A DNA stretch of 64,000 bases from a virus (Duplodnaviria; Caudoviricetes). The stretch is taken from the IMG/VR virus record IMGVR_UViG_3300010346_002920, positions 3,886-67,885 of that record. One strand, 5' to 3'. The notes beneath the pieces are model-generated. The model had not been told where the DNA came from, ran no database searches, and worked only from the letters and a program-made list of their open reading frames with translations. Numbering within the stretch: the stretch's first letter is position 1; the number at the start of each line of letters is the position of its first letter. The position numbers were made by a program, and so were the translations under genes. This document shows positions 1 to 64,000 of this stretch, one piece after another.

Positions 1-5
1 TGAGC

Positions 6-227
6 TTGTACGTGGACGGCAACCTCGTCGGCTCGGCCCACGCCCCCGGCGGCGGGCTGGGCTGCGACGGCGGCATGGGGCCGGTGGTTTCCGACCCCGC
101 ACCCCCGCAGCAGGTCACGCTCCAGCCGGGCACGCACACGCTGTTCATCGACGCCACGACGAACGACCCGCTGTACCACTTCGGGGCGTGGTATCGCTTC
201 GACCTAAGCTTCGCCGACGCCCCGTGA
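6..227 (+). CDS. 3' end of a hypothetical protein truncated by the window edge; possibly phage tail-associated
   Basis: Open frame from the edge with beta-rich composition (QVTLQPGTHTLFIDATTND...YRFDLSF). Start not visible. Confidence 0.5.
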   Translation: MYVDGNLVGSAHAPGGGLGCDGGMGPVVSDPAPPQQVTLQPGTHTLFIDATTNDPLYHFGAWYRFDLSFADAP

Positions 228-249
228 TGCCGCCGGAAAGGATGCCGCC

Positions 250-618
250 ATGGCCGAGACGCTGACGCCCAGACTGAAGACCTGCACGAACTGCCCGCCG
301 CTCGTCGTCCCGCGCCGCGGCTACACGCCCGCCCGGCCGAGCTGCATCGAGTGTGTCGAGAAGCACCTCGGGGCTGCCTACGTCCTGCTGGCCGAGCTGA
401 ACGACCTGCCCGACGCCCGTCGCATCGAGCCCCCGAACCTCTCCCGCCGCCTCCGGGCCATCGGCCATCTCTTCGAGGCCGAGGACGAGGCCCAGCAGTG
501 GCCCGAACTCCACGCCGCCATCCGCGAGGCCCGCAAGGGCTACCAGGCGGCCCGCAGCCTGCCCGATCTGGATTCTCTGGCAGTTCTTGCTTCTCGCCAG
601 CGCGAATCGGTATCCTGA
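250..618 (+). CDS. hypothetical protein with two CxxC motifs
   Basis: 122-aa ORF with CTNC and CIEC motifs and high-GC codon usage, followed by a terminator. Confidence 0.65.
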   Translation: MAETLTPRLKTCTNCPPLVVPRRGYTPARPSCIECVEKHLGAAYVLLAELNDLPDARRIEPPNLSRRLRAIGHLFEAEDEAQQWPELHAAIREARKGYQAARSLPDLDSLAVLASRQRESVS

Positions 619-655
619 AGCCCGACGGCCGAGTCTCCCCCTGCTCGGCCTCCCC

Positions 656-689
656 GGCCTGGTCTCCCCCCCGGACCAGGCCATTTTTT
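656..689 (+). terminator. intrinsic terminator
   Basis: GGCCTGGTC (656-664) pairs with GACCAGGCC (674-682), followed by ATTTTTT. Confidence 0.75.
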
Positions 690-757
690 GCGCCTGGTGC
701 GACCGAACCTGTCACCCCTCCCTGGTATCGTCGGGCTGTTTCAGATAATGCCAGCAA

Positions 758-787
758 TTGACAGCACCCGGCAAATGCGGTTACTAT
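758..787 (+). promoter_or_regulatory. sigma70-type promoter for HTH/cargo block A
   Basis: TTGACA (758-763), 18-nt spacer, TACTAT (782-787). A paralogous promoter lies at 12458. Confidence 0.65.
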
Positions 788-848
788 CTCGGCCGCCCAT
801 CTAGAGCTGGACGGGGTGGCTATAGCTCGTGGCCGAAAGGAGCTGCGC

Positions 849-1052
849 ATGGCCAAGCCGCATGACACGGTGCTGACAATCGATGAGTTGGCGGACTACC
901 TGAAGCTGTCGAAGTCGACGCTCTACCACCTGGCTCGGAGGGGCGACGTTCCAGGACAGAAGATCGGCCGACACTGGCGGTTCCACAAGACCGCCATCGA
1001 CAAGTGGCTGGGAGAACACGCAGGCACAACCGGGAAGGCGAAAACGAAATGA
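849..1052 (+). CDS. excisionase-like helix-turn-helix protein (HTH_17)
   Basis: VLTIDELADYLKLSKSTLYHLARRGDVPGQKIGRHWRF is the typical HTH_17 pattern. Confidence 0.9.
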   Translation: MAKPHDTVLTIDELADYLKLSKSTLYHLARRGDVPGQKIGRHWRFHKTAIDKWLGEHAGTTGKAKTK

Positions 1053-1397
1053 GCGACGTGAAGCTGTTCCGCATCACGAACGGTTCGGCTGAGGAGCTGC
1101 TTGGTAAGCCGGTCAAGCCGGAGAAGAAGCTCCAGACGTTGATCGAGAAGCACCTCGAGACCTTCCTGCACGTTCGATACGTGGCGACTGAGTACTCCAC
1201 GGGGAAGACCCACGCCGGCCGCATCGACACCCTCGGCCTCGATGACAACGGCTGCCCGACTGACGATCATCGAGTGCAGCAACTCCAATGCCAACGCCAT
1301 CAACCAGGGCCTGTTCTATCTCGACTGACTGATGGACCACAAGGCCGAGTTCAAGCTGCCCGTGCTGAGGCAGTTCGGCCAGAGGGCCGCGTCATGA
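1049..1397 (+). pseudogene. NucS/DUF91-like endonuclease remnant
   Basis: N-terminus MSDVKLFRI...EYSTGKTHAGRIDTLGLDDNGCP continues after a frameshift near 1260 as TIIEC...INQGLFYLD*LMDHKAEFKL. There is an in-frame TGA at 1326-1328 where Trp is expected, and a stop at 1395-1397. Confidence 0.75.
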
Positions 1398-1460
1398 TGT
1401 TGAAGCCCAATCACGGTCGCCAATGGGACAGTCTTTCAGGCAGCGGTCGAAGGGAGTAAC

Positions 1461-3815
1461 ATGGATCAGCAGATTCGCAGGGACTTAGGGGTGTTCGGGC
1501 CGAGAAACTCGGGAAAGACCACGTTCTGGACATGCCTGTACGGCAGCAAGGGCGCGAGCACAGGGGCGGCTTCGTTCACGGACGAACACACCGTCCGACA
1601 ACTCGATGCCCTCTGGCAATCGTTGACAGTTGGAGCCGTGGTCCCGGCGACAGCCCAAGGGGAACCCCAAGACCTTTCCTTTCAACTCCACTCGAATGCG
1701 ACCACGTGGCGTGTGTCGACAAAGGATTATTCCGGGAGTCTCGTTGAGCTATCGCATTTGCGCGACCCAGAAAGGGCTCCTACGGCGACCGATTTGCGCC
1801 GTCGTGTTGCAGAGTGGGTTCGCGGCTGCGACGCCATGCTCGTCTTGGTTCCTGCCGATTTGGCTGACCAAGACGAACAGACAAAGGTTGGTTTCCGCCG
1901 CGCGATGGAGGCCCTGCTTGATGTCTTCAATAGATCGGACCACCCAGGGCCCTTGCCTATCTGTTTGGCCGTTACAAAGTCGGACATGCTTTCACCACAG
2001 GCCAACAACGGCTCGCGGGCACTGGTGGGAGAGCCGCAGGATGCACTGCCGCACTGGCTGAATGAATTGGTCACCCTCGTTCGCCATCAAGTGGGCACAG
2101 ATCAGACCAAGGTCTTCCTGACGTCAGCGTTCGGAGGTCACGCCGATGAGGACGCAACTCGCCCTCCGACAACCGGCCCGACACCCGAGGGGCTCGAGGA
2201 ACCGCTCAGGTGGGTGCTTGCCGAGTCCGACCGCTGCCTCTTCTCTCCTGCGGCAGCGAAGGCACGCCGAAGCCTTGAACATTGGCCTCACGGATACAAG
2301 AAGGCCATCAAGCATTGCGATCGTGTGATCGCGAAAGGCCTGCCTCACAAAGAATACCAGGAACTTGAGAAACTGAAGGCGGAGCTCGGCAAGGCCAGAA
2401 AGCGGCAGGTGCGAAGGCGTTCCATCGCATCATCCGTTGCCGTCTTGGTTGGAATGGCTGTCGCGTTCTGGTTACATGCGGATAGTCTTGCTCGCTTATC
2501 CAGCGCAAGTATCGCAGCGGGGAGCGTCACTCAGGCTTCGCTTGAGTCCGTTCGCGCTTTCATCGAGTCCAGGAACCCGGCCTGCCACGTCCTCTTTCGC
2601 AGCCAACAGGAGCATGCGCAACAATGGCACGAGGAACGGGCTCTGGAACAGGCGGATCGCGAGAGAGATGCGCTGATGCGCAATGTGGATGCTCCGGAAC
2701 TCCACTGGCAGCAGCGCGTAAGCCGAGCGAAGTTCAGAGCATCGGCATGCGAAGGGTTCTGCCAACTCTTTCCGACGCGACCTGAGCGGTTCCAGTTTGA
2801 AGAGGAGCAACGGCGGGCAGAGACACTGGTTGGCGAGTTGCAGGTCTACGGCCCATTTGACGACCAATACAGCGACGTGCTGCAGCGCCTGGAGCCAGTC
2901 CCCGCACCGCAGGCTCGCGAACTCGTTGACGACTTCAGGGCGCGCTTCCCCCCCGACCGATACCCGCTCAGAGGCAAGGCTTACGAGCGATTAGCCTCGG
3001 TCGTCAACTCCAAGGCCCAAGATGAACGGCACGCAAGCTTCGTCACCTGGGAAGCCCGTATACGCGCTGACTACGCAAAGGATCCTTCCAGGCGCTCAGG
3101 CCATCTGGAGGAGATTGCGAAGTGGCTGGCGGCGTATGACACTGAGCGTTCGTCGAAACTGGATGCTCTTGCCGCAGGCCTGCGAGACCTTCGCCGCACC
3201 ATCGCACTGGAGTGGGATGCCGAGGACTACCGCAAGCTTCTGAATGCGGCCGGCCGGATGTTTGAGGGACCGGACAAACTTAGGGATGCCATCCAGTACG
3301 GCGACGAGTACCTGAAGGCTGCGCGGGAGGTATTGGCCATGCAAGGCTACGTTCGGGATTGGCTTGCGTATGCCCGGGCTCTCCAGACGACAAGGCGCGT
3401 TGGCCTGCGCCCCTCCTATGTCAAGCTGTGGGGAACCAAGTTCGATGAGAGCGGCAAGGAACAGGTCAAGGTAGTGCTGAGAACTCGGCTAGACACCCAG
3501 TCCGAATGGGGCACATGGAACTCACCTGGCATGAAGGAGTTCAACGGTGAGGCGGCCTTGGCAGAATCTCCGGATTACGTTTCGCTCGCGATACACAGGG
3601 GTATTCTGAGAGCGGAGATCACCGAATATGACTGGCCCGACGGCAACGAAGAGGGCAGCGCAGAATGCCATCTGCTCAGGCTTCTGGAACAGTATCAGAA
3701 AGAAGGGACTGACAGCGCTGAAGCACAGGTCGATGTGGATGGGGCGAAGTTGACTGTGATCATATCCGATCTGCCTACACGCAGGAGCTTGCCTTCCTAT
3801 GAAAAGCCACGCTAG
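1461..3815 (+). CDS. membrane-anchored TRAFAC-like GTPase with large C-terminal domain
   Basis: G1 GPRNSGKT, G3 DYSG, G4 TKSD, G5 TSA. One hydrophobic helix (SIASSVAVLVGMAVAFWLHA) follows a basic stretch, then a long helical and beta region. Confidence 0.8.
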   Translation: MDQQIRRDLGVFGPRNSGKTTFWTCLYGSKGASTGAASFTDEHTVRQLDALWQSLTVGAVVPATAQGEPQDLSFQLHSNATTWRVSTKDYSGSLVELSHLRDPERAPTATDLRRRVAEWVRGCDAMLVLVPADLADQDEQTKVGFRRAMEALLDVFNRSDHPGPLPICLAVTKSDMLSPQANNGSRALVGEPQDALPHWLNELVTLVRHQVGTDQTKVFLTSAFGGHADEDATRPPTTGPTPEGLEEPLRWVLAESDRCLFSPAAAKARRSLEHWPHGYKKAIKHCDRVIAKGLPHKEYQELEKLKAELGKARKRQVRRRSIASSVAVLVGMAVAFWLHADSLARLSSASIAAGSVTQASLESVRAFIESRNPACHVLFRSQQEHAQQWHEERALEQADRERDALMRNVDAPELHWQQRVSRAKFRASACEGFCQLFPTRPERFQFEEEQRRAETLVGELQVYGPFDDQYSDVLQRLEPVPAPQARELVDDFRARFPPDRYPLRGKAYERLASVVNSKAQDERHASFVTWEARIRADYAKDPSRRSGHLEEIAKWLAAYDTERSSKLDALAAGLRDLRRTIALEWDAEDYRKLLNAAGRMFEGPDKLRDAIQYGDEYLKAAREVLAMQGYVRDWLAYARALQTTRRVGLRPSYVKLWGTKFDESGKEQVKVVLRTRLDTQSEWGTWNSPGMKEFNGEAALAESPDYVSLAIHRGILRAEITEYDWPDGNEEGSAECHLLRLLEQYQKEGTDSAEAQVDVDGAKLTVIISDLPTRRSLPSYEKPR

Positions 3816-5340
3816 GGCAACCGTGCGGTCTGGCTCGGCCATGGCCATCTGCCACAGGTGGTTTGCCTCCGGGGAAGGTTGGGCATGGGCGGATGGCTTG
3901 CCTGGGCCCGCGCGCGAACAGGCCATGGGTCTTCTCCAGAAGAACCTGTCGGCACTCCGTGGCGTTGGGCAGGAGCTGCGCCAATACACGATTTCAGGCG
4001 GCGTCGTGCTTGTTCGGACGACGAGTGATCCCGATTGCCCCGATCTGCTGGCAAGGGCCAGGCATCCCGTCCTCGTCACCGCCGTGCTTGTCCCCAAGGC
4101 GCGGTGCAAAGACATCCGGACAACAGATGCCGAGTTCCTGCTCGGACAGGCTGAGCGGATGGCTCGTGGAGTTGCCGCCCCAGGCGACGCGCCCGGCCTG
4201 GAGATTGACCTGCCTGAGACACTAACCAAGATCATTCGCAGGAGACGCACTATGAGATTCGCGGGTCTTGTGGCGGCCATCGCCATCGTACTTGGCGGTT
4301 GCATCGTCCTCGCGCAAAGCGGCAAGAAGATACTCCATCCCGAGGCCGACGAAAGGGACATCAGTGCATGGGCGTCTGCCATCGAGACGCAGATGCGGCG
4401 CTGGGGCGAGGAAGTCAAGCCCCCCAGTGCCGCATCCATCGACGGTGGTACGCAATCCAGCGCGGTGAATCAGTTCCTCAAGCTGCTATCCAGGCAGGAA
4501 CAATGGGGACGGGTTGACGCGGGACATCTTGACGGCGAGTACCTCTGTCGGCTGCCCCACCCCGCGGCGCAGGTGGAGCGCAACCCCAGGGAGTCCGATG
4601 TTCGCGAGGCGGTGACAGGAGTGCTGCGGACCGTCACGGCGAGCCGTGCTGAGACAAAGGACGCGCGAACCCCTGAAGAGATAGTCTCGGATGTTGCCCG
4701 CAGCATTGACTATCGTAACTGGCATACCAGTCAGGTGCGCAAGACGAGTTTTGCGGGCAAGGAGGAGTGTCTGCCGGCAGCTCAACGCGACTACATCTAC
4801 CGCTTCTGCCCCTCAGTTGCTGGCATGGAAGATGGAGGGCTGTGCAAGGCCCTATATGGCATCATGACAGATAAATGGGGAGTGCGTGGCCTATGCGAAG
4901 AGGACTTGCGTAGGCGGCCGTGGTTTGTGGCGGCATGCTTCTTCGAGTTTGTTTCGCTGGGGGCAGTACCAGAGACGTTAGTGGCGACATCTCAGCCTGC
5001 TGAGGGCACGGTCGCATCGTCAGAATCTCGCATCATGGAGCGGCTACGGAAGTACTTGCCACAAGACTCGGCTCTTCCGAGGGCAGATCAGCGTGGAGAC
5101 AATCTTGAGCGCCCTATCACGGATGCGATACGCTCGCTAGCTGAAAGACTTGATGTGCCGACCGCCGGCAGGGATGCCAGCACGATTCTTGAGGATGTGA
5201 GAATCCGGCTGAAGCAAATCGGCGAGAGCGTCCTTGAGACAACATCGGCTGAGACGCCGGAGCACCTGCGCTGGTATCTCGAGCGACTGGCTTGCCGCAA
5301 ACCAACAACACAGCCTGCCACAACTGGATCGGGGAGGTGA
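3799..5340 (+). CDS. hypothetical single-pass membrane protein (GTPase operon partner)
   Basis: Overlaps the GTPase stop. TM segment FAGLVAAIAIVLGGCIVLA follows RRRR. The start could be 3841. Confidence 0.7.
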   Translation: MKSHARATVRSGSAMAICHRWFASGEGWAWADGLPGPAREQAMGLLQKNLSALRGVGQELRQYTISGGVVLVRTTSDPDCPDLLARARHPVLVTAVLVPKARCKDIRTTDAEFLLGQAERMARGVAAPGDAPGLEIDLPETLTKIIRRRRTMRFAGLVAAIAIVLGGCIVLAQSGKKILHPEADERDISAWASAIETQMRRWGEEVKPPSAASIDGGTQSSAVNQFLKLLSRQEQWGRVDAGHLDGEYLCRLPHPAAQVERNPRESDVREAVTGVLRTVTASRAETKDARTPEEIVSDVARSIDYRNWHTSQVRKTSFAGKEECLPAAQRDYIYRFCPSVAGMEDGGLCKALYGIMTDKWGVRGLCEEDLRRRPWFVAACFFEFVSLGAVPETLVATSQPAEGTVASSESRIMERLRKYLPQDSALPRADQRGDNLERPITDAIRSLAERLDVPTAGRDASTILEDVRIRLKQIGESVLETTSAETPEHLRWYLERLACRKPTTQPATTGSGR

Positions 5341-5342
5341 CC

Positions 5343-8300
5343 ATGGGCGTCTTCAAGAGGATTGGCGCGAAGCATCTCTGTGTTGCGGCCGTGGGCCTTC
5401 TGGCAGTCGGCACGGTCATCTGGCACGCTGGCTTCGGCCCAAAGCCGCCGAACGATCCTCCGGGGCCCGACGAGGTGGCTGGCAGCCTTCCGAAGGAGGT
5501 CCAGGCGGAATTGGGCCACATGGCGACCATACGGGCCTCGGTAGAAGATGAGATTGCGGATCGAGAGTCCCAATGGCGCAGTCGATTGGCCGCTCCCGCT
5601 CCTCTCCCCGTTAGCCAAGTGCGCAACGAGTTGGCGAAGGCCCGGAAGATGGTCACCCAGCTTGGGGCCCTGCCCCCGCTTGATGAGTCAGCCTATGCGG
5701 CGCGGCCGCCTTGCCGCCTGTGGAGCCCCGCGGGCAGAACGACCTCCACGGACGGTTTGCAGGTGCTGCCGCCTACCCCGGAATCGGAGGTCCGCGTTGG
5801 CCCCGAGGGAGTCATCGCGGCTCACAGCGGCGAGCTCTGCTTTGCTGAAGAGGACATGGTGCTGCCGTCACGTGGCGGCCTGGGCTTCAGGTTCCGCCGC
5901 TACTATCGCTCGTTCTCCGAATACGACGGGCCTATGGGCCACGGATGGGACCACAACCACAATATTCGGATTGTTGCGGATGCACCGAGCCTGTCAGACG
6001 CCAAGACTCTCCGGCTGCACGGCGGCGACTTCGACGTGCAGTTCCTCCGAGACGGGCAACGATGGGCGGTCCAGCGTGGGGCCTTCCTGAGCGTCGAGGT
6101 ACAGCCGCAGGACATGCTCGTCGTGACGGACGCTCAACGGAATCAGTGGACATTTGAGCTAGCTGCATCCTCGCCACAGGATCATGCGTGCTGGCGGCTT
6201 CAGCGCCAGCAGACCCGACACGGCCCGACCGCGGGCAACAACCTGATATACCGGTATGTGAGTGGGACGGATGTGCTCGCCAGTGTGGAAGACCCATTCG
6301 GTCAGCTCGTCAGATTCTACTACGACGGTGCCGGGCGACTGAGACTCTTGGCCGGCCCAGGCATGCGTGCTGAATTCAGCTATGACCAGCACGGCTCATT
6401 GATCTCCGCGACGATACCCCGAGTCGCCGTCTCGCTGTCCGAGTCCGCCGCCAGCAGCATGGAGTACGGTTATCGACGCGCCGCTGGCAGAGCATGGTGT
6501 ACATCGAGGCGGCTCAATCATTCGGACAGCGCGCTGTTCGCGGACATAGACCTTGAACCCGACAGCTCCAGTTTCGGGCAGGCGAAGACAGCCGGATACC
6601 GACTGATCGCCAAGCCGGCAGAGAGAATCACGTGGAGCTTCGCCCACGTTGCAGCCGACGAACGGCTGCACGTAACGGTGACACCGCCGGTCCCGGGGCC
6701 GGTGATAGTCTACAGTTTCGCTGTGAAGGCTCCGTTCCCATGGCTGCCGACTGAAATGGCGGTTCCGGCCCGCCGGGCCTCATGGAACTACCTCTATAAC
6801 GATGACGGCCTCTGCACCCGCGAAACCCATCCGGAGGGTTATCAGGTTCTTCGCCGCTATGACGCGGACAGCGTGGACGCCCGCTCCCGGCGGAATTGCT
6901 TGGACGAAAGGACTGAGACGACGGCGACGCCGCTCCTGGGGCCGTTGACGGCTAAGGGGAGAACAGCCGAGTTTCTTCCGGGAACAGCCTTCCCGGTGTG
7001 CGTGTCTGCCTACCAGATCGACGCTTCCGGTGAGCGTAGGGTGCTCCTGGAAGAGCGATACGAGTACCGGGGCAACACGTTTGACCTGCTGAAAGCCGTG
7101 GTCGGAGACGAATCGACCTCCTACTTCTGGAATCCGCGAGGACAAATCCTCGGTGAAGTTGACGGATGCGGTGCCGTTACGCTGTTTTACTACCTTCCGG
7201 GCATTCCAGAGCACGATATGGAGTCGTTCGTGGACGGGGTACCGGAAGGGGGCGGCGTGCTCGTGAGAATGGTCGAGGATGCACCGATCACTGAACTAGC
7301 CCGCGTTGGAACACCCGAGGATCGAAAGCGCGTTGCTGAGCTTCCTCGCCGGTTTTCACCCATCCCGCCATCGGCTGAAGTTACCCACTTTCTTCACGAT
7401 CAGCTTGGCCGAAAGATCGGGCAGGCCGGCCCCGGGCACCAGGTGTTTGCCGTTGTGAATCGTCTCGGCCACGAGTTGGCTGCGTGGGATTCCTCCGGCG
7501 GACTAACGGTGACCGAATATGATCAGAGGCTCCTTCGACGACGTGTCTTTCATCGACTGAGCCCGTCTTTTCGCAGCGCAACGGATACAGGCTACACCGG
7601 CTCCGGCATAGAGCCGTTCGATGGCCGGTTTTACATGGAGTCGTATGCACATGACGCATGGGACCGCGTGGCGTCATTTTCGCCGACAGACGAACCAGCC
7701 AGGCAGGGAGCCACACGCCCTGAGTTCCGCTACGAACGCTATCCCTCCGGGGCGTTACACAGGCTGACCGACCCTGTCGGAACCGTGCGGATTCACGAGT
7801 ACGACGCAAACACAGGTCTTCCGAGACGTATCGGTCTTGACGGCTCAGACGGCGAGGCCATGACGCTTCAGACGTTCCTCGAATACTCCCCGTCCGGGCT
7901 GCTCCTGTCGTTCCAGGACGATTGCGAAGACGTATGGACAGTGCAGCTCGACTCTCTTGGGAGGGCCTTTGAGGAACATCAGCCGGATGGCGTCATTTCA
8001 CGGACCAGTCTGGACGGCCTTGACAGGCCCACAAGGATGGTCGCATCGCGTGAAGGCCAGGTCGTGGATGACCAAGAATGGGAGTATACCTCGTCAGGAC
8101 GAACGGCGAGGATTACGAGGCTGCGGTTGCGGCAGGCAGATGGCGGCAAGGTAACCTCTGTTGGCAAGATGGTCGTTGAAGAGAATCGCTACGGTCCCAG
8201 CGGCCAGCTGGCCGCCCAGCGGGGTCCTCGGGCCGACGCCTGGCGACAAATCTTCTACGACGGCATAGGCCGACCGGTAGCGGAGAAGAGCCCCGAGAAC

Positions 8301-11300
8301 AATTGGACGCTGGCAGCCTACCGCGATGGGAGTGTCGTCGTGCGCAGCGCCATGATGCGCAAACCGGATGCGGACGGCCTTGTGGCGCTTCGTGAAGTGA
8401 CCATTCTGACCGAGAGATTCAGACCCTACGTCACGATGCCTGTAGACTCGGCTGGCGTCCCGCAGTGGGCGCGGGCGAGTGTGCAGCAATGGTCCCCTGA
8501 GGGCCGCCTTCTGGAAACGCTTGAACCCGATTCTTTGCATACGCAGGTCGCTTACGATACTCGCGGAAATCGCCTGAAAGAGCTCGTTCGCCCCGTGGGC
8601 CCGCATGGGAAGGGCGAGCAGCAGCACAGGACTTGGCGATATAACGCGGCCGGTCGGCAGGTTGCCCAAATTACGGATGTTACGCCGCTTGCTCTCTTTC
8701 GCAAGGGTGAAACAGAGAAGACGGTTGTTCCCCGACGGGTGTCCGTGCCTCAAGTCATCGAGTGGCGGTATGACTCGCTTGGGCGGCTGGTGCGGCAGGA
8801 CCACCCCGATGGCCTCCAGGTGACGCGCCAGTACGGCCGGGGCGGCGGTATGGTCACGCGGATGACGTGGCGTCATTTGACAAGGCCGAGCCTTGTCTTG
8901 CGTGATCTCGAGTTTCGGTACGGGCCTAAGCGGCGACTGGTCGCGGTGCTGCGCTCGGGGGAAGAGCGACCGGTCCAGGAGTTCAACTACGACGCGTGGG
9001 GGTTCTGCGCACGTAGCACCGATAGGACGGGGCCCGATGACGTTGTCGTTCGACGCGAGTTTGACAATTGGGGCCTTCAGTGGCTGGAGCAGATTGGCTG
9101 TGGGCCGGTACGCTTGCAGGATCTTGCCATGGAGGACAACCCCGAAGCGGGTTCCCGCAGGCTTCGCTGGCAGCATCCGAACGCGATGCCAGCGATGTTC
9201 TGGACCGAGGCATGCTACCAGAGAGACCGTGATGACCGCGTTTCATCGCTTCTGCTGGATGGACGAGATTTCAGCGAGTGGGCCTATCAGGGGCAGATGC
9301 CCGTGTCTCGAACAGTCGCTCCGTCACGGACGCGACGCATTCTGTCCCTCAGTTCGATGGGCGAGGTCGTCGGGCTGCGGATCGAAGCCCAAGACGGCAA
9401 AGCGTGGGTTGCCCTGTCGGACATGCGGTATGCTCTGGACGCTCGAGGAAGCGTGATTGCATCGACGGTGAGACTCGGCGGCGTCCTGGCCCAGCCCGAA
9501 TCGATTGTCTCGCAGTACACTGATTTGGACGCCTACCGGCAGATCATCGCTTCCGCACAGGAGCCCGTCGCTTGGCCGGATTTGGCGGCACGGCATCGCG
9601 AGTTACTTGCTTCCGGCGACTCGCCCGGCGCGGTGCTTGCCAGCCGCATTCATCGAGACCAGGCGGGCAACATGCTTGCGAGGTATCAGGGACGCTGGAC
9701 CGACTCCGCATTGGAGACTGCCCTGGACCGCGGAACGTTGTACTCATCTGGGCCGGCCATCTCGCTGCCGCAGACAGAGGATCAGCAGGCTGATGTCGCG
9801 CGGTTAGTAAGCATGCTGGCCGAAAGCGACCGTCTTCAACTGGCGTCGAATCGACTGACGGCGACCGCTCAGCAGGGGCACGAGCAGCAGAACTACAAGT
9901 ACGACCTGCTCGGCCAGTTGTCAGAGTATGCCGGCTCCTACTGGGATGGCAAGAAGGCCCGGCCTGTATTCTGGTCCTTGACGTTCGACAGCTTAGGTCG
10001 GCTGACCCGCATGAAGGCAGTCGCTCGCGATCCCGCGAAAGATACGCCTTCCGATAATGCGGCAACAGTTGCCGACCTTGAGTATATGTACGATGCCGCC
10101 AATCGTCGCGTCGTCAAGCGCGTTATGGACCATGCCACCAACCGCGTGCATCGGGAAGCCACTCTCTATTGCGATGGCCGCCAGACAATGGTCCTGGAGC
10201 AGCACGGCGATGGATCATGGGTGCCGATCCAGCAATATGTCTGGGGTGCTTCACCTGCGGAGGCGCTCCAGGTCGTCACCTCAGCGCATAGCGCTGGCAC
10301 GGGCAATTCCCGACAGTTGGAATGCTATGCGTTGCACCAGGATCGTGGGATGGACGTAGTGTTCGCTACCAGCATTGTGGGCGGTCGCGTTCAAGCAACG
10401 CCCCTAGCAACGTATCTCGACACGGGCGAGAACGCTTCGTCGACACGTGTTGCGGCCATTCGATCTTCCTCGCAGGCTACGGACCCTGAGGCGTGCCGGA
10501 ACGGACGCGTGGACGACGGAAGACAGACGCGGATGTTGGCCCAAGGCGAGTGGAATTGGGTGGAACTCCAACTCCCTGAGGCAAGGCTGGTGTCTGGGTT
10601 GACGATTTGGACGGATGCGTTTCCGAATGACTTTGAGGTATACAGGCTTGACCCGGGCCAGCAATTGCCCGCAGGCGACGAAGTGGACACGTGGACACGG
10701 CGAGCCAAGCAGGAGGGACGGCTTCTTGCCGCCGCTGTCAATGGCATGTTCCTAAGCCCCACCGGGCTGCGCCGAAAGCTCTCACTGATGGAGTGTCCGT
10801 ATCAGCTTGTGATGAATGGCTCACGCGTAGAGCGGTTCGTGATCCTGTGGCGAAATGAATCTGACAGAAGCCCCCAGGTGTCGGTAAGCGAATTCAGCGT
10901 GCAGGTGTTGCCCGAGGCGATTTCGGCGCTGGGACAGAATGGGGCGTGGCTTGACCGCGAGACCGGCCTGTACTACCAGCATCATCGCTATCGCTTGCCT
11001 GCCATGAACGGGAAGTTCATCAGTCCCGACCCCCTGGGATTTCTCGGTGGGCCAGACCTCTATGCCTACGCCAACAACAATCCCCTCCACTGGCATGATC
11101 CTGACGGCCGCTTCGCCCACATCCTTTGGGGAGCTGGAATCGGCGCTGTCTTTGGCGGCGGGTCCTATCTTGTCGAATGCTGGATCAGCGGTGAGGAAAT
11201 CAGTTGGAGCAGACTGGCCATACGAACTGCCACTGGCGCGGCCACTGGTGCCGTTGCAGCTCTTACCTTTGGGGCAGGCAGCAGCTTCTTGGCTGCAAAG

Positions 11301-11972
11301 GGGTTCTCCTCACTCGCGAATGCTGTGCTCACGGGGTCTATGACTGGCGGGGTTGCGGGATTTGCCGGCGGCTTCCTATCGACCTCTGCGGAGGGCATGC
11401 TCCTTGATGGCCGGGGGATCGGAGATGCTCTCTTGATGGGCCTCGCCGCTGGTGGACGCGGTGCTGCCATAGGCGTCGTAGGAGGTGCGGCGGGCGGTGC
11501 TGTCTTTTCACAGGTTGGGGCAACATTCCTTGGCAGCGTGGTTTCCGGGGCATCGGGAGGTGCTGCTGGCGGGGGCGTTGCCGGAGCCTGGCAAGGCTAT
11601 CAGCGACACGGCCTGTCTCTTAGCATGCTCCACTACGCCGGGAGCGGCGCTCTTCGCGGAGCTGCCTACGGGGCTGCAGGCGGCGCAGCTGGATGGGCTG
11701 CTGGCCGCGCATCTGGAGTGATCCGCCCCATGAAGGATTACCCAGGGAATCTGCCTAAGCCAGGAGGTCTCTTGGTGAGGACACAACCTGGCCAGCGAAC
11801 TTACGGGGATATGCCCGTCCAACCAGGCGCGGCCCGGCATCACGTAACGCCCCTGAGCTTGGGCGGGCGTGATGTGCCCAGCAACATCGAGTATGTACCG
11901 ATGGGCCAGCATCGGACACCGCACCCGCCAACCTCCGTCAGAGACGCGCCGATGGGTACCATCTTCTATTGA
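5343..11972 (+). CDS. Rhs/YD-repeat polymorphic toxin with N-terminal hydrophobic anchor and C-terminal HNH-type nuclease tip
   Basis: RBS GGAGGT before ATG 5343. DUF6531-like motif (RGGLGFRFRRYYRS...GPMGHGWDHN) and YD repeats. Rhs core ETGLYYQHHRY...FISPDPLGFLGGPDLYAYANNNPLHWHDPDG. Tip RHHVTPLSLGGRDVPSNIEYVPMGQHRTPH. Confidence 0.9.
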   Translation: MGVFKRIGAKHLCVAAVGLLAVGTVIWHAGFGPKPPNDPPGPDEVAGSLPKEVQAELGHMATIRASVEDEIADRESQWRSRLAAPAPLPVSQVRNELAKARKMVTQLGALPPLDESAYAARPPCRLWSPAGRTTSTDGLQVLPPTPESEVRVGPEGVIAAHSGELCFAEEDMVLPSRGGLGFRFRRYYRSFSEYDGPMGHGWDHNHNIRIVADAPSLSDAKTLRLHGGDFDVQFLRDGQRWAVQRGAFLSVEVQPQDMLVVTDAQRNQWTFELAASSPQDHACWRLQRQQTRHGPTAGNNLIYRYVSGTDVLASVEDPFGQLVRFYYDGAGRLRLLAGPGMRAEFSYDQHGSLISATIPRVAVSLSESAASSMEYGYRRAAGRAWCTSRRLNHSDSALFADIDLEPDSSSFGQAKTAGYRLIAKPAERITWSFAHVAADERLHVTVTPPVPGPVIVYSFAVKAPFPWLPTEMAVPARRASWNYLYNDDGLCTRETHPEGYQVLRRYDADSVDARSRRNCLDERTETTATPLLGPLTAKGRTAEFLPGTAFPVCVSAYQIDASGERRVLLEERYEYRGNTFDLLKAVVGDESTSYFWNPRGQILGEVDGCGAVTLFYYLPGIPEHDMESFVDGVPEGGGVLVRMVEDAPITELARVGTPEDRKRVAELPRRFSPIPPSAEVTHFLHDQLGRKIGQAGPGHQVFAVVNRLGHELAAWDSSGGLTVTEYDQRLLRRRVFHRLSPSFRSATDTGYTGSGIEPFDGRFYMESYAHDAWDRVASFSPTDEPARQGATRPEFRYERYPSGALHRLTDPVGTVRIHEYDANTGLPRRIGLDGSDGEAMTLQTFLEYSPSGLLLSFQDDCEDVWTVQLDSLGRAFEEHQPDGVISRTSLDGLDRPTRMVASREGQVVDDQEWEYTSSGRTARITRLRLRQADGGKVTSVGKMVVEENRYGPSGQLAAQRGPRADAWRQIFYDGIGRPVAEKSPENNWTLAAYRDGSVVVRSAMMRKPDADGLVALREVTILTERFRPYVTMPVDSAGVPQWARASVQQWSPEGRLLETLEPDSLHTQVAYDTRGNRLKELVRPVGPHGKGEQQHRTWRYNAAGRQVAQITDVTPLALFRKGETEKTVVPRRVSVPQVIEWRYDSLGRLVRQDHPDGLQVTRQYGRGGGMVTRMTWRHLTRPSLVLRDLEFRYGPKRRLVAVLRSGEERPVQEFNYDAWGFCARSTDRTGPDDVVVRREFDNWGLQWLEQIGCGPVRLQDLAMEDNPEAGSRRLRWQHPNAMPAMFWTEACYQRDRDDRVSSLLLDGRDFSEWAYQGQMPVSRTVAPSRTRRILSLSSMGEVVGLRIEAQDGKAWVALSDMRYALDARGSVIASTVRLGGVLAQPESIVSQYTDLDAYRQIIASAQEPVAWPDLAARHRELLASGDSPGAVLASRIHRDQAGNMLARYQGRWTDSALETALDRGTLYSSGPAISLPQTEDQQADVARLVSMLAESDRLQLASNRLTATAQQGHEQQNYKYDLLGQLSEYAGSYWDGKKARPVFWSLTFDSLGRLTRMKAVARDPAKDTPSDNAATVADLEYMYDAANRRVVKRVMDHATNRVHREATLYCDGRQTMVLEQHGDGSWVPIQQYVWGASPAEALQVVTSAHSAGTGNSRQLECYALHQDRGMDVVFATSIVGGRVQATPLATYLDTGENASSTRVAAIRSSSQATDPEACRNGRVDDGRQTRMLAQGEWNWVELQLPEARLVSGLTIWTDAFPNDFEVYRLDPGQQLPAGDEVDTWTRRAKQEGRLLAAAVNGMFLSPTGLRRKLSLMECPYQLVMNGSRVERFVILWRNESDRSPQVSVSEFSVQVLPEAISALGQNGAWLDRETGLYYQHHRYRLPAMNGKFISPDPLGFLGGPDLYAYANNNPLHWHDPDGRFAHILWGAGIGAVFGGGSYLVECWISGEEISWSRLAIRTATGAATGAVAALTFGAGSSFLAAKGFSSLANAVLTGSMTGGVAGFAGGFLSTSAEGMLLDGRGIGDALLMGLAAGGRGAAIGVVGGAAGGAVFSQVGATFLGSVVSGASGGAAGGGVAGAWQGYQRHGLSLSMLHYAGSGALRGAAYGAAGGAAGWAAGRASGVIRPMKDYPGNLPKPGGLLVRTQPGQRTYGDMPVQPGAARHHVTPLSLGGRDVPSNIEYVPMGQHRTPHPPTSVRDAPMGTIFY

Positions 11973-11982
11973 GGAGAACGCC

Positions 11983-12390
11983 ATGCCCGATTACGGGTTC
12001 CTTCAATCCTGTAAGCATCTGGAGCCGCCGTGTTCATCGACCGTGTTGGAGTCTATCGAGGCAGACCTTAACTACCCGCTGCCCGCCGAGTACAGGGACT
12101 TTTTGCTCTATGCTGATGGGGGCATGCCTACCGAGGCGGTGATCTTGTTCTCGGCCGGCAGAGGCATACATCCGGACGAAACCCTCCGAGCAGCCAATGA
12201 AGGACGTCAAGACCTGCCCGTGGTGTTTATCGGCAGGTTTGCGGAGGAGGAGTTTGGCTTTCTGCGCGATGACACCGGGGAATCGCAGCGCCCCGTCTAT
12301 GTCTACGAGCACGAGAGCGGCAGAACCAGGAAGCTAGCGGCCTCATTTGAGGCGTTCCTGAGGACCGTCCTGTCTGGCAAGACGCTCTAG
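11983..12390 (+). CDS. SMI1/KNR4 family immunity protein
   Basis: LESIEADLNYPLPAEYRDFLLYADGG...LAASFEAFL. Starts 10 nt after the Rhs stop with RBS GAGGAG. Confidence 0.9.
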   Translation: MPDYGFLQSCKHLEPPCSSTVLESIEADLNYPLPAEYRDFLLYADGGMPTEAVILFSAGRGIHPDETLRAANEGRQDLPVVFIGRFAEEEFGFLRDDTGESQRPVYVYEHESGRTRKLAASFEAFLRTVLSGKTL

Positions 12391-12457
12391 TTGAACGAGC
12401 AAGGATGAATGATCATCCCAATCGGCGGTGCTTCTTTACCCTCGGCGATTCCAGCGA

Positions 12458-12486
12458 TTGACAGCGGAATAGATTAACTGTTAAAT
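12458..12486 (+). promoter_or_regulatory. sigma70-type promoter for HTH/cargo block B
   Basis: TTGACA (12458-12463), 17-nt spacer, TTAAAT. The context ccagcgattgacagc matches 751-765 at 14 of 15 positions. Confidence 0.65.
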
Positions 12487-12551
12487 ACTCGCTGGTGTGC
12501 CCGGCCGAGTTCGGGGGCATCGCCACGCCGTTTCCGGCCAAGGACGAGCGG

Positions 12552-12761
12552 ATGAGCAAGAAGCCTGACAACGTGCTGACCATCGACGAACTGTCGGCTT
12601 ACCTGAAGGTGCCGAAGTCCAGCCTTTACAAGCTGGTGCAGGAAGGCAAGCTGCCCGGCACGAAGGTGGGCCGGCACTGGCGGTTTCGGCGGGAAACGAT
12701 AGACCGATGGCTTGACGCCGGCGGGCAGGTTGAGGCTGACTTGGCCAGCCGGCCGGAGTGA
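12552..12761 (+). CDS. excisionase-like helix-turn-helix protein (HTH_17), paralog of 849-1052
   Basis: VLTIDELSAYLKVPKSSLYKLVQEGKLPGTKVGRHWRF. Confidence 0.9.
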   Translation: MSKKPDNVLTIDELSAYLKVPKSSLYKLVQEGKLPGTKVGRHWRFRRETIDRWLDAGGQVEADLASRPE

Positions 12762-12807
12762 GGCCGGGGCCGCGAACGGATCGAGATGAAGCAAGGAGGC
12801 GGACCAC

Positions 12808-14652
12808 TTGGCCGCAACGAAGCGAACAAGGCGAACGTCGGACGGGTGCCCAGGCTACGAGGCGCTCTACCGTAAGCCCGCGCGTTCGACACGCGGCGGG
12901 CCGCTATTCAACGCATTCCCGTACCCCACGAAGATCTCGCCCGAAGCCATCGCTTTGTTCATCGCTGCTCACACGGCCCCCGGGGCGACCGTGCTGGACG
13001 GCTTCGCCGGGAGTGGTTCCACCGGCCTGGCGGCGATTCTGTGCGGCCAGCCCACCGATCAGATGCGCCAAGACGCTGAACGGCGGGGTCTCAACGTTCG
13101 CTGGGGCGCTCGGCGAGCCGTGCTATACGAACTCGGCGTGTTGGGGGCATTCGTCGCGGACGTGCTGTGCAACCCGCCCGATCCGGCGGAGTTCGGTGAC
13201 GCGGCGGAACGCTTGCTCTCTGACGTGCATCACCAGTGGGCTTGGCTCTATGGCACCGACGACCCGGACGGCAACGATGGTGAGATTCGCTACGTCGTCT
13301 GGTCGGATCTGCTGCGATGCCCGAAATGCCGTAAGCACGTCAGCCTTTGGGACGCCTGCGTGTCGCGCGGGCCCGCCAACATCTCCGGCACGTTCCGATG
13401 CCCGCACTGCAGGGCGGAGGCTGCTGTCGATTCCGTATTCCGTGTCCGGGAGACTGTCGCGGACGATTTGCTCGGCAACAAGCGGCTGACGCGCCGCCGA
13501 GTGCCGGCGTGGGTTTATGGCGAAACTAACGGCAAGACGTGGTCTCGCCCGGCCATAGTCGCCGACCAAAGGAAGGCCCAAGAGATTGAGCAAGCCGCAC
13601 GGCCCGGAGTTGCGCCACTACAGCAGGTTCCATGGGGCGACCTGTACCGATCCGGCTATCACGAGGGCATCACACACCTGCATCATTTCTACACGCGCCG
13701 CAATCTGCTGGCGTTCTCCGCCCTGTGGAATGCGACTACCCGTTTCCCGGAGCGACTGCAACCAGCGCTGCGGTTCTGGCTTCTCAGCTACAACGCGGCC
13801 CACTCGACATTGATGACGCGGGTCGTGGCCAAGAAGGGCCAGGACGACCTGGTCGTAACCAGCGCCCAGCCCGGCGTGCTCTACATCAGCGGCTTGCCGG
13901 TGGAGAAGAACATCTTCGCCGGGGTGCGCCGCAAGATCGGCACCATGCAGCGGGCGTTCGCCATGGTCCACAGCCACGAGAAGCTGGTCGAGGTGCGCAA
14001 CGCCTCGTGCCTCCAACTCGACCTGCCCGACGAGTCGGTTGACTACGTGTTCACGGACCCGCCATTCGGCGGCAATATCCCCTACGCCGAGGTGAACTTC
14101 ATCAACGAGGCGTGGCTCGGCCAACTGACCGACGCGACCGAAGAGGCCATCGTCAGCCCGCACCAGAAGAAGACCGTCGATGACTATCAGAAGCTTCTCC
14201 GACGAGCCTTCCAGGAAGCGCGCCGCGTGCTGCGCTCGGACGGCTGTGCGACAGTCGCTTTCCATTCCGCCTCGGCCGGAGTCTGGAACGCCCTGCGCAT
14301 CGCGTGTGAAGATGCGGGCTTCCACGTGGCTGGCACAAGCGTTCTGGACAAGACCCAGGCGAGTTTCAAGCAGGTTCGCACCAATGGTGCCGTCAAGGGC
14401 GATCCCTTGATCCTGCTCAGCAAGACACCGGCATGGGGAAATGGTCGTGAAGCCGAGGTCTGGGCGGTCACGAAGGAACTGGTCAAGCAGGCCGCGAAGT
14501 CGAACGACCCGGCCGAGGCCACCCCCCAGCGGCTCTACTCTCGACTGGTGGGCCGCTACGTGGCAGCGGGACAGAGCGTTCCGATTGACGCCGGGGATTT
14601 CTACCGAGGACTCCAGGATAGGCACAGTAGGTATGCAGAGCAGGCAGTGTGA
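12808..14652 (+). CDS. amino (N6-A/N4-C) DNA methyltransferase with zinc-ribbon insertion
   Basis: Motif I VLDGFAGSGST, motif IV TDPPF, CPKC and CPHC pairs. TTG start after AGGAGG. Confidence 0.85.
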   Translation: MAATKRTRRTSDGCPGYEALYRKPARSTRGGPLFNAFPYPTKISPEAIALFIAAHTAPGATVLDGFAGSGSTGLAAILCGQPTDQMRQDAERRGLNVRWGARRAVLYELGVLGAFVADVLCNPPDPAEFGDAAERLLSDVHHQWAWLYGTDDPDGNDGEIRYVVWSDLLRCPKCRKHVSLWDACVSRGPANISGTFRCPHCRAEAAVDSVFRVRETVADDLLGNKRLTRRRVPAWVYGETNGKTWSRPAIVADQRKAQEIEQAARPGVAPLQQVPWGDLYRSGYHEGITHLHHFYTRRNLLAFSALWNATTRFPERLQPALRFWLLSYNAAHSTLMTRVVAKKGQDDLVVTSAQPGVLYISGLPVEKNIFAGVRRKIGTMQRAFAMVHSHEKLVEVRNASCLQLDLPDESVDYVFTDPPFGGNIPYAEVNFINEAWLGQLTDATEEAIVSPHQKKTVDDYQKLLRRAFQEARRVLRSDGCATVAFHSASAGVWNALRIACEDAGFHVAGTSVLDKTQASFKQVRTNGAVKGDPLILLSKTPAWGNGREAEVWAVTKELVKQAAKSNDPAEATPQRLYSRLVGRYVAAGQSVPIDAGDFYRGLQDRHSRYAEQAV

Positions 14653-16768
14653 CAACTCGGCACTGTCCTCTGCCCGCAGCAAGGCAACCTTGCACGAGGC
14701 CCGCCTGCCCGGCTCCCAGCGCAAGCGGCTCGGGCAATTCTTCACCGGGTTGCCGCTGTCGCGTCTGTTGGCCGCTATCAGCATGACCGCCCCACGCAAG
14801 ACGGTCATCGACCCCATGGCCGGCACCGGCGACCTGCTTGACGCGGCGATTGAGCGGTCGTTTCATCAAGGACTATGCCTGGAGCGCATCGACGCCGTCG
14901 AGGTGGACAAGGACACCGCCACTGCCTGCCGGGAGCGGCTGGCAGCGTGGAAAGACATTTCGCCTGGGGTGGAGCGATCGGTCATTGCAGGCTCCGCCTT
15001 TGATCCGGCCGTCTGGTCGCAACTGGCGATGGGCACCTACGACCTGGCGATCACCAATCCACCGTACGTCCGCTACCAGACCATATCGAGCAACGGTACT
15101 GGAGGGACGGAATCCGGCGCTCCAGAGGACATGCGCCGGAGCTTGGTCGCGGCAGTCGACCGCATGCAGCGGTCTTCAGAAAGGCATGTGTGGCGAGCGC
15201 TGGTTCAGGGGTACTCGGGGCTGTCCGACCTGTCGGTGCCGTCGTGGCTCCTGGCCGCAATGCTGGTGAAGCCCGGTGGCGTTCTGGCTCTCGTCGCACC
15301 GGCGACCTGGCGAACTCGGGACTACGCCGACGTGCTGCAGTACATGCTCGCGAGGTTCTTCCGGCTGGAGGCGGTCGTCGCCGACAGGCAGCCGGGGTGG
15401 TTCTCGCAGGCGCTTGTGCGGACGCACCTGGTCGTCGCGAGCAGGATGTCATCCGAGGAAGCCTGCGTGCCCCTTACGGAACGCGGCGAGGCGTTGGAGT
15501 CCTTCCCATGGGTGGAGATCGCGCCTGAGGCAAGGGGCGGCGACAGCCTTGTCGGTTCAGCCTTTCCAATGGATGATCCCGAGGGGGCCTTCGCTCAATG
15601 GCTCCAGTTGGCGGACCAGGATGTTCCAGGCATCAGCCGCGTTGACCGGCGAACGCAGGATGAAGTCACAGCGGTCGTCTCCCGGTGTGGCTCTTCGAGG
15701 TGGTTCTCACGCTTGGAGCCCGTGGCGGCCAATGCGCCCCTGTTTGGTGGCTCCACGACTACCGACGCCTGCGCCGTGCCGCATGCCCTTGCCGATGCAC
15801 TCGGTACAGTGCCAGAATCCCTGACGACGCTGCACGATGTTGGCATCAAGGTCAGCCAGGGCCTGCGAACCGGCTGCAACGACTTCTTCTACGTGGACTT
15901 CATTGAGACCATCGACGCGTGGCGAGCACGGGTTCGGCTGAGCGCGCTGTTCGGTCGCAGGTGCGTCGATGTCCCTGCGGACGCCCTCGTTCCTGTACTG
16001 CGAAGGCAGGCCGAACTCGATGCCTTTACTGATGGACTCCCACTTCAGGGACGGTTGCTGAACCTGTCGGGGTACGTTCTGCCCGAGGACTGCCATGCAG
16101 TGGAGGAATCGAAGCCTATCTACGAGCAGTTGGGGCTGCCCATGCCGTCCGCTATGCCGGAACGGTTGGCCGAGCATGTCCGCTTCGCCTCCCAATCACG
16201 AACGGGTGGTGCAAAGGGAACTCTGATCCCGGAATTGTCAGCGGTGAGAACGAACGCGCGGCCAGCCGTTCAAAGTCAAAGGCCGAAGCCCCCGAGGTTC
16301 TGGTACATGCTGCCGGACCTCGCCCGGCGTCACGTGCCCGACGCCTTTGTGCCCCGGATCAATCAGCGGACTCCAGTGGCCATGGCCAACGGAACTGTTC
16401 CGGTGGTTGTGGACGCGAACTTTTCGACGGCCTGGTCCGTTGGCGGCGAATGGACGCCCTCTGCGATCAGCGCCCTGTTGCGCAGCTCATGGGTTCGGGC
16501 TTGCATGGAGGCCATCGGCACGCCCATGGGCGGCGGTGCCCTCAAGCTTGAGGCCACGCACCTCAAGCGGCTTCCGGTGCCGAGACTCACCGATCAAGAG
16601 ACCGGGCAGTTGGTGTCATTGGGAAGTAGCGCCCCCATCGCAGCGGTTGACCTCATCATCACCAAGGCAGTGCTTGGCGATCGCGCTAGCACAGCCTCCA
16701 TGTCACGCATGAACGAACGCCTGCTCGCCTTCATTGAGGCGGCCGAGCAAGCACGGCAAAGGGGTTAG
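14633..16768 (+). CDS. Eco57I-like gamma-class N6-adenine DNA methyltransferase
   Basis: IDPMAGTGDLL (motif I), NPPYVRYQ (motif IV), and C-terminal TRD-like MGGGALKLEATHLKRLPVP. ATG 14633 overlaps the upstream gene end. Confidence 0.85.
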   Translation: MQSRQCDNSALSSARSKATLHEARLPGSQRKRLGQFFTGLPLSRLLAAISMTAPRKTVIDPMAGTGDLLDAAIERSFHQGLCLERIDAVEVDKDTATACRERLAAWKDISPGVERSVIAGSAFDPAVWSQLAMGTYDLAITNPPYVRYQTISSNGTGGTESGAPEDMRRSLVAAVDRMQRSSERHVWRALVQGYSGLSDLSVPSWLLAAMLVKPGGVLALVAPATWRTRDYADVLQYMLARFFRLEAVVADRQPGWFSQALVRTHLVVASRMSSEEACVPLTERGEALESFPWVEIAPEARGGDSLVGSAFPMDDPEGAFAQWLQLADQDVPGISRVDRRTQDEVTAVVSRCGSSRWFSRLEPVAANAPLFGGSTTTDACAVPHALADALGTVPESLTTLHDVGIKVSQGLRTGCNDFFYVDFIETIDAWRARVRLSALFGRRCVDVPADALVPVLRRQAELDAFTDGLPLQGRLLNLSGYVLPEDCHAVEESKPIYEQLGLPMPSAMPERLAEHVRFASQSRTGGAKGTLIPELSAVRTNARPAVQSQRPKPPRFWYMLPDLARRHVPDAFVPRINQRTPVAMANGTVPVVVDANFSTAWSVGGEWTPSAISALLRSSWVRACMEAIGTPMGGGALKLEATHLKRLPVPRLTDQETGQLVSLGSSAPIAAVDLIITKAVLGDRASTASMSRMNERLLAFIEAAEQARQRG

Positions 16769-16769
16769 T

Positions 16770-19700
16770 ATGCCTGGTCGAATGGAATCAGCCAAACAGA
16801 TGATCTCTCGGTGCCGACGGCTGCGAGACGAAGGACGCCCTGAGGCCGTGCTTCGCAGCGAACTGGCATCTCGCCTACGACAGGTCTTCCCTGGCCCAGA
16901 AGATCAGCTGTGGATTGACCACTACACCGAGGGAGAGGAAGCCGCGACTCGCGTCGGCCGCTCCGGCGGCGGAACATCTCAGGGGTTCATTGACACGCTG
17001 GTACGCTCCACAGTGATCGAGTATGAGCCTGACCTTCGAATCGAGGCGCGGTGGAATGGAGGCTACCAGCAGGTGAAGGAGTACGCCGCTGGTGCTCTTC
17101 GGGCGGGGATGGCCGTGAGCCAGGTTCGCGGGGTGCTCTCGGACACGGTGGACTGGCATGTCTACGACGTCCAACTCGCCGATGGCGTAGCGCCGGCGGA
17201 TTGCACGGACGGAGACGTGACCTTACTGGACGTCGAGTCGTTCCAAGCCGAAGCCGCTGACGACGACACCGCCAGGCGTTTCCTCGCCTTCCTGAAGAAG
17301 CATCTCGCCAGAGAGCAATCCCGCTCGGTCGCCGCCGACTTCATTGCGGGCGACCTTGGGTTGGAGAGCGCCGCGCATGGCAGGCATGTTGCCTCCCTCG
17401 TGCAGCTGGTGGAGGACGGCCGGTCTTCGGATGATTCCATCGCGCTGGCCACGGACCTCTGGTCCCGGTTCGTCGATTATCTGGAGCACGATGAAGGCGA
17501 GTTCCGGGTGTCCGCCTACGTGGACGAGGCCTACGTGGCGATCCTCGCCAGACTGCTTTGCGCCAACATCCTTCAGCAACAGGCTTGCCTGAGTACCGAC
17601 GCAGAGCTTGGTAACATCCTGAGCGGCCAGTACTTCGAGACCGAGTTCCAGCTCCGGAACATGGTGGAGCAGGACTACTTCGGCTGGATGCTGCGACGCG
17701 AGCATCTGCCCCGTCTCATGCCGGTCGCCCGCGAGATGCAGCGAGACCTGTATGCGTATGACTTCTCGGTGATCCGGGAGGAAGACCTGTTCGGCCGGCT
17801 GATGGCGCAGCTTGCCAGAAGAACGCAGCGCAAGCTGCTGGGCCAGGAATGGACGCCGCAGTGGATCGCCCGCGCGTTGGCGGATAAGGCCGTGTCACTG
17901 GTCGGCGATGAGCCACCGTGCTTTGTTGACATGTGCTGCGGTTCGGGATCGATCATGGCGGAAGTGATCAAGGCCGCCAAAGCAGCAAGGTCATCGGCCG
18001 CCCTGGAAGAACTGGCAACGGTCGTGACGGGGTTCGACATCGACCCCCTCGCCGTCATGCTCGCCAAGACCACCTGGGTTGTCACGCTCGCGGCAGACAT
18101 TCGGGCCTCCACTGTGCCGGTGACCGTCCCCGTGTACCACGCCGATTCGCTGTTCGCGGTTACGCCGATCACCGAGCGGATGCCGCTGCCGGGCGAAGCG
18201 GGAGACATCCCTGTTGATCTTGACGGCGAGCGGATTACGTTACCCTCAGTGCTCGTGACGCCAGCCTTCAGGTCCATGTTCGACGACATCGTGGACTGGT
18301 GCTACGACGAGGCGCGAAAGGCCCAGGATGATGGTGATGCGACGGCGATCACCAGAGAACGAGCGAATCAGCTTGTGACCGCCCTGGTGGAACGCGGAGG
18401 CCATGAACTACCGGCTGAGGACAAGACGAAGATCGCGGCATCGGTCCATGAGCTCGCTGCGCGGATGGGTCAGCTTGCGGTAGACAACCGAAACGGGATC
18501 TGGGCGTTCATCCTGCGCAACACATACCGCCCGGGCCTACTGGCTGGCCAGTTCAACGGGCTGGTGTCGAACCCGCCGTGGCTTGCGATGAGCCAGTTCG
18601 CGGACAATCCGTACAAGGAAGCGCTCTCCAGCCGTGCGTCGGCCTACGGCATCAAGCCAGGCGGGGCCGCCCACCTGCACGCCGAATTGGCCACGACCCA
18701 CCTGCTCCATGCCGTGGACCGCTACCTCAAGGACGGGGCAAGCGTAGCGTGCCTGGTCCCTGGAACGGTTCTCAACGGCATGAATCATCAGAAACTGCGC
18801 GATGCAGCGTACCTGGAAGCGGATCGTCCCGTCCCTCTCGAGCTTCAGGAAGTCTGGGGCGTCGCTCCGGGCACCTTCAAGGTTCGGTCTGTGGCGCTGA
18901 TCGGCGTCAAGAGGGCCTCCGAACGGCGCGTTGCCAGATCAGCACCCGCAGGCGCGGTTGCGACGGCCTCGGCAGTTCAGCCCACCCCCCTCACGGTGAG
19001 GAATCTTGGCCGTCGAAGCGCCTGGGTTCTCGGCGGCTCTGCGTCGTCGGCCACATTCGGAACGGACGAAGTGCCTCCCCAAGGCGCGGACCTCATGCCT
19101 CGACCTGCCGTGTGCATCACGGTCGAGGACCGCCGTGGCCTCGAGTGGCGGGTCCGAACGCCAAGGCGGCGCGACTCGGAGTTCTTCGCGGTCAAGGATG
19201 CGAAGAAGCTCCAGACCCAGAGCTTCGGGGGCTGCATCGCCCCTTGCTTCGTTCATCGCATGGTCCAGTCGCTGAACCTGCTGCCGTTCACCTTGGACGG
19301 CAACTTTGTGCAGATTGGCATCCCAGCCCGCCGCGACGACCATGGGCAGTGGGAGATCATGGATGCCGCCGCCATCCGGACCGCTGGTTTTGCTCAGACC
19401 GCGCGGCGGTTCCAGCGCATCGACCGTGCCATGACGGATGCAGACGTGGTGAAGCCCTTGCACGAGAAGATCGACGAGCGGCGAAAACTCAGCTTGCAGG
19501 TGTTCCCGCCGAACCGCTATCTGGTGCTGAACGGGGCCGGCGGAGGCGTTGCCTGTGCGGCCAAGTTGTCGCTGGCGGAACTGCCTGACATCGTGGTCGA
19601 CCAGACCCTCTACTGGACGCTGGTCGCCACTTTGGATGAGGCCTGGTATCGAGTGGGGCTGATCAACACCGATGCTCTCACGCAAGCGATCCGAGAGTTC

Positions 19701-19982
19701 AATCCCGAAGGCGAGCTTGGGCCCCGGCACCTCCACACGCTGCCGAATCGGGTGATTCCGGCGTTCGACCCGTCGAACCTGGACCATATGGAGGTCCGCA
19801 GCCTTGCCGAGCAGCTTGCCGGTTTGGCCGGCCCGCTGATTGCCGCCGATCAGAACATCGCCGACCCAAGCAAACCCATCGCAGCACGTCGACGCCGGTT
19901 GCGGAACAAACTGAAGGAACTGGTCGAGTTCAGTGCGTTGGAAGATGTGGCCAGCGCCGTACTGGGAACGTCCAGCGAATAG
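16770..19982 (+). CDS. type IIG-like fused restriction-modification enzyme (endonuclease-MTase-TRD)
   Basis: N-terminal PD-(D/E)XK-like FIDTLVRSTVIEYE, GQEWTPQWIA, DMCCGSGS, NPPW, and a TRD-like C-terminus. Confidence 0.75.
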   Translation: MPGRMESAKQMISRCRRLRDEGRPEAVLRSELASRLRQVFPGPEDQLWIDHYTEGEEAATRVGRSGGGTSQGFIDTLVRSTVIEYEPDLRIEARWNGGYQQVKEYAAGALRAGMAVSQVRGVLSDTVDWHVYDVQLADGVAPADCTDGDVTLLDVESFQAEAADDDTARRFLAFLKKHLAREQSRSVAADFIAGDLGLESAAHGRHVASLVQLVEDGRSSDDSIALATDLWSRFVDYLEHDEGEFRVSAYVDEAYVAILARLLCANILQQQACLSTDAELGNILSGQYFETEFQLRNMVEQDYFGWMLRREHLPRLMPVAREMQRDLYAYDFSVIREEDLFGRLMAQLARRTQRKLLGQEWTPQWIARALADKAVSLVGDEPPCFVDMCCGSGSIMAEVIKAAKAARSSAALEELATVVTGFDIDPLAVMLAKTTWVVTLAADIRASTVPVTVPVYHADSLFAVTPITERMPLPGEAGDIPVDLDGERITLPSVLVTPAFRSMFDDIVDWCYDEARKAQDDGDATAITRERANQLVTALVERGGHELPAEDKTKIAASVHELAARMGQLAVDNRNGIWAFILRNTYRPGLLAGQFNGLVSNPPWLAMSQFADNPYKEALSSRASAYGIKPGGAAHLHAELATTHLLHAVDRYLKDGASVACLVPGTVLNGMNHQKLRDAAYLEADRPVPLELQEVWGVAPGTFKVRSVALIGVKRASERRVARSAPAGAVATASAVQPTPLTVRNLGRRSAWVLGGSASSATFGTDEVPPQGADLMPRPAVCITVEDRRGLEWRVRTPRRRDSEFFAVKDAKKLQTQSFGGCIAPCFVHRMVQSLNLLPFTLDGNFVQIGIPARRDDHGQWEIMDAAAIRTAGFAQTARRFQRIDRAMTDADVVKPLHEKIDERRKLSLQVFPPNRYLVLNGAGGGVACAAKLSLAELPDIVVDQTLYWTLVATLDEAWYRVGLINTDALTQAIREFNPEGELGPRHLHTLPNRVIPAFDPSNLDHMEVRSLAEQLAGLAGPLIAADQNIADPSKPIAARRRRLRNKLKELVEFSALEDVASAVLGTSSE

Positions 19983-20162
19983 GACATGACACAGCGAAAC
20001 GTGGAAGCAGGGCCTTGACAAGAACCATACAAATACCGAACATTATCGACGAGATCGCTTGGGCCAGCGGAGGCCCAAGCGGGGAACTCTTCATCTGTGA
20101 GCAGGTAGAGACACCACGTCCAACGCTGGCGTGCCAACGGTTACCTGCGGGAGACCGTTGAT

Positions 20163-22055
20163 ATGCCATCCTCTGACTCCACAGAAACTGGGAAGTCTCA
20201 CCAACTGAAGTCCGTCTCGGTCGTGGGCGGGTTCCTCGACGGGCAGCGTTTCGACCTGTCCGACGGGCTGAACTGCGTCATCGGGGCACGGGGCACCGGC
20301 AAGACGACGGTGCTGGAGTTCGTCCGCTACGCGATGGATGCGATGCCGACGGACGGCGCAGCCCGCAAACGGGTCGAGTCCCTGGTGGAGCAGAACCTCG
20401 CCGGCGGGCGGGTCGAGGTCGCGGTTCGCACCAAGGACGGCCTGGCTTACACCGTCAGCCGGTCGGCGGGTGACGATCCCGTGGTGCTGGACGAGATCCG
20501 CAACCCGACCGACATCAGCCTGCGCAGCGGCGGGCTGTTCAAGGTGGACATCTTCAGCCAGAACGAGGTCGAGGCCATCGCCGACCAGGCCAGCTCGCAG
20601 CTCGACCTGATCGACAACTTCGAGGCCGACCGGATCGCCGGCATCGAGCATCGCATCCGCACACTCAAGGCGGACCTGGCCGGCAACGCCAGCAAGATCA
20701 CCCCGCTCCAGCAGAAAGCCGACTCCATCGCCGAGGAGCTGAACGCGCTGCCTGGGCTGAACGAGAAGCTCAAGGCGTTTACGGCAGAGGGTGGTGACGA
20801 CGCGGCTGCCATCAATCAGGCCCACGGCCTCAAGGCCCTCCGGGACCGTGAGCGGCGTGCGGTCGGCGCGACGAACGACCTGCTGGCTGAGCTCTACCGG
20901 GCCATTGACGGCTGCGCCGGGCACATCGGCCAGCGGCTGGCGACCATCTTCACCGAGGACATGCTCAAGGGCCCCAACGGCGCGCTGGTCGAAGAATTGC
21001 GCCTGGGTCTCCAGACTTGCTCTGACGACGTGGATCGCCTGCTCCGTGACGCTCTGGAACGGATTCGGGCCGAAGGCGAGACGGTCGCGGCTAAGGCGGG
21101 CAAGCTCGATCTGGCGCACAAACAGCAGGAGCTCAAGTTCCAGGAACTCCTGGAGAAGCACAAGGAGGCCCAGGGCAAGGCCGCCGAGCGACACCGCCTG
21201 GAGAAGCTCCGCAACGACCTGATGGCCAAGCAGCGCGAACGGGATCAACTGCTGGAGCAGTTGAAGGCCCTGCGGGACGAGCGGGCACGGCTGCTGCGGC
21301 AGCTCTCGGAGCTTCGGGACGAGCGATTCGGCATTCGCCAGGGCATCGTGGACCGGATCAACGCGGCCCTCTCGCCCACGATCAAGGTGTCGATCATTCA
21401 GTTCGGCAATCCCGAGGAATACCGGGCGCTTCTGGAAGAGGCCCTGAAGGACAACCGCCTCCGCCGCAACGTCGTGGCCGCCAAGGTCGTCAACGCCTTC
21501 TGGCCGGCCGAGCTCGCTGAGGTGGTCAAGCAACGGGACGCGCAGGCTCTGATCGACAAGGCCGAGCTGAACGCCGACCAGGCCGACAAGGTCATGGCGG
21601 CGATGGTCGGTTCGCAGGTGCTCTTCGACTTGGAGACCATTGAACTGATCGACCTGCCGAAGATCGAGTTGAACGATAACGGCACGCTCAAGGAGACCAC
21701 ATCGCTTTCGACCGGTCAGAAATGCACCACGATCCTGCCCATCCTGCTGCTGGACAGCGAGAACCCGCTGCTGATCGATCAGCCCGAGGACAACCTGGAC
21801 AACCGGTTCGTGTTTGAGACCATCGTCGAGAGCATCGGCAAGATCAAGCAGCGGCGGCAGTTGATCTTCGTGACGCACAACCCGAACATCCCGGTTCTTG
21901 GAGACGCCGACAAGGTGTTCGTGCTGGACTCCGACGGTACAACGGCCCGGAAGGTGAGCGAGGGCACCGTCGACCACTGCAAGGACCACATCGTAACGCT
22001 GCTCGAAGGCGGCGCGGACGCTTTCAAGCGCAGAAAGGCGCGGTACTCGTACTGA
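20163..22055 (+). CDS. SMC/RecN-like ABC-type ATPase with central coiled coil
   Basis: Walker A NCVIGARGTGKTT, signature LSTGQK, Walker B/D-loop LLIDQPEDNLD, H-loop VTHN. Confidence 0.9.
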   Translation: MPSSDSTETGKSHQLKSVSVVGGFLDGQRFDLSDGLNCVIGARGTGKTTVLEFVRYAMDAMPTDGAARKRVESLVEQNLAGGRVEVAVRTKDGLAYTVSRSAGDDPVVLDEIRNPTDISLRSGGLFKVDIFSQNEVEAIADQASSQLDLIDNFEADRIAGIEHRIRTLKADLAGNASKITPLQQKADSIAEELNALPGLNEKLKAFTAEGGDDAAAINQAHGLKALRDRERRAVGATNDLLAELYRAIDGCAGHIGQRLATIFTEDMLKGPNGALVEELRLGLQTCSDDVDRLLRDALERIRAEGETVAAKAGKLDLAHKQQELKFQELLEKHKEAQGKAAERHRLEKLRNDLMAKQRERDQLLEQLKALRDERARLLRQLSELRDERFGIRQGIVDRINAALSPTIKVSIIQFGNPEEYRALLEEALKDNRLRRNVVAAKVVNAFWPAELAEVVKQRDAQALIDKAELNADQADKVMAAMVGSQVLFDLETIELIDLPKIELNDNGTLKETTSLSTGQKCTTILPILLLDSENPLLIDQPEDNLDNRFVFETIVESIGKIKQRRQLIFVTHNPNIPVLGDADKVFVLDSDGTTARKVSEGTVDHCKDHIVTLLEGGADAFKRRKARYSY

Positions 22056-22056
22056 C

Positions 22057-23217
22057 ATGGCGGACGATTCGGCACAGCCTGATTTGGCGCAGCTGACGGC
22101 CCAACTCCAACAGGACCGCGAAGCTCTGGATTGGCCGCTACGGCGCGACCTGGTCAAGACGGTCGCCGAACAGCTTTCGCAGGTTGGCCCGACGGAGACG
22201 GCGCTGTCGCTGCTACTTGTCCTGGCCGAAGACCCCAAGTGGGAGGTCCGCAAGGACGTGGCGGACTGCCTTGTGCTCGTGCCGGATGATGATTTTCCTC
22301 GCCTGGCAGCCAAGCTGTCCCAAGACTCCAACTTGTTCGTGCTGAAGGCGACGGAGCGGGCGCTGGATCGCCGCCGTCGGGGACAGCAGACGGCCCAGAA
22401 GAAGCGACGCGGCTTGGATCAGGTCGGGGATCAGTACGCCAACATCGAGAAGATGCACGGCACCATCGCCGCCGAGAAGGCACGCCAGATGGCCGAGCGG
22501 CTTTATGACGTGCTCGTCGGGGCGACCGTCCACGACATGCGGAACATCCTGGGGCCGCTGAAGTCGAGCATTTCGGCGCTGCTGGGACACATAGGCGATG
22601 GCGGGATCGATCCCAAGCTGTTTGAGAAGAACCTGACGAAGATGGGGCACCAGGCCGAGATGCTGGAGCGGCTGCTGGAGGACATGCGGGCGTACTCGCA
22701 GCCGACGCCGGCGGATCGCCGGCGCGAACGACTGGTCGACGTGGTCAAGGAGGCCCACGTCATGGTGCTGGACGCGTTCCAGGCGACGGGGCGCGACCCG
22801 AGTCGAGTCCAGGTCAAGATTGACGTCCCGGAGAACCTGACGGCCGAGATGTCGCGGCACCAGATCGTTCGGGCGGTCGGCAACGTGATGAAGAACGCCT
22901 ACGAGGCCTTCGCCAACGATCCGCAGACGTTTGCCGATGGCCAGGTGTTCCTGACGGCCAAGGCGCTGGACGGTGAGCGGGTCGAGGTTGTCGTGGTGGA
23001 CAACGGCATGGGGCTGTCGGGCGAGGAACTCGAAGAGGTCAGGCGGTTCGTGCCGGGAGGCACGTCGAAGAAGACGCACGGGACGGGCTTCGGCCTGCCG
23101 ATCGCCAAGCGGAAGATCGAGGACCACGGCGGCTCCTTGGCCATCGACAGCGAGGAGGACAAAGGAACCACGGTCACGATCACGTTGCCGGTGGAGACGG
23201 GGAGGGGCAGTGAATGA
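22057..23217 (+). CDS. cytoplasmic histidine kinase with N-terminal HEAT repeats
   Basis: HEAT-like LAEDPKWEVRKDVADCL, H-box VHDMRN, N-box NVMKNAYEA, DNGMG, GTGFGL. No TM segment. Confidence 0.88.
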   Translation: MADDSAQPDLAQLTAQLQQDREALDWPLRRDLVKTVAEQLSQVGPTETALSLLLVLAEDPKWEVRKDVADCLVLVPDDDFPRLAAKLSQDSNLFVLKATERALDRRRRGQQTAQKKRRGLDQVGDQYANIEKMHGTIAAEKARQMAERLYDVLVGATVHDMRNILGPLKSSISALLGHIGDGGIDPKLFEKNLTKMGHQAEMLERLLEDMRAYSQPTPADRRRERLVDVVKEAHVMVLDAFQATGRDPSRVQVKIDVPENLTAEMSRHQIVRAVGNVMKNAYEAFANDPQTFADGQVFLTAKALDGERVEVVVVDNGMGLSGEELEEVRRFVPGGTSKKTHGTGFGLPIAKRKIEDHGGSLAIDSEEDKGTTVTITLPVETGRGSE

Positions 23218-24341
23218 AGTACCACGCGCTCGTCATCGACGATAGTTCAGATGTGCTCGACGACGTGAAGGACCGTCTGGAATCCCTCGGCCATTCGTGC
23301 GACTGCGTGACCTGCCTCCAGTGCGCCCGCGACCATCTGGCCAAGAACAGCTACTCGTACATCCTGCTTGACCTGGAGATTCCGGTCCGGTACGGCCGGC
23401 CGTCGCGCATCGCCAACGGCCAGAACCTGCTGCGGGAGATTCGCGCCACGAAGGGCTACGAGCACATCCCGATCATCGTGATGACCTCGCACGGCCACGA
23501 CAGCCCGGACCTGGCCATCGAGGTGCTGCGCGGTAACGGGGCCATCGACTATGTGAAAAAGCCCTTTCCGGACAAGGGCCACACGCTCGAGAAGGCGGTG
23601 CAGGACGCCTTGGACGCCAGCGGCCGCTCGCGTCCGGGGGCCAACCACCTGTCGAAGGCGTCCAAGACGCAGCCTGTCCAGGCGTTTGAGTGCGGGGAGA
23701 TGGTCTTCTCCGATGATCGTGTCGAGCTGTGCGAGGTGAAGATCTGCGGCGGGTCGGAGTGCGGGATGATCCGCCGCATTCTGGACGAGCTGCGTCCGGT
23801 GAACTCCCGCGGGACCTTCGTGGCCTACAGCGGCACGGAGCTGGCCAAGCGGGTGAAGTGCCCGGCAGGCCAGAACGGTGTGGCCGGCGCTGTCCGCGAG
23901 TTCCGCAAGAAGACAGTCGAGCTGCTGCTCGATGAGGCGCGCATCCAGTGCGGTCCGCGCGACATCATCCAGAGCGGCGGACGGGGCTACCGCTTCACCG
24001 AGAAGATCAGCGTTCGGGACGCCAATGATGATCCCGTAAACGGCAATGGTGATCCCGTAAATGATCCCGAAGGCCCGGCAGATGATCCTGTAAACGGGCG
24101 ACATGATCCCGTAACCGGCGCTGTCACAGACGATGGTCTCAGCGACCGCCAGCTTTGGGCGCTCAGCCAGATGCGTGCGGGCAAGCCGGTTCGCGTCGGC
24201 GACATCGCTGACCAGCACAAGTGCTCCAAAGTGACGGCCAAGCGGGACCTCACCGACCTCCGCCAGCGCGGGCTCATCGAATTCACCGGCCCGCCCAAGA
24301 CCGGCCACTGGCGGGCGTTGCGCGGGAGGGATGGGCAGTGA
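23214..24341 (+). CDS. response regulator: REC, winged helix, DPVN repeats, DeoR-like HTH
   Basis: LVIDD, LLDLEIP, MTSH, YVKKPF; SGGRGYRF; KVTAKRDLTDLRQRGLIEFTG. ATGA overlap with the kinase gene. Confidence 0.88.
   Translation: MKYHALVIDDSSDVLDDVKDRLESLGHSCDCVTCLQCARDHLAKNSYSYILLDLEIPVRYGRPSRIANGQNLLREIRATKGYEHIPIIVMTSHGHDSPDLAIEVLRGNGAIDYVKKPFPDKGHTLEKAVQDALDASGRSRPGANHLSKASKTQPVQAFECGEMVFSDDRVELCEVKICGGSECGMIRRILDELRPVNSRGTFVAYSGTELAKRVKCPAGQNGVAGAVREFRKKTVELLLDEARIQCGPRDIIQSGGRGYRFTEKISVRDANDDPVNGNGDPVNDPEGPADDPVNGRHDPVTGAVTDDGLSDRQLWALSQMRAGKPVRVGDIADQHKCSKVTAKRDLTDLRQRGLIEFTGPPKTGHWRALRGRDGQ
24027..24118 (+). repeat. short coding tandem repeats (GATCCCGTAAA-like; DPVN)
   Basis: About five imperfect copies inside the response regulator linker. 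Confidence 0.8.
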
Positions 24342-25120
24342 AGTTCACCCACTACGACCTTGGGCACCTTTCCGGCGGGGAAACCGTCGAGATCGAGCTT
24401 TCCGGCAATGCAGCCAACGTCCGCCTCATGGACAGCTCCGACTTCCAGAACTATCGCTCCGGCAGACGCCATCACTACTACGGCGGACTCGCGCAGCGCT
24501 CACCTGTCAGGCTTCACGTCCCGCACTCCGGCCATTGGCATGTGACCGTTGATCTGGTGGGCCTGCGCGGCTCTGTGCGATCCGGCATCCGGATCGTGCC
24601 GGGGCCTCTGCCGGCGATCCGTGAAGCGCCACTTTCATCCATCCCTTCACTCGTGCAGGGTGCAGGAGGTCACCCGGGGCTTGCCCCCGAAGATGACGAC
24701 CAGCGAGAGTTCGATGTCTTCATCTCGCACGCTTCCGAGGACAAGGATGACGTCGTAAGGCCCCTGGCTGTTGCGTTGCAGGGAAGTGGCTTGGCGGTCT
24801 GGTACGACGAGTTTGAGCTCCGGATTGGCGACAGCCTTAGGCGGAAGATTGACAAGGGGTTGGCGAAGAGTCGGTTCGGCGTGGTCGTGCTCTCTCAGGC
24901 CTTCCTTGGAAAAGGCTGGCCGAACTACGAACTGGATGGGCTGGTCACCAGAGCAGTGACCGGCGAACAGATACTGCTTCCTGTTTGGCACAAGATATCG
25001 AAGCAAGAGGTGATGGCCTACAGCCCATCGCTCGCCGACAAACTTGCCCGGAGTACGTCAACACACACCGTCCAAGAGATCGCCGAGGAAATCGTCCAAG
25101 TAATCAAGGGGCAACCATGA
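24338..25120 (+). CDS. DUF1883-TIR domain protein
   Basis: N-terminal FTHYDLG...NAANVRLMDSSDFQNY (DUF1883-like). TIR_2 FDVFISHASEDKD...VWYDEF...WPNYELDGL with the catalytic-position Glu. GTGA overlap with the RR gene. Confidence 0.88.
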   Translation: MKFTHYDLGHLSGGETVEIELSGNAANVRLMDSSDFQNYRSGRRHHYYGGLAQRSPVRLHVPHSGHWHVTVDLVGLRGSVRSGIRIVPGPLPAIREAPLSSIPSLVQGAGGHPGLAPEDDDQREFDVFISHASEDKDDVVRPLAVALQGSGLAVWYDEFELRIGDSLRRKIDKGLAKSRFGVVVLSQAFLGKGWPNYELDGLVTRAVTGEQILLPVWHKISKQEVMAYSPSLADKLARSTSTHTVQEIAEEIVQVIKGQP

Positions 25121-25443
25121 GCGAAGAAGATGCCATTGTCGAGTTCGTGGGCGGACCCTACGACGGCCATGTCGCCGACACGCGTGATCAGGACCACATG
25201 TCCGCGACCCTTGCCCAGTTCATCTGCCTTGCGACCGATCATGGCAAGCAGGCCGGAAAGGTCGTGCAGGGATACTCGCCGGCGGGTATGGACGCCATCG
25301 CCAACGAAACATTCCGGGGAGAAGCGAATGAGCGGGGCTTCCGCTTCAACCACAAGTACCGGGTCGCCGGGCGTTCATTTGCTGAAGGCAGGCTGAGAAT
25401 CAGAATGGAACACGCTGGTGATGACAGCGGCGAAGGGCTTTGA
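25117..25443 (+). CDS. hypothetical protein
   Basis: ATGA overlap with the TIR gene; 108 aa beginning VEFVGGPYDG. Confidence 0.6.
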   Translation: MSEEDAIVEFVGGPYDGHVADTRDQDHMSATLAQFICLATDHGKQAGKVVQGYSPAGMDAIANETFRGEANERGFRFNHKYRVAGRSFAEGRLRIRMEHAGDDSGEGL

Positions 25444-25572
25444 GCCGAGGCGTTCATGCCAGTCAGGCTGATTGGCGCAGGATGTTGCCAGCCCGCAGGA
25501 CATACGGGTCTGGCGGCTGGAGAAACACCTGAACGTACGGCCCAATCGTCTCGGACGGTTCAAGGTTCCGCC

Positions 25573-25586
25573 AGTCGCCCCGACTT
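25573..25586 (+). repeat. tRNA 3'-end core repeat AGTCGCCCCGACTT (candidate att of the left element)
   Basis: Identical 14-mer at 25921-25934. Confidence 0.7.
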
Positions 25587-25590
25587 CAAG

Positions 25591-25614
25591 AGCCCCGCGA
25601 AAGCGGGGCTTTTT
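25591..25614 (+). terminator. intrinsic terminator
   Basis: AGCCCCGC-GAAA-GCGGGGCT followed by TTTT. Confidence 0.9.
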
Positions 25615-25616
25615 CG

Positions 25617-25886
25617 TTGCTGGAGACGGTCGTGTTTCACGTGTACATTCTTCGGAGCCTTCGAAACGGGAAGTTGTACGTGGGGCATACGGACGACGTT
25701 CGGCGACGCCTCGCGGAGCACAACTCCGGCCGGGGCGGCCGGTTCACCCGCCAGCAAGGCCCGTGGGAACTGCTTCACAGCGAGCCGCATCCGGACCGGT
25801 CGTCTGCCGCCCAGCGCGAACAGTACCTCAAGAGTGTCGCTGGCTCCCGAGAGAAGAAAGCCCTGGCGGGCGGGCAGCTTGGCTAG
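25617..25886 (+). CDS. small GIY-YIG nuclease
   Basis: FHVYILRSLRNGKLYVGHTDDVRRRLAEHN...AAQREQYLK. The start could be GTG 25632. Confidence 0.9.
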   Translation: MLETVVFHVYILRSLRNGKLYVGHTDDVRRRLAEHNSGRGGRFTRQQGPWELLHSEPHPDRSSAAQREQYLKSVAGSREKKALAGGQLG

Positions 25887-25931
25887 AGCGTCCCGACGGG
25901 AAGGTCGCTAGTTCAAATCTAGTCGCCCCGA
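25867..25931 (+). pseudogene. degenerate tRNA-Pro-like gene lacking its anticodon loop
   Basis: D-loop AGCTTGGCTAGAGCG; anticodon stem TCCCG/CGGGA separated by a single A; AGGTC; T-arm GCTAG-TTCAAAT-CTAGT; acceptor 3' strand CGCCCCG-A. Pro identity is inferred from the acceptor stem only. Confidence 0.75.
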
Positions 25932-27421
25932 CTTTGGTCGGAAAACGGCCCTTCGACGAGAACGTCGAAGGGCCTTTTCTTTGTGGTTACAAGACTTACG
26001 TCGCTTAATGACCGTTTCAATAAAACACGCCCGAGGATTGCCCGCCGGGCGTCTTTCCCAGAAACCCCCCAATTCTGGCCCGCGTTTTGCGCGAAATCAA
26101 AGAGCGCCAGGACGTTCTGGCCAACCTCCTCCCCGCATGTCCCTGCCCCGTCCAACTGCTCCCGCAGCCGCTCGGCCTCAACTTTCATCTCGGTTGTCTT
26201 GGCGGTGAACGGTTCTTTTTCGATCGCGCCGCTCAGGTAGGCGTCCATCAATCGCGTCTGCATCTGGTCCAGTTCGGTCAGGCGTTTGCGGGTCTGGCGG
26301 ATGCGCTGCTCCCGCAGAATCGTCTGATCGTTGCAGGCCACGGCCAGGTGGCGGCGGAACCAGTCGCGTCGTTCGTCGTCGGGGATGCGGAGGCTGGTCA
26401 GGTCCCGCTTGATGGCCTCTTCGAGCTGATCCTGCCGCCAACGGACCACAGGGTGGTCCGGGGCGGGGTCCAGATTCCCGCAGCGGTAGTAGACGTACTC
26501 GTGGACCTTGCCGCTCTTCATCTTGCGGACGATGCGCTCGCCGGTGATTCCGTAGCCGCAGTGGGCGCAGACGAACATGCCTCCGGCCAGGTAGTGGTTG
26601 GCGTCTCGCACGCGGCGGTTCTTGCCGTTGAGCAGGTCCTGGCACCGCTCGAACAGTTCGAGGTCGACGAGGGGTTTGTGCTTGCCGATGTACGTCTGCC
26701 CTCGGAACGTGACCATGCCCACGTAGATGCGGTTGTTCAGGATGTAGGACATCGCGCAGCGGTGGAATCGTGGGCATCCGGGTTGGTAGATGAAGCCTTC
26801 GCGTTGAAGCACGTCGGCCATGGCCTTGAAGGTGTAGAGCCCGGTGGCGTACAGCTCGAAGAGTCGCTGGACGGTCGGTCCGTTGACCGGGTGGATCTGG
26901 ATGGGTTCATCGCGGTCGTCTTTCACGTTCCGGTAGCCGTAGGCCGCCAGGCCCGGCGCCCAGCCTTGGCGAACCTTTTCCTCGATGCCCTTGAGCACCT
27001 CGGTGCGAAGGTTGTCGGAGTAGTACTGGGCGACGGCGGCCATGACGTTGAACGACAGCGCCCCGGCCGCGCCGGGTCCGAACTGGTTTTCCACGAAGGC
27101 GAGCTTTACCCCGCACTGGTCTTCCATTTCCTGGAGCCGCACGGCATCACGCATGTTGCGGCAGGCCCGGTCGAGCTTGTGGGCGAGGATGAAGTCGATC
27201 TTCAGCTTGCGGGCGTTGGCGCGGACCCACTTGAGCATCTCGTTGAACGCCACGCGTTCGGCCCCGCGCTTGGCCGACTCGGCCACCACGAACTCGCGGA
27301 CGATGCCCCAGCCCTCCTTCCGCGCCCGCTCGCGGTTCACGCGGAGTTGGGCGTCGATGGAGTAGCCCTCTCGCTGTTCCCGCGACGAGACGCGTGCCCA
27401 AATCACGCAGTTCTGCATCAT
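25919..27421 (-). CDS. large serine recombinase (integrase)
   Basis: CVIWARVSSREQ with catalytic Ser, recombinase domain, zinc ribbon CAHCG...YYRC, coiled coil. AGGAGA RBS before ATG 27421. Confidence 0.95.
   Translation of the reverse strand: MMQNCVIWARVSSREQREGYSIDAQLRVNRERARKEGWGIVREFVVAESAKRGAERVAFNEMLKWVRANARKLKIDFILAHKLDRACRNMRDAVRLQEMEDQCGVKLAFVENQFGPGAAGALSFNVMAAVAQYYSDNLRTEVLKGIEEKVRQGWAPGLAAYGYRNVKDDRDEPIQIHPVNGPTVQRLFELYATGLYTFKAMADVLQREGFIYQPGCPRFHRCAMSYILNNRIYVGMVTFRGQTYIGKHKPLVDLELFERCQDLLNGKNRRVRDANHYLAGGMFVCAHCGYGITGERIVRKMKSGKVHEYVYYRCGNLDPAPDHPVVRWRQDQLEEAIKRDLTSLRIPDDERRDWFRRHLAVACNDQTILREQRIRQTRKRLTELDQMQTRLMDAYLSGAIEKEPFTAKTTEMKVEAERLREQLDGAGTCGEEVGQNVLALFDFAQNAGQNWGVSGKDARRAILGRVLLKRSLSDVSLVTTKKRPFDVLVEGPFSDQSRGD
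25947..25983 (+). terminator. hairpin/terminator after the tRNA remnant, inside the recombinase CDS
   Basis: GGCCCTTCGACG-AGAA-CGTCGAAGGGCC followed by TTTTCTTT. Confidence 0.75.
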
Positions 27422-27696
27422 GGTCTCCTTCTGGCCTGGACCAGCACGTCGGCGAGGTCCTTGACGTTCATGAGAATCTCGACCGCCTCGCCTTCGGTCA
27501 GTTCTCTGCCGTAGTACGGCGACCACACCCGACGCGTGTCCTCGACCGCCTCGTCCGTGATCCAGGCCGCCCCGGGCGGGCGGCGGGGAATCGCGTCGGT
27601 CGGTGGACACCCTTGCTCCGGTGGCGCCATAAATCCAGTCGAATCTGCGGCTCTGATCATGGATGGTTCTCCCCCTTCCTCAGGCATGTTCGCCAT
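27418..27696 (-). CDS. small hypothetical protein upstream of the recombinase
   Basis: Coupled to the recombinase start; ends DTRRVWSPYYGRELTEGEAVEILMNV. Confidence 0.6.
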   Translation of the reverse strand: MANMPEEGGEPSMIRAADSTGFMAPPEQGCPPTDAIPRRPPGAAWITDEAVEDTRRVWSPYYGRELTEGEAVEILMNVKDLADVLVQARRRP

Positions 27697-28267
27697 CGCC
27701 GCGGTAGTCCGGATCGATCCAGGCCAGCAGCCCGGCGGCGGTGAACACCTCGCGGATGCGGACGATGGCCCTGCTGACGGTGTCGCGCCCGCAACCCACC
27801 TGCTCGGCGATGACCGTGACCGGGAGGCGATCCCCCATGCCGTGGCAGATCATTCGATCACGGGCGGAGAGGGTGGCCATCGCGGTGGCCAGATCGAGCC
27901 GCAGATCGACGAGATCTAGCTGCGTGATGTGGTGAGGCCGCCCGGGGCGCCCGGAGGCCGAATCGCCGGACATGACCTTCACACGCTCGATGCACTTCTG
28001 ATAGCGGTTCTTTGCGCGGAGGTATGCCTTGATCTGGCGGTCGATCACCGCTGTCATTGCGGTCGTGCGCGACGCACCCCTGGAGCGAGAGGGGTCGTAC
28101 TCGAACTTGGCGAGCTTGGGGACGATCTGCTGCAGGAGATCATCGATTTCATCGCGGTCGATGTGCATACGCCTGGCGCGGCTGACCACGAGGCGGGGCA
28201 CTTCTTGTTCCACGATCCCGACGTAGCTGTTGGCGGGCATGACTGGGCCTTTCACTTCAGGGGCCAT
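27680..28267 (-). CDS. ECF/sigma-70-like factor (regions 2 and 4)
   Basis: DEIDDLLQQIV, YDPSRSRGASRTT, and C-terminal LSARDRMIC...VIAEQVGCGRDTVSRAIVRIR. Start uncertain (28240 or 28267). Confidence 0.7.
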   Translation of the reverse strand: MAPEVKGPVMPANSYVGIVEQEVPRLVVSRARRMHIDRDEIDDLLQQIVPKLAKFEYDPSRSRGASRTTAMTAVIDRQIKAYLRAKNRYQKCIERVKVMSGDSASGRPGRPHHITQLDLVDLRLDLATAMATLSARDRMICHGMGDRLPVTVIAEQVGCGRDTVSRAIVRIREVFTAAGLLAWIDPDYRGDGEHA

Positions 28268-28543
28268 TCGTGTCGCGTCGAGACGCTCTCGACGCTGCAC
28301 GTGTCATGCTCCGCGCGATGCTCGGTCCGGTATGTAGTCCCAGCGCTGCGCCCGCGAACTCATATGCGCCACAGATGCGGCACATTAGTCGTTCATGCCG
28401 CGCATCTCTCAGCCCATATGTGGCGCATATGTGTTTACTAGCTCACATCTCCATGAGCGAGCAAATCTCGGGGGCAACGGCAAATAACGGGTAGTCGCAT
28501 CGCGGGTCGCAAACGACCCACTCGACGCCCGATTGGAGAGCCG

Positions 28544-28843
28544 ATGATCAACGCACTGGCACGAAGAACCGACTCACCCACGTCGCACCAGGCCGCTGAA
28601 GAAGTGGAAGCCAGCGGTCGTGCGGCCAGCCAACGCCACCTCTGTTTGATTGAGGTCTGGAAGACCCCAGGCAAGACGGCCGCCGAGATCGCGGTGGCCG
28701 CCGGTCTCGAACGTCACGTCCCCTCTCGTCGTCTGCCGGAACTCCGCAAGGCCGGGCAGATCGTCAATGGACCCGAGCGTCTCTGCACCGTCACCGGCAA
28801 CCTCAGCATGACCTGGCTGCCAGCCAGGGAGGTGAAGTCATGA
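28544..28843 (+). CDS. winged-helix DNA-binding protein
   Basis: PGKTAAEIAVAAGLERHVPSRRLPELRKAG. Confidence 0.7.
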   Translation: MINALARRTDSPTSHQAAEEVEASGRAASQRHLCLIEVWKTPGKTAAEIAVAAGLERHVPSRRLPELRKAGQIVNGPERLCTVTGNLSMTWLPAREVKS

Positions 28844-28893
28844 CTTCCGCCGACCATAACCAGGCCCCGTGCGGGCCATTGGAAAGGAACCAC

Positions 28894-29187
28894 ATGAATC
28901 GAATGGGCTACAGGTATCAGTTCGCCGAGGAAATTGACCTCCGCGAGGTCCGCAAGCCCCTTCTGCTGGCGCTTCTGGCCACCGAGGGGCTGTTCGGCCA
29001 CTGCCGCGTCCGAAGCGACGCGGAGTGCTTCAGCGACGAGAGCATCAACGTCATCGTCATCGACGCCGGCACGCCGGTCGGCATGGCCATCAGTCTGATC
29101 TTCACAGCCTTCATCGCAGCCGAGTTCGGCGCCACCGCCTTCAGCATCCGCCGCGTCCAGCTTCTGGTCCCCAGCCCCGCCGCCTGA
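28894..29187 (+). CDS. hypothetical phage protein
   Basis: GAAAGG RBS; located in the early operon. Confidence 0.6.
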   Translation: MNRMGYRYQFAEEIDLREVRKPLLLALLATEGLFGHCRVRSDAECFSDESINVIVIDAGTPVGMAISLIFTAFIAAEFGATAFSIRRVQLLVPSPAA

Positions 29188-29203
29188 AAGGAAACTCCCT
29201 CCC

Positions 29204-29719
29204 ATGAAACGCACCCTACTGGACATCACCGAAGACCTTCAGGCCCTGGACGACCTGCTGACGGAAGCCGCCGGCGACATCACCGGCGTCGAGGCGACCG
29301 TCGACGCCTGGCTGGCGGAACTGGAGCAGGACCTCAAGGGCAAAGTGGACAACTACGCCGCCCTGATCACCGCGATGAACGCCCGCGCGGAGGTCCGCAA
29401 GGCCGAGGCCGACCGGCTCTACCACCGGGCCAAGGTGGACGCCGGCAACGCGAAATTCCTGCGCGATCGGCTCAAGGCCGCCCTGGAGATGCGGGGCATC
29501 ACGAAGTTGGAGACCGACCGCTATAAGGTCGGCGTCGCCAAGGTCGGCGGCAACCTGCCGCTCATCATCCCCGACCCGGCCGTCGTGGCCCACGAGTTCA
29601 TCCGCGTCAAGGAGATCCGCGAGCCGGACAAGGATGCCATCCGCAAGGCCCTGGAGTCGGGCCAGCAGGTGACGGGCGCCGAGCTCGGCGTCCGCGGGAC
29701 CTGCCTCACGATCCGGTAG
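29204..29719 (+). CDS. siphovirus Gp157 family protein
   Basis: KVDNYAALI...KEIREPDKDAIRKALESGQQVTGAEL. Confidence 0.85.
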   Translation: MKRTLLDITEDLQALDDLLTEAAGDITGVEATVDAWLAELEQDLKGKVDNYAALITAMNARAEVRKAEADRLYHRAKVDAGNAKFLRDRLKAALEMRGITKLETDRYKVGVAKVGGNLPLIIPDPAVVAHEFIRVKEIREPDKDAIRKALESGQQVTGAELGVRGTCLTIR

Positions 29720-29725
29720 CACCCA

Positions 29726-29790
29726 GGCGGGAGAGGGCGAGTCGGGGCCTCATCAGCCCCGACAGGCAGGTTCAACTCCTGCCCCCGCCG
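29726..29790 (+). ncRNA. D-armless tRNA-like structure with a CAT-centred loop
   Basis: GGCGGG/CCCGCC closing stem, GTCGGGGC-CTCATCA-GCCCCGAC arm, GGCAGG-TTCAACT-CCTGCC T-arm. Confidence 0.55.
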
Positions 29791-29844
29791 ATGGCTGGCC
29801 AGCCAAATGTGAAGAACACCAACCACTTACAGAAGGAACTGAAC

Positions 29845-30642
29845 ATGAGCTTACTGGAACGGATGCACAAGGGGCGGCAGTTCACGCCGCCCAGGCTGGA
29901 GATCCACGGCAGCGAGGGCATCGGCAAGAGCACCCTGGCGTCAAGGGCCCCCAATCCTGCCTTCATCGCCACCGAGGACGGCCTGGGCCAGATCGACTGC
30001 AACGCCTTCCCGCTGGCCAGGGCCTACGAGGACGTCGTGTCCTCGCTGGAGGCCCTCCGCGACGAACAGCACGAGTACCAGACGGTCGTCATCGATACGG
30101 TGGACTGGCTGGAGCGGCTGATCTGGGCGCGAGTCTGCAGGGACAAGAAGGTCAGCAACATCGAGGACATCGGCTACCAGAAGGGCTACGTCTTCGCCCT
30201 GGACTACTGGCGGACGGTGCTGGACCTGCTGGACGAGCTGCGCCACAAGCGCAAGATGATGGCGATCCTGCTGGCCCACTCGAAGGTCGAGAAGTTCGAG
30301 GACCCCGAGACCCTCAGCTACGACCGCTACAGCCCCAAGCTGCACAAGCACGCCAACGCCATGGTCATCGAGTGGTGCGACGCGGTCTTGTTCGCCACCC
30401 GGATCATCGCCACCCGGACCGAGGACAAGGGCTTCGGCCAGAAGCGGACCATCGCCACCGGGGCCGGCGAGGGCGACCGCCGCATCCTCAAGTGCGTGGG
30501 CGGGCCGGCGTGCGTGGCCAAGAACCGCTACAGCCTGCGGGCCGAGCTGCCCCTGGACTGGAACACTCTGTTCAACGAGATCATCAAGTCGCAGTCTGCC
30601 AACCCCAACACCCAAATCGAAGGAGCAATGACCAATGCCTAA
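29845..30642 (+). CDS. AAA_24 family phage NTPase (Sak4-like)
   Basis: IHGSEGIGKST, VVIDTVDWLE. Confidence 0.88.
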   Translation: MSLLERMHKGRQFTPPRLEIHGSEGIGKSTLASRAPNPAFIATEDGLGQIDCNAFPLARAYEDVVSSLEALRDEQHEYQTVVIDTVDWLERLIWARVCRDKKVSNIEDIGYQKGYVFALDYWRTVLDLLDELRHKRKMMAILLAHSKVEKFEDPETLSYDRYSPKLHKHANAMVIEWCDAVLFATRIIATRTEDKGFGQKRTIATGAGEGDRRILKCVGGPACVAKNRYSLRAELPLDWNTLFNEIIKSQSANPNTQIEGAMTNA

Positions 30643-31093
30643 TCTCAATGGATTCGATGCCAACAACGTGGAACCGGTCCCCAGCTACGAACCGATCCCG
30701 GCCGGCCAGTACCTGGCGCAGATCGTGGCCTCCGAGGAGAAGACCAGCCAGAAGGGCAACAAGTTCCTGAGCCTCGAGCTGGAGGTTCTGGATGGGCAGT
30801 ACAAGGGTCGGAAGATCTGGGTCAATCTGAACCTGGACCACCCCAACCCCGAGACGGTGAAGTTCGCCCGGGCGGAACTGGCGGCCATCTGCAAGGCGGT
30901 GGGCGTGCTGCGGCCCCAGGACAGCGTCCAGCTCCACGGCCTGCCCATGCTCATCACCGTCAAGTGCGTCAACCGCAAGGACAACGGCGAGCTCCAGAAC
31001 CGCATCAAGGCCTACGCCTCCAAGGCGGCTGCGGCCCAGAGCCAGCCGCAGCAGGCCCCGGCGACCAGCGCCACGCCCCCGTGGAGAAGGTGA
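30635..31093 (+). CDS. DUF669 family protein (putative ssDNA-binding)
   Basis: YEPIPAGQYLAQIV...GQYKGRKIWVNLNLDHPN...NRIKAY. Confidence 0.85.
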   Translation: MPNLNGFDANNVEPVPSYEPIPAGQYLAQIVASEEKTSQKGNKFLSLELEVLDGQYKGRKIWVNLNLDHPNPETVKFARAELAAICKAVGVLRPQDSVQLHGLPMLITVKCVNRKDNGELQNRIKAYASKAAAAQSQPQQAPATSATPPWRR

Positions 31094-31299
31094 GGACCGC
31101 CGTGGGCATCAAGTGTGAGATCTGCCAGCACCCGCTGAAGAACCGCAAGAACAGGTACTGCCCCCGATGCACAAAGACCATGCGACGCAAGATGATGCAG
31201 TCCAGATACCTTCAGGACACGTACGTGCGGCCCTACTTCAGCGAGGACTTGGGGCGGCCGGGGGGCAGCCGGGCGCCGTATGCGGGGGTGCACAGATGA
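31090..31299 (+). CDS. small zinc-finger protein
   Basis: CEIC...CPRC; GTGA overlap with the upstream gene. Confidence 0.55.
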   Translation: MRTAVGIKCEICQHPLKNRKNRYCPRCTKTMRRKMMQSRYLQDTYVRPYFSEDLGRPGGSRAPYAGVHR

Positions 31300-31688
31300 T
31301 TCTCACGCTTCCCTACCCGCCCAGCGTGAACCGCTACTACCGCCACGTGGGCTTTCGCACGCTCATCAGCCGCGAGGGTCGGGCATACCGCACGACGGTG
31401 TGCTCGATCCTCCGGCGGGCGGGCATCCAGGCGCTGGTCGGCACGTTGGCGGTCGGCCTGGACCTGTATCCGCCCGACCGCCGCACCCGTGATGCAGACA
31501 ATGTGCAAAAGGCGCTGCTGGACGCCCTCCAGCACGGGGGCGTGTACCGCGATGACAGCCAGGTCAAGAAGCTCCTGACCATCATGCGGGACACCGTCGT
31601 ACCCGGCGGCAAAGTGGTCGTCTGTGTCTTCCCCTTGAATCCCTCAACCTTGAAGGAAATCCAACATGAACTGGTTCACCTACCGTGA
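31296..31688 (+). CDS. rusA: RusA family Holliday junction resolvase
   Basis: LTLPYPPSVNRYYR...PPDRRTRDADNVQKALLDALQHGGVYRDDSQV. Confidence 0.92.
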   Translation: MILTLPYPPSVNRYYRHVGFRTLISREGRAYRTTVCSILRRAGIQALVGTLAVGLDLYPPDRRTRDADNVQKALLDALQHGGVYRDDSQVKKLLTIMRDTVVPGGKVVVCVFPLNPSTLKEIQHELVHLP

Positions 31689-31848
31689 GCACCAGGGCAA
31701 CTGGCGTGACGAGGTTGTCCTGCTCTTCGACCCAGCGGACAAGGACGATCCGTTCCTGAAGTTCCGCTGCGAGCAGTATCGCAAGACCGGCAAGACGGTC
31801 CGCCTGGTGGCGCTCCGGCCGCCGGCTTCCCGCAACCCCCAATCATAG
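31666..31848 (+). CDS. small hypothetical protein
   Basis: 60-aa ORF with RBS, in the operon. Confidence 0.5.
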   Translation: MNWFTYREHQGNWRDEVVLLFDPADKDDPFLKFRCEQYRKTGKTVRLVALRPPASRNPQS

Positions 31849-31858
31849 GAAATCCACC

Positions 31859-32668
31859 ATGAAGTTACCGCTTAAGAAGATTCGCCTGGACGGCGGGACC
31901 CAGACGCGGGCCCGCATCCATGAGGACGTCCTCACCGAGTACGCCGAGGACATGAAGTCTGGCTCGCCCTTCCCTCCGCTGATCGTCTTCCACGACGGCA
32001 AGGACTACTGGCTGGGCGACGGATTCCACCGCTGGGGCGCCGCCATGAAGCTCCAGCTCGACTCCATCGAGTGCGAGATTCGCCAGGGCACGATGGCCGA
32101 CGCCCAGTGGTTCAGCTTCTCGGCCAACAAGGCCAACGGCATGCGCCGGACCAACGACGATAAGGTCCGGGCGGTCAAGTCGGCTCTGCGACACTGCAAG
32201 GGCGAACGTAGCGACAGTGAGATAGCCCGGCACGTTGGCGTCGACCATCACACGGTGGCCAAGTATCGCGACGAACTGGTTGTGGCCGGCGAGATCACCG
32301 CCGCCGCGAAGGGCAGCGCATCTTGGGAAGTTCCCAAGATGGACGACGAGCCCTGCTCCGGCCAGCCCGCCCGTGTCGTCACCCGCAAGGGCAAGACTTA
32401 CCAGATGAAGGTGGGGAGCATCGGGAAGGCGAAGAAGCCCAGGGCCGCCAAGGTCTCAAAGGATCATTTCGCGGCGATGAAACTCCGCCCCGACCTGCCC
32501 GACAACGTCTCGCGAATCAAGGCCGACAGCGTGCAGGTGGAGCTGCCCACCAACCACGTCGGCAATGCCGCATACGCACTCTATCACACGTTCCAGTGGT
32601 CCTACCTCGACAAGGTCATCGCGGAAATCCGGGCCCTCCGGGCCGCCGAACAGGAAAGGAAGGTCTGA
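31859..32668 (+). CDS. ParB/Srx-like N-terminal domain protein with HTH
   Basis: PPLIVFHDGKDYWLGDGFHRW; SDSEIARHVGVDHHTV. Confidence 0.75.
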   Translation: MKLPLKKIRLDGGTQTRARIHEDVLTEYAEDMKSGSPFPPLIVFHDGKDYWLGDGFHRWGAAMKLQLDSIECEIRQGTMADAQWFSFSANKANGMRRTNDDKVRAVKSALRHCKGERSDSEIARHVGVDHHTVAKYRDELVVAGEITAAAKGSASWEVPKMDDEPCSGQPARVVTRKGKTYQMKVGSIGKAKKPRAAKVSKDHFAAMKLRPDLPDNVSRIKADSVQVELPTNHVGNAAYALYHTFQWSYLDKVIAEIRALRAAEQERKV

Positions 32669-32670
32669 CC

Positions 32671-33504
32671 ATGGTCGCCGCTTCAGAATCGCTCATGCAC
32701 ACACAGGTCATGCAGGTTACGCCGGAGCAGGCCATGCGATGGCTGGACGGCAACGTCCACAACCGGCCGCTGGACAACGAGTACGTCGACCGGCTGGTCC
32801 AGGAGATCAAGGCCGGCAACTGGAAGCTGATGCACCAGGGGCTCGCGTTCGACTCGCATGGAAAGCTCCTGGACGGCCAGCACCGGCTGTGGGCCGTCAG
32901 CCTGTCGGGCGTAACGCTGCCGATGAACGTGACGTTCAACGCCCCGTCGGACTCGCTGGAGTATCTCGACGGCGGAAAGCCACGGACCACCGCCGAGCGT
33001 ATGTCCCTGAACAACCGCCTGGGGCGGGTCAACGCCGCCCAACTGGCCGTCCTGCGGGCGATGATCCGCGGCCTGGGCCCTGACCAGCGGATGACCTACT
33101 CGCAACTGGTCGGGTTGATGGCCGCGCACAGGCAGGCCGTTGAGTTCGCCACCCAGCGGCTGGCGACCAGCCGAATCAAGGGGGTCTCGTGCAGCGCGAC
33201 GTGCGCGGTCGTGGCGCGGGCCTGGTACTGCGTCGGTGACCTCTCCCGGCTGGAACGGTTCTGCGAAGTGCTTCGGACGGGGCTGCCCCGCAGCGACGAG
33301 GAGAATGTCATCATCCTGCTTCGGGATTACCTCGGCACCCGCGACCGCAGCCAGACGCTCGCCAACTTCCGGGAACATTACGGAAAGGTCGAGCGTGCCC
33401 TGACCGCCTTCCTTCGCGGGCAATCCCTGGGTGTCTTGCGTCCCTGCTCCGCCGAGATGTTCATGCTGCCCGAGGAGACTGCCGGTGAAGGAGGACGGGC
33501 ATGA
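32671..33504 (+). CDS. ParB-like (DGQHR motif) protein
   Basis: NRPLD...GLAFDSHGKLLDGQHRL. Confidence 0.7.
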   Translation: MVAASESLMHTQVMQVTPEQAMRWLDGNVHNRPLDNEYVDRLVQEIKAGNWKLMHQGLAFDSHGKLLDGQHRLWAVSLSGVTLPMNVTFNAPSDSLEYLDGGKPRTTAERMSLNNRLGRVNAAQLAVLRAMIRGLGPDQRMTYSQLVGLMAAHRQAVEFATQRLATSRIKGVSCSATCAVVARAWYCVGDLSRLERFCEVLRTGLPRSDEENVIILLRDYLGTRDRSQTLANFREHYGKVERALTAFLRGQSLGVLRPCSAEMFMLPEETAGEGGRA

Positions 33505-33764
33505 CGGCCTTCGAGGACCGCAACGAGCTGGCCATTCAGGCGCAGCAGGCACACGAGGCCTTCTGTCTGCTTCAGGCAGCACGCGATCTGCTGCGACAAG
33601 CGGCGCGACAGGTCCCGTTGAATCCCGAGCTGTATGACCTGCGTAACGCTCTCCGGGGCTTGGCCGCCGCTGGCCAGCCTGCCGAGGACGCGATCTGGCG
33701 GTACTGGGTACGTTGGCTAAACTCGGTCACGACTCGGGCCGCCAAGTCGGAGGCCCAAGGGTAG
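33501..33764 (+). CDS. hypothetical protein
   Basis: ATGA-coupled ORF in the operon. Confidence 0.55.
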   Translation: MTAFEDRNELAIQAQQAHEAFCLLQAARDLLRQAARQVPLNPELYDLRNALRGLAAAGQPAEDAIWRYWVRWLNSVTTRAAKSEAQG

Positions 33765-35476
33765 TGATCTCCCTACGTCCATACCAGTCCGCCGCCGTTG
33801 AGGCGGTCTACCGCCACCTGCGGGATCACGACGACAACCCCGTCGTCGTGATCCCGACCGGCGCCGGGAAGACCCCTGTAATGGCCACCATCTGCGACGA
33901 TGCCGTCCGCAAGTGGGACGGCCGGGTGCTGGTGCTGGCCCACGTCAAGGAGCTCCTGGAGCAGACGGCCGGCACGCTGTCGGCCATGGCGCCGCAACTG
34001 GATGTCGGCATCTACTCGGCGGGCCTGCGGCGGCGGGACACCGAGCACCGGGTCATCGTCGCCGGCATCCAGTCGGTCTACAAGCGGGCCGGGGATCTCG
34101 ACGCCTTTCAACTGATTATGATCGACGAATCGCATCTGATCCCTCCGGATGGCGAGGGCATGTACCGCCAGTTCCTGGCCGACTCGAAGATCATCAACCC
34201 CCACGTCCGCGCCATCGGTTTGACGGCCACCCCATTCCGCATGTCCAGTGGGTCGATCTGCCGGCCCGACCACTTTCTCAATTCCATCTGTTACGAGGTG
34301 GGGGTCCGCGAGCTGATCCGGGACGGGTATCTCTGCCCGCTTCGCACCAAGGCGGCAATCGCCAGGGCGGACACCAGCAGCCTGCACGTGCGGGGCGGGG
34401 AATTCATCCCCAGCGAAACCGAGGACCTGATGGACCAGGAGGCCCTCGTCCGCGCCGCCTGTGCCGAACTGGTCCAGCAGACCCAGGACCGCCAGTCGGT
34501 TCTGATCTTCGCCGCGGGCATCCAGCACGGCCAGCACATCGTCGCCGCCCTCCAGCAGGACTACGGCATCGAGTGCGGCTTCGTCTGCGGGGACACCCCG
34601 TCAGCCGATCGCGACCGCGTGATCGCCCGCTTCCGGCGGCAGCCAGGCAAGGGCCTGTTCTCCGATAACCGGCCCCTCAAGTACCTCTGCAACGTCAACG
34701 TCCTGACGACCGGCTTTGATGCGCCCAACGTCGACTGCGTGGTGATGCTACGCCCGACCATGTCGCCGGGGCTCTACTACCAGATGGTGGGACGGGGTTT
34801 TCGGCTCTGCGAGGGCAAGGCCGACTGCCTGGTGCTGGACTTCGGCGGCAACGTGATGCGCCACGGGCCCGTCGACGACCTCCGCGTCACCGAGCCGGGC
34901 AAGGGCGACGGCGAGGCGCCGGCCAAGGAATGCCCGGACTGCCATGCCGTCATCCACGCCGCCTACGCCACCTGCCCCGAGTGCGGGCATATCTTCCCGC
35001 CCCCGGAGCGACAGCGGCACGATGCCGAGGCCTCCACGGAGGGGGTGCTCTCCGGCCAGGAGACCGTCACCGAGCACCAGGTTCTGGACGTGCGCTACGC
35101 CGTCCACATCAAACGCGACGCGCCGGAGGACGCCCCCAGGACGATGCGGGTGGAGTATCGCCTCGGGTGGAACAAGTACATCTCCGAGTGGGTCTGCTTC
35201 GAGCACACCGGTTACGCCCGGGCCAAGGCCGAACACTGGTGGCGGCAGCGGTCCAACGAGCCCGTCCCCTCGACAGCCGAGGAGGCGGTGGGCATCGGCC
35301 AGGCCGGGGGCATTGGCAAGGCGCTGGCAATCCAGGTCCGCCGGGCGGCCGGCGAACCCTACGCCCGGATCGTCGGCCACACGCTCGGCACAAAGCCCCC
35401 GGCGCTGGCCGCGGGCGATCTGGCAGGGCCCGAGCCGGAGTACGTGCCGGCGGACGATGACTCGATTCCTTTTTGA
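33764..35476 (+). CDS. SF2 DEAD/DEAH helicase (RadD/YejH-like) with zinc finger
   Basis: PTGAGKT, IDESH, TATP, TGFDAP, QMVGRGFR, CPDC...CPEC. Confidence 0.92.
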   Translation: MISLRPYQSAAVEAVYRHLRDHDDNPVVVIPTGAGKTPVMATICDDAVRKWDGRVLVLAHVKELLEQTAGTLSAMAPQLDVGIYSAGLRRRDTEHRVIVAGIQSVYKRAGDLDAFQLIMIDESHLIPPDGEGMYRQFLADSKIINPHVRAIGLTATPFRMSSGSICRPDHFLNSICYEVGVRELIRDGYLCPLRTKAAIARADTSSLHVRGGEFIPSETEDLMDQEALVRAACAELVQQTQDRQSVLIFAAGIQHGQHIVAALQQDYGIECGFVCGDTPSADRDRVIARFRRQPGKGLFSDNRPLKYLCNVNVLTTGFDAPNVDCVVMLRPTMSPGLYYQMVGRGFRLCEGKADCLVLDFGGNVMRHGPVDDLRVTEPGKGDGEAPAKECPDCHAVIHAAYATCPECGHIFPPPERQRHDAEASTEGVLSGQETVTEHQVLDVRYAVHIKRDAPEDAPRTMRVEYRLGWNKYISEWVCFEHTGYARAKAEHWWRQRSNEPVPSTAEEAVGIGQAGGIGKALAIQVRRAAGEPYARIVGHTLGTKPPALAAGDLAGPEPEYVPADDDSIPF

Positions 35477-35488
35477 TCGGGAGATGAA

Positions 35489-35740
35489 ATGTCCATCAAC
35501 GTGACAGAGATTGATCGGCGACTCGCCCGTCAGGTGCGTCAACTCCTTCTGGCCGTGCTGGCGGTCCCCGTAGGGCCGCTGGAGCACGCGGTACAACTGG
35601 CGCACGAGACCGACGACGATCCGTACGAGGCTCCCCCGGAGACCTTCTCGAACGAAGGCCTGACGCGACAGGCTCTGCGGATGTTCTGGCACTTCCGCTG
35701 CAATCTCGAGGCGGTCATGCCGCCGGAGGGCCACGGATGA
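35489..35740 (+). CDS. hypothetical protein
   Basis: ORF coupled between the helicase and primase genes. Confidence 0.6.
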   Translation: MSINVTEIDRRLARQVRQLLLAVLAVPVGPLEHAVQLAHETDDDPYEAPPETFSNEGLTRQALRMFWHFRCNLEAVMPPEGHG

Positions 35741-37938
35741 TGCTGGGAACGGCGACATCTTACCTCCGCGCCGGCCTGTGCGTCCTGCCGGCCATCCTGG
35801 CCGAGAAGCGCCCCTCCGTCGGGAGTTGGAAGGCCTACCAGCAGTGCCTGCCTTCGGAGGCCCAGCTTGCGCAGTGGTTCTCGTCGGCGACCGCCTGCTG
35901 TCTGCTGACGGGCGGCGCGTCGGGCAACCTGGAGATGATCGACTTCGACGCCGGGGGCGCCTTGTACGAACGATGGGCCCGGCTGGTTGAGGAGCAGGCC
36001 CCCGGGCTCTTGGCCCGCCTGGTCGTCGAACGCAGCCAGCGGGGCGGGCTCCACGTCGTCTACCGCTGCCGGGTGGTCATCTGCGGCAACCTCAAACTCG
36101 CCCAGCGGGCAGTGCCCGGCGGCCGACCGGAAACCCTCATCGAGACCCGGGGCGAGGGCGGGCTCTTCCTGTGCGCCCCCTCGCCCGGGTACGAAGTCCT
36201 CCAGGGCGATCTGGCCGCGCCCCCGGTGATCGAGGATGCGGAGCGCGACGTGCTGCTGTCCTGTGCATGGTCACTGAACGAGTGTTGGGCCAGGCAGGAC
36301 GCCTCGCCCGTGGTCGCCGCCGTGGCAGGCCGCCCGGGTGATGAGTTCAACGAACGGGGTGACGTCCGGGACGTCCTGCTCCGGCATGGCTGGACGTTGG
36401 CCCGACCCGGGGAGAACGAATACTGGCGCCGCCCGGGCAAGTCGACCGGCTCCAGCGCGACCCTCAAGGACCGCGTCTTCTACGTCTTCTCCTCCAATGC
36501 CGCCCCGTTTGAGCCCCAGCAGGCGTACGCACCCTTCGGCGTCTATGCCCTGCTCGAGCATGGCGGCGATTATGCGGCTGCCGCGACGGCCCTGCGCGTC
36601 CAGGGATACGGGCAGGCGCCCGACGCGTCGGGCGTCGATCTGTCTGCGTTCACGTCGTCGCCCGTGGAGCCTACCCGGGCGTCCGATGCTCCTGAGGATC
36701 CTGGCCCCGTGCCGGAGGAACTGCTGCACGTGCCCGGCTTCGTCGAACAGGTGATGGACTACACCCTGGCGACCGCCCCGTACCCCGACACCGTCCTGGC
36801 CTTCTGCGGGGCGGTCAGTCTCCAGGGGCTCCTGGCCGGGCGCAAAGTCCGAGACGAGGCCGACAACCGCAGCAGCCTCTACCTGCTGGGCCTGGCCAAC
36901 TCGGGCGTCGGCAAGGACCACCCCCGCAAGGTTAACCAGCGCATCCTGCTTCAAGCCGGGTTGCACGAGAACTTCGCCGAAACCTTCGCCTCTGGCGAGG
37001 GTATCGAGGACCGCATGTTGGTCCAGCCCGCCATGCTCTTCCAAACCGACGAGATGGACGGGCTGATCTCGGCCATCGCTCGCGGCAAGGAGATCCGCTT
37101 CGAGGGGATCATGAACGTCCTGCTGAAGATGTACACCTCCGCCAACGGCATCTATGCCATGCGGGTCAAGGCGGGCAAGAACGCATCCCGGGGCGTCATC
37201 GACCAGCCGTGCCTGTGCCTCTTCGGCACCGCCATCCCCAAGAATTTCTACGAGTCGCTGTCGGGCAAGATGCTTACCAACGGATTCTTCGCCAGGATGC
37301 TGATCTTGGAGACCGGCAAGCGCAGCGTCGGCCAGGACCCCGCCGGCGACGATCTACCCGAATCCATCATCGCCATCGCCCGCTACTGGGCCGAACTTCG
37401 CCTGGGTAAGGGCAACCTGGAGAACTGGCACCCGACGCCCACTGTGGTGCCGTACACCGCCGGGGCGAAGGCCACCCTGGCCGAACTGCGGACGCACGCC
37501 GACGCACAATACTCCAAGGCCGAGTCCGCCAACGACACCATGGGCATGGCCATCTGGGCGCGGGCCAACGAGAAGGCACGGCGGCTGGCCTTGGTCCACG
37601 CCTGCAGCGCCAACCATGCCGGGCCCGTCGTGGATGAATCTGCCGCCCGTTGGGCAGGCCAACTCGTCAGCCACCAGACCCGACGCATGCTGCACATGGC
37701 CTTCGAGCACGCCAGCGAGAATGAGTTCGACGCCAAGCGCAAACGCGTCCTGCGTGAGATCCGCAATGCCCCGAGCGGGCGCATCACCAGAACGGCCCTC
37801 TGCCGTCGTCTGCGGGCGATCCCCTCGCGCGAGCGCGACGAGATCATCCTGGCCCTGATGGAGGCCGGGGACGTCCGCCTGGCAACCAGAACCCAGGACG
37901 GGCCCGGAGCGCCCGGGCAGGAGTACGTGGCATGCTGA
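35737..37938 (+). CDS. bifunctional primase-polymerase fused to a DUF3987-like helicase domain
   Basis: LLTGGASGNLEMIDFD, RGGLHVVYR, ETRGEGG; LANSGVGKD, QTDEMD. Confidence 0.85.
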   Translation: MMLGTATSYLRAGLCVLPAILAEKRPSVGSWKAYQQCLPSEAQLAQWFSSATACCLLTGGASGNLEMIDFDAGGALYERWARLVEEQAPGLLARLVVERSQRGGLHVVYRCRVVICGNLKLAQRAVPGGRPETLIETRGEGGLFLCAPSPGYEVLQGDLAAPPVIEDAERDVLLSCAWSLNECWARQDASPVVAAVAGRPGDEFNERGDVRDVLLRHGWTLARPGENEYWRRPGKSTGSSATLKDRVFYVFSSNAAPFEPQQAYAPFGVYALLEHGGDYAAAATALRVQGYGQAPDASGVDLSAFTSSPVEPTRASDAPEDPGPVPEELLHVPGFVEQVMDYTLATAPYPDTVLAFCGAVSLQGLLAGRKVRDEADNRSSLYLLGLANSGVGKDHPRKVNQRILLQAGLHENFAETFASGEGIEDRMLVQPAMLFQTDEMDGLISAIARGKEIRFEGIMNVLLKMYTSANGIYAMRVKAGKNASRGVIDQPCLCLFGTAIPKNFYESLSGKMLTNGFFARMLILETGKRSVGQDPAGDDLPESIIAIARYWAELRLGKGNLENWHPTPTVVPYTAGAKATLAELRTHADAQYSKAESANDTMGMAIWARANEKARRLALVHACSANHAGPVVDESAARWAGQLVSHQTRRMLHMAFEHASENEFDAKRKRVLREIRNAPSGRITRTALCRRLRAIPSRERDEIILALMEAGDVRLATRTQDGPGAPGQEYVAC

Positions 37939-37949
37939 GCGTCCACGCA

Positions 37950-38180
37950 TCTATTGGAATTAATTGTTTCCTTCCCGACCCCCGCGCACGCCTAGAGGCT
38001 AAAAGTAGCGCGCGTGCAGGGAAGGAAGGAATTAATAGGAAGGAAATTAATACATATATATTATGTGTTTACATCTTTCCGAAGATGAATTCATTCCCGC
38101 GCCATCTTCGAAAAGATGCATCTTTAACCAAGATACGCGGGAATGAATTCCCTCTTGCGGGCATCTTTTTGAAGATGCAC
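37950..38180. repeat. AT-rich palindrome cluster (candidate replication origin)
   Basis: CATCTT-N4-AAGATG at 38072, 38103 and 38162; 15-bp inverted repeat at 38087-38101/38136-38150; GGAAGGAA(A)TTAATA direct repeats. Confidence 0.65.
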
Positions 38181-38459
38181 CCGGCCCAACGGGGGGCACG
38201 TCGGGGATCTCTTGCCGCTCCTTGGGCGCCCCCTTCGCGCCACGTTGGCGCAGGTTCGACGATCGCGCCCAAGGCCGCACAACCCTACGACCACCCACGG
38301 GCGCGACATCACGTCGCGGAATGTCAAACCAGGCAAGATGGGCAAGATCGCATAGGTACTCCGCCGCCTTCGGTCGCTTCTGTCCGCGGCGGGAACGGAA
38401 CGGAAGAATCTTTTTGTTTGTTGCGATAGCGAACGACCCCCTTTGAAGGAGAAACGCAC

Positions 38460-38987
38460 ATGGAAGTGAAGCTCGTGAGCATCGACCAGGTGAAGCCCTA
38501 CGAGGCCAACCCCCGCGTCAACGACGCGGCTGTGGACGCGGTGGCCGCGTCCCTGCGGGAGTTCGGGTTCCGCCAGCCCATCGTGGTGGACAAGGACATG
38601 GTCATCATCTGCGGCCACACCCGCTGGAAGGCGGCGCGGAAGCTGGGGCTGGCCAAGGTGCCCGTCCACGTCGCCAAGGACCTCTCCCCCGAGCAGGCCA
38701 AGGCCTACAGGCTGGCCGACAACAAGACGAACGAGTTGGCCGAGTGGAACATGGACCTGCTGCCCATCGAACTCAAGGACCTCCAGGCGGCCGACTTCGA
38801 CCTGTCGTTGCTGGGGTTTGGCGAGGATGAACTGGCGAAGTTGCTTGCTCCCCCGGGCACCGAGGGTCTGACCGATCCCGACGAGGTGCCCGAGGCGCCC
38901 GAGGAACCGGTCACCAAGCCCGGGGACCTGTGGCTGCTGGGGGCGTATACCACCTGCCCGCACTGCAACGAGGTGAACGAGCTATGA
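38460..38987 (+). CDS. ParB N-terminal domain protein (N-half of the usual ParB-MTase fusion)
   Basis: KPYEANPRVND...FGFRQPIVVD...GHTRWKAA; ends GDLWLLGAYTTCPHC. Confidence 0.88.
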   Translation: MEVKLVSIDQVKPYEANPRVNDAAVDAVAASLREFGFRQPIVVDKDMVIICGHTRWKAARKLGLAKVPVHVAKDLSPEQAKAYRLADNKTNELAEWNMDLLPIELKDLQAADFDLSLLGFGEDELAKLLAPPGTEGLTDPDEVPEAPEEPVTKPGDLWLLGAYTTCPHCNEVNEL

Positions 38988-39823
38988 ACCGCCAATGCAC
39001 ATGCTCCAGGTGCGGCAAGGGCTACTCGGCGGTCGTGCAATCGCGCCACCGGCTCCTGTGCGGTGACGCGAGCGACGCCGGGGGTGTCGCGCTGCTCATG
39101 GACGGCCAGAAAGCCCACCTGTGCTTCACGTCGCCGCCTTACAACGCCGGCGACAACTCCCTGGGCGGCAACAAGAACCGCGTGGACTGCAAGTACGTGG
39201 GCGTCAGCGATGACCGACCCGCGGGCGAGTACTTGCGGCTCCTGGTGGACTTCACGACCATCGCCCTGTCGCATTGCCAGACGGTGGCGGTCAACCTCCA
39301 GTCGCTGGCGGGCAACAAGATCACGGTGCTGGACTGGATTCACCACTTCCGTAACCACTTCGTCGACAGGATGGTGTGGTTCAAGGGCCAGGGCCAGCCG
39401 GCGATGGCCGCCAATGTCATGAACTCCCGGTTCGAGGACATCTGGGTCCTCTCGCCCGAGGAGAACCCCTCCCGGGCCATCCCCACCGGGAGGTTCCATT
39501 CCACGGTGTCCAACGTCTACGAGGGGCGGGGCGCCAGCGGGGAGAACGTCGCCCCCGACATCCACGCCGCCTCGATGCCGGTCCACCTGGCGCTGCACGT
39601 CCTGGAATCCTTCGACGGCGCCGGCGGGATCATCTACGAGCCGTTCTGCGGGACCGGCACGACGATCATCGCCGCCGAGCGGCTGGGGCGACGGTGCTTC
39701 GCCGTGGAACTGGTGCCGCGGTACGTCGACGTGGCGGTCAAGCGATGGCAGGAATTCACGGGCAAGGCCGCCGTCCTGGAACGGGCTGGCGACTCGCCCA
39801 TACCGGTTGGAGGCAACACATGA
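38984..39823 (+). CDS. amino DNA methyltransferase
   Basis: HRLLCGD, TSPPY, YEPFCGTGTT. Confidence 0.9.
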   Translation: MNRQCTCSRCGKGYSAVVQSRHRLLCGDASDAGGVALLMDGQKAHLCFTSPPYNAGDNSLGGNKNRVDCKYVGVSDDRPAGEYLRLLVDFTTIALSHCQTVAVNLQSLAGNKITVLDWIHHFRNHFVDRMVWFKGQGQPAMAANVMNSRFEDIWVLSPEENPSRAIPTGRFHSTVSNVYEGRGASGENVAPDIHAASMPVHLALHVLESFDGAGGIIYEPFCGTGTTIIAAERLGRRCFAVELVPRYVDVAVKRWQEFTGKAAVLERAGDSPIPVGGNT

Positions 39824-40692
39824 CTCTGGAACGACAGTGCACGTGCCGCAGGTGCGGCAAAGAATACATGGCGCCCCTTGAATCCCGGCACCGGCTGCTG
39901 TGCGGCGATTCCAGGAACCCCCAGGACATGGCCCGGCTCATGGACGGCCGTCTGGCCGACATGGTCTGGACGGACCCGCCGTATGGGGTGGGCATCGCCA
40001 GCCGGGTGGGGACGGATCGCGGCATGTCCTCGTCGCAGGCCCGGGCCGAAGGACATCCCGGCATCGCCAACGACGACCTGGATGTACCTGGGCTGGTGGC
40101 GTTCCTCCGGGGCGCGTTCGACCTAGGTCTGGAATCGTGCAAGCCGGGGGCGGTCTGGTATGTCGCGGCACCCCACGGCCCGATCGGCGTGGCCTTCAGC
40201 ATGGTGTTGTACGACCTGGGAATCTGGCACAGCAGCCTCGTGTGGGTAAAAGACGCCCTGGTGATTTCTAGGCTGGACTACCATTACCGACATGAGGTGG
40301 TCTACTTTTGTTGGAAGCCCGGCGCGGCCCACCATCCCGTACCGGACAGATGCCAGACATCCGTCTTCGAGATCCCCCGCCCCAAGCGGTCGGAGCAGCA
40401 CCCGACGATGAAGCCGGTGGAGCTGATCCGCCGGCACATCGAGAACTCTAGCGACCCCGGCCAGAGCGTCCTAGACCAGTTCGGCGGCAGCGGTTCCACG
40501 CTGATCGCCGCCGAGCAGACGGGGCGCAACGCCTTCCTCATGGAACTGGAACCCCGGTTCTGCGATGTCGTCGTGCGGAGATGGGAGGACTTCACCGGCA
40601 AGAAGGCCGCGCGGATCGTGGCGGCAGATCGCGCGGACATGACTGAGAGCGCCCCGGCCGAGTTGGCCGGGGCGCAGGAGGTGTCGGGATGA
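39820..40692 (+). CDS. amino DNA methyltransferase
   Basis: HRLLCGD, TDPPY, HPTMKPVEL, DQFGGSGST. Confidence 0.9.
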   Translation: MTLERQCTCRRCGKEYMAPLESRHRLLCGDSRNPQDMARLMDGRLADMVWTDPPYGVGIASRVGTDRGMSSSQARAEGHPGIANDDLDVPGLVAFLRGAFDLGLESCKPGAVWYVAAPHGPIGVAFSMVLYDLGIWHSSLVWVKDALVISRLDYHYRHEVVYFCWKPGAAHHPVPDRCQTSVFEIPRPKRSEQHPTMKPVELIRRHIENSSDPGQSVLDQFGGSGSTLIAAEQTGRNAFLMELEPRFCDVVVRRWEDFTGKKAARIVAADRADMTESAPAELAGAQEVSG

Positions 40693-40700
40693 TGCGGTCG

Positions 40701-41276
40701 CTACTTGCCCAGCTCGAAGTGCCCGCGGGCGGTCTTGCGGAAGCGGCTCTTGTCGCCCTTGACCGCGATTTCACGGATGATGGCGGCGTAGATGGTCGCC
40801 GCCGGCGTCTTGCCGCCGGTCTTCCAGAGACCCTTCTCCAGCATCCGCTTGACCATCTCGGTGGTGTTCAAGGGCTCGCCGGCCTCGGCCAGGACCTGGA
40901 CGGCGGCGTCCAGGCCGCTGGGGCGCCGCGGGGTGGCGCTACGTTCGCCCGTGGGGCGTTTCTTGGCGGGGGTCGCGTCCTTGGCCGGCTCAACGCCGCT
41001 CTTCGCACCCGCGCCGCGGGGTGCGGCCTTCTTCTTGCCGCCCGTCGGAGCGGTGATGCCGTCGGCCAGGTTCCCATTCTTGATCGCCTCGACGGTCGCG
41101 GCGATCTCGGCCGCCGTGGCGATGGGCGTATCCAGGTCCGCCTTGCCGTGCTTCTTCGCCTCGGCCTTGGCCTCGGCTTCGTACTGCGCCAGGGAGACGA
41201 TCACCTTCCGCTTGGCCGGCCGCTTCTCGGTGGTGCTGGCGCTGCTCCGCTTCTTGCTGTTCTTCTTCGTGGTCAT
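40701..41276 (-). CDS. HARE-type winged-HTH protein with basic low-complexity N-terminus
   Basis: DAAVQVLAEAGEPLNTTEMV...TGGKTPAATIYAAIIREI...RFRKTARGHF. Confidence 0.8.
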   Translation of the reverse strand: MTTKKNSKKRSSASTTEKRPAKRKVIVSLAQYEAEAKAEAKKHGKADLDTPIATAAEIAATVEAIKNGNLADGITAPTGGKKKAAPRGAGAKSGVEPAKDATPAKKRPTGERSATPRRPSGLDAAVQVLAEAGEPLNTTEMVKRMLEKGLWKTGGKTPAATIYAAIIREIAVKGDKSRFRKTARGHFELGK

Positions 41277-41321
41277 GGTTCTGCCCTTTCTGTTGGGCCC
41301 GGCGTTATGCCGGGCAGGTTG

Positions 41322-41597
41322 CTAAAGCCCCAGCTCTTCCGCGAGCCGGGATTGCTGTTCGTACCCGCCGACGAGCTTGGTCAGCTCCTCGGCAAACCAG
41401 TGGACCTGGCGGTCCACGTCGCTGTTGTTCGTGCGGACGGGCTGGAGGAAGGAGACGATGGCCGCCACCGCGTGGGGGCTCATCTGCTCGCGGACGGCGG
41501 CGAAGAGGTCGCTCTCGTCGTTCTCCGGCACGGTCACGCGGACCTTCTTGCCGTTCACTTCCGCTTCGTACGTCTCGGGTCGGTTGCGTCGCTTCAT
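41322..41597 (-). CDS. hypothetical protein
   Basis: AGGAGA RBS; part of a reverse-strand cluster. Confidence 0.6.
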   Translation of the reverse strand: MKRRNRPETYEAEVNGKKVRVTVPENDESDLFAAVREQMSPHAVAAIVSFLQPVRTNNSDVDRQVHWFAEELTKLVGGYEQQSRLAEELGL

Positions 41598-41609
41598 GGT
41601 CGTTCTCCT

Positions 41610-41789
41610 CTAGCGGCTCTGCACAACATTGATCTGGAACTCATGTCCGTCCCGGGTGCGGACCACGAGCCCGCGGTTGTTGGTCAGCAGCCCGGCCTCC
41701 TCGAACGTCTGGACCCGGCTGACTTCCGGGGCGGCGTCCTCGTCCTGGAGCATCTCGTACAGCATGGTTTCGATGTCGATCTCGTTCAT
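41610..41789 (-). CDS. small acidic hypothetical protein (59 aa, below the ORF-track cutoff)
   Basis: MNEIDIETMLYEMLQDEDAAPEVSRVQTFEEAGLLTNNRGLVVRTRDGHEFQINVVQSR; AGGAGA RBS. Confidence 0.65.
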   Translation of the reverse strand: MNEIDIETMLYEMLQDEDAAPEVSRVQTFEEAGLLTNNRGLVVRTRDGHEFQINVVQSR

Positions 41790-41810
41790 GGGGTTCTCCT
41801 TGTGTCTGGG

Positions 41811-42011
41811 TTACTCGTTGTTGGTCAGGACGATGAACTCGCTGAGGCTCCAGCCCTCCACCCCGTCGGCGGTATGAACGTCGTAGCCGCGAATGCGGCC
41901 GTTGCGTCCCATTCGCGGGGCCAGGATTGTTCCGGCCTCGCCGTCGTTGATGTTGAGGACCCGCGTTCCTCGCGGCAGGTTCGTCGTCTGGTTTTCGTTC
42001 TTCGCGTCCAT
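41811..42011 (-). CDS. small hypothetical protein
   Basis: AAGGAGA RBS before ATG 42011. Confidence 0.55.
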   Translation of the reverse strand: MDAKNENQTTNLPRGTRVLNINDGEAGTILAPRMGRNGRIRGYDVHTADGVEGWSLSEFIVLTNNE

Positions 42012-42129
42012 CGTGTTCTCCTTCATGTTCATGACCACATGGGGCCGAGATTTCGCCGAAATGCCAAGGAAATCCCCGTAAATCCACCTAGATTCTCGCA
42101 TGCCACATATGTCGAGGGGGTGCGGACTT

Positions 42130-42390
42130 ATGACCAGTAGCGATGATTCCGTGAAGATTGTTCCACCGGTAGACCTCGCCCCCGCCGCCCAGGGCGCCCG
42201 GGCGATCGCCAACCCCGCCGCCCTGACGGTCGAGCAGTTGGCCCGGGCCATGGGTATGCCGGTGGAGGCCGTCCGCCGGCACGTGGAGGACGGCGCGCCG
42301 ACGGGCGCCGACGGCCGCGTCAACCTGATCCACTACGCCGCATGGCTGAACAAGCGGCTGGGGGAATTGGCGAAAAACGATGGCGATTGA
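42130..42390 (+). CDS. HTH protein, possible terminase small subunit
   Basis: LTVEQLARAMG...GRVNLIHYAAWL; overlaps the terminase start. Confidence 0.6.
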   Translation: MTSSDDSVKIVPPVDLAPAAQGARAIANPAALTVEQLARAMGMPVEAVRRHVEDGAPTGADGRVNLIHYAAWLNKRLGELAKNDGD

Positions 42391-44653
42391 CCTGACCAAC
42401 CTGACCCAGGGCGAGCTGCTGACGATCATCAACGCCACGCCGCTGGGCACGGTTCTCACGCGTTCGCGTCTTCGGCGACAGATGGACGCCGCTGCGCTGA
42501 AGTTCGGGGACGGCATTCACGTCCACCTGGTGCGATACGCCCGCTGGCTGGCGGCCGAACTGGAGAAGCCCCGTGCGGCCAAGGCCGATTACTTCGAGGC
42601 CAAACGCCGCCAAGCCCAGCGGAACCGTACCGCCACCAAGGCCGCCCAGGACATCTTCCCCATCCCGGAGATCGCTGACTACGCCCGCCGCAAGGCGGCC
42701 GGCGAATCCTTCCGCCTCTTCTGCACGACGTATTTCCCGGGGGCGTTCTGGCGGCCGTGGTCGCAGGACCATCTGCGGGTGATTACCAAGATCGAGAAGG
42801 CCGTCCGCGAGGGCGGGCTGTTCGCCTTTGCCATGCCCCGTGGTTCGGGCAAGACCGCTTTGGCCCGCTGCGCGGCGCTGTGGGCCATCCTCTATGGTTA
42901 CCGGCCCTTCGTCTGCATGATCGCCGGCAGCCAGGACAACGCCCGCGAGCTTCTGAGGCCCATCCGCACATTCGTCCTGGAAGAGCCGCTCTTGCTGGAC
43001 GACTTCCCCGAGGCGATCTACCCGCTCCGCTGCCTGGAGAACTCATCCAAGCGCCAGCTCCAGCAGCACATCGCCGGCAAGCTCACGCACGTCCACTGGG
43101 GCCAGGACAAGATGGTCTTCCCGTCCATCGACGGCGAACACCTGCCCCGGGCGATGCGGGAGGACGGGATCGAGGTCTCCCCGTCGGCCGGGTCCATCAT
43201 CACGACGACCAGCCTGGATTCCAATCTGCGCGGCCAGCAGCACACACGGCCCGACCGGTCCATCATCAGGCCCTCGCTGGCCCTCCTGGACGATCCGCAG
43301 ACCCGGGAGTCGGCCATGTCGGCCGATCAGACCCGTAAACGCCTCAACCTGGTCCACGGCGACGTGATGGGGTTGGCCGGGCCCGGTGAGTCCATCTCGG
43401 CCCTGCTGACCTGCACGGTGATGTACGAGGGCGACCTGGCCGACACGCTGCTGGACAGGGAGAAGTCGCCCGAGTGGGACAGCGAGCGGACCAAGTTGGT
43501 CTACGCATGGCCCGCCGACCAGACGCTGTGGGACAAGTACGCCGAACTCAGGCGGACCAGGGGGAGAGAAGCGGCCACGGCGTTCTATGTTGCCCATCGC
43601 GACGCGATGGACCGGGGCTCCAGCGCGGCCTGGTCGGATCGGTTTGACGCCAAGGCGGGGGAAATCTCTGCGATCCAGCACGCAGTGAACCTGCGTCTCA
43701 AGACCGGCCCGGAAGGCTTCGCCACCGAATACCAGAACGAGCCGGCGATGGTCCAGGCGGCCGACAATGTTCTGACGGTCGACCAGGTGCTGGCCAAGGT
43801 CAGCGGCCACAAGCGTGGCGAAGTGCCTGCCGCCTGCACCAAGCTGACGATGTTCATCGATATCCACGACCCGCTGCTGTACTACCTCGTCTGCGCCTGG
43901 GCAGAAGACTTCAGCGGCCAGGTGGTGGAGTACGGCACGCTGCCCGGGCAGAACCGATCGTTCTTCACCAGGAACGACGCCTCGCACACGCTGGCCACGA
44001 TGTTCCCCGGCCGGGGTGTGGACGGGGCCATCCACGCCGGGCTGGAGAAACTCGTCACCGAGTACTTGGCCAAGGAATGGTCACGGGGCGGCGGCCTGAT
44101 GCGACTGGACCGCCTGCTGGTGGACAGCGGGTACAAGGCGCCGGTCGTCGCCGACGTCAAACGCCGCTGCGGGGGCTCGGTGATGATGCTCTCCAAGGGC
44201 GTGGGCATCCGCGCCACCCGCAGGCCGTTCGCGGCCTACACCAAGAAGCCGGGCGAGACCATCGGCGACCACTGGTACATGCCCAACGTCCGCCGCACCG
44301 CGCAGTTCCAGCACGTCCTGATCGACACCAACTTCTGGAAGAGTTTCGTCCACAACGGGCTGGCCGCGGCGCCCGCCGACCGGGGCTGCATCGGCATCTA
44401 TGGCACGGCCAAGACCGACCACGGCCTCTTCGCCGAGCACGTGGCCCGCTCGGAGCGGTGGGTGGAAGTGACCGGGCCCTTCGGGACGGTGCGGGAGTGG
44501 TCGCCCCTGCCCACCCGTCCGGACAACCACTGGCTGGACTGCCTGGTCGGCTGCGCGGCGGCGGCCAGCATGTGCGGGATCAGGACGACCGGGGACGCCC
44601 TGCCCGTCCGTGAACGGAAGCGATACACCCAAGAAGACCTCCGGAGGAAATGA
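42380..44653 (+). CDS. terminase large subunit (GpA-like)
   Basis: MPRGSGKT Walker A, LLDDPQ, MFIDIH, LVDSG, NHWLDC nuclease motifs. Confidence 0.9.
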   Translation: MAIDLTNLTQGELLTIINATPLGTVLTRSRLRRQMDAAALKFGDGIHVHLVRYARWLAAELEKPRAAKADYFEAKRRQAQRNRTATKAAQDIFPIPEIADYARRKAAGESFRLFCTTYFPGAFWRPWSQDHLRVITKIEKAVREGGLFAFAMPRGSGKTALARCAALWAILYGYRPFVCMIAGSQDNARELLRPIRTFVLEEPLLLDDFPEAIYPLRCLENSSKRQLQQHIAGKLTHVHWGQDKMVFPSIDGEHLPRAMREDGIEVSPSAGSIITTTSLDSNLRGQQHTRPDRSIIRPSLALLDDPQTRESAMSADQTRKRLNLVHGDVMGLAGPGESISALLTCTVMYEGDLADTLLDREKSPEWDSERTKLVYAWPADQTLWDKYAELRRTRGREAATAFYVAHRDAMDRGSSAAWSDRFDAKAGEISAIQHAVNLRLKTGPEGFATEYQNEPAMVQAADNVLTVDQVLAKVSGHKRGEVPAACTKLTMFIDIHDPLLYYLVCAWAEDFSGQVVEYGTLPGQNRSFFTRNDASHTLATMFPGRGVDGAIHAGLEKLVTEYLAKEWSRGGGLMRLDRLLVDSGYKAPVVADVKRRCGGSVMMLSKGVGIRATRRPFAAYTKKPGETIGDHWYMPNVRRTAQFQHVLIDTNFWKSFVHNGLAAAPADRGCIGIYGTAKTDHGLFAEHVARSERWVEVTGPFGTVREWSPLPTRPDNHWLDCLVGCAAAASMCGIRTTGDALPVRERKRYTQEDLRRK

Positions 44654-44847
44654 GCATGGCAGAATCTGGTGCTGAGCGCAAGAGTTGGTCTCCCGATGAG
44701 GACCGGCGCGGGTTGGAGTGCCGCAATTGTGGATGTAAACACTTCCGCGTCATTTACACCCGTGCTACGTGGGGCGGACGCATCCTTCGTCGCCGGGAAT
44801 GCCGGCACTGCGGTAAGCGAATGACGACCTGGGAAAGAGCAGGCTAG
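44650..44847 (+). CDS. zinc-ribbon protein (NrdR/Ogr-like)
   Basis: CRNCG...RRRECRHCG. Confidence 0.7.
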   Translation: MSMAESGAERKSWSPDEDRRGLECRNCGCKHFRVIYTRATWGGRILRRRECRHCGKRMTTWERAG

Positions 44848-45399
44848 CTATGACTGGAAAAGGTTGTCCGAGGAGAACAGCCCCAGTAGCCGCAACTGGT
44901 CAGCAGTCAGTTGTAAGGAGGTAGTGGTCGCACAGGGGTAGACTCTGGCCCTTTCCCAATATTCTCTCCTTACGCTGCTAGCCAGGCCAATAAGGCATCC
45001 GTTCCTGCGTAATGTATCGGTCAAGCTCGGCCCGTTGAACAGAAACACTGATTCGATCGCCCACTGCCCTGCCCATTTGACCATTGTCTTCTTGGCGGCT
45101 GGCGGGCCCACAAGAACCAGATACCAGTCTGGCGGGGTCTCGGTCAGATCAAGGCTGGTTTGTTGCTGAGAGTACCACTTGACGTTTACGCTTTGGCCAG
45201 CAAGTGGCCCTGAGCGAAATCGGCCATCATAGGATTTGTTGTTCGCCGATTCCTGCAGTTGAATATCGAACGCTACGCCGGCGATGTACTCCCCCACATT
45301 CCCGATGTTTGCAGGGCGCCCTATTAGTCTGGCAATGCTACGGATCACGGCATTGTGTTCCGCAATCAGACGCGCAAGGTCATCCATTTTCGAATCCAT
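44848..45399 (-). CDS. moron-like hypothetical protein, possible PD-(D/E)XK nuclease
   Basis: Visibly lower GC and opposite strand; GNVGEYIA...YDG...VNVKWY. Confidence 0.6.
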   Translation of the reverse strand: MDSKMDDLARLIAEHNAVIRSIARLIGRPANIGNVGEYIAGVAFDIQLQESANNKSYDGRFRSGPLAGQSVNVKWYSQQQTSLDLTETPPDWYLVLVGPPAAKKTMVKWAGQWAIESVFLFNGPSLTDTLRRNGCLIGLASSVRREYWERARVYPCATTTSLQLTADQLRLLGLFSSDNLFQS

Positions 45400-45591
45400 G
45401 ACGTGGTTCCTGTCTATCGTAACCCGTAACCTATTTCATGCCCACAGTTGCACAGCGTCTACTGGTGTAACGATTTCCACCAGTCGATGTTTTACGCTTT
45501 GTATCTGCACACCGCTCCAGTAGATTTGGATTAGACAACCTGACCGTGCGACGCACCGGCTGATCCCCGGGGCGCTGCCGAAAAGATACGA

Positions 45592-45631
45592 GGCCGTTCG
45601 GGGCCGAACACCCGGACGGCCTTTTCTTTTT
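45592..45631 (+). terminator. intrinsic terminator upstream of the tRNA
   Basis: GGCCGTTCGGG/CCCGGACGGCC stem followed by TTTTCTTTTT. Confidence 0.7.
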
Positions 45632-45654
45632 GCTCACGCGGCCGGTTGTCAGAC

Positions 45655-45726
45655 AGCGGGATAGAGCAGCGGCAGCTCACGTGGCTCATACCCACGAGGT
45701 CGCCGGTTCGAATCCGGCTCCCGCAA
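45655..45726 (+). tRNA. tRNA with CAT anticodon (Met/fMet-like), CCA not encoded
   Basis: AGCGGGA/TCCCGCA acceptor; GAGC/GCTC D stem; CGTGG-CTCATAC-CCACG; GCCGG-TTCGAAT-CCGGC. Confidence 0.88.
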
Positions 45727-45739
45727 ATGAAGGTGAACC

Positions 45740-45937
45740 ATGGCGGACGATCTGACAGACACGATCAAGCAGAGCGCTCAGGGGCCTGAGTCGGCCAGCG
45801 CGGATGGTGTCCAGATGAAGCAGCACCCCCTGCGCGACCAGATCGAGGCCGACAAGTACCTGGCCAGCAAGGCGGCCACGGCCAATCCGGCCAAGGCGTT
45901 CACCCGCGTCAAGATCGTACCCCCAGGGACGGTGTAA
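45740..45937 (+). CDS. small head-associated protein (gpW-position)
   Basis: Located immediately upstream of the portal gene. Confidence 0.6.
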   Translation: MADDLTDTIKQSAQGPESASADGVQMKQHPLRDQIEADKYLASKAATANPAKAFTRVKIVPPGTV

Positions 45938-45940
45938 AGC

Positions 45941-47398
45941 ATGGGCTGGTGGCCATTCTCAAAGCGGAGCAAGCAGACGGGCTCTTCTGCCAAAGAGGCC
46001 CGGACGGTCGTGATCCGCGCGAAGTTCGATTCCGCCCAGACCACCCCCGACAATCGCCGCCACTGGGCTAACGCCGACGGGCTGTCGGCCGACGCCGCCG
46101 CCAGCCCGGACGTCCGCCGCACGCTCCGCAACCGCGCCCGCTACGAGGTCGCCAACAACTCCTACGCCCGGGGGATCGTCCTGACGCTGGCCAACGACGT
46201 GATCGGCACGGGGCCCCGGCTCCAGGTGCTGCTGGACGATGGCGAAGACGAGGGCGCCAACGGGACCATCGAGAAGGAGTTCGCCGCGTGGGCGAAGGCG
46301 GTGGACCTCCCCGGTAAGCTCCGCACCATGCGGATGGCCCGGGCCCAGGACGGCGAGGCCTTTGCCATCCTGTTCTCCAACGACAATCTGGCCTCCCCCG
46401 TCAAGCTGGACCTGCGGCTGATCGAGGCCGATCAGGTCGCGACCCCGGCTGTGAAACTCAACGATCTGGCCGTCGACGGGATCGAGTACGACCCGTTCGG
46501 CAACCCGGCGGCTTATCACGTCCTGAAGGCCCACCCCGGCAGCGGCAGCGGCGCGGGCGCCTTCGATTACAACCGCGTGCCGGCCGCCAGCGTCATCCAC
46601 TGGTTCCGCGCCGACCGGCCCGGCCAGCGCCGGGGCCTGCCCGACATCATGCCCGCGCTGCCGTTGTTCGCCCAGCTTCGCCGCTACACCCTCGCGGTGA
46701 TCGGAGCGGCGGAGTCCGCCGCCAACATCGCCGTGCTGATGAAGACGAATGCCCCGGCCGGCGGCGAGGCCGCCGAAGTCGAGCCCATGTCGGAAATGGA
46801 GTTCTCGCCCAACATGGCGGTCTTTACCCCCGAGGGCTGGGAGCCCTCGCAGATCAAGGCCGAGCAGCCGGCGACGACCTACGAGATGTTCAAGCGGGAG
46901 ATTCTCAACGAGGTGGCTCGTTGCCTCAGCATGCCCAGGAATGTGGCGCTGTGTGATTCCAGCGGCTACAACTACGCCTCGGGGCGCCTGGACCACCAGA
47001 CCTACTACAAGTCCATCCGTGTCGAGCAGGCCCACTGCGAGGCGGTCGTCCTGGATCGCATCCTGAACGCCTGGCTGGCCGAAGCCGTCAAGGTGTTCGG
47101 CCTGGGCGAACTGGAAGACGCAACCCACCAGTGGTTCTGGGACGGTCACGAACACGTCGACCCGGCCAAGGAGGCCTCGGCTCAGGCCCAGCGTCTGGCC
47201 AGCAACACCACCACGCTCGCCCAGGAATACGCCCGCCAGGGCAAAGACTGGGAGACCGAGCTTCGCCAGCGGGCCAAAGAAGTGGCCCTTATGAAGGAAC
47301 TGGGGCTGACCGTTGCGCAAACCCCGCCGCCCTCAAACCCCGACCAGGTCAAGGAAGACGACAATGACGACGAAGACCAGCGAACCCAAGCCGCCTGA
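45941..47398 (+). CDS. lambda-family portal protein
   Basis: LRNRARYEVANNSYARG, RPGQRRGLP, NYASGRLD, VDPAKE. Confidence 0.93.
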   Translation: MGWWPFSKRSKQTGSSAKEARTVVIRAKFDSAQTTPDNRRHWANADGLSADAAASPDVRRTLRNRARYEVANNSYARGIVLTLANDVIGTGPRLQVLLDDGEDEGANGTIEKEFAAWAKAVDLPGKLRTMRMARAQDGEAFAILFSNDNLASPVKLDLRLIEADQVATPAVKLNDLAVDGIEYDPFGNPAAYHVLKAHPGSGSGAGAFDYNRVPAASVIHWFRADRPGQRRGLPDIMPALPLFAQLRRYTLAVIGAAESAANIAVLMKTNAPAGGEAAEVEPMSEMEFSPNMAVFTPEGWEPSQIKAEQPATTYEMFKREILNEVARCLSMPRNVALCDSSGYNYASGRLDHQTYYKSIRVEQAHCEAVVLDRILNAWLAEAVKVFGLGELEDATHQWFWDGHEHVDPAKEASAQAQRLASNTTTLAQEYARQGKDWETELRQRAKEVALMKELGLTVAQTPPPSNPDQVKEDDNDDEDQRTQAA

Positions 47399-49415
47399 CA
47401 ACCTCTGCCTGACGGCGCAGATGGAGATCACCGCTGCGGCCGACGCCGGCGACGGCAAGCAGGCCCTCCCCCGGTTCACGATGGTCGCCTACACCGGCGG
47501 CCCGATGCGCGTGGCTGGATGGCGCTACCCGGTGGTGATGGACCTGGCCGGATTGAGCGTCCCCTCGCAGTCCCGCCCCATCCGCTTCGGCCACGACGCC
47601 AACAGCGGGGTCGGGCATTCCGATTCGATCCGCGTCCAAAATGGGCAACTCATCGCCGCCGGCGTGGTCTCGCGCGACACGGGGGCGGCCCGGGAGATCG
47701 TCGTCTCGGCCCGCAACGGCTTCCCCTGGCAGGCGAGCATCGGGGCCAGCGTCGAGCAGTTCGAGTTCGTCAAGGAGAACCAGACCGTTCTGGTGAACGG
47801 TCGTGAATTCATCGGGCCCCTGAACGTCGTCCGCCAATCGACGCTGGGGGAGATCAGCTTCGTCGATCTTGGGGCCGACTCCAACACGTCGGCCAGCGTG
47901 GCCGCCAAGGCCAAGGAGAAGACAATCATGGACGAGACCAACACCGACAAGACCAACACCACCGCGGCCGATCCGGGCAAGGAGGCCCCCAAGGTCGAGG
48001 CGAAGGCGCCGGCGGGCACGGACGCCCCCGCGCCTCCGGTTCAGGCCGCGGCCACCGCGGCGACGATGCCCGACGCGGGCATCACCGTCGATCCCGTGGC
48101 CGACATGCGGGTCCACGCCGCCGCCGAGCAGCGGCGGATCGCGGCCGTGCGGAAGGTCTGCGGCGACAAGCACGCCGAGATCGCCGCCAAGGCCATCGAC
48201 GAGGGCTGGGACGTGACGCGGACCGAGCTGGAGGTCCTGCGGGCCGAGCGGCCCAAGGCCCCGGAGGTTCACATGCCCGACCGCACGCTGACGGGGGCCG
48301 TCCTGGAGGCCGCCTGCATGCTGACCGGCGGGATGAAGGGCGACGACGTGGTCGCCCGGTACGGCGAGAAGCCGGCCGACCTGGCCGACAAGCGGTATCG
48401 CGGCGGCATCGGGCTCCAGGAGTTGCTCCTGGAGGCGGCCTGGGCCAACGGCTACGACGGCCGCAACTTCCGCGACACCCGCTCCGTCCTGCGGTTCGCC
48501 TTTGGGCACGGCATCCAGGCCGCCTTCTCGACGATCAACATCGGCGGCATCCTGTCCAATGTCTCCAACAAGTTCCTGCTGGAGGGGTTCTTCAGCGTCG
48601 AGCGCACGTGGCGGGCCATCTGTGCGGTGAGGAATGTCAATGACTTCAAGACGGTGACTTCCTACCGGCTGATCGGGAAGGACCAGTACGAGCTGGTCGC
48701 CCCGGGCGGGGAGCTCAAGCACGGGACCCTGGGCGAGGAGTCCTACAGCAACAAGGCCGACACCTACGGCCTGATGATCTCCATCGACCGCCGGGACATC
48801 ATCAACGACGACCTGGGCGCCATCACCACCGTGCCCCGCAAGCTCGGGCGTGGGTCGGGCCTGAAGATCAACGACATCTTCTGGTCCACCTTCCTGAACA
48901 ACGCGGCGTTCTTCGCCGCCGGCAACAACAATCTGCTGACCGGCGCGGACACGGCGCTGACCATCGACGGGCTGACCAAGGCCGAGAAGGCCTTCGCCGA
49001 CCAGGTGGACAGCGATGGCAAGCCCATCGGTATCCAGCCGGCCATCCTGCTGGTGCCCACCGCGCTGTCGGCGATGGCGACCATGCTCTATAAGAGCCTG
49101 GAGATCCGCGACACCACCGCCTCCACCAAGTACCCGGTGGCCAACCCGCACCAGAGCAAGTTCCGGGCCGAGGTCAGCCGGTATCTGTCCAACAGCACCT
49201 ACACCGGCAACAGCGAGAAGGCGTGGTATCTGCTGGCCGACCCGGCCGACCTGCCGGTGATTGAGGTGGCCTTCCTCAACGGCCAGGAGGCCCCGACCAT
49301 CGAGACCGCCGACGCGGATTTCGGAACGCTCGGGGTACAGCTCCGTGGGTATCACGACGTGGGCGTCGCTCTCCAGGATCCCAAGGGCGGCGTCCGCTCG
49401 AAGGGTGAAGCGTAA
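47364..49415 (+). CDS. fused prohead protease-scaffold-major capsid protein (Mu gpT-like capsid)
   Basis: Protease part VAYTGG...FGHD...FPWQASIG, EISFVDLGAD; Ala-rich scaffold; capsid part NVNDFK...DTYG...FLNGQEAP. Confidence 0.85.
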   Translation: MTTKTSEPKPPDNLCLTAQMEITAAADAGDGKQALPRFTMVAYTGGPMRVAGWRYPVVMDLAGLSVPSQSRPIRFGHDANSGVGHSDSIRVQNGQLIAAGVVSRDTGAAREIVVSARNGFPWQASIGASVEQFEFVKENQTVLVNGREFIGPLNVVRQSTLGEISFVDLGADSNTSASVAAKAKEKTIMDETNTDKTNTTAADPGKEAPKVEAKAPAGTDAPAPPVQAAATAATMPDAGITVDPVADMRVHAAAEQRRIAAVRKVCGDKHAEIAAKAIDEGWDVTRTELEVLRAERPKAPEVHMPDRTLTGAVLEAACMLTGGMKGDDVVARYGEKPADLADKRYRGGIGLQELLLEAAWANGYDGRNFRDTRSVLRFAFGHGIQAAFSTINIGGILSNVSNKFLLEGFFSVERTWRAICAVRNVNDFKTVTSYRLIGKDQYELVAPGGELKHGTLGEESYSNKADTYGLMISIDRRDIINDDLGAITTVPRKLGRGSGLKINDIFWSTFLNNAAFFAAGNNNLLTGADTALTIDGLTKAEKAFADQVDSDGKPIGIQPAILLVPTALSAMATMLYKSLEIRDTTASTKYPVANPHQSKFRAEVSRYLSNSTYTGNSEKAWYLLADPADLPVIEVAFLNGQEAPTIETADADFGTLGVQLRGYHDVGVALQDPKGGVRSKGEA

Positions 49416-49493
49416 CCATCTTCCCGCCTGACGGCCCGGCGGGCGCAAGAAGAACCCGCCGGGCCGCGGGCCACCAAGACAGGAGAATCAACC

Positions 49494-50207
49494 ATGGCAC
49501 AGAGTTTTCAGGCAACTTTCATCCAGGACGGCGACGTGATCGACCACACGCCGTCTTCGGCCGTGGCCGCGGGGGCCGTCGTGGTCCAGGGCTCGATGAT
49601 CGGCGTGGCCAAGACCCCCATCGCGGCCAACGCGCTGGGCAGTCTCGCGGTCAGCGGCGTGTTCGACGTGGTCAAGGCCAACGAGCAGCAGGCTCTGGGC
49701 GCTGCCCTGTACTGGGATGCCGACGGCAACCCGTACAACGGCACGGCCGGCACCGGCTGCGCGACCACCACCGCCGGCGGCAACACGTTCATCGGCTTTG
49801 CCCAGGCGGCAGCCGGCGCGACCGATGAGACCGTCCGGGTCCTGTGGAACGGCCCGGTCGCCGTCACCAACACCGTCCACAACGCCCTGACGGCCAGCAT
49901 CACCGACCCGGGTGCTGCCGGGGCGATCCCGGTCACCGACAGCGGCCACTGCGACCTGGTGACCGCCGCGGCCGAGACGCGGACGTTGGCCGCGCCGACC
50001 TACGTGGGGCAGGAACTCCTGCTGAGCCTGAAGACCGACGGCGGCGATTGCGTGATTACGTGCGCCACCACGGTCAACCAGACCGGCAACAACACCATCA
50101 CCCTGGGTGACGCTGGCGACGCGGTGCTCCTGGTCGGCAAGGCCAACGGCACCAACAAGCGGTGGTCGGTCGTCTCCAACGACGGCGCCGCTCTGTCCAC
50201 CGTCTGA
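49494..50207 (+). CDS. DUF2190 family capsid cement protein with C-terminal extension
   Basis: IQDGDVIDHTP...GVAKTPIAANALGSL...GVF. Confidence 0.8.
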   Translation: MAQSFQATFIQDGDVIDHTPSSAVAAGAVVVQGSMIGVAKTPIAANALGSLAVSGVFDVVKANEQQALGAALYWDADGNPYNGTAGTGCATTTAGGNTFIGFAQAAAGATDETVRVLWNGPVAVTNTVHNALTASITDPGAAGAIPVTDSGHCDLVTAAAETRTLAAPTYVGQELLLSLKTDGGDCVITCATTVNQTGNNTITLGDAGDAVLLVGKANGTNKRWSVVSNDGAALSTV

Positions 50208-50224
50208 TCCGGAGGTCCTGACCG

Positions 50225-50602
50225 ATGGCCGACCTGCTCAAGATCGCCTGTGACTGGCTGGGAGGCATGCGGCTGAAACATGCCTCCCAGTTAGTCACCT
50301 ACAGCCGGGGTAACTCCTCGGTGGATGTCCAGGCGACGCTGGGCAAGACGGATTACGAGGTCGCCGACGAGTCGGGCCTGACGGTCCAGGCGGTGGCGAC
50401 CGACTTCCTGATCGCGGCCGACCAGCTCGTGCTGGACGGGATCAGGACGCTGCCCCGACCGGGCGACCGGATTCGCCTGGCCGACGGGGAGCAGGTGAAG
50501 GTGTACGAGGTGCTGGACCTGGCCGGCGGCGGGCACTACCGCCCGAGCGACCCGTACGGCGTGACGCTGCGGATTCACACCAAATTGGTGGATGAGGAGT
50601 AG
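50225..50602 (+). CDS. head-tail joining/closure protein
   Basis: Position and TDFLI...PRPGDRI...LRIHTK. Confidence 0.65.
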   Translation: MADLLKIACDWLGGMRLKHASQLVTYSRGNSSVDVQATLGKTDYEVADESGLTVQAVATDFLIAADQLVLDGIRTLPRPGDRIRLADGEQVKVYEVLDLAGGGHYRPSDPYGVTLRIHTKLVDEE

Positions 50603-50604
50603 GC

Positions 50605-50817
50605 ATGAACGCTACCGCTGAAATCACGATGCCGCTGGAGCAGTGGACCGAGACGGTCATCGACCGGGCACTGGCCAAGCACGCCGAGACTTGCCCGGTG
50701 GCCGACCGGGTGCGGGTCCTGGAGATCCGCGTGGCCGCCCTGATCGGCTACATGGTCGGCAGCGGCGTGGTCGGCGGGGCGGCCGGGGCCGTGATAGCCA
50801 AGCTCATGGGAGCCTGA
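50605..50817 (+). CDS. small protein with C-terminal TM helix
   Basis: ALIGYMVGSGVVGGAAGAVIAKL. Confidence 0.55.
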   Translation: MNATAEITMPLEQWTETVIDRALAKHAETCPVADRVRVLEIRVAALIGYMVGSGVVGGAAGAVIAKLMGA

Positions 50818-50818
50818 G

Positions 50819-51256
50819 ATGGCATTGATCGTGGACATCGCGGATGCGGTCGTGGCCGAGATCAACGACCACAGCTTCAGCCAGCCGGTCACCGCCCAGC
50901 GGCTCTTCCGGCCGGTCTTCGACCTGGCCGACATGAAGACGCTGCACGTGTCGGTGGTGCCCAAGGGCGTGGAGATGCAGGGCGCCAGCCGCACGCTGGT
51001 CCAGCACGACTACCAGATTGACGTGGGCGTGCAGAAGAAACTGCCCACGAATCCCTCCGGCGACAACGCGGAGATCGACGCCCTCATGGCCCTGGTGGAG
51101 GAGATTGCCGACTTCTTCCGCCAGCGTCGGCTCCAGGCGCTGCCCAACGTGGTGTGGGTGCAGACGCAGAACCTGCCCATCTACTCGCTTGAGCACCTGG
51201 AGCAGTTGCGGCAGTTCACCAGCGTCCTGACGCTGACTTTCCGAGTGCTGAGGTGA
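50819..51256 (+). CDS. putative tail terminator protein
   Basis: Position and size; YQIDVGVQKK...FTSVLTLTFRV. Confidence 0.6.
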   Translation: MALIVDIADAVVAEINDHSFSQPVTAQRLFRPVFDLADMKTLHVSVVPKGVEMQGASRTLVQHDYQIDVGVQKKLPTNPSGDNAEIDALMALVEEIADFFRQRRLQALPNVVWVQTQNLPIYSLEHLEQLRQFTSVLTLTFRVLR

Positions 51257-51260
51257 CTTT

Positions 51261-51515
51261 ATGCACAACCCCTTCATGCGAAAGATCGTCCTGACCGCCA
51301 ACTACCAGCCCCTGGCAGCGGCCAAGCTGGTCTTGTCGGTCGAGATCTCCTGCCTGCCCACCAACGCGGGCAACGCCCTGTTCAAGTGCGGCAGCGACGT
51401 GGACGTTCCTTGGATCGCGGGTGAGTGGCATTTCATGGCCGGAATCGACCTGTCGGAGATCCAGGTCAAGGGCACCCCCGGCGACGTGATTACCGTAATC
51501 GGAGGGTCCTGGTAA
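51261..51515 (+). CDS. hypothetical virion protein
   Basis: TAATG coupling to the fibre gene. Confidence 0.55.
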   Translation: MHNPFMRKIVLTANYQPLAAAKLVLSVEISCLPTNAGNALFKCGSDVDVPWIAGEWHFMAGIDLSEIQVKGTPGDVITVIGGSW

Positions 51516-53452
51516 TGGGATACCGCGGATACGGTGGTGGCGGCGGTCTGCCGGGTGAGGACGGGCGGACGGTGCTGAATGGCACCGGGGCTCCTTCGCC
51601 CGAGACCGGCGCTGAGGGTGACTTCTACATCGACACGGCCGCCGAGGCGATCTACGGACCCAAGACGTCGGGTGCCTGGGGCTCGCCCACTTCGCTGGTG
51701 GGCCCGGCCGGTGCCGACGGCCAGGATGGTCAGAACGGTGCTCCTGGCGCCCCCGGGGCCGACGGGGCGGATGGCCAGGACGGCGCCCCAGGCGCTCCCG
51801 GCGCGGCAGGCGCTGACGGGAAGACCGTCCGCAGCGGGTCCGGTGCCCCCGCCGGCGGGCTTGGCGTCGATGGCGATTTTTACATCGACACCACGGCTCA
51901 TGCCGTTTACGGCCCCAAGGCCGGTGGCGCGTGGGGTTCGCCCGTATCTCTGATCGGCCCCGAAGGACCGCAGGGCCCCGCAGGGGCCGATGGGCAGGAT
52001 GGGGCAGACGGTGCCCCGGGCGCGCCGGGGGCCAACGGGGCGGATGGGGCGGATGGGAAAACCGTCCGCAACGGGTCCGGCGCCCCGGCGGGCGGCCTGG
52101 GCGTTGACGGCGACTTCTACATCGACACCGCCGCCAGCGCGATCTACGGGCCCAAGACCTCCGGTGCGTGGGGCTCCCCCACGCCGCTGGTCGGCCCCCA
52201 GGGCCAGCAGGGCCCAGCCGGTGCGGATGGGCAGGATGGGGCGGATGGTGCCCCGGGCGCGCCCGGGGCGGACGGCGACGATGGCGTCGGCGTGCCCGCG
52301 GGCGGGGCCGAGGGCCAGGTCCTGGCCAAGAAGACCGCCACGGACTACGACACCGAGTGGGTGGACCAGACCGGCGGAACCGGCGGGCTGTGCCACGAGG
52401 GCGACGGCTCATACTCCATCATCTGCGGCCAGACCGCCCAGACGCTCGACACTGACGGCGACTACTCCGTCATCGGCGGCGGGCAGTCCAACCAGTTCAC
52501 GCTGCTGGCCGACTACTCGGTCATCGGGGGCGGGTCCAGCCAGTATGGTTCTGCGGCGTATGCAACCATCGGCGGCGGCTTCCTGAACCAGGCCAAGGCC
52601 GCGTACTGCGCGATCGGCGGGGGCAGCGAGAACATCGTCGCCTCCGGAAGCTATGCCACAATCGCCGGCGGGTATAGCGGGTATGTCTGGGGCGAAGGGT
52701 CCGCCATCGGCGGCGGGAAGTCCAACTACATCAGCGGCACGTACGGCGTCATTGCCGGCGGTTATTACAACGTGTCCGATTCCGGATCGAGCTACTGCTC
52801 CATCCTGGGCGGGCAGTACAACTCCATCAGCGGAAGCACGGAGGGGGCGGCCATCCTGGGCGGCATCCGCAACGAGATCGCCTACGGCGCGGCGGGCGGC
52901 CTGGCGGCCGGGCGGTCGGCCATTGCCCGCATCCCCACGCAGATGGCCTTCTCGGGCCTGCGGTCCTCCGACGAGATCACCAACAAGGGCGAGCGGCAGC
53001 GAAGCTGGTATCACTTCAAGACCACCATGCCCAGCGGCTCGGTGTCCTTCCAGCACCTTCTGATCGACGGGTACAACTACTTCAACCCGTTCGTCGAGGG
53101 CCAGGCGATGCACGCCACCCTCCGCGTGATCTCCAAGGACAAGTCCAACGGCAACATCTGCGTCTGGTGGTGGGAACTGGTCCTCGACTTCAACAACGGC
53201 AACCTGGAAGTCGTCCTGGCCCGGACCTTCTCTTACATGGGCGGATCCTCCATCAGCGAGAACAACTACTGGAGCGGGAACATCCTCTCGGAAGATGCGA
53301 GCTTGAGCATGGCCTGGACCAACGCCGGGACGGCCCTCTACCTCCAGATGTATGACATGAACCCCAGCCACGGCGAGATCGAAGTCTACGGCGCGCTGGA
53401 ATCCATTGAGCTCATCGCCCCGGTCGCGGGCGGTTCGTATTCGGGGAGTTGA
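51515..53452 (+). CDS. collagen-like fibre protein with Gly-rich (YSVIGGG-type) repeats
   Basis: Gly-X-Y runs; three GDFYIDT...YGPK...WGSP modules; repeated IGGG motifs. Confidence 0.8.
   Translation: MGYRGYGGGGGLPGEDGRTVLNGTGAPSPETGAEGDFYIDTAAEAIYGPKTSGAWGSPTSLVGPAGADGQDGQNGAPGAPGADGADGQDGAPGAPGAAGADGKTVRSGSGAPAGGLGVDGDFYIDTTAHAVYGPKAGGAWGSPVSLIGPEGPQGPAGADGQDGADGAPGAPGANGADGADGKTVRNGSGAPAGGLGVDGDFYIDTAASAIYGPKTSGAWGSPTPLVGPQGQQGPAGADGQDGADGAPGAPGADGDDGVGVPAGGAEGQVLAKKTATDYDTEWVDQTGGTGGLCHEGDGSYSIICGQTAQTLDTDGDYSVIGGGQSNQFTLLADYSVIGGGSSQYGSAAYATIGGGFLNQAKAAYCAIGGGSENIVASGSYATIAGGYSGYVWGEGSAIGGGKSNYISGTYGVIAGGYYNVSDSGSSYCSILGGQYNSISGSTEGAAILGGIRNEIAYGAAGGLAAGRSAIARIPTQMAFSGLRSSDEITNKGERQRSWYHFKTTMPSGSVSFQHLLIDGYNYFNPFVEGQAMHATLRVISKDKSNGNICVWWWELVLDFNNGNLEVVLARTFSYMGGSSISENNYWSGNILSEDASLSMAWTNAGTALYLQMYDMNPSHGEIEVYGALESIELIAPVAGGSYSGS
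51563..52290 (+). repeat. three ~240-255 bp coding repeats in the fibre gene
   Basis: Units start near 51563, 51818 and 52055. Confidence 0.85.
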
Positions 53453-53459
53453 GAAAAGC

Positions 53460-54371
53460 ATGATCCGACAGGCTGACCAGTTCGTCGCGAGCCTTCCGCC
53501 GTACCCCACCGGGCGGTACAGCGGCCGGGGCATCGTCGTCTGCGGCGGCGGGCCGTACTTCGTCGGCGGCTATGCCAACGTCCGCCTGATCCGCCACCTC
53601 GGCTGCGACTGGCCCATCGAATGGTTCTATCTGCCCGGCGAGATGGACGCTGAGCAGCGGGACATCCTGGCCCCCTGGGGCGTGCGGTGCGTCGAGCGGC
53701 CCTGGCCGCCCCAGCGGACCTACAAGAAGCACCTGGGCGGCTGGCAACTCAAGAGTTGGGCCGTCCTGCATTCGTCCTTCGAGGAAGTCCTGCTGGTGGA
53801 CAGCGACAGCTACCTGGAGCGAGAGCCCTCGTACCTGTTCGACGGGCCCGAGTGGCGCGACCATGCCGCAATCTTCTGGCCCGACCGCTTCGACCTCCGC
53901 GCCGACGCCGGCTGCTGGATGCCGCCGGGAGCGCCGGGCGCGTGGGAGGCCTTCGGCGTGGACCCCGCCGGCGACCCGCGGCAGATGGAGTCGGGACAGC
54001 TTATGGTGAACAAGGCCCGCTCCTGGCAGGCGGTCAACCTGTGCGCCTGGTACAACGACCACTGGCAGCACTATTACAACTTCGTCTACGGGGACAAGGA
54101 CACCTTCCGCATGGCATGGGCCCGGACGGGCACTCCGTTCTTCCTCGTCCCCGGCTACTGCGGGCTGGACCCGGGCGTGTACGTCCAGCGGTGGACGGAC
54201 GGCTCGGTGGCCTTCCGCCACCTGATCGGCGGGAAGTGGAATATCTCTGGCCGCCCCCTGATCGGCCGCCACTTCACCCATCGGCAGATCTGCTCTCGCT
54301 TCATGGCCGACCTCCGGGCGGTCTGGTCCGGCGGCGAGGGTGTCAGCGGATACGACTGGAGGAACGCATGA
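53460..54371 (+). CDS. GT71/Mannosyl_trans3-like glycosyltransferase
   Basis: GRGIVVCGG, GWQLK...SSFEEVLLVDSD, IFWPD, ESGQLMVNK, YGDKDTF. Confidence 0.8.
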   Translation: MIRQADQFVASLPPYPTGRYSGRGIVVCGGGPYFVGGYANVRLIRHLGCDWPIEWFYLPGEMDAEQRDILAPWGVRCVERPWPPQRTYKKHLGGWQLKSWAVLHSSFEEVLLVDSDSYLEREPSYLFDGPEWRDHAAIFWPDRFDLRADAGCWMPPGAPGAWEAFGVDPAGDPRQMESGQLMVNKARSWQAVNLCAWYNDHWQHYYNFVYGDKDTFRMAWARTGTPFFLVPGYCGLDPGVYVQRWTDGSVAFRHLIGGKWNISGRPLIGRHFTHRQICSRFMADLRAVWSGGEGVSGYDWRNA

Positions 54372-55051
54372 GCCTGCGCGACAGAATGATCCTCCGAGGC
54401 GGCCCCGACCGGCACATCGCCTGGGAGGTCTGGGATCGGGACGACGATGGGCTGGTGGAACTGCACCGCCAGGGCGTCCAGGTGATGCGGATGCTCGACG
54501 TGGGCGCGCATATCGGGGCGGCGTCCCTGCTGGCGGTCGATCTGTGGACTGATGTCCAGGTCGCCGCCTTCGAGCCCGACGCTGAGAGTTTCTCCACGCT
54601 GGTCCAGAACGCCGCCCTGTGCGGGGGTGCGGTCCGCGCCTTCCCGTACGGCGTCGCCGCCACGACTGGCCGGCGGGAGTTCCTGGCGGCGGTCAACTCC
54701 ATCTGGGGGGCCTCCGGCTGCAACCGGTTGTACGAGGGTGGGCCCATCCCGACCAACTTCCGCAAGGTCGCCGTCGAGTGCGTCACACTGGCTGGTGCCC
54801 TGGATCTGGCCGGCTGGGACTCCTGCGACCTGCTCAAGATGGATTGCGAGGGCGCGGAGCTTGAAATTCTCGACGGCGCGGTCCGCGATGGGTCCATCGA
54901 CCGCGTTGGCCGGATCGCCGGGGAGTGGCACGGCCTCCAGGCCGGGGCCAGGATCACCGACCTGCTCTCGCCGCTGTTCGACGTGACGTACACCTTCAAC
55001 ACGGATCATCCCAACACGCTCGGCCTGTTCCGGGCGTCCAGGAGAACCTGA
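54368..55051 (+). CDS. FkbM family methyltransferase
   Basis: LDVGAHIG, AFEPD, LLKMDCEGAE, GEWH. Confidence 0.88.
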   Translation: MSLRDRMILRGGPDRHIAWEVWDRDDDGLVELHRQGVQVMRMLDVGAHIGAASLLAVDLWTDVQVAAFEPDAESFSTLVQNAALCGGAVRAFPYGVAATTGRREFLAAVNSIWGASGCNRLYEGGPIPTNFRKVAVECVTLAGALDLAGWDSCDLLKMDCEGAELEILDGAVRDGSIDRVGRIAGEWHGLQAGARITDLLSPLFDVTYTFNTDHPNTLGLFRASRRT

Positions 55052-55052
55052 C

Positions 55053-55682
55053 ATGCTGAATCTCGCGACAGGCGCCATGCTCCCGCTGCTGGTGAAGTTC
55101 AAGCCGACGGCGACCGGGCAATTCGAGACGGTACTTCCGGTCACGGCCGGGGCCGAGACGTTCAACCTCACCATCAAGGGCAGGGGCGTGGCCGCCCTGG
55201 GGGCCGGGGAGTCGTGGAACCCGCCCGACGGCAGCGATGTGGCGACGGTTCGCTTGGCCGCCGACCCCAAGTACAAGGCGTTCGTCTTCAACTTCGGCCA
55301 GGTGCCCGTCGACCAGATCGCCAAGGCGTCCATCGCCGTGGCCAACCGCACCGGCGAGATGATCAGCCTCGACGCCGGTGGGCTCGCCGCCCCGTTTGTC
55401 AGCAAGCTTCAGGCGGCCAGCGCGCCGGCCCCCAGGCCGGCGTTCGCCAAGGCCCTCCAGCCCCGGACGGCCCCCCAGCCGACCATCAAGCAGATTGTTC
55501 CCCAGGTCGCCCAGGCGGCCAACGAGGCCGTCGCCGTCATCCGGTCTGCGAAGGCGAACCTCCAGCGGGCCCTGTCGGCGGCACCCCGCTCGGAGATCGA
55601 CGCGGAACTCGGGGTCGAGGACGCCGCCAAGCTGATGGCCATCCAGGATGCGATGAATGCCTTCCTTACGGCAGTGGAGTAG
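55053..55682 (+). CDS. Ig-like (ASH/choice-of-anchor-D-like) domain protein
   Basis: VKFKPTATG...LTIKGRG and FNFGQVPV...IAVANRTG. Confidence 0.55.
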   Translation: MLNLATGAMLPLLVKFKPTATGQFETVLPVTAGAETFNLTIKGRGVAALGAGESWNPPDGSDVATVRLAADPKYKAFVFNFGQVPVDQIAKASIAVANRTGEMISLDAGGLAAPFVSKLQAASAPAPRPAFAKALQPRTAPQPTIKQIVPQVAQAANEAVAVIRSAKANLQRALSAAPRSEIDAELGVEDAAKLMAIQDAMNAFLTAVE

Positions 55683-55685
55683 ACC

Positions 55686-56123
55686 GTGATCGGCGTGAGC
55701 TTCGACAAGATGAAGGCCATGTTCTTCGACCGCAAGGCGGTCAAGAACGCCGTCGACCGTGCGACGCGGAAGGTCTTGTCGAAATTCGGTGCCTTCGTTC
55801 GCACCACGGCCAGGCACTCGATCCGCAAGCGTAAGGCGATCAGCCAGCCGGGCAACCCGCCCAGCAGCCACGTCGGGCTGCTCAAGCGGCTGATCTTCTT
55901 TGGATACGACACCTCGCGGCGGTCGGTGGTCATCGGCCCAACGCCCCTGCGGGGCGAGGCCGAGGCGCCGCCGCTGCTGGAATACGGCGGCCGGGCCCGG
56001 CGGAAGGACCGCAAGGGCAAGCCCGTCATGGCGACCTACAAAAGTCGCCCCTTCATGGGGCCCGCACTCGAGAAGGAAAGGCCAAAGCTTCCGGCTCTCT
56101 GGGCTGGCAGCGTCAAGGCATAG
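55686..56123 (+). CDS. virion morphogenesis protein (HK97 gp10/Mu gpG-like)
   Basis: LEYGG...RPFMGPAL. Confidence 0.7.
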   Translation: MIGVSFDKMKAMFFDRKAVKNAVDRATRKVLSKFGAFVRTTARHSIRKRKAISQPGNPPSSHVGLLKRLIFFGYDTSRRSVVIGPTPLRGEAEAPPLLEYGGRARRKDRKGKPVMATYKSRPFMGPALEKERPKLPALWAGSVKA

Positions 56124-56133
56124 GAGAACGAAC

Positions 56134-56574
56134 ATGAGCATCAAGTTGGGCATGGAAGCCAAGCTGTACTACTGTGCGACCGGGATCGGCGGGACGCCGA
56201 CCTGGACCGAGCTGACCAACGTCAAGAATGTCACCCTCGGCCTACAGAAGGGCGAGGCGGACGTCACCACCCGGGCCAACAACGGCTGGAAGGCATCGGT
56301 GGGAACCCTCAAGGAGGGGAACATCGAGTTCGAGATGGTCTGGGACACGGAGGACGACGGATTTGCCGCCGTGAAAGACGCCTACATGGACGGCACGGCC
56401 ATCGGCCTGGCTGTCATGGACGGAGACATCACCACCGCCGGCAGCCAGGGTCTCTGGGCCGACTGCTCCATCATCGACTTCTCGCGCGAGGAGCCCCTGG
56501 AAGAGGCGCTGTCGGTCAAGGTGACCGCCAAGCCGACTTATTCGACCAACGCGCCCCAGTGGAAGACGATCTGA
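56134..56574 (+). CDS. major tail tube protein
   Basis: WTELTNVKNVTL...GTLKEGNIEFEMVWD...FSREEPLEEALSVKVTAKP. Confidence 0.8.
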   Translation: MSIKLGMEAKLYYCATGIGGTPTWTELTNVKNVTLGLQKGEADVTTRANNGWKASVGTLKEGNIEFEMVWDTEDDGFAAVKDAYMDGTAIGLAVMDGDITTAGSQGLWADCSIIDFSREEPLEEALSVKVTAKPTYSTNAPQWKTI

Positions 56575-56642
56575 CCTGCCCGGAGGCGGGTCTTCCGCAC
56601 ATAGACATTCGGCCCCTTTGAAAAGGGCCCAAGGAGAACGCC

Positions 56643-57137
56643 ATGAGCGTCAAACTCGAGTACACCACCAACCTGACGGCGACCGAGGTCCTGGAGACCA
56701 ACACGGTCTCCTCGGCCGCCGCCTCGCGGACCGTCAAGCACACGCTGCTCAACAAGGCCGTCACCCTGGATGGCACGACCACGCCGCCCGTGACCAAGGT
56801 CGCCGCCTTCGAGCAGGCGCTCACCGCGGGGGCGGCCACCATCGACCTGACCGCCCTGGTCGGCACCAACGGCGCCGTCGTCAACGGCACCGGTCTGAAG
56901 GTCCAGGCCATCAAGATCACCGCCAAGGCGACCAACGCCAACGCGATCACCATCACCAAGGGCGCCTCCAACGGCTACGCGTTGGCGGGGGCGGGCTTCT
57001 CGGTGGCGCTGGCGGCCGGGCAGGAGTTCGTCTTCTACGGCAACAGCGCGACTCCGGCAATCGCCTCCGACGCCAAGACCCTGGACTTGGCCGGCACGCT
57101 CACGCAGGCGGTCCAGGTCGTCATCGTGATGGGATAA
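56643..57137 (+). CDS. hypothetical virion protein
   Basis: Thr/Ala-rich ORF with AAGGAG RBS. Confidence 0.6.
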   Translation: MSVKLEYTTNLTATEVLETNTVSSAAASRTVKHTLLNKAVTLDGTTTPPVTKVAAFEQALTAGAATIDLTALVGTNGAVVNGTGLKVQAIKITAKATNANAITITKGASNGYALAGAGFSVALAAGQEFVFYGNSATPAIASDAKTLDLAGTLTQAVQVVIVMG

Positions 57138-57165
57138 CCCGGCCGGCGCCGTGACAGGAGAGAAC

Positions 57166-57603
57166 ATGAAGACCTTCGTGGACAACGCGGGCAGGACCTG
57201 GACCGTCTCGATCACCGTGGACTCGATCAAGCGGGTCAAGGGGCTGCTGGCCCTGAACCTGCTGGACACCGTCGGCGGGGATCTGCTGGAGAAGCTCGTG
57301 GGCGACCCCGTCTTGCTGTGCGACGTGGTGTACGCCCTGTGCAAGCCGCAGGCCGAGCAGGCGGGCGTCAGTGACGAGGATTTCGGCCGCGCCATGGCCG
57401 GCGACGCCATCGAGCGGGCGACCACCGCGCTGCTGGAGGACCTGGTGGATTTTTTCCCCGGCCAGCGGCGGGCGCTGCTGGCCAAGGCCCTGGACAAGCT
57501 GCGGGCGATGGAGAACGTCGCCTTCGAGGTCGCCAGCGCCAAGCTGGACGACCCGGCACTGGAGGCCCAGGTCCGGGCGGCGGTGAGCGAATCGAGCGGC
57601 TGA
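57166..57603 (+). CDS. tail assembly chaperone
   Basis: Lies between tail tube and tape measure; contains T TTT TTC at 57450-57456. Confidence 0.7.
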   Translation: MKTFVDNAGRTWTVSITVDSIKRVKGLLALNLLDTVGGDLLEKLVGDPVLLCDVVYALCKPQAEQAGVSDEDFGRAMAGDAIERATTALLEDLVDFFPGQRRALLAKALDKLRAMENVAFEVASAKLDDPALEAQVRAAVSESSG

Positions 57604-57893
57604 TCTGGGAACTGGCCGGGGTCGCCGGCGTGGACCCCAGCCCCCTGACGCTGCGGGAGCTGGTGCTCATGGCGCAGGCCTGCCAGCGGGCGGCCTGGGA
57701 GCGGACAAGCTGGGTGCTGGCGCTGATCGCCAACGTCAACCGCGACCCGAAGCGCCAGCCGCGTCCGTTCCGGCCGGCGGACTTCGACCCGTACGCGAGC
57801 GAACGCAGTGAGAAGCCCATTCCCGCGGGGAAGCGGGCCTTCGAGTTGATGAAACAGGTTTTTGTGGACAGTCAGGTAAGGAGACCGACATGA
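57600..57893 (+). CDS. second chaperone ORF (-1 frame, gpT-like)
   Basis: LIWELAGVAGVDPSPLTLRELVLMA...WERTS...IANVNRDPK overlaps the chaperone stop. Exact start uncertain. Confidence 0.65.
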   Translation: MIWELAGVAGVDPSPLTLRELVLMAQACQRAAWERTSWVLALIANVNRDPKRQPRPFRPADFDPYASERSEKPIPAGKRAFELMKQVFVDSQVRRPT

Positions 57894-58618
57894 AGACGAG
57901 ATGGATCGTGATGATGGCGTTGCTGTCGGCGCTGTTCTGCGTCAGTCTGGCCATGGTCATCGGATGCCAGACGGCTTCCGTCCACGAGGCGTATCGGACG
58001 GCCGTTCCCTCTCAGACGCCCCCGCCCGCGGGCAAGGGCACCCCGTCGCCGGCCCCAGCCGAGCGTGAGGTTACGCGGACCGTCTCGGCCACGCGGGTCA
58101 TGACCTGGGCGGGCAGTAGCCCCGGGGAGACCATCAGCCGGGTCAAGCCCATGAACGTGACGGATTCCGGGGCCGCCTTCGGGGGCATGGACCCGCTGGA
58201 GGCCGCCGCGCGAACCCCCGTCTTCTTGTTCTGGGCCGGGCTGGCGGTCGCGGCGGCCGGCGCGGTGGTGCTGATCTTCATCCCCGGCATGAAGACGACC
58301 GGGCTCATCGTCGCCGGGGCCGGCGCGGCGATGGTCGTCGCGTCCATCGCCTTCGAGTCCTACCCATGGCTGGCGCTGGTGCTGGCGGCCGTGGTCGTGC
58401 TGGCTGGACTGGCCTGGTTCATCTGGGGCACGGCGGCGGGCGCGAAGCTCAAGGCCGCGTTCCAGGCGGTGGTCGCCGGCGTCGAGCAGACCAAGACGAC
58501 CGACCCCGCGGCGGCCAAGGCGGTGACGGCCAATATCGGGGCGGCTGCCGCCGGGGCGGGCATGGCCGCGACCACCCGGAGCCTGGTCAACGAGGTCAAG
58601 CCGCTGGTGAAGGAATAG
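57890..58618 (+). CDS. putative lipoprotein with additional TM helices
   Basis: Signal ending MVIGC; three hydrophobic segments in the C-half. Confidence 0.65.
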   Translation: MKTRWIVMMALLSALFCVSLAMVIGCQTASVHEAYRTAVPSQTPPPAGKGTPSPAPAEREVTRTVSATRVMTWAGSSPGETISRVKPMNVTDSGAAFGGMDPLEAAARTPVFLFWAGLAVAAAGAVVLIFIPGMKTTGLIVAGAGAAMVVASIAFESYPWLALVLAAVVVLAGLAWFIWGTAAGAKLKAAFQAVVAGVEQTKTTDPAAAKAVTANIGAAAAGAGMAATTRSLVNEVKPLVKE

Positions 58619-58636
58619 CCGGGAGCCGTCGGCCAG

Positions 58637-58709
58637 AAAAAAGAGCGGACCGACACTGCCTGGCGGCAGATCGGTCCGCTGCTGCCCGGCGGGGGGGGAC
58701 CGGGCAGAT
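58637..58709 (-). ncRNA. candidate antisense small RNA with its own promoter and terminator
   Basis: Minus-strand TTGACG (58744-58739), 17 nt, TATCGT (58721-58716); hairpin with C-rich loop; 10-bp+ hairpin followed by CTTTTTT. Confidence 0.6.
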
Positions 58710-58771
58710 GATGTGACGATAGCCCGTCGGCGGCACGGCGTCAACAGGAATTCCGACCCCGGGAAACAAAC

Positions 58772-60739
58772 ATGGCACAGACCGGTGCAATTCGAGCGGG
58801 CAAGGCATTTGTCGAGGTCTTTGCCGACGACAGCAAGCTCGTCCGCGGCCTGAAATCCGCGCAGACCAAGCTGAAGGCCTTCGGCAAGGGCGTGCGGAAC
58901 ATGGGGCTGGCGATTGGCGCGGCTGGCACCGCCATCGCCGCCCCCATGCTCGCCGCGGCCAAATCGTTCGCCGAGTCGGGCGATAAGATCTGGGATATGT
59001 CCAGGCGGACGGGCATCGCCGTCGAGGACCTGTCCCTGCTGGGCTACGCCGCGGACCAGACCGGCACGTCGATGGAAGGCGTGGAAAAGGGCGTGCGGAT
59101 CATGCAAAGGTCCATCTCCGGGGCCGCCGATGCCGTCGAGGGCACCACCGGCAAGCTGGAGGACCTGGGGCTGGTCGCCGCGGACCTGGCCGGCAAGACG
59201 CCCATCCAGCAGTTCACCTTGATCGCCTCCAGACTGCGCCTCATCTCCGACCCGACCATGCGGGCGGCGGCGGCCATGAAGGTGTTCGGCCGAAGCGGCG
59301 TGGAGCTGCTTCCGATGATCGACAACCTGGAATCGCTGGGCAAGGAGGCCCGCGAGTTCGGTTTGATCCGGACCACCGAGTCCGCCCGGCAGGCCCACGA
59401 GCTGTCGGAGGCGTATGGCCTCATGGGGAAGGTCATTCGCTCCGCCTGGAACGCCGTCGGCTCGACCCTCGCGCCCGCCCTTCAGCAGGTTGTCGCCTGG
59501 GTTACCCGGGCCGTGGCGGGCGCCCGCGACTGGATCACTCAAAACACCGGCCTGATCGTCTCCATCTTCAAGCTGGCCGTCGGCGCTGTTGCCGCCGGGG
59601 CCGTCCTGGCCGCCCTGGGCACCGTCATCATGAAACTCGGGGTTGCGCTCGGCGTGACGGCGACCGTCCTCAAGCTGGTGGGCGCGGTGCTGGCGGCGAT
59701 TCTCTCGCCGGTCGGCCTGGTCATCGCCGCCATCGGCGCCCTCGGCGGGTATCTTGCGTACACCAGCGGCGTGGGCGGCAAGGCCGTCGGTTGGCTAGGC
59801 GAGCGGTTCGGCGAGTTGGCGGACGACGCCCGGACCGCCTTCGGGGCCATCTCATCTGCCCTGGCGGCCGGCGACATCGGCCTGGCGGCCAAGGTGCTCT
59901 GGATGACGCTCAAGATGGAGTGGCAGAAGGGCGTCAACTTCCTGACCGGCATCTGGGTGGGCTTCAAGTCGAAGTTCATGGCCATCTTCGACGCCTTCGT
60001 CTACGGCGGGCAGGCGCTGTGGGTGGAGTTTTCCTCGTTCGTCCAGTCCACCTGGGCGAAGCTGGTCGGCGTGCTCCAGACGGTCTGGGCGAAGTTCACC
60101 GCCTGGCACGCCCGGACGGTCGAGACAACCGCGAACTGGATCGCCAAGAAGTGGGTCTGGGTCGAGGGCAAGATGGGCGGACGGTCGGACCAGGACATCG
60201 CCTTCATGCAGCAGCACATCGACCAGCAGTCGGCCCAGGAGTTTACCCGCATCGACCAGGGGGAGCGGGCCGACCTTGCCGCGGCCGAGGCCAAGAAGCA
60301 GGACGCCCTGCGGGCCATCGAGGAATCGCGGATGAACCGCCTGGCCGACATCGGCCGCTCGGATGCGGAGAACGAGCGCCGGCGAGCGGCGGAATATCAG
60401 AAACAGCTCGGCGACAGCGAGTCCGCCCTGGCGCAGGCGAAGAAGGAATGGCAGGACGCGATCTCCGAGGCCAAGTCGCCCAGGGGCGCTCGCGGGCAGG
60501 CGGCCGGACCGGAGGGCGTGCGCCGGGCGGACGACTATCTCCGCGAGTACCTCGAAAACTTCCAGTCCGAGGGCTTGCAAAAGACCCTGGGCGTGAAGGG
60601 TTCGTTCAACGCATCGGCGCTGCTGGGCCTCCAGGGGGGCGGCCCGGAAGATCGTATCGCCAAGGCGACCGAGCAGACGGCCGCCAATACCAAGAAGCTG
60701 GCCGAAGAGGCTGCCCGCGGCGGCCTGGCGTTCGGGTGA
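58772..60739 (+). CDS. tape measure protein
   Basis: AGKAFVEVFADDSKL N-terminus; Ala/Gly-rich helical repeats; position. Confidence 0.85.
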   Translation: MAQTGAIRAGKAFVEVFADDSKLVRGLKSAQTKLKAFGKGVRNMGLAIGAAGTAIAAPMLAAAKSFAESGDKIWDMSRRTGIAVEDLSLLGYAADQTGTSMEGVEKGVRIMQRSISGAADAVEGTTGKLEDLGLVAADLAGKTPIQQFTLIASRLRLISDPTMRAAAAMKVFGRSGVELLPMIDNLESLGKEAREFGLIRTTESARQAHELSEAYGLMGKVIRSAWNAVGSTLAPALQQVVAWVTRAVAGARDWITQNTGLIVSIFKLAVGAVAAGAVLAALGTVIMKLGVALGVTATVLKLVGAVLAAILSPVGLVIAAIGALGGYLAYTSGVGGKAVGWLGERFGELADDARTAFGAISSALAAGDIGLAAKVLWMTLKMEWQKGVNFLTGIWVGFKSKFMAIFDAFVYGGQALWVEFSSFVQSTWAKLVGVLQTVWAKFTAWHARTVETTANWIAKKWVWVEGKMGGRSDQDIAFMQQHIDQQSAQEFTRIDQGERADLAAAEAKKQDALRAIEESRMNRLADIGRSDAENERRRAAEYQKQLGDSESALAQAKKEWQDAISEAKSPRGARGQAAGPEGVRRADDYLREYLENFQSEGLQKTLGVKGSFNASALLGLQGGGPEDRIAKATEQTAANTKKLAEEAARGGLAFG

Positions 60740-60742
60740 TCC

Positions 60743-61579
60743 ATGACGCTATCCCTCATTGAGAATGTCGATAGCCGGGAGTATTCGGGCGACAGCGTCA
60801 CGCTCCACTACACGCTGCGCGGGACCAGCAGCGACAGCCTGGCCTGGACCACGCTCCTGGCCTCCACGGCGACCAGCTACAACGGGATGCTCCGCGAGAA
60901 GCGCCCGGGCATGAAGCCGATCTGGGTGGACACCGTCGCCCAGAACGGCGACTGGGAGTGCTCGGTCCGCTACTGCCTGCCCGACAAGGTGGAGTCGGAG
61001 GTCGGGACCGTCCGCATCCAGTGGTCCACCAAGGGCGGTAACCAGCACGTCACGCAGTCCATCTCGACCGTAGCCCGCTACGCCCCGGCCGGCAAGACGG
61101 CCACGGACCACAAAGGGGCAATCGGCTACAACGGCCAGGACGTGGAGGGTGTAGACCTGCCCGCCCCCGTGTTCAACTTCCAGGCTACCAAGCGGTTCGC
61201 CTCAGCGGGCCTGCCTTCCCTGGGCACCATCTACGGCCTGACGGCGAAGGTGAACAACGCCCAGTTCTCCGTCACCGATACCGTCACCGGCCAGACCATC
61301 ACGCTGGCTGCCGGGGAGTGCCTGTTCGAGGGCGCCGAGTCTGGGCAGGCCGGGGAAGACGGCAGCATGGACTACGTGTATTCATTCTCCGCCAGCCCGA
61401 ACAAGACCAACTTCGCCGTCGGCGACATCACCGTGGCCGCCAAGAAGGGCTGGGAGTACCTCTGGGTCGAGTACGCCGACGCTGAGGATGGCACCGCCAA
61501 GCGGATCTGCAAGCGCCCCATCGGGGCCCACGTGGAGAAGGTCTTCGAGACGGGCAACTTCGCCGGGCTCGGCCTGTAG
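60743..61579 (+). CDS. distal tail protein (putative)
   Basis: Immediately after the tape measure gene; beta-rich. Confidence 0.6.
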   Translation: MTLSLIENVDSREYSGDSVTLHYTLRGTSSDSLAWTTLLASTATSYNGMLREKRPGMKPIWVDTVAQNGDWECSVRYCLPDKVESEVGTVRIQWSTKGGNQHVTQSISTVARYAPAGKTATDHKGAIGYNGQDVEGVDLPAPVFNFQATKRFASAGLPSLGTIYGLTAKVNNAQFSVTDTVTGQTITLAAGECLFEGAESGQAGEDGSMDYVYSFSASPNKTNFAVGDITVAAKKGWEYLWVEYADAEDGTAKRICKRPIGAHVEKVFETGNFAGLGL

Positions 61580-61588
61580 GAGACGATC

Positions 61589-61870
61589 ATGCCCATACGT
61601 GCGGGAACCATCGACGCCGACAACGTGCCCGAGCCGGGCAGCATCTACAGCCTGACCGTCCGCCGCGGGGCGGAGGACCCCCGCACGGGCATCAAGACGA
61701 CCATGCCGCTGTGCGTCCGCCTGGCCGTCGTGTCGGCTTCCGCCGCCGGCGGCATCGTGCTGAGCCCCCCGGACGGGCCAGAACTCAGCGTCACGGTCCA
61801 GGAGTTTAACCAGCGCATCGCCCCGCACGTTGTCGCCGCCTACGGGCCGCCCCCGGAGGAAACCACGTGA
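61589..61870 (+). CDS. hypothetical protein
   Basis: AGGAG RBS; coupled to the next gene. Confidence 0.5.
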   Translation: MPIRAGTIDADNVPEPGSIYSLTVRRGAEDPRTGIKTTMPLCVRLAVVSASAAGGIVLSPPDGPELSVTVQEFNQRIAPHVVAAYGPPPEETT

Positions 61871-63066
61871 GCCACGTCCAGAAGGGACAACCTCTCCGCG
61901 GCAACCTCACGGCCGAGGCGTGGAACGGAGCGATGGACGCCGCCGCGGACCTGGCGGCCCGGCGGAACACCACGGGCCGCGACTGGCTGGAGACCTTCCG
62001 CCAGGCCGACATCGTCCGAATCCGCAACGACAGCGGTTACGCCCGTAGCCGTTTCGACATTCTGGGCGTCGATGACGTGGTGATCTCCCCCACGGACAAT
62101 CTCGACGAGTTCAAGAGCCGGCCAGCCCTGGCCGGGGTCAAGCCGGACGTGAAGAAGCACATCGCCCGCTTCGCCGTGCTCCTGGAGCCCCTGGCAGCGA
62201 GCGCGATCGGCATGGCGGTGGTCGCCGGCGTGACGGTGGTCCAGGTGGACGTGAAAGACGAGGGTCACTGGTGCGCCGAGGTCGAGGACGAGGGCACCGA
62301 CCACCTGGTCAGCGCCGGGGCCGGCTCGGCGAAGATCCTGTGGAAGGAATCCGGAACCGGCGTGAAATGGGCCGTGGTCCGCCTGGGGCACCTGGAGCTC
62401 GTCCGCTGGGGCAAGGCGATGACCAACTGGCACAACGCCGCCGGCAACGGAAGTTGGGTCATGGTCCACCCCTGCAAGGACAGGGACGGGACGGACGAGG
62501 ACACCGCCGTCGAGGTCAAGGTGTATCTGCCCCGCAGCGGCCTCGTTGCATCGCCGGAAGGCACCGAAGACCCCAATGTCATCGGCGGGGCCATCATCCC
62601 GTTCGAGTACGACACCAACGGCGACGCCATCTGTGTCGGCACGTTCCTGGACGGCGTAATCAACAAGACCGTCCAGATGTGGATCGGCAGCCCGGCCAAC
62701 ATCGGCACGGAGCGCCCCGGCTGGACCGATGCCGGCTACGGCAAGTACTTCCCGGTCGGCTACCTGGCCAGCGACCCAGACTACGGCACGATCGGGGCGA
62801 CGGGCGGTTACAAGTGGCACGGCGAGACCGAGAACAACCACCCGAATCACAACCTCTCGCACACGCACCCGGTTTACGTCTGCTCGCCAGGAAATCAGGA
62901 GAACGACTACCCCTTCGGCGTGTTAGACCATTTCACGCTCGACGCGACCTGGTACAACGCACACTACAACCACCACCACGGCCCCTTCAACGACGGCATC
63001 GACACCGACAACCGACCGCCGTGGAAGGTCCTGTTCTACATCAAGAGGATCGACAACAGTGTTTGA
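61867..63066 (+). CDS. tail/baseplate-associated protein
   Basis: GTGA coupling; VRIRNDSG...RFDILG...FAVLLEPLA...WAVVRLG. Confidence 0.6.
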   Translation: MSHVQKGQPLRGNLTAEAWNGAMDAAADLAARRNTTGRDWLETFRQADIVRIRNDSGYARSRFDILGVDDVVISPTDNLDEFKSRPALAGVKPDVKKHIARFAVLLEPLAASAIGMAVVAGVTVVQVDVKDEGHWCAEVEDEGTDHLVSAGAGSAKILWKESGTGVKWAVVRLGHLELVRWGKAMTNWHNAAGNGSWVMVHPCKDRDGTDEDTAVEVKVYLPRSGLVASPEGTEDPNVIGGAIIPFEYDTNGDAICVGTFLDGVINKTVQMWIGSPANIGTERPGWTDAGYGKYFPVGYLASDPDYGTIGATGGYKWHGETENNHPNHNLSHTHPVYVCSPGNQENDYPFGVLDHFTLDATWYNAHYNHHHGPFNDGIDTDNRPPWKVLFYIKRIDNSV

Positions 63067-63577
63067 CCCGCAGAGAACTCTCGCCGTCATTCACGCCTAC
63101 CCGGACGGGCGGGCCGATGGGAAACTGATCGGCTTCCTGCTGGAACAGGCCCGCATCCCCCTGGGCCAGCTCGTCTACACCAACAAGCGGTACATCCCCG
63201 CGGCCTACAATTCCGCCGTGCGGGACGCCCTGCGGTCGCCCTTCGAGCATTTCATCTTCGCTGACCACGACGTTCGTCCGGGGCGCCCGGCCCTGCCGTT
63301 CCTGGAGGCCGAAGGGGATATCGTCTGCTGCCCCTGCAATCTGGAGAACAACGCCGTCTGGGGCGACCCGCTCGCCTTCCACTGCGGACTGTGGCACGCC
63401 GGCCGCCAGGCCCTGCTGAAGATTCCGCCGCCGTGGTTCCTGGAGGAATACGCCCCCGACGGCTGCGAACTGGTCAGGTGCGTCTGCCGCTACTTCGCGG
63501 ACAAGGCCCGCGCCGCGGGCCTGTCCGTCACTCGCGCAGGGTGGTGCGAGCACCTCACCAGGCACGTGAGCGCCTGA
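63059..63577 (+). CDS. GT-A-fold (GT2-like) glycosyltransferase-like protein
   Basis: NSAVRDAL, FIFADHD (DxD), HCGLW...LLKIPPPWF, FADKARAAG. Confidence 0.55.
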   Translation: MFDPQRTLAVIHAYPDGRADGKLIGFLLEQARIPLGQLVYTNKRYIPAAYNSAVRDALRSPFEHFIFADHDVRPGRPALPFLEAEGDIVCCPCNLENNAVWGDPLAFHCGLWHAGRQALLKIPPPWFLEEYAPDGCELVRCVCRYFADKARAAGLSVTRAGWCEHLTRHVSA

Positions 63578-63592
63578 CCGGACAGCCTGCCG

Positions 63593-64000
63593 TCATTTCT
63601 TCAGGGTGAACTCGCCCCGGCCGACCTTCTTGAATCGTTTGTCGGACAGCAGCATGTTGTTGACCACGCTACGGAACGTCTTGGCTTTGCTCTTGTAGCC
63701 GGCGGCCAGCACGCCCGCTATCGCCTCGGGGATCGTGACCTTGGCCTTGCCTACCAGGCAGGCAGCCAGGGCATCGGCCAAGCTGATCTTGTTCCGGGCC
63801 CGCCGGCGCCGCCGTATCTTCCCTGGTGCTTTCGCGACTGTCGGTTCGGCCGCCTCCGCAGCATCCAGCCCCTGAATCTCTGCAATACGCCGATCCAACT
63901 CGTCGCGTTGGGCGATGAGCGTGGGCAGCAGTTTCTGGCGGCGGACGATTTCCTTCTGCAAGACAGCAAGCGGTACGTTGGTGAGACCTCGCCTGGGCAT
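63593..64000 (-). CDS. basic coiled-coil plus winged-helix DNA-binding protein
   Basis: LADALAACL...VLAAGYKSKAKTFRSVVNNMLLSDKRFKKVGRGEF. ATG at the window edge. Confidence 0.65.
   Translation of the reverse strand: MPRRGLTNVPLAVLQKEIVRRQKLLPTLIAQRDELDRRIAEIQGLDAAEAAEPTVAKAPGKIRRRRRARNKISLADALAACLVGKAKVTIPEAIAGVLAAGYKSKAKTFRSVVNNMLLSDKRFKKVGRGEFTLKK

What the first reader, a model, noticed from the sequence alone, without database searches (positions are those of the whole stretch)
20163..25443. Coupled operon of SMC-like ATPase, sensorless HEAT-repeat kinase, double-HTH response regulator, DUF1883-TIR and small ORF next to RM genes
Seen: a 1-nt gap then three (A/G)TGA overlaps link all five genes. 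The kinase has no TM or small-molecule sensor, only HEAT repeats. Established: SMC-like ABC ATPases act as invader sensors in Lamassu, Wadjet, PARIS and Ppl, and bacterial TIR domains are NADases or signal producers in anti-phage systems. Inference: the ATPase senses foreign DNA or protein and signals through the HEAT kinase to a transcriptional response that controls RM and TIR effectors. That would be a defence system with a built-in phosphorelay, which I do not recognise as described.
Basis: partly seen in the sequence, partly recalled or inferred. Interest (0 to 1): 0.8.

Follow-up and report, generated by a model that had tools for sequence, protein, structure and literature searches.

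The report
SMC-like ATPase two-component cassette plus TIR
The five genes are real, but they are two units: a widespread, apparently undescribed three-gene signalling cassette (DNA-clamp-like ATPase, soluble kinase, DNA-binding regulator) found in anti-phage islands and phages, and a separately mobile TIR gene with a small ORF lodged at its end.

Summary
Observation confirmed. All five ORFs, the 1-nt gap and the ATGA/GTGA/ATGA overlaps are present, and none of the five products has a predicted transmembrane segment.

Interpretation partly supported. The conserved unit is only ATPase-kinase-regulator.
- In 80 species genomes from at least 8 phyla (555+ relatives), the HEAT kinase directly follows the ATPase in 67 of 71 loci with enough sequence. 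The regulator follows in at least 52 of 60.
- In IMG/VR contigs the figures are 31 of 32 and 29 of 30.
- The three proteins co-diverge (r 0.86-0.92).
- Full-length HEAT kinases occur only beside such ATPases in three whole genomes.

The DUF1883-TIR gene and the 108-aa ORF accompany the trio only in one near-identical copy. They have lower GC3 than the trio. Elsewhere the TIR gene stands alone inside restriction-modification (RM) loci.

The ATPase is a Ppl/TrlF-clade SMC/Rad50-like head with a coiled coil and lacks their N-terminal domain. The regulator is OmpR-type plus a second winged helix, so the output is transcriptional.

Neighbours vary but are rich in RM, Gabija, BREX-like, pAgo and integrase genes. 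Here the cassette lies just outside a prophage.

Control of the RM genes is unsupported. A phosphorelay in defence is already known (Detocs). No description of the trio was found in the papers searched. Earlier reports of this scan noted the same trio on other DNA.

The parts
19983..20162 (+). Intergenic gap upstream of the ATPase; probable own promoter region
   Evidence: 180-nt gap with an AT-richer patch and a TTGACA word. It holds a perfect 10-bp inverted repeat at 20056-20081. The consensus scan found no sigma-70 promoter. Homology with the sister copy L004 starts only at 20198, so the upstream region is not part of the shared cassette.
20163..22055 (+). SMC/Rad50-like ABC ATPase (630 aa), TrlF/Ppl clade without their N-terminal domain; proposed sensor
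   Evidence: NCBIfam TrlF 320.6 bits (cut-off 350), aligned to model positions 285-943 of 944. The Ppl C-terminus also matches. Walker A (G41-T48), signature S516-Q519, Walker B (D539-D543) and H572 are conserved, mostly invariant, in 39 sequences. AF2 model pLDDT 87: head plus a roughly 260-aa coiled coil. Foldseek top hits are MukB, Smc, Rad50, JetC and LmuB.
22057..23217 (+). Soluble HEAT-repeat HisKA histidine kinase (386 aa)
   Evidence: Pfam HATPase_c 3.4e-20, with HisKA and HEAT_2 weak. H159, N276/N280, D315 and G344/G346 are invariant in 40 sequences, and HEAT-like D-x-x-x-VR motifs are conserved. No TM segment. Full-length matches occur only beside trio ATPases in 3 genomes.
23214..24341 (+). 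Response regulator: REC + OmpR-type wHTH + repeat-rich linker + second wHTH (375 aa)
   Evidence: REC 1.1e-12. D10, D53, T91 and K116 are invariant. AF2 pLDDT 86. Foldseek top hits are MtrA, RpaA, VanR and KdpE over about 270 columns. Short relatives keep the OmpR-like G-x-Y-x-L hairpin and lack the second wHTH.
24338..25120 (+). DUF1883-TIR (260 aa), AbTir-clade NADase domain; separately mobile accessory gene
   Evidence: DUF1883 3.1e-35 and TIR_2 2.7e-18. PADLOC PDC-S66 2.1e-70 on the TIR part. AbTir 1.8e-51. The catalytic Glu of the WxxxE motif (E198) is invariant. At least 7992 relatives. It stands alone in RM loci L084-L087. GC3 is 0.71.
25117..25443 (+). Small ORF (108 aa), unknown function; real but rare family
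   Evidence: Coding-like codon-position GC (0.66/0.45/0.69). 20 cluster representatives at E<=1e-3 among 1.84 billion, all about 100 aa. No Pfam, PADLOC, NCBIfam or PHROG hit. Found with the trio only in L004.
25591..25615 (+). Hairpin (GCCCCGC-GAAA-GCGGGGC) plus T-run: likely operon terminator
   Evidence: Read. The same hairpin is what the weak Rfam matches align to. The consensus scan did not list it.
25617..25886 (+). Small GIY-YIG domain gene (89 aa), between two copies of a 14-bp repeat
   Evidence: Pfam GIY-YIG 1e-19. Direct repeat AGTCGCCCCGACTT at 25573-25586 and 25921-25934.
25859..25934 (+). Degenerate tRNA-Pro-like sequence: left attachment site of the prophage
   Evidence: Aligns to the intact tRNA-Pro genes that overlap the recombinase 3' end in the related phages L164 and L201, with deletions in the D and anticodon arms. 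ARAGORN does not call it. Homology to L164 starts at 25902.
25919..27610 (-). Large serine recombinase (prophage integrase), convergent with the operon
   Evidence: Resolvase, Recombinase and Zn_ribbon_recom. To its right lie phage primase, terminase, portal, head and tail genes. A strong hairpin terminator at 25947-25974 is conserved in L164 and L201.
12808..19982 (+). Three methyltransferase-like genes (PglXI-like, Eco57I-like, type IIG-like): neighbouring RM module, context only
   Evidence: PADLOC PglXI 7.6e-131 and REase_MTase_IIG 7.3e-39. Pfam N6_N4_Mtase and N6_Mtase. Not conserved beside the trio in relatives.

Best explanation
The region is a composite of two units.

(1) Core: a self-contained, horizontally mobile three-gene signalling cassette. 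It encodes a soluble SMC/Rad50-like ABC ATPase, a soluble HEAT-repeat histidine kinase and an OmpR-type response regulator.

Proposed working (inferred): the ATPase dimer engages a nucleic-acid or invader-derived cue. Its ATP-dependent head state is read by the kinase's HEAT domain. This changes autophosphorylation at His159 and transfer to Asp53 of the regulator. The regulator then binds DNA and changes transcription of its own operon and of whatever is nested downstream.

The cassette behaves as accessory cargo of defence islands and temperate phages, so its most likely role is in conflict between hosts and mobile elements. It would act as an infection- or DNA-state sensor with a transcriptional output.

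(2) Accessory: a DUF1883-TIR NADase gene of the AbTir clade, plus a 108-aa ORF. This is an independent single-gene defence candidate that habitually nests inside other operons. Here it is lodged at the regulator's stop codon, and so is co-transcribed with the cassette and possibly controlled by it.

Shown: gene linkage, domain content, catalytic residues, distribution and context. Inferred: the ATPase-kinase contact, the cue, and the target genes.
For: Linkage:
- The kinase is adjacent in 67/71 genome loci and the regulator in at least 52/60. In viral loci the figures are 31/32 and 29/30 (four overlap cases were added by hand).
- 5 of 5 full-length HEAT kinases in three genomes sit beside trio ATPases.
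- Pairwise identities of the three proteins co-vary, r 0.86-0.92, with 0 of 999 permutations reaching the observed value.
- One in-frame ATPase-kinase fusion exists (L023).

Competent parts:
- The Walker A/B, signature and H-loop motifs are conserved in the ATPase.
- H159 and the N/G boxes are invariant in the kinase.
- D10, D53, T91 and K116 are invariant in the regulator.

Output is DNA binding: OmpR-type fold, kept in the short relatives.

Sensor kinship: TrlF/Ppl clade; SMC, Rad50, JetC and LmuB fold.

Alternative signalling partners in divergent sister ATPases:
- a PP2C/RsbU-like phosphatase in L083;
- an ankyrin-repeat protein in L074.

Conflict context:
- Type III Res, AAA_13, BrxL, an OLD-like ATPase and TPR-PIN lie directly upstream in other loci.
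- Type I HsdM/S, GajB and SspC-like genes are also found upstream.
- Tallies add pAgo, type I/III RM, WYL and integrases.
- There are 3 copies in one genome.

Accessory in phages: 0 of the 35 closest relatives of the phage family with more than 5 kb upstream carry it.

The TIR gene is separate.
Against: - There is no effector in the conserved core, so it cannot by itself kill a phage or a cell.
- No conserved operator or regulon was found.
- The defence association rests on neighbour tallies made on crude ORF calls, without a formal background control.
- In 21 of the 41 viral contigs examined (37 of which carry a full ATPase match), the trio lies within about 3 kb of the phage replication module (AAA_24, helicase), in several also near the integrase. 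That is the position of a lysogeny switch.
- No experiment exists.
Confidence: 0.55

Rival explanations
1. Mobile-element switch. The trio is the element's own regulatory module. The Rad50-like ATPase senses DNA damage or the element's replication state, and the regulator turns early, excision or lysogeny genes of a prophage or island on or off. It is not an anti-phage function.
For: In 21 of the 41 IMG/VR contigs examined, the trio lies within about 3 kb of the AAA_24-helicase-primase module. Several are divergent from that module, and several also have a serine integrase nearby. The same holds in genome loci L019, L024 and L076. In L018 and L024 the regulator gene ends 6 nt from the integrase gene. 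A serine recombinase lies within 8 kb in about 12 of 80 genome loci. The output is a transcription factor. Two earlier reports of this scan read it this way.
Against: None of the 35 closest relatives of the same phage family with more than 5 kb upstream has the trio, including L164, whose integrase is 77% identical. It is therefore dispensable cargo, not the family's switch. Most genome loci show RM, Gabija or BREX-like neighbours and no phage genes within 8 kb. In this window the trio lies outside the prophage, whose homology to relatives starts at 25902 on a tRNA-Pro-derived site.
Confidence: 0.25
2. All five genes form one integrated defence system in which the phosphorelay switches on the neighbouring RM genes and the TIR effector.
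For: The genes are translationally coupled. The TIR gene lies downstream in the same transcription unit, ahead of the first terminator. A second, unrelated-N-domain TIR gene sits directly upstream of the trio in L058. RM genes lie co-directionally upstream in the window, L001, L004, L007, L021 and L029.
Against: TIR and the small ORF are absent from 78 of 80 genome loci and from all but one viral locus, where the hit is weak. They differ in GC3. The TIR gene is gene-sized cargo with no conserved flanks. It nests equally tightly in type I RM operons that have no trio. The upstream RM genes of close relatives are of different types.
Confidence: 0.15
3. Housekeeping function: a chromosomal DNA-repair or chromosome-organisation ATPase with its own two-component regulator.
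For: The fold is SMC/Rad50-like. Weak sequence matches to SMC3, Smc and Rad50.
Against: The distribution is patchy across at least 8 phyla, with identities that cut across taxonomy (a Verrucomicrobiae copy at 64%). There are up to 3 copies per genome. Transposases, a group II intron, integrases and phage genes flank it. No Mre11/SbcD, kleisin or ScpB-like partner gene was seen in the loci annotated.
Confidence: 0.05

Closest known systems
Detocs (DtcA TPR-histidine kinase, DtcB receiver, DtcC receiver-PNP effector); own knowledge of Rousset et al. 2023, not read here
   Same: An anti-phage system built on a cytoplasmic, repeat-domain (TPR against HEAT) histidine kinase and a receiver-domain protein. 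Phosphotransfer is used as the immune signal.
   Different: The trio has no receiver-only buffer protein. The regulator's output is DNA binding, not an ATP-cleaving PNP domain. An SMC-like ATPase is an obligatory third partner. No PADLOC model matched the kinase at all.
Ppl (single-gene anti-phage PHP-ATPase) and NCBIfam TrlF / Spaf_1101 family ATPases
   Same: The whole ATPase aligns to their ATPase part. TrlF scores 320.6 bits over model positions 285-943. The Ppl C-terminus scores 1.4e-26 in PADLOC and 1.2e-37 in NCBIfam.
   Different: It lacks their roughly 285-residue N-terminal domain and scores below the TrlF cut-off of 350. A full-length TrlF in Anatilimnocola (596 bits) has no kinase beside it. 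The presumed effector domain is replaced by a kinase-regulator pair.
SMC-like sensors of Lamassu (LmuB) and Wadjet (JetC), Rad50, MukB
   Same: Same fold: an ABC head with an antiparallel coiled coil. Weak LmuB and JetC HMM hits.
   Different: No LmuA/LmuC, JetA/B/D, Mre11 or kleisin partners are present. The coiled coil is short (about 260 residues in all). The partner is a kinase.
OmpR/PhoB-family two-component regulators (MtrA, RpaA, VanR, KdpE)
   Same: REC plus a winged helix with an N-terminal beta-sheet. These are the top structural matches over about 270 columns. The acid pocket, Thr and Lys are conserved.
   Different: Pfam Trans_reg_C does not detect the DNA-binding domain. In the PVC-clade copies a repeat-rich linker and a second MarR/DeoR-like wHTH are appended.
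AbTir / PdTIR / TcpB TIR NADases and the DUF1883-TIR clade (bioRxiv 10.64898/2026.10.06.757174); PADLOC candidate PDC-S66
   Same: The TIR domain matches AbTir at 1.8e-51 with near-gapless alignment, and the catalytic Glu is kept. That preprint lists DUF1883-TIR as a defence-associated clade. PDC-S66 matches the TIR part at 2.1e-70.
   Different: The N-terminal domain is DUF1883, not AbTir's coiled coil and not the PDC-S66 N-domain. No ThsA-like partner lies in the operon.
Defence-island transcription regulators such as BrxR / CapW (WYL-type); own knowledge
   Same: A DNA-binding regulator that recurs next to many different, unrelated defence systems.
   Different: Those are one-component regulators. 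This is a three-protein relay with an ATPase input. No evidence was obtained here that it regulates its neighbours.

Membership tests
Two-component system (HisKA kinase + receiver) | Phospho-accepting His in a DHp helix, plus N, G1 and G2 boxes of the catalytic domain | tested here: met
   H159, N276/N280, D315 and G344/G346 are invariant in 40 sequences. HATPase_c 3.4e-20.
Two-component system (HisKA kinase + receiver) | Receiver domain with acid pocket, phospho-Asp, Thr and Lys | tested here: met
   D10, D53, T91 and K116 are invariant in 28 sequences. Response_reg 1.1e-12.
Two-component system (HisKA kinase + receiver) | Phosphotransfer between this kinase and this regulator | not testable with these tools
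   Only linkage and co-divergence were shown.
OmpR/PhoB response regulators | C-terminal winged helix with N-terminal beta-sheet (Trans_reg_C) | tested here: inconclusive
   The fold matches MtrA, RpaA, VanR and KdpE over REC plus wHTH, with strands 161-179 ahead of the helices. The Pfam Trans_reg_C model gave no hit.
Detocs | Receiver-only buffer protein DtcB and a receiver-effector (PNP) protein DtcC | tested here: not met
   There is one receiver protein per cassette and its output is DNA-binding. The kinase has no PADLOC hit.
Ppl / TrlF PHP-ATPase | N-terminal domain of about 285 residues fused to the ATPase, and a score above the family cut-off | tested here: not met
   The match starts at model position 285. 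The score is 320.6 against a cut-off of 350. No longer fused relatives were found (weak evidence).
Lamassu | LmuB with LmuA effector (and LmuC) | tested here: not met
   Only N-terminal LmuB hits (2e-13) were found, and no other gene of the operon matches a Lamassu model.
Wadjet | JetA, JetB, JetC and JetD | tested here: not met
   JetC scores 1.6e-4 on the coiled coil only. There are no JetA, JetB or JetD hits.
Thoeris | ThsB TIR protein together with a ThsA NADase/SLOG partner | tested here: not met
   ThsB1 model 2.2e-44 on the TIR part. No ThsA-like domain was found among the genes scanned between 12808 and 27610.
DUF1883-TIR (AbTir clade) | N-terminal DUF1883 plus a TIR domain with the catalytic Glu of the WxxxE motif | tested here: met
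   DUF1883 120.4 bits. E198 and W194 are invariant. Aligns to AbTir residues 40-176.
BREX type 3 (for the upstream PglXI-like gene) | PglXI together with BrxA, BrxB, BrxC, BrxF, BrxHII and PglZ | tested here: not met
   PglXI model 7.6e-131, covering only positions 113-704 of 919. No other BREX model hit among the neighbouring genes scanned.

The most novel reading that the evidence does not exclude
SMC/Rad50-like ATPases of the Ppl/TrlF clade are cytoplasmic sensors of invading or damaged DNA. They feed classical bacterial signalling modules: here a two-component phosphorelay, and in sister clades a PP2C partner-switching phosphatase. The cassette would then be an inducible innate-immune alarm that switches on nested or neighbouring defence genes, such as the TIR NADase, on infection. 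That would be a new input class for two-component systems and a transcriptional layer of anti-phage immunity spread across at least 8 phyla and their phages.
Probability: 0.3. Interest if true: 0.85.

Novelty: new variant of a known kind. Interest (0 to 1): 0.66.

Why it matters
Two-component kinases are normally gated by their own sensor domains. A kinase whose only input domain is a HEAT solenoid, and which is always paired with an SMC-like ATPase, would be a new way of feeding DNA-state information into a phosphorelay.

The cassette occurs in more than 550 species genomes and in dozens of phage contigs. No PADLOC model matches its kinase, the ATPase and regulator match PADLOC models only partially, and none of the literature searches found a description.

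It is small (3.4 kb for the trio) and has clear catalytic residues to mutate, so the question is directly testable.

The case also shows that tight translational coupling does not prove that genes form one system. The TIR gene is a hitch-hiker that nests in other operons.

Tried and rejected
- Fused forms longer than 1104 aa: none found (weak evidence).
- Literature searches for TrlF, Detocs with kinase terms, and ABC ATPase with kinase and anti-phage terms found no description of the trio. Krishnan et al. 2020 on ABC ATPases is not held, so a mention there cannot be excluded.
- Conserved operator upstream of the ATPase: the alignment of six upstream regions showed no shared motif, and only short repeats were found.
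- My guess that the 14-bp repeat was a tmRNA end: rejected. It is the acceptor end of a tRNA-Pro-like sequence.
- 'The trio is the core switch of this phage family': rejected by the control on the closest phage relatives.
- ATPase-kinase 'fusions' in L053 and L059 and a kinase-regulator 'fusion' in L051: artefacts of my greedy ORF caller, checked by frame arithmetic coordinates. Only L023 is in frame.
- Contexts of relatives of the small ORF: contigs of about 1 kb, uninformative.
- The Atlas look-up of the small ORF gave only unnamed clusters at 0.90.

Full report
OBSERVATION

The five ORFs are at the stated coordinates. The junctions read directly are TGAcATG at 22053-22059, ATGA at 23214-23217, GTGA at 24338-24341 and ATGA at 25117-25120.

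Domain content:
- The 630-aa protein carries AAA_23, AAA_21 and SMC_N.
- The 386-aa protein carries HATPase_c, with HisKA and HEAT_2 weak.
- The 375-aa protein carries a receiver domain and a C-terminal wHTH.
- The 260-aa protein carries DUF1883 and TIR.
- The 108-aa ORF has no hit.

None of the five products has a hydrophobic 19-mer above a Kyte-Doolittle mean of 1.26, so all five are predicted soluble. Three methyltransferase-like genes end 180 nt upstream.

WHAT IS CONSERVED

The ATPase family is large (657+ clusters).

tblastn of the window's proteins against the 80 kept loci gave these results (four cases where the genes overlap were added by hand):
- The kinase lies directly downstream of the ATPase in 67 of 71 loci with enough sequence.
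- The regulator follows in at least 52 of 60.

In 37 IMG/VR loci the figures are 31 of 32 and 29 of 30.

Further evidence of linkage:
- The three proteins co-diverge. Mantel r is 0.92, 0.86 and 0.90, and no permutation of 999 reached the observed value. Relatedness of the hosts contributes to this.
- In three whole genomes, every full-length match to the HEAT-kinase profile (5 of 5) lies beside a trio-type ATPase. The dozens of other kinases match only the catalytic core.
- Anatilimnocola sp. NA78 holds three copies, plus one full-length TrlF that has no kinase beside it.
- Interruptions confirm that the genes belong together. A group II intron reverse transcriptase splits the kinase in L002, and an insertion separates kinase and regulator in L033.
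- One locus has an in-frame ATPase-kinase fusion (L023).

WHAT IS NOT CONSERVED

The DUF1883-TIR gene and the 108-aa ORF accompany the trio only in L004. L004 shares 20198-25584 with the window at 90.6% identity and has a different upstream flank.

- Their GC3 is 0.69-0.71, against 0.83-0.87 for the trio.
- The TIR family has at least 7992 relatives, at 70-78% identity across phyla.
- In four loci the TIR gene stands alone: between HsdR and HsdS of a type I system, beside other RM genes, or in a phage.
- Homology to those copies starts at the start codon and ends at the stop codon.
- Its TIR domain matches AbTir at 1.8e-51 and keeps the catalytic Glu, E198 of the WxxxE motif.
- A 2026 preprint lists DUF1883-TIR as a defence-associated clade of AbTir relatives.

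It is therefore a separately mobile, operon-nesting single gene.

The small ORF is coding-like and has about 20 distant relatives of the same size. Its function is unknown.

The 151-aa ORF that follows is not coding-like. A GIY-YIG ORF at 25617-25886 is the real gene there.

THE PARTS

ATPase:
- It scores 320.6 bits against NCBIfam TrlF (cut-off 350), aligned to model positions 285-943 of 944. It also matches the C-terminus of the anti-phage protein Ppl. It is therefore the ATPase part of that clade without the N-terminal domain.
- The AF2 model (pLDDT 87) shows an ABC head, an antiparallel coiled coil spanning about residues 143-403, and a helical insert at 418-492.
- The best structural matches are MukB, Smc, Rad50, JetC and LmuB.
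- Sequence matches to solved structures are weak.

Kinase: HEAT-like repeats in the first roughly 140 residues, with an invariant H159 and invariant N and G boxes.

Regulator:
- D10, D53, T91 and K116 are invariant.
- The model (pLDDT 86) matches full-length OmpR/PhoB regulators over receiver plus winged helix.
- A repeat-rich linker and a second wHTH follow.
- Shorter relatives in Myxococcota, Acidobacteriota and Alphaproteobacteria keep the OmpR-like hairpin motif but lack the second wHTH.

The conserved output is DNA binding.

CONTEXT

Neighbours vary from locus to locus, and no fourth gene is conserved. They are rich in conflict genes:
- type III Res, an AAA_13 ATPase, BrxL, an OLD-like ATPase and a TPR-PIN protein directly upstream;
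- type I HsdM/S in the two closest relatives, plus GajB and an SspC-like gene;
- pAgo, type I and III RM, WYL regulators, integrases and phage genes in tallies over 110 nearest neighbours.

These tallies rest on my own crude ORF calls and have no formal background, so I treat the enrichment as qualitative.

In the viral contigs the trio often lies next to the AAA_24-helicase-primase replication module, and in several also near a serine integrase. This suggested a lysogeny switch. As a control I sampled the same phage family by its AAA_24 protein. Of the 80 closest relatives, 35 had more than 5 kb upstream, and none carried the trio. That includes L164, whose integrase is 77% identical to the window's. 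The trio is accessory cargo in these phages.

In this window the prophage starts at about 25902:
- Homology to L164 begins there.
- It lies on a degenerate tRNA-Pro-like sequence. L164 and L201 have an intact tRNA-Pro overlapping the integrase's 3' end.
- L164 has housekeeping genes to the left of that point.

The cassette therefore lies outside the prophage, at the end of an island that also holds a double-GTPase-like gene, an RHS protein and the RM genes.

MECHANISM

Shown: the linkage, intact catalytic motifs in all three proteins, a DNA-binding output, and an SMC/Rad50-like sensor-type ATPase related to a validated defence protein.

Inferred:
- The ATPase is the input.
- The HEAT domain reads the ATPase's state.
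- The regulator controls its own operon and the genes nested in it.

Two things support the reading of the ATPase as input:
- The kinase has no other input domain.
- Divergent sister ATPases that lack the kinase are followed by other signalling or solenoid proteins: a PP2C/RsbU-like phosphatase in L083 and an ankyrin-repeat protein in L074.

The TIR gene lies before the first terminator (25591-25615), so it is probably co-transcribed. Whether the regulator controls it is open.

Control of the upstream RM genes has no support. A 180-nt gap separates them from the ATPase. The RM genes of close relatives are of other types. No shared operator was found.

COMPARISON AND NOVELTY

- It is not Detocs: there is no buffer receiver, no PNP effector, and an additional ATPase.
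- It is not Ppl/TrlF: it lacks the N-terminal domain and scores below the cut-off.
- It is not Lamassu, Wadjet or Thoeris: the partner genes are absent.

It works like a two-component system with a new kind of input, and like the SMC-type invader sensors with a new kind of output. The searches of the held literature found no description. The one paper most likely to mention it is not held.

Earlier reports of this scan described the same trio on other DNA, and were split between a prophage-switch reading and a defence-signalling reading. My phage-family control and the position outside the prophage favour accessory, conflict-related signalling. The switch reading is not excluded.

VERDICT

- Observation confirmed; interpretation partly supported.
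- The interesting object is the three-gene cassette. The TIR gene is a known kind of hitch-hiker.
- Confidence in the composite, conflict-signalling explanation: 0.55.
- Interest: 0.66.

Noticed in passing
window 25859-25990; L164:6097-6172; L201:456-533: The prophage's left end is a degenerate tRNA-Pro, with 6-nt deletions in the D arm and the anticodon arm. Related phages have an intact tRNA-Pro overlapping the 3' end of their large serine recombinase gene, followed by the same conserved hairpin terminator. Site-specific integration into a tRNA gene is unusual for a serine integrase.
   Followed up: partly
window 25573-25586 and 25921-25934: A perfect 14-bp direct repeat, AGTCGCCCCGACTT (the tRNA-Pro acceptor end), brackets a terminator hairpin and an 89-aa GIY-YIG gene (25617-25886). 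This looks like the scar of an earlier small insertion at the same attachment site.
   Followed up: partly
window 24027-24114: The regulator's inter-domain linker is encoded by imperfect tandem repeats (GATGATCCCGTAAACGG...) that give D-P-V-N repeats. The linker varies greatly in length among relatives.
   Followed up: no
window 12808-19982: Three overlapping or abutting methyltransferase-like genes. The first matches the BREX type 3 PglXI model (7.6e-131, partial coverage) with no other BREX gene nearby. An overlapping 243-aa ORF in another frame (12758-13489) hints at a frameshift or a wrong start.
   Followed up: no
window 1461-11972: A protein with weak Double-GTPase matches (784 aa), a 513-aa ORF with no hit, and a 2226-aa RHS-repeat protein lie upstream of the RM genes. 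L024 also has a 2348-aa RHS protein directly upstream of its trio.
   Followed up: no
L002:9805-13031: A group II intron-type reverse transcriptase gene is inserted in the kinase gene of a trio whose ATPase is 78% identical to the window's. The last 69 codons of the kinase are left as a separate ORF.
   Followed up: no
L023:3461-6496: The ATPase and kinase are read as one 1011-aa frame because the ATPase stop codon is missing. This is either a natural fusion or an assembly error.
   Followed up: partly
L083:9772-10992 and L074:9973-11466: Divergent sister ATPases (31-34% identity) lack the kinase. They are followed instead by a PP2C/RsbU/SpoIIE-like phosphatase (L083) or a 497-aa ankyrin-repeat protein (L074).
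   Followed up: partly
L058:6773-7852: A 359-aa protein lies directly upstream of an acidobacterial trio. Its TIR domain is 48% identical to the window's and its N-terminal domain is unrelated. This is a second, independent TIR-trio adjacency.
   Followed up: partly
L006:7323-7817; L048:7299-7757; L050:7357-7815: A 150-165-aa ORF (DUF7713 in L006) sits between a divergent serine recombinase gene and the ATPase in several loci.
   Followed up: no
G002 (Anatilimnocola sp. NA78) 2276174, 3024159, 5186686: Three trio copies in one genome have nearly equal scores, which suggests recent multiplication of the element that carries them.
   Followed up: no
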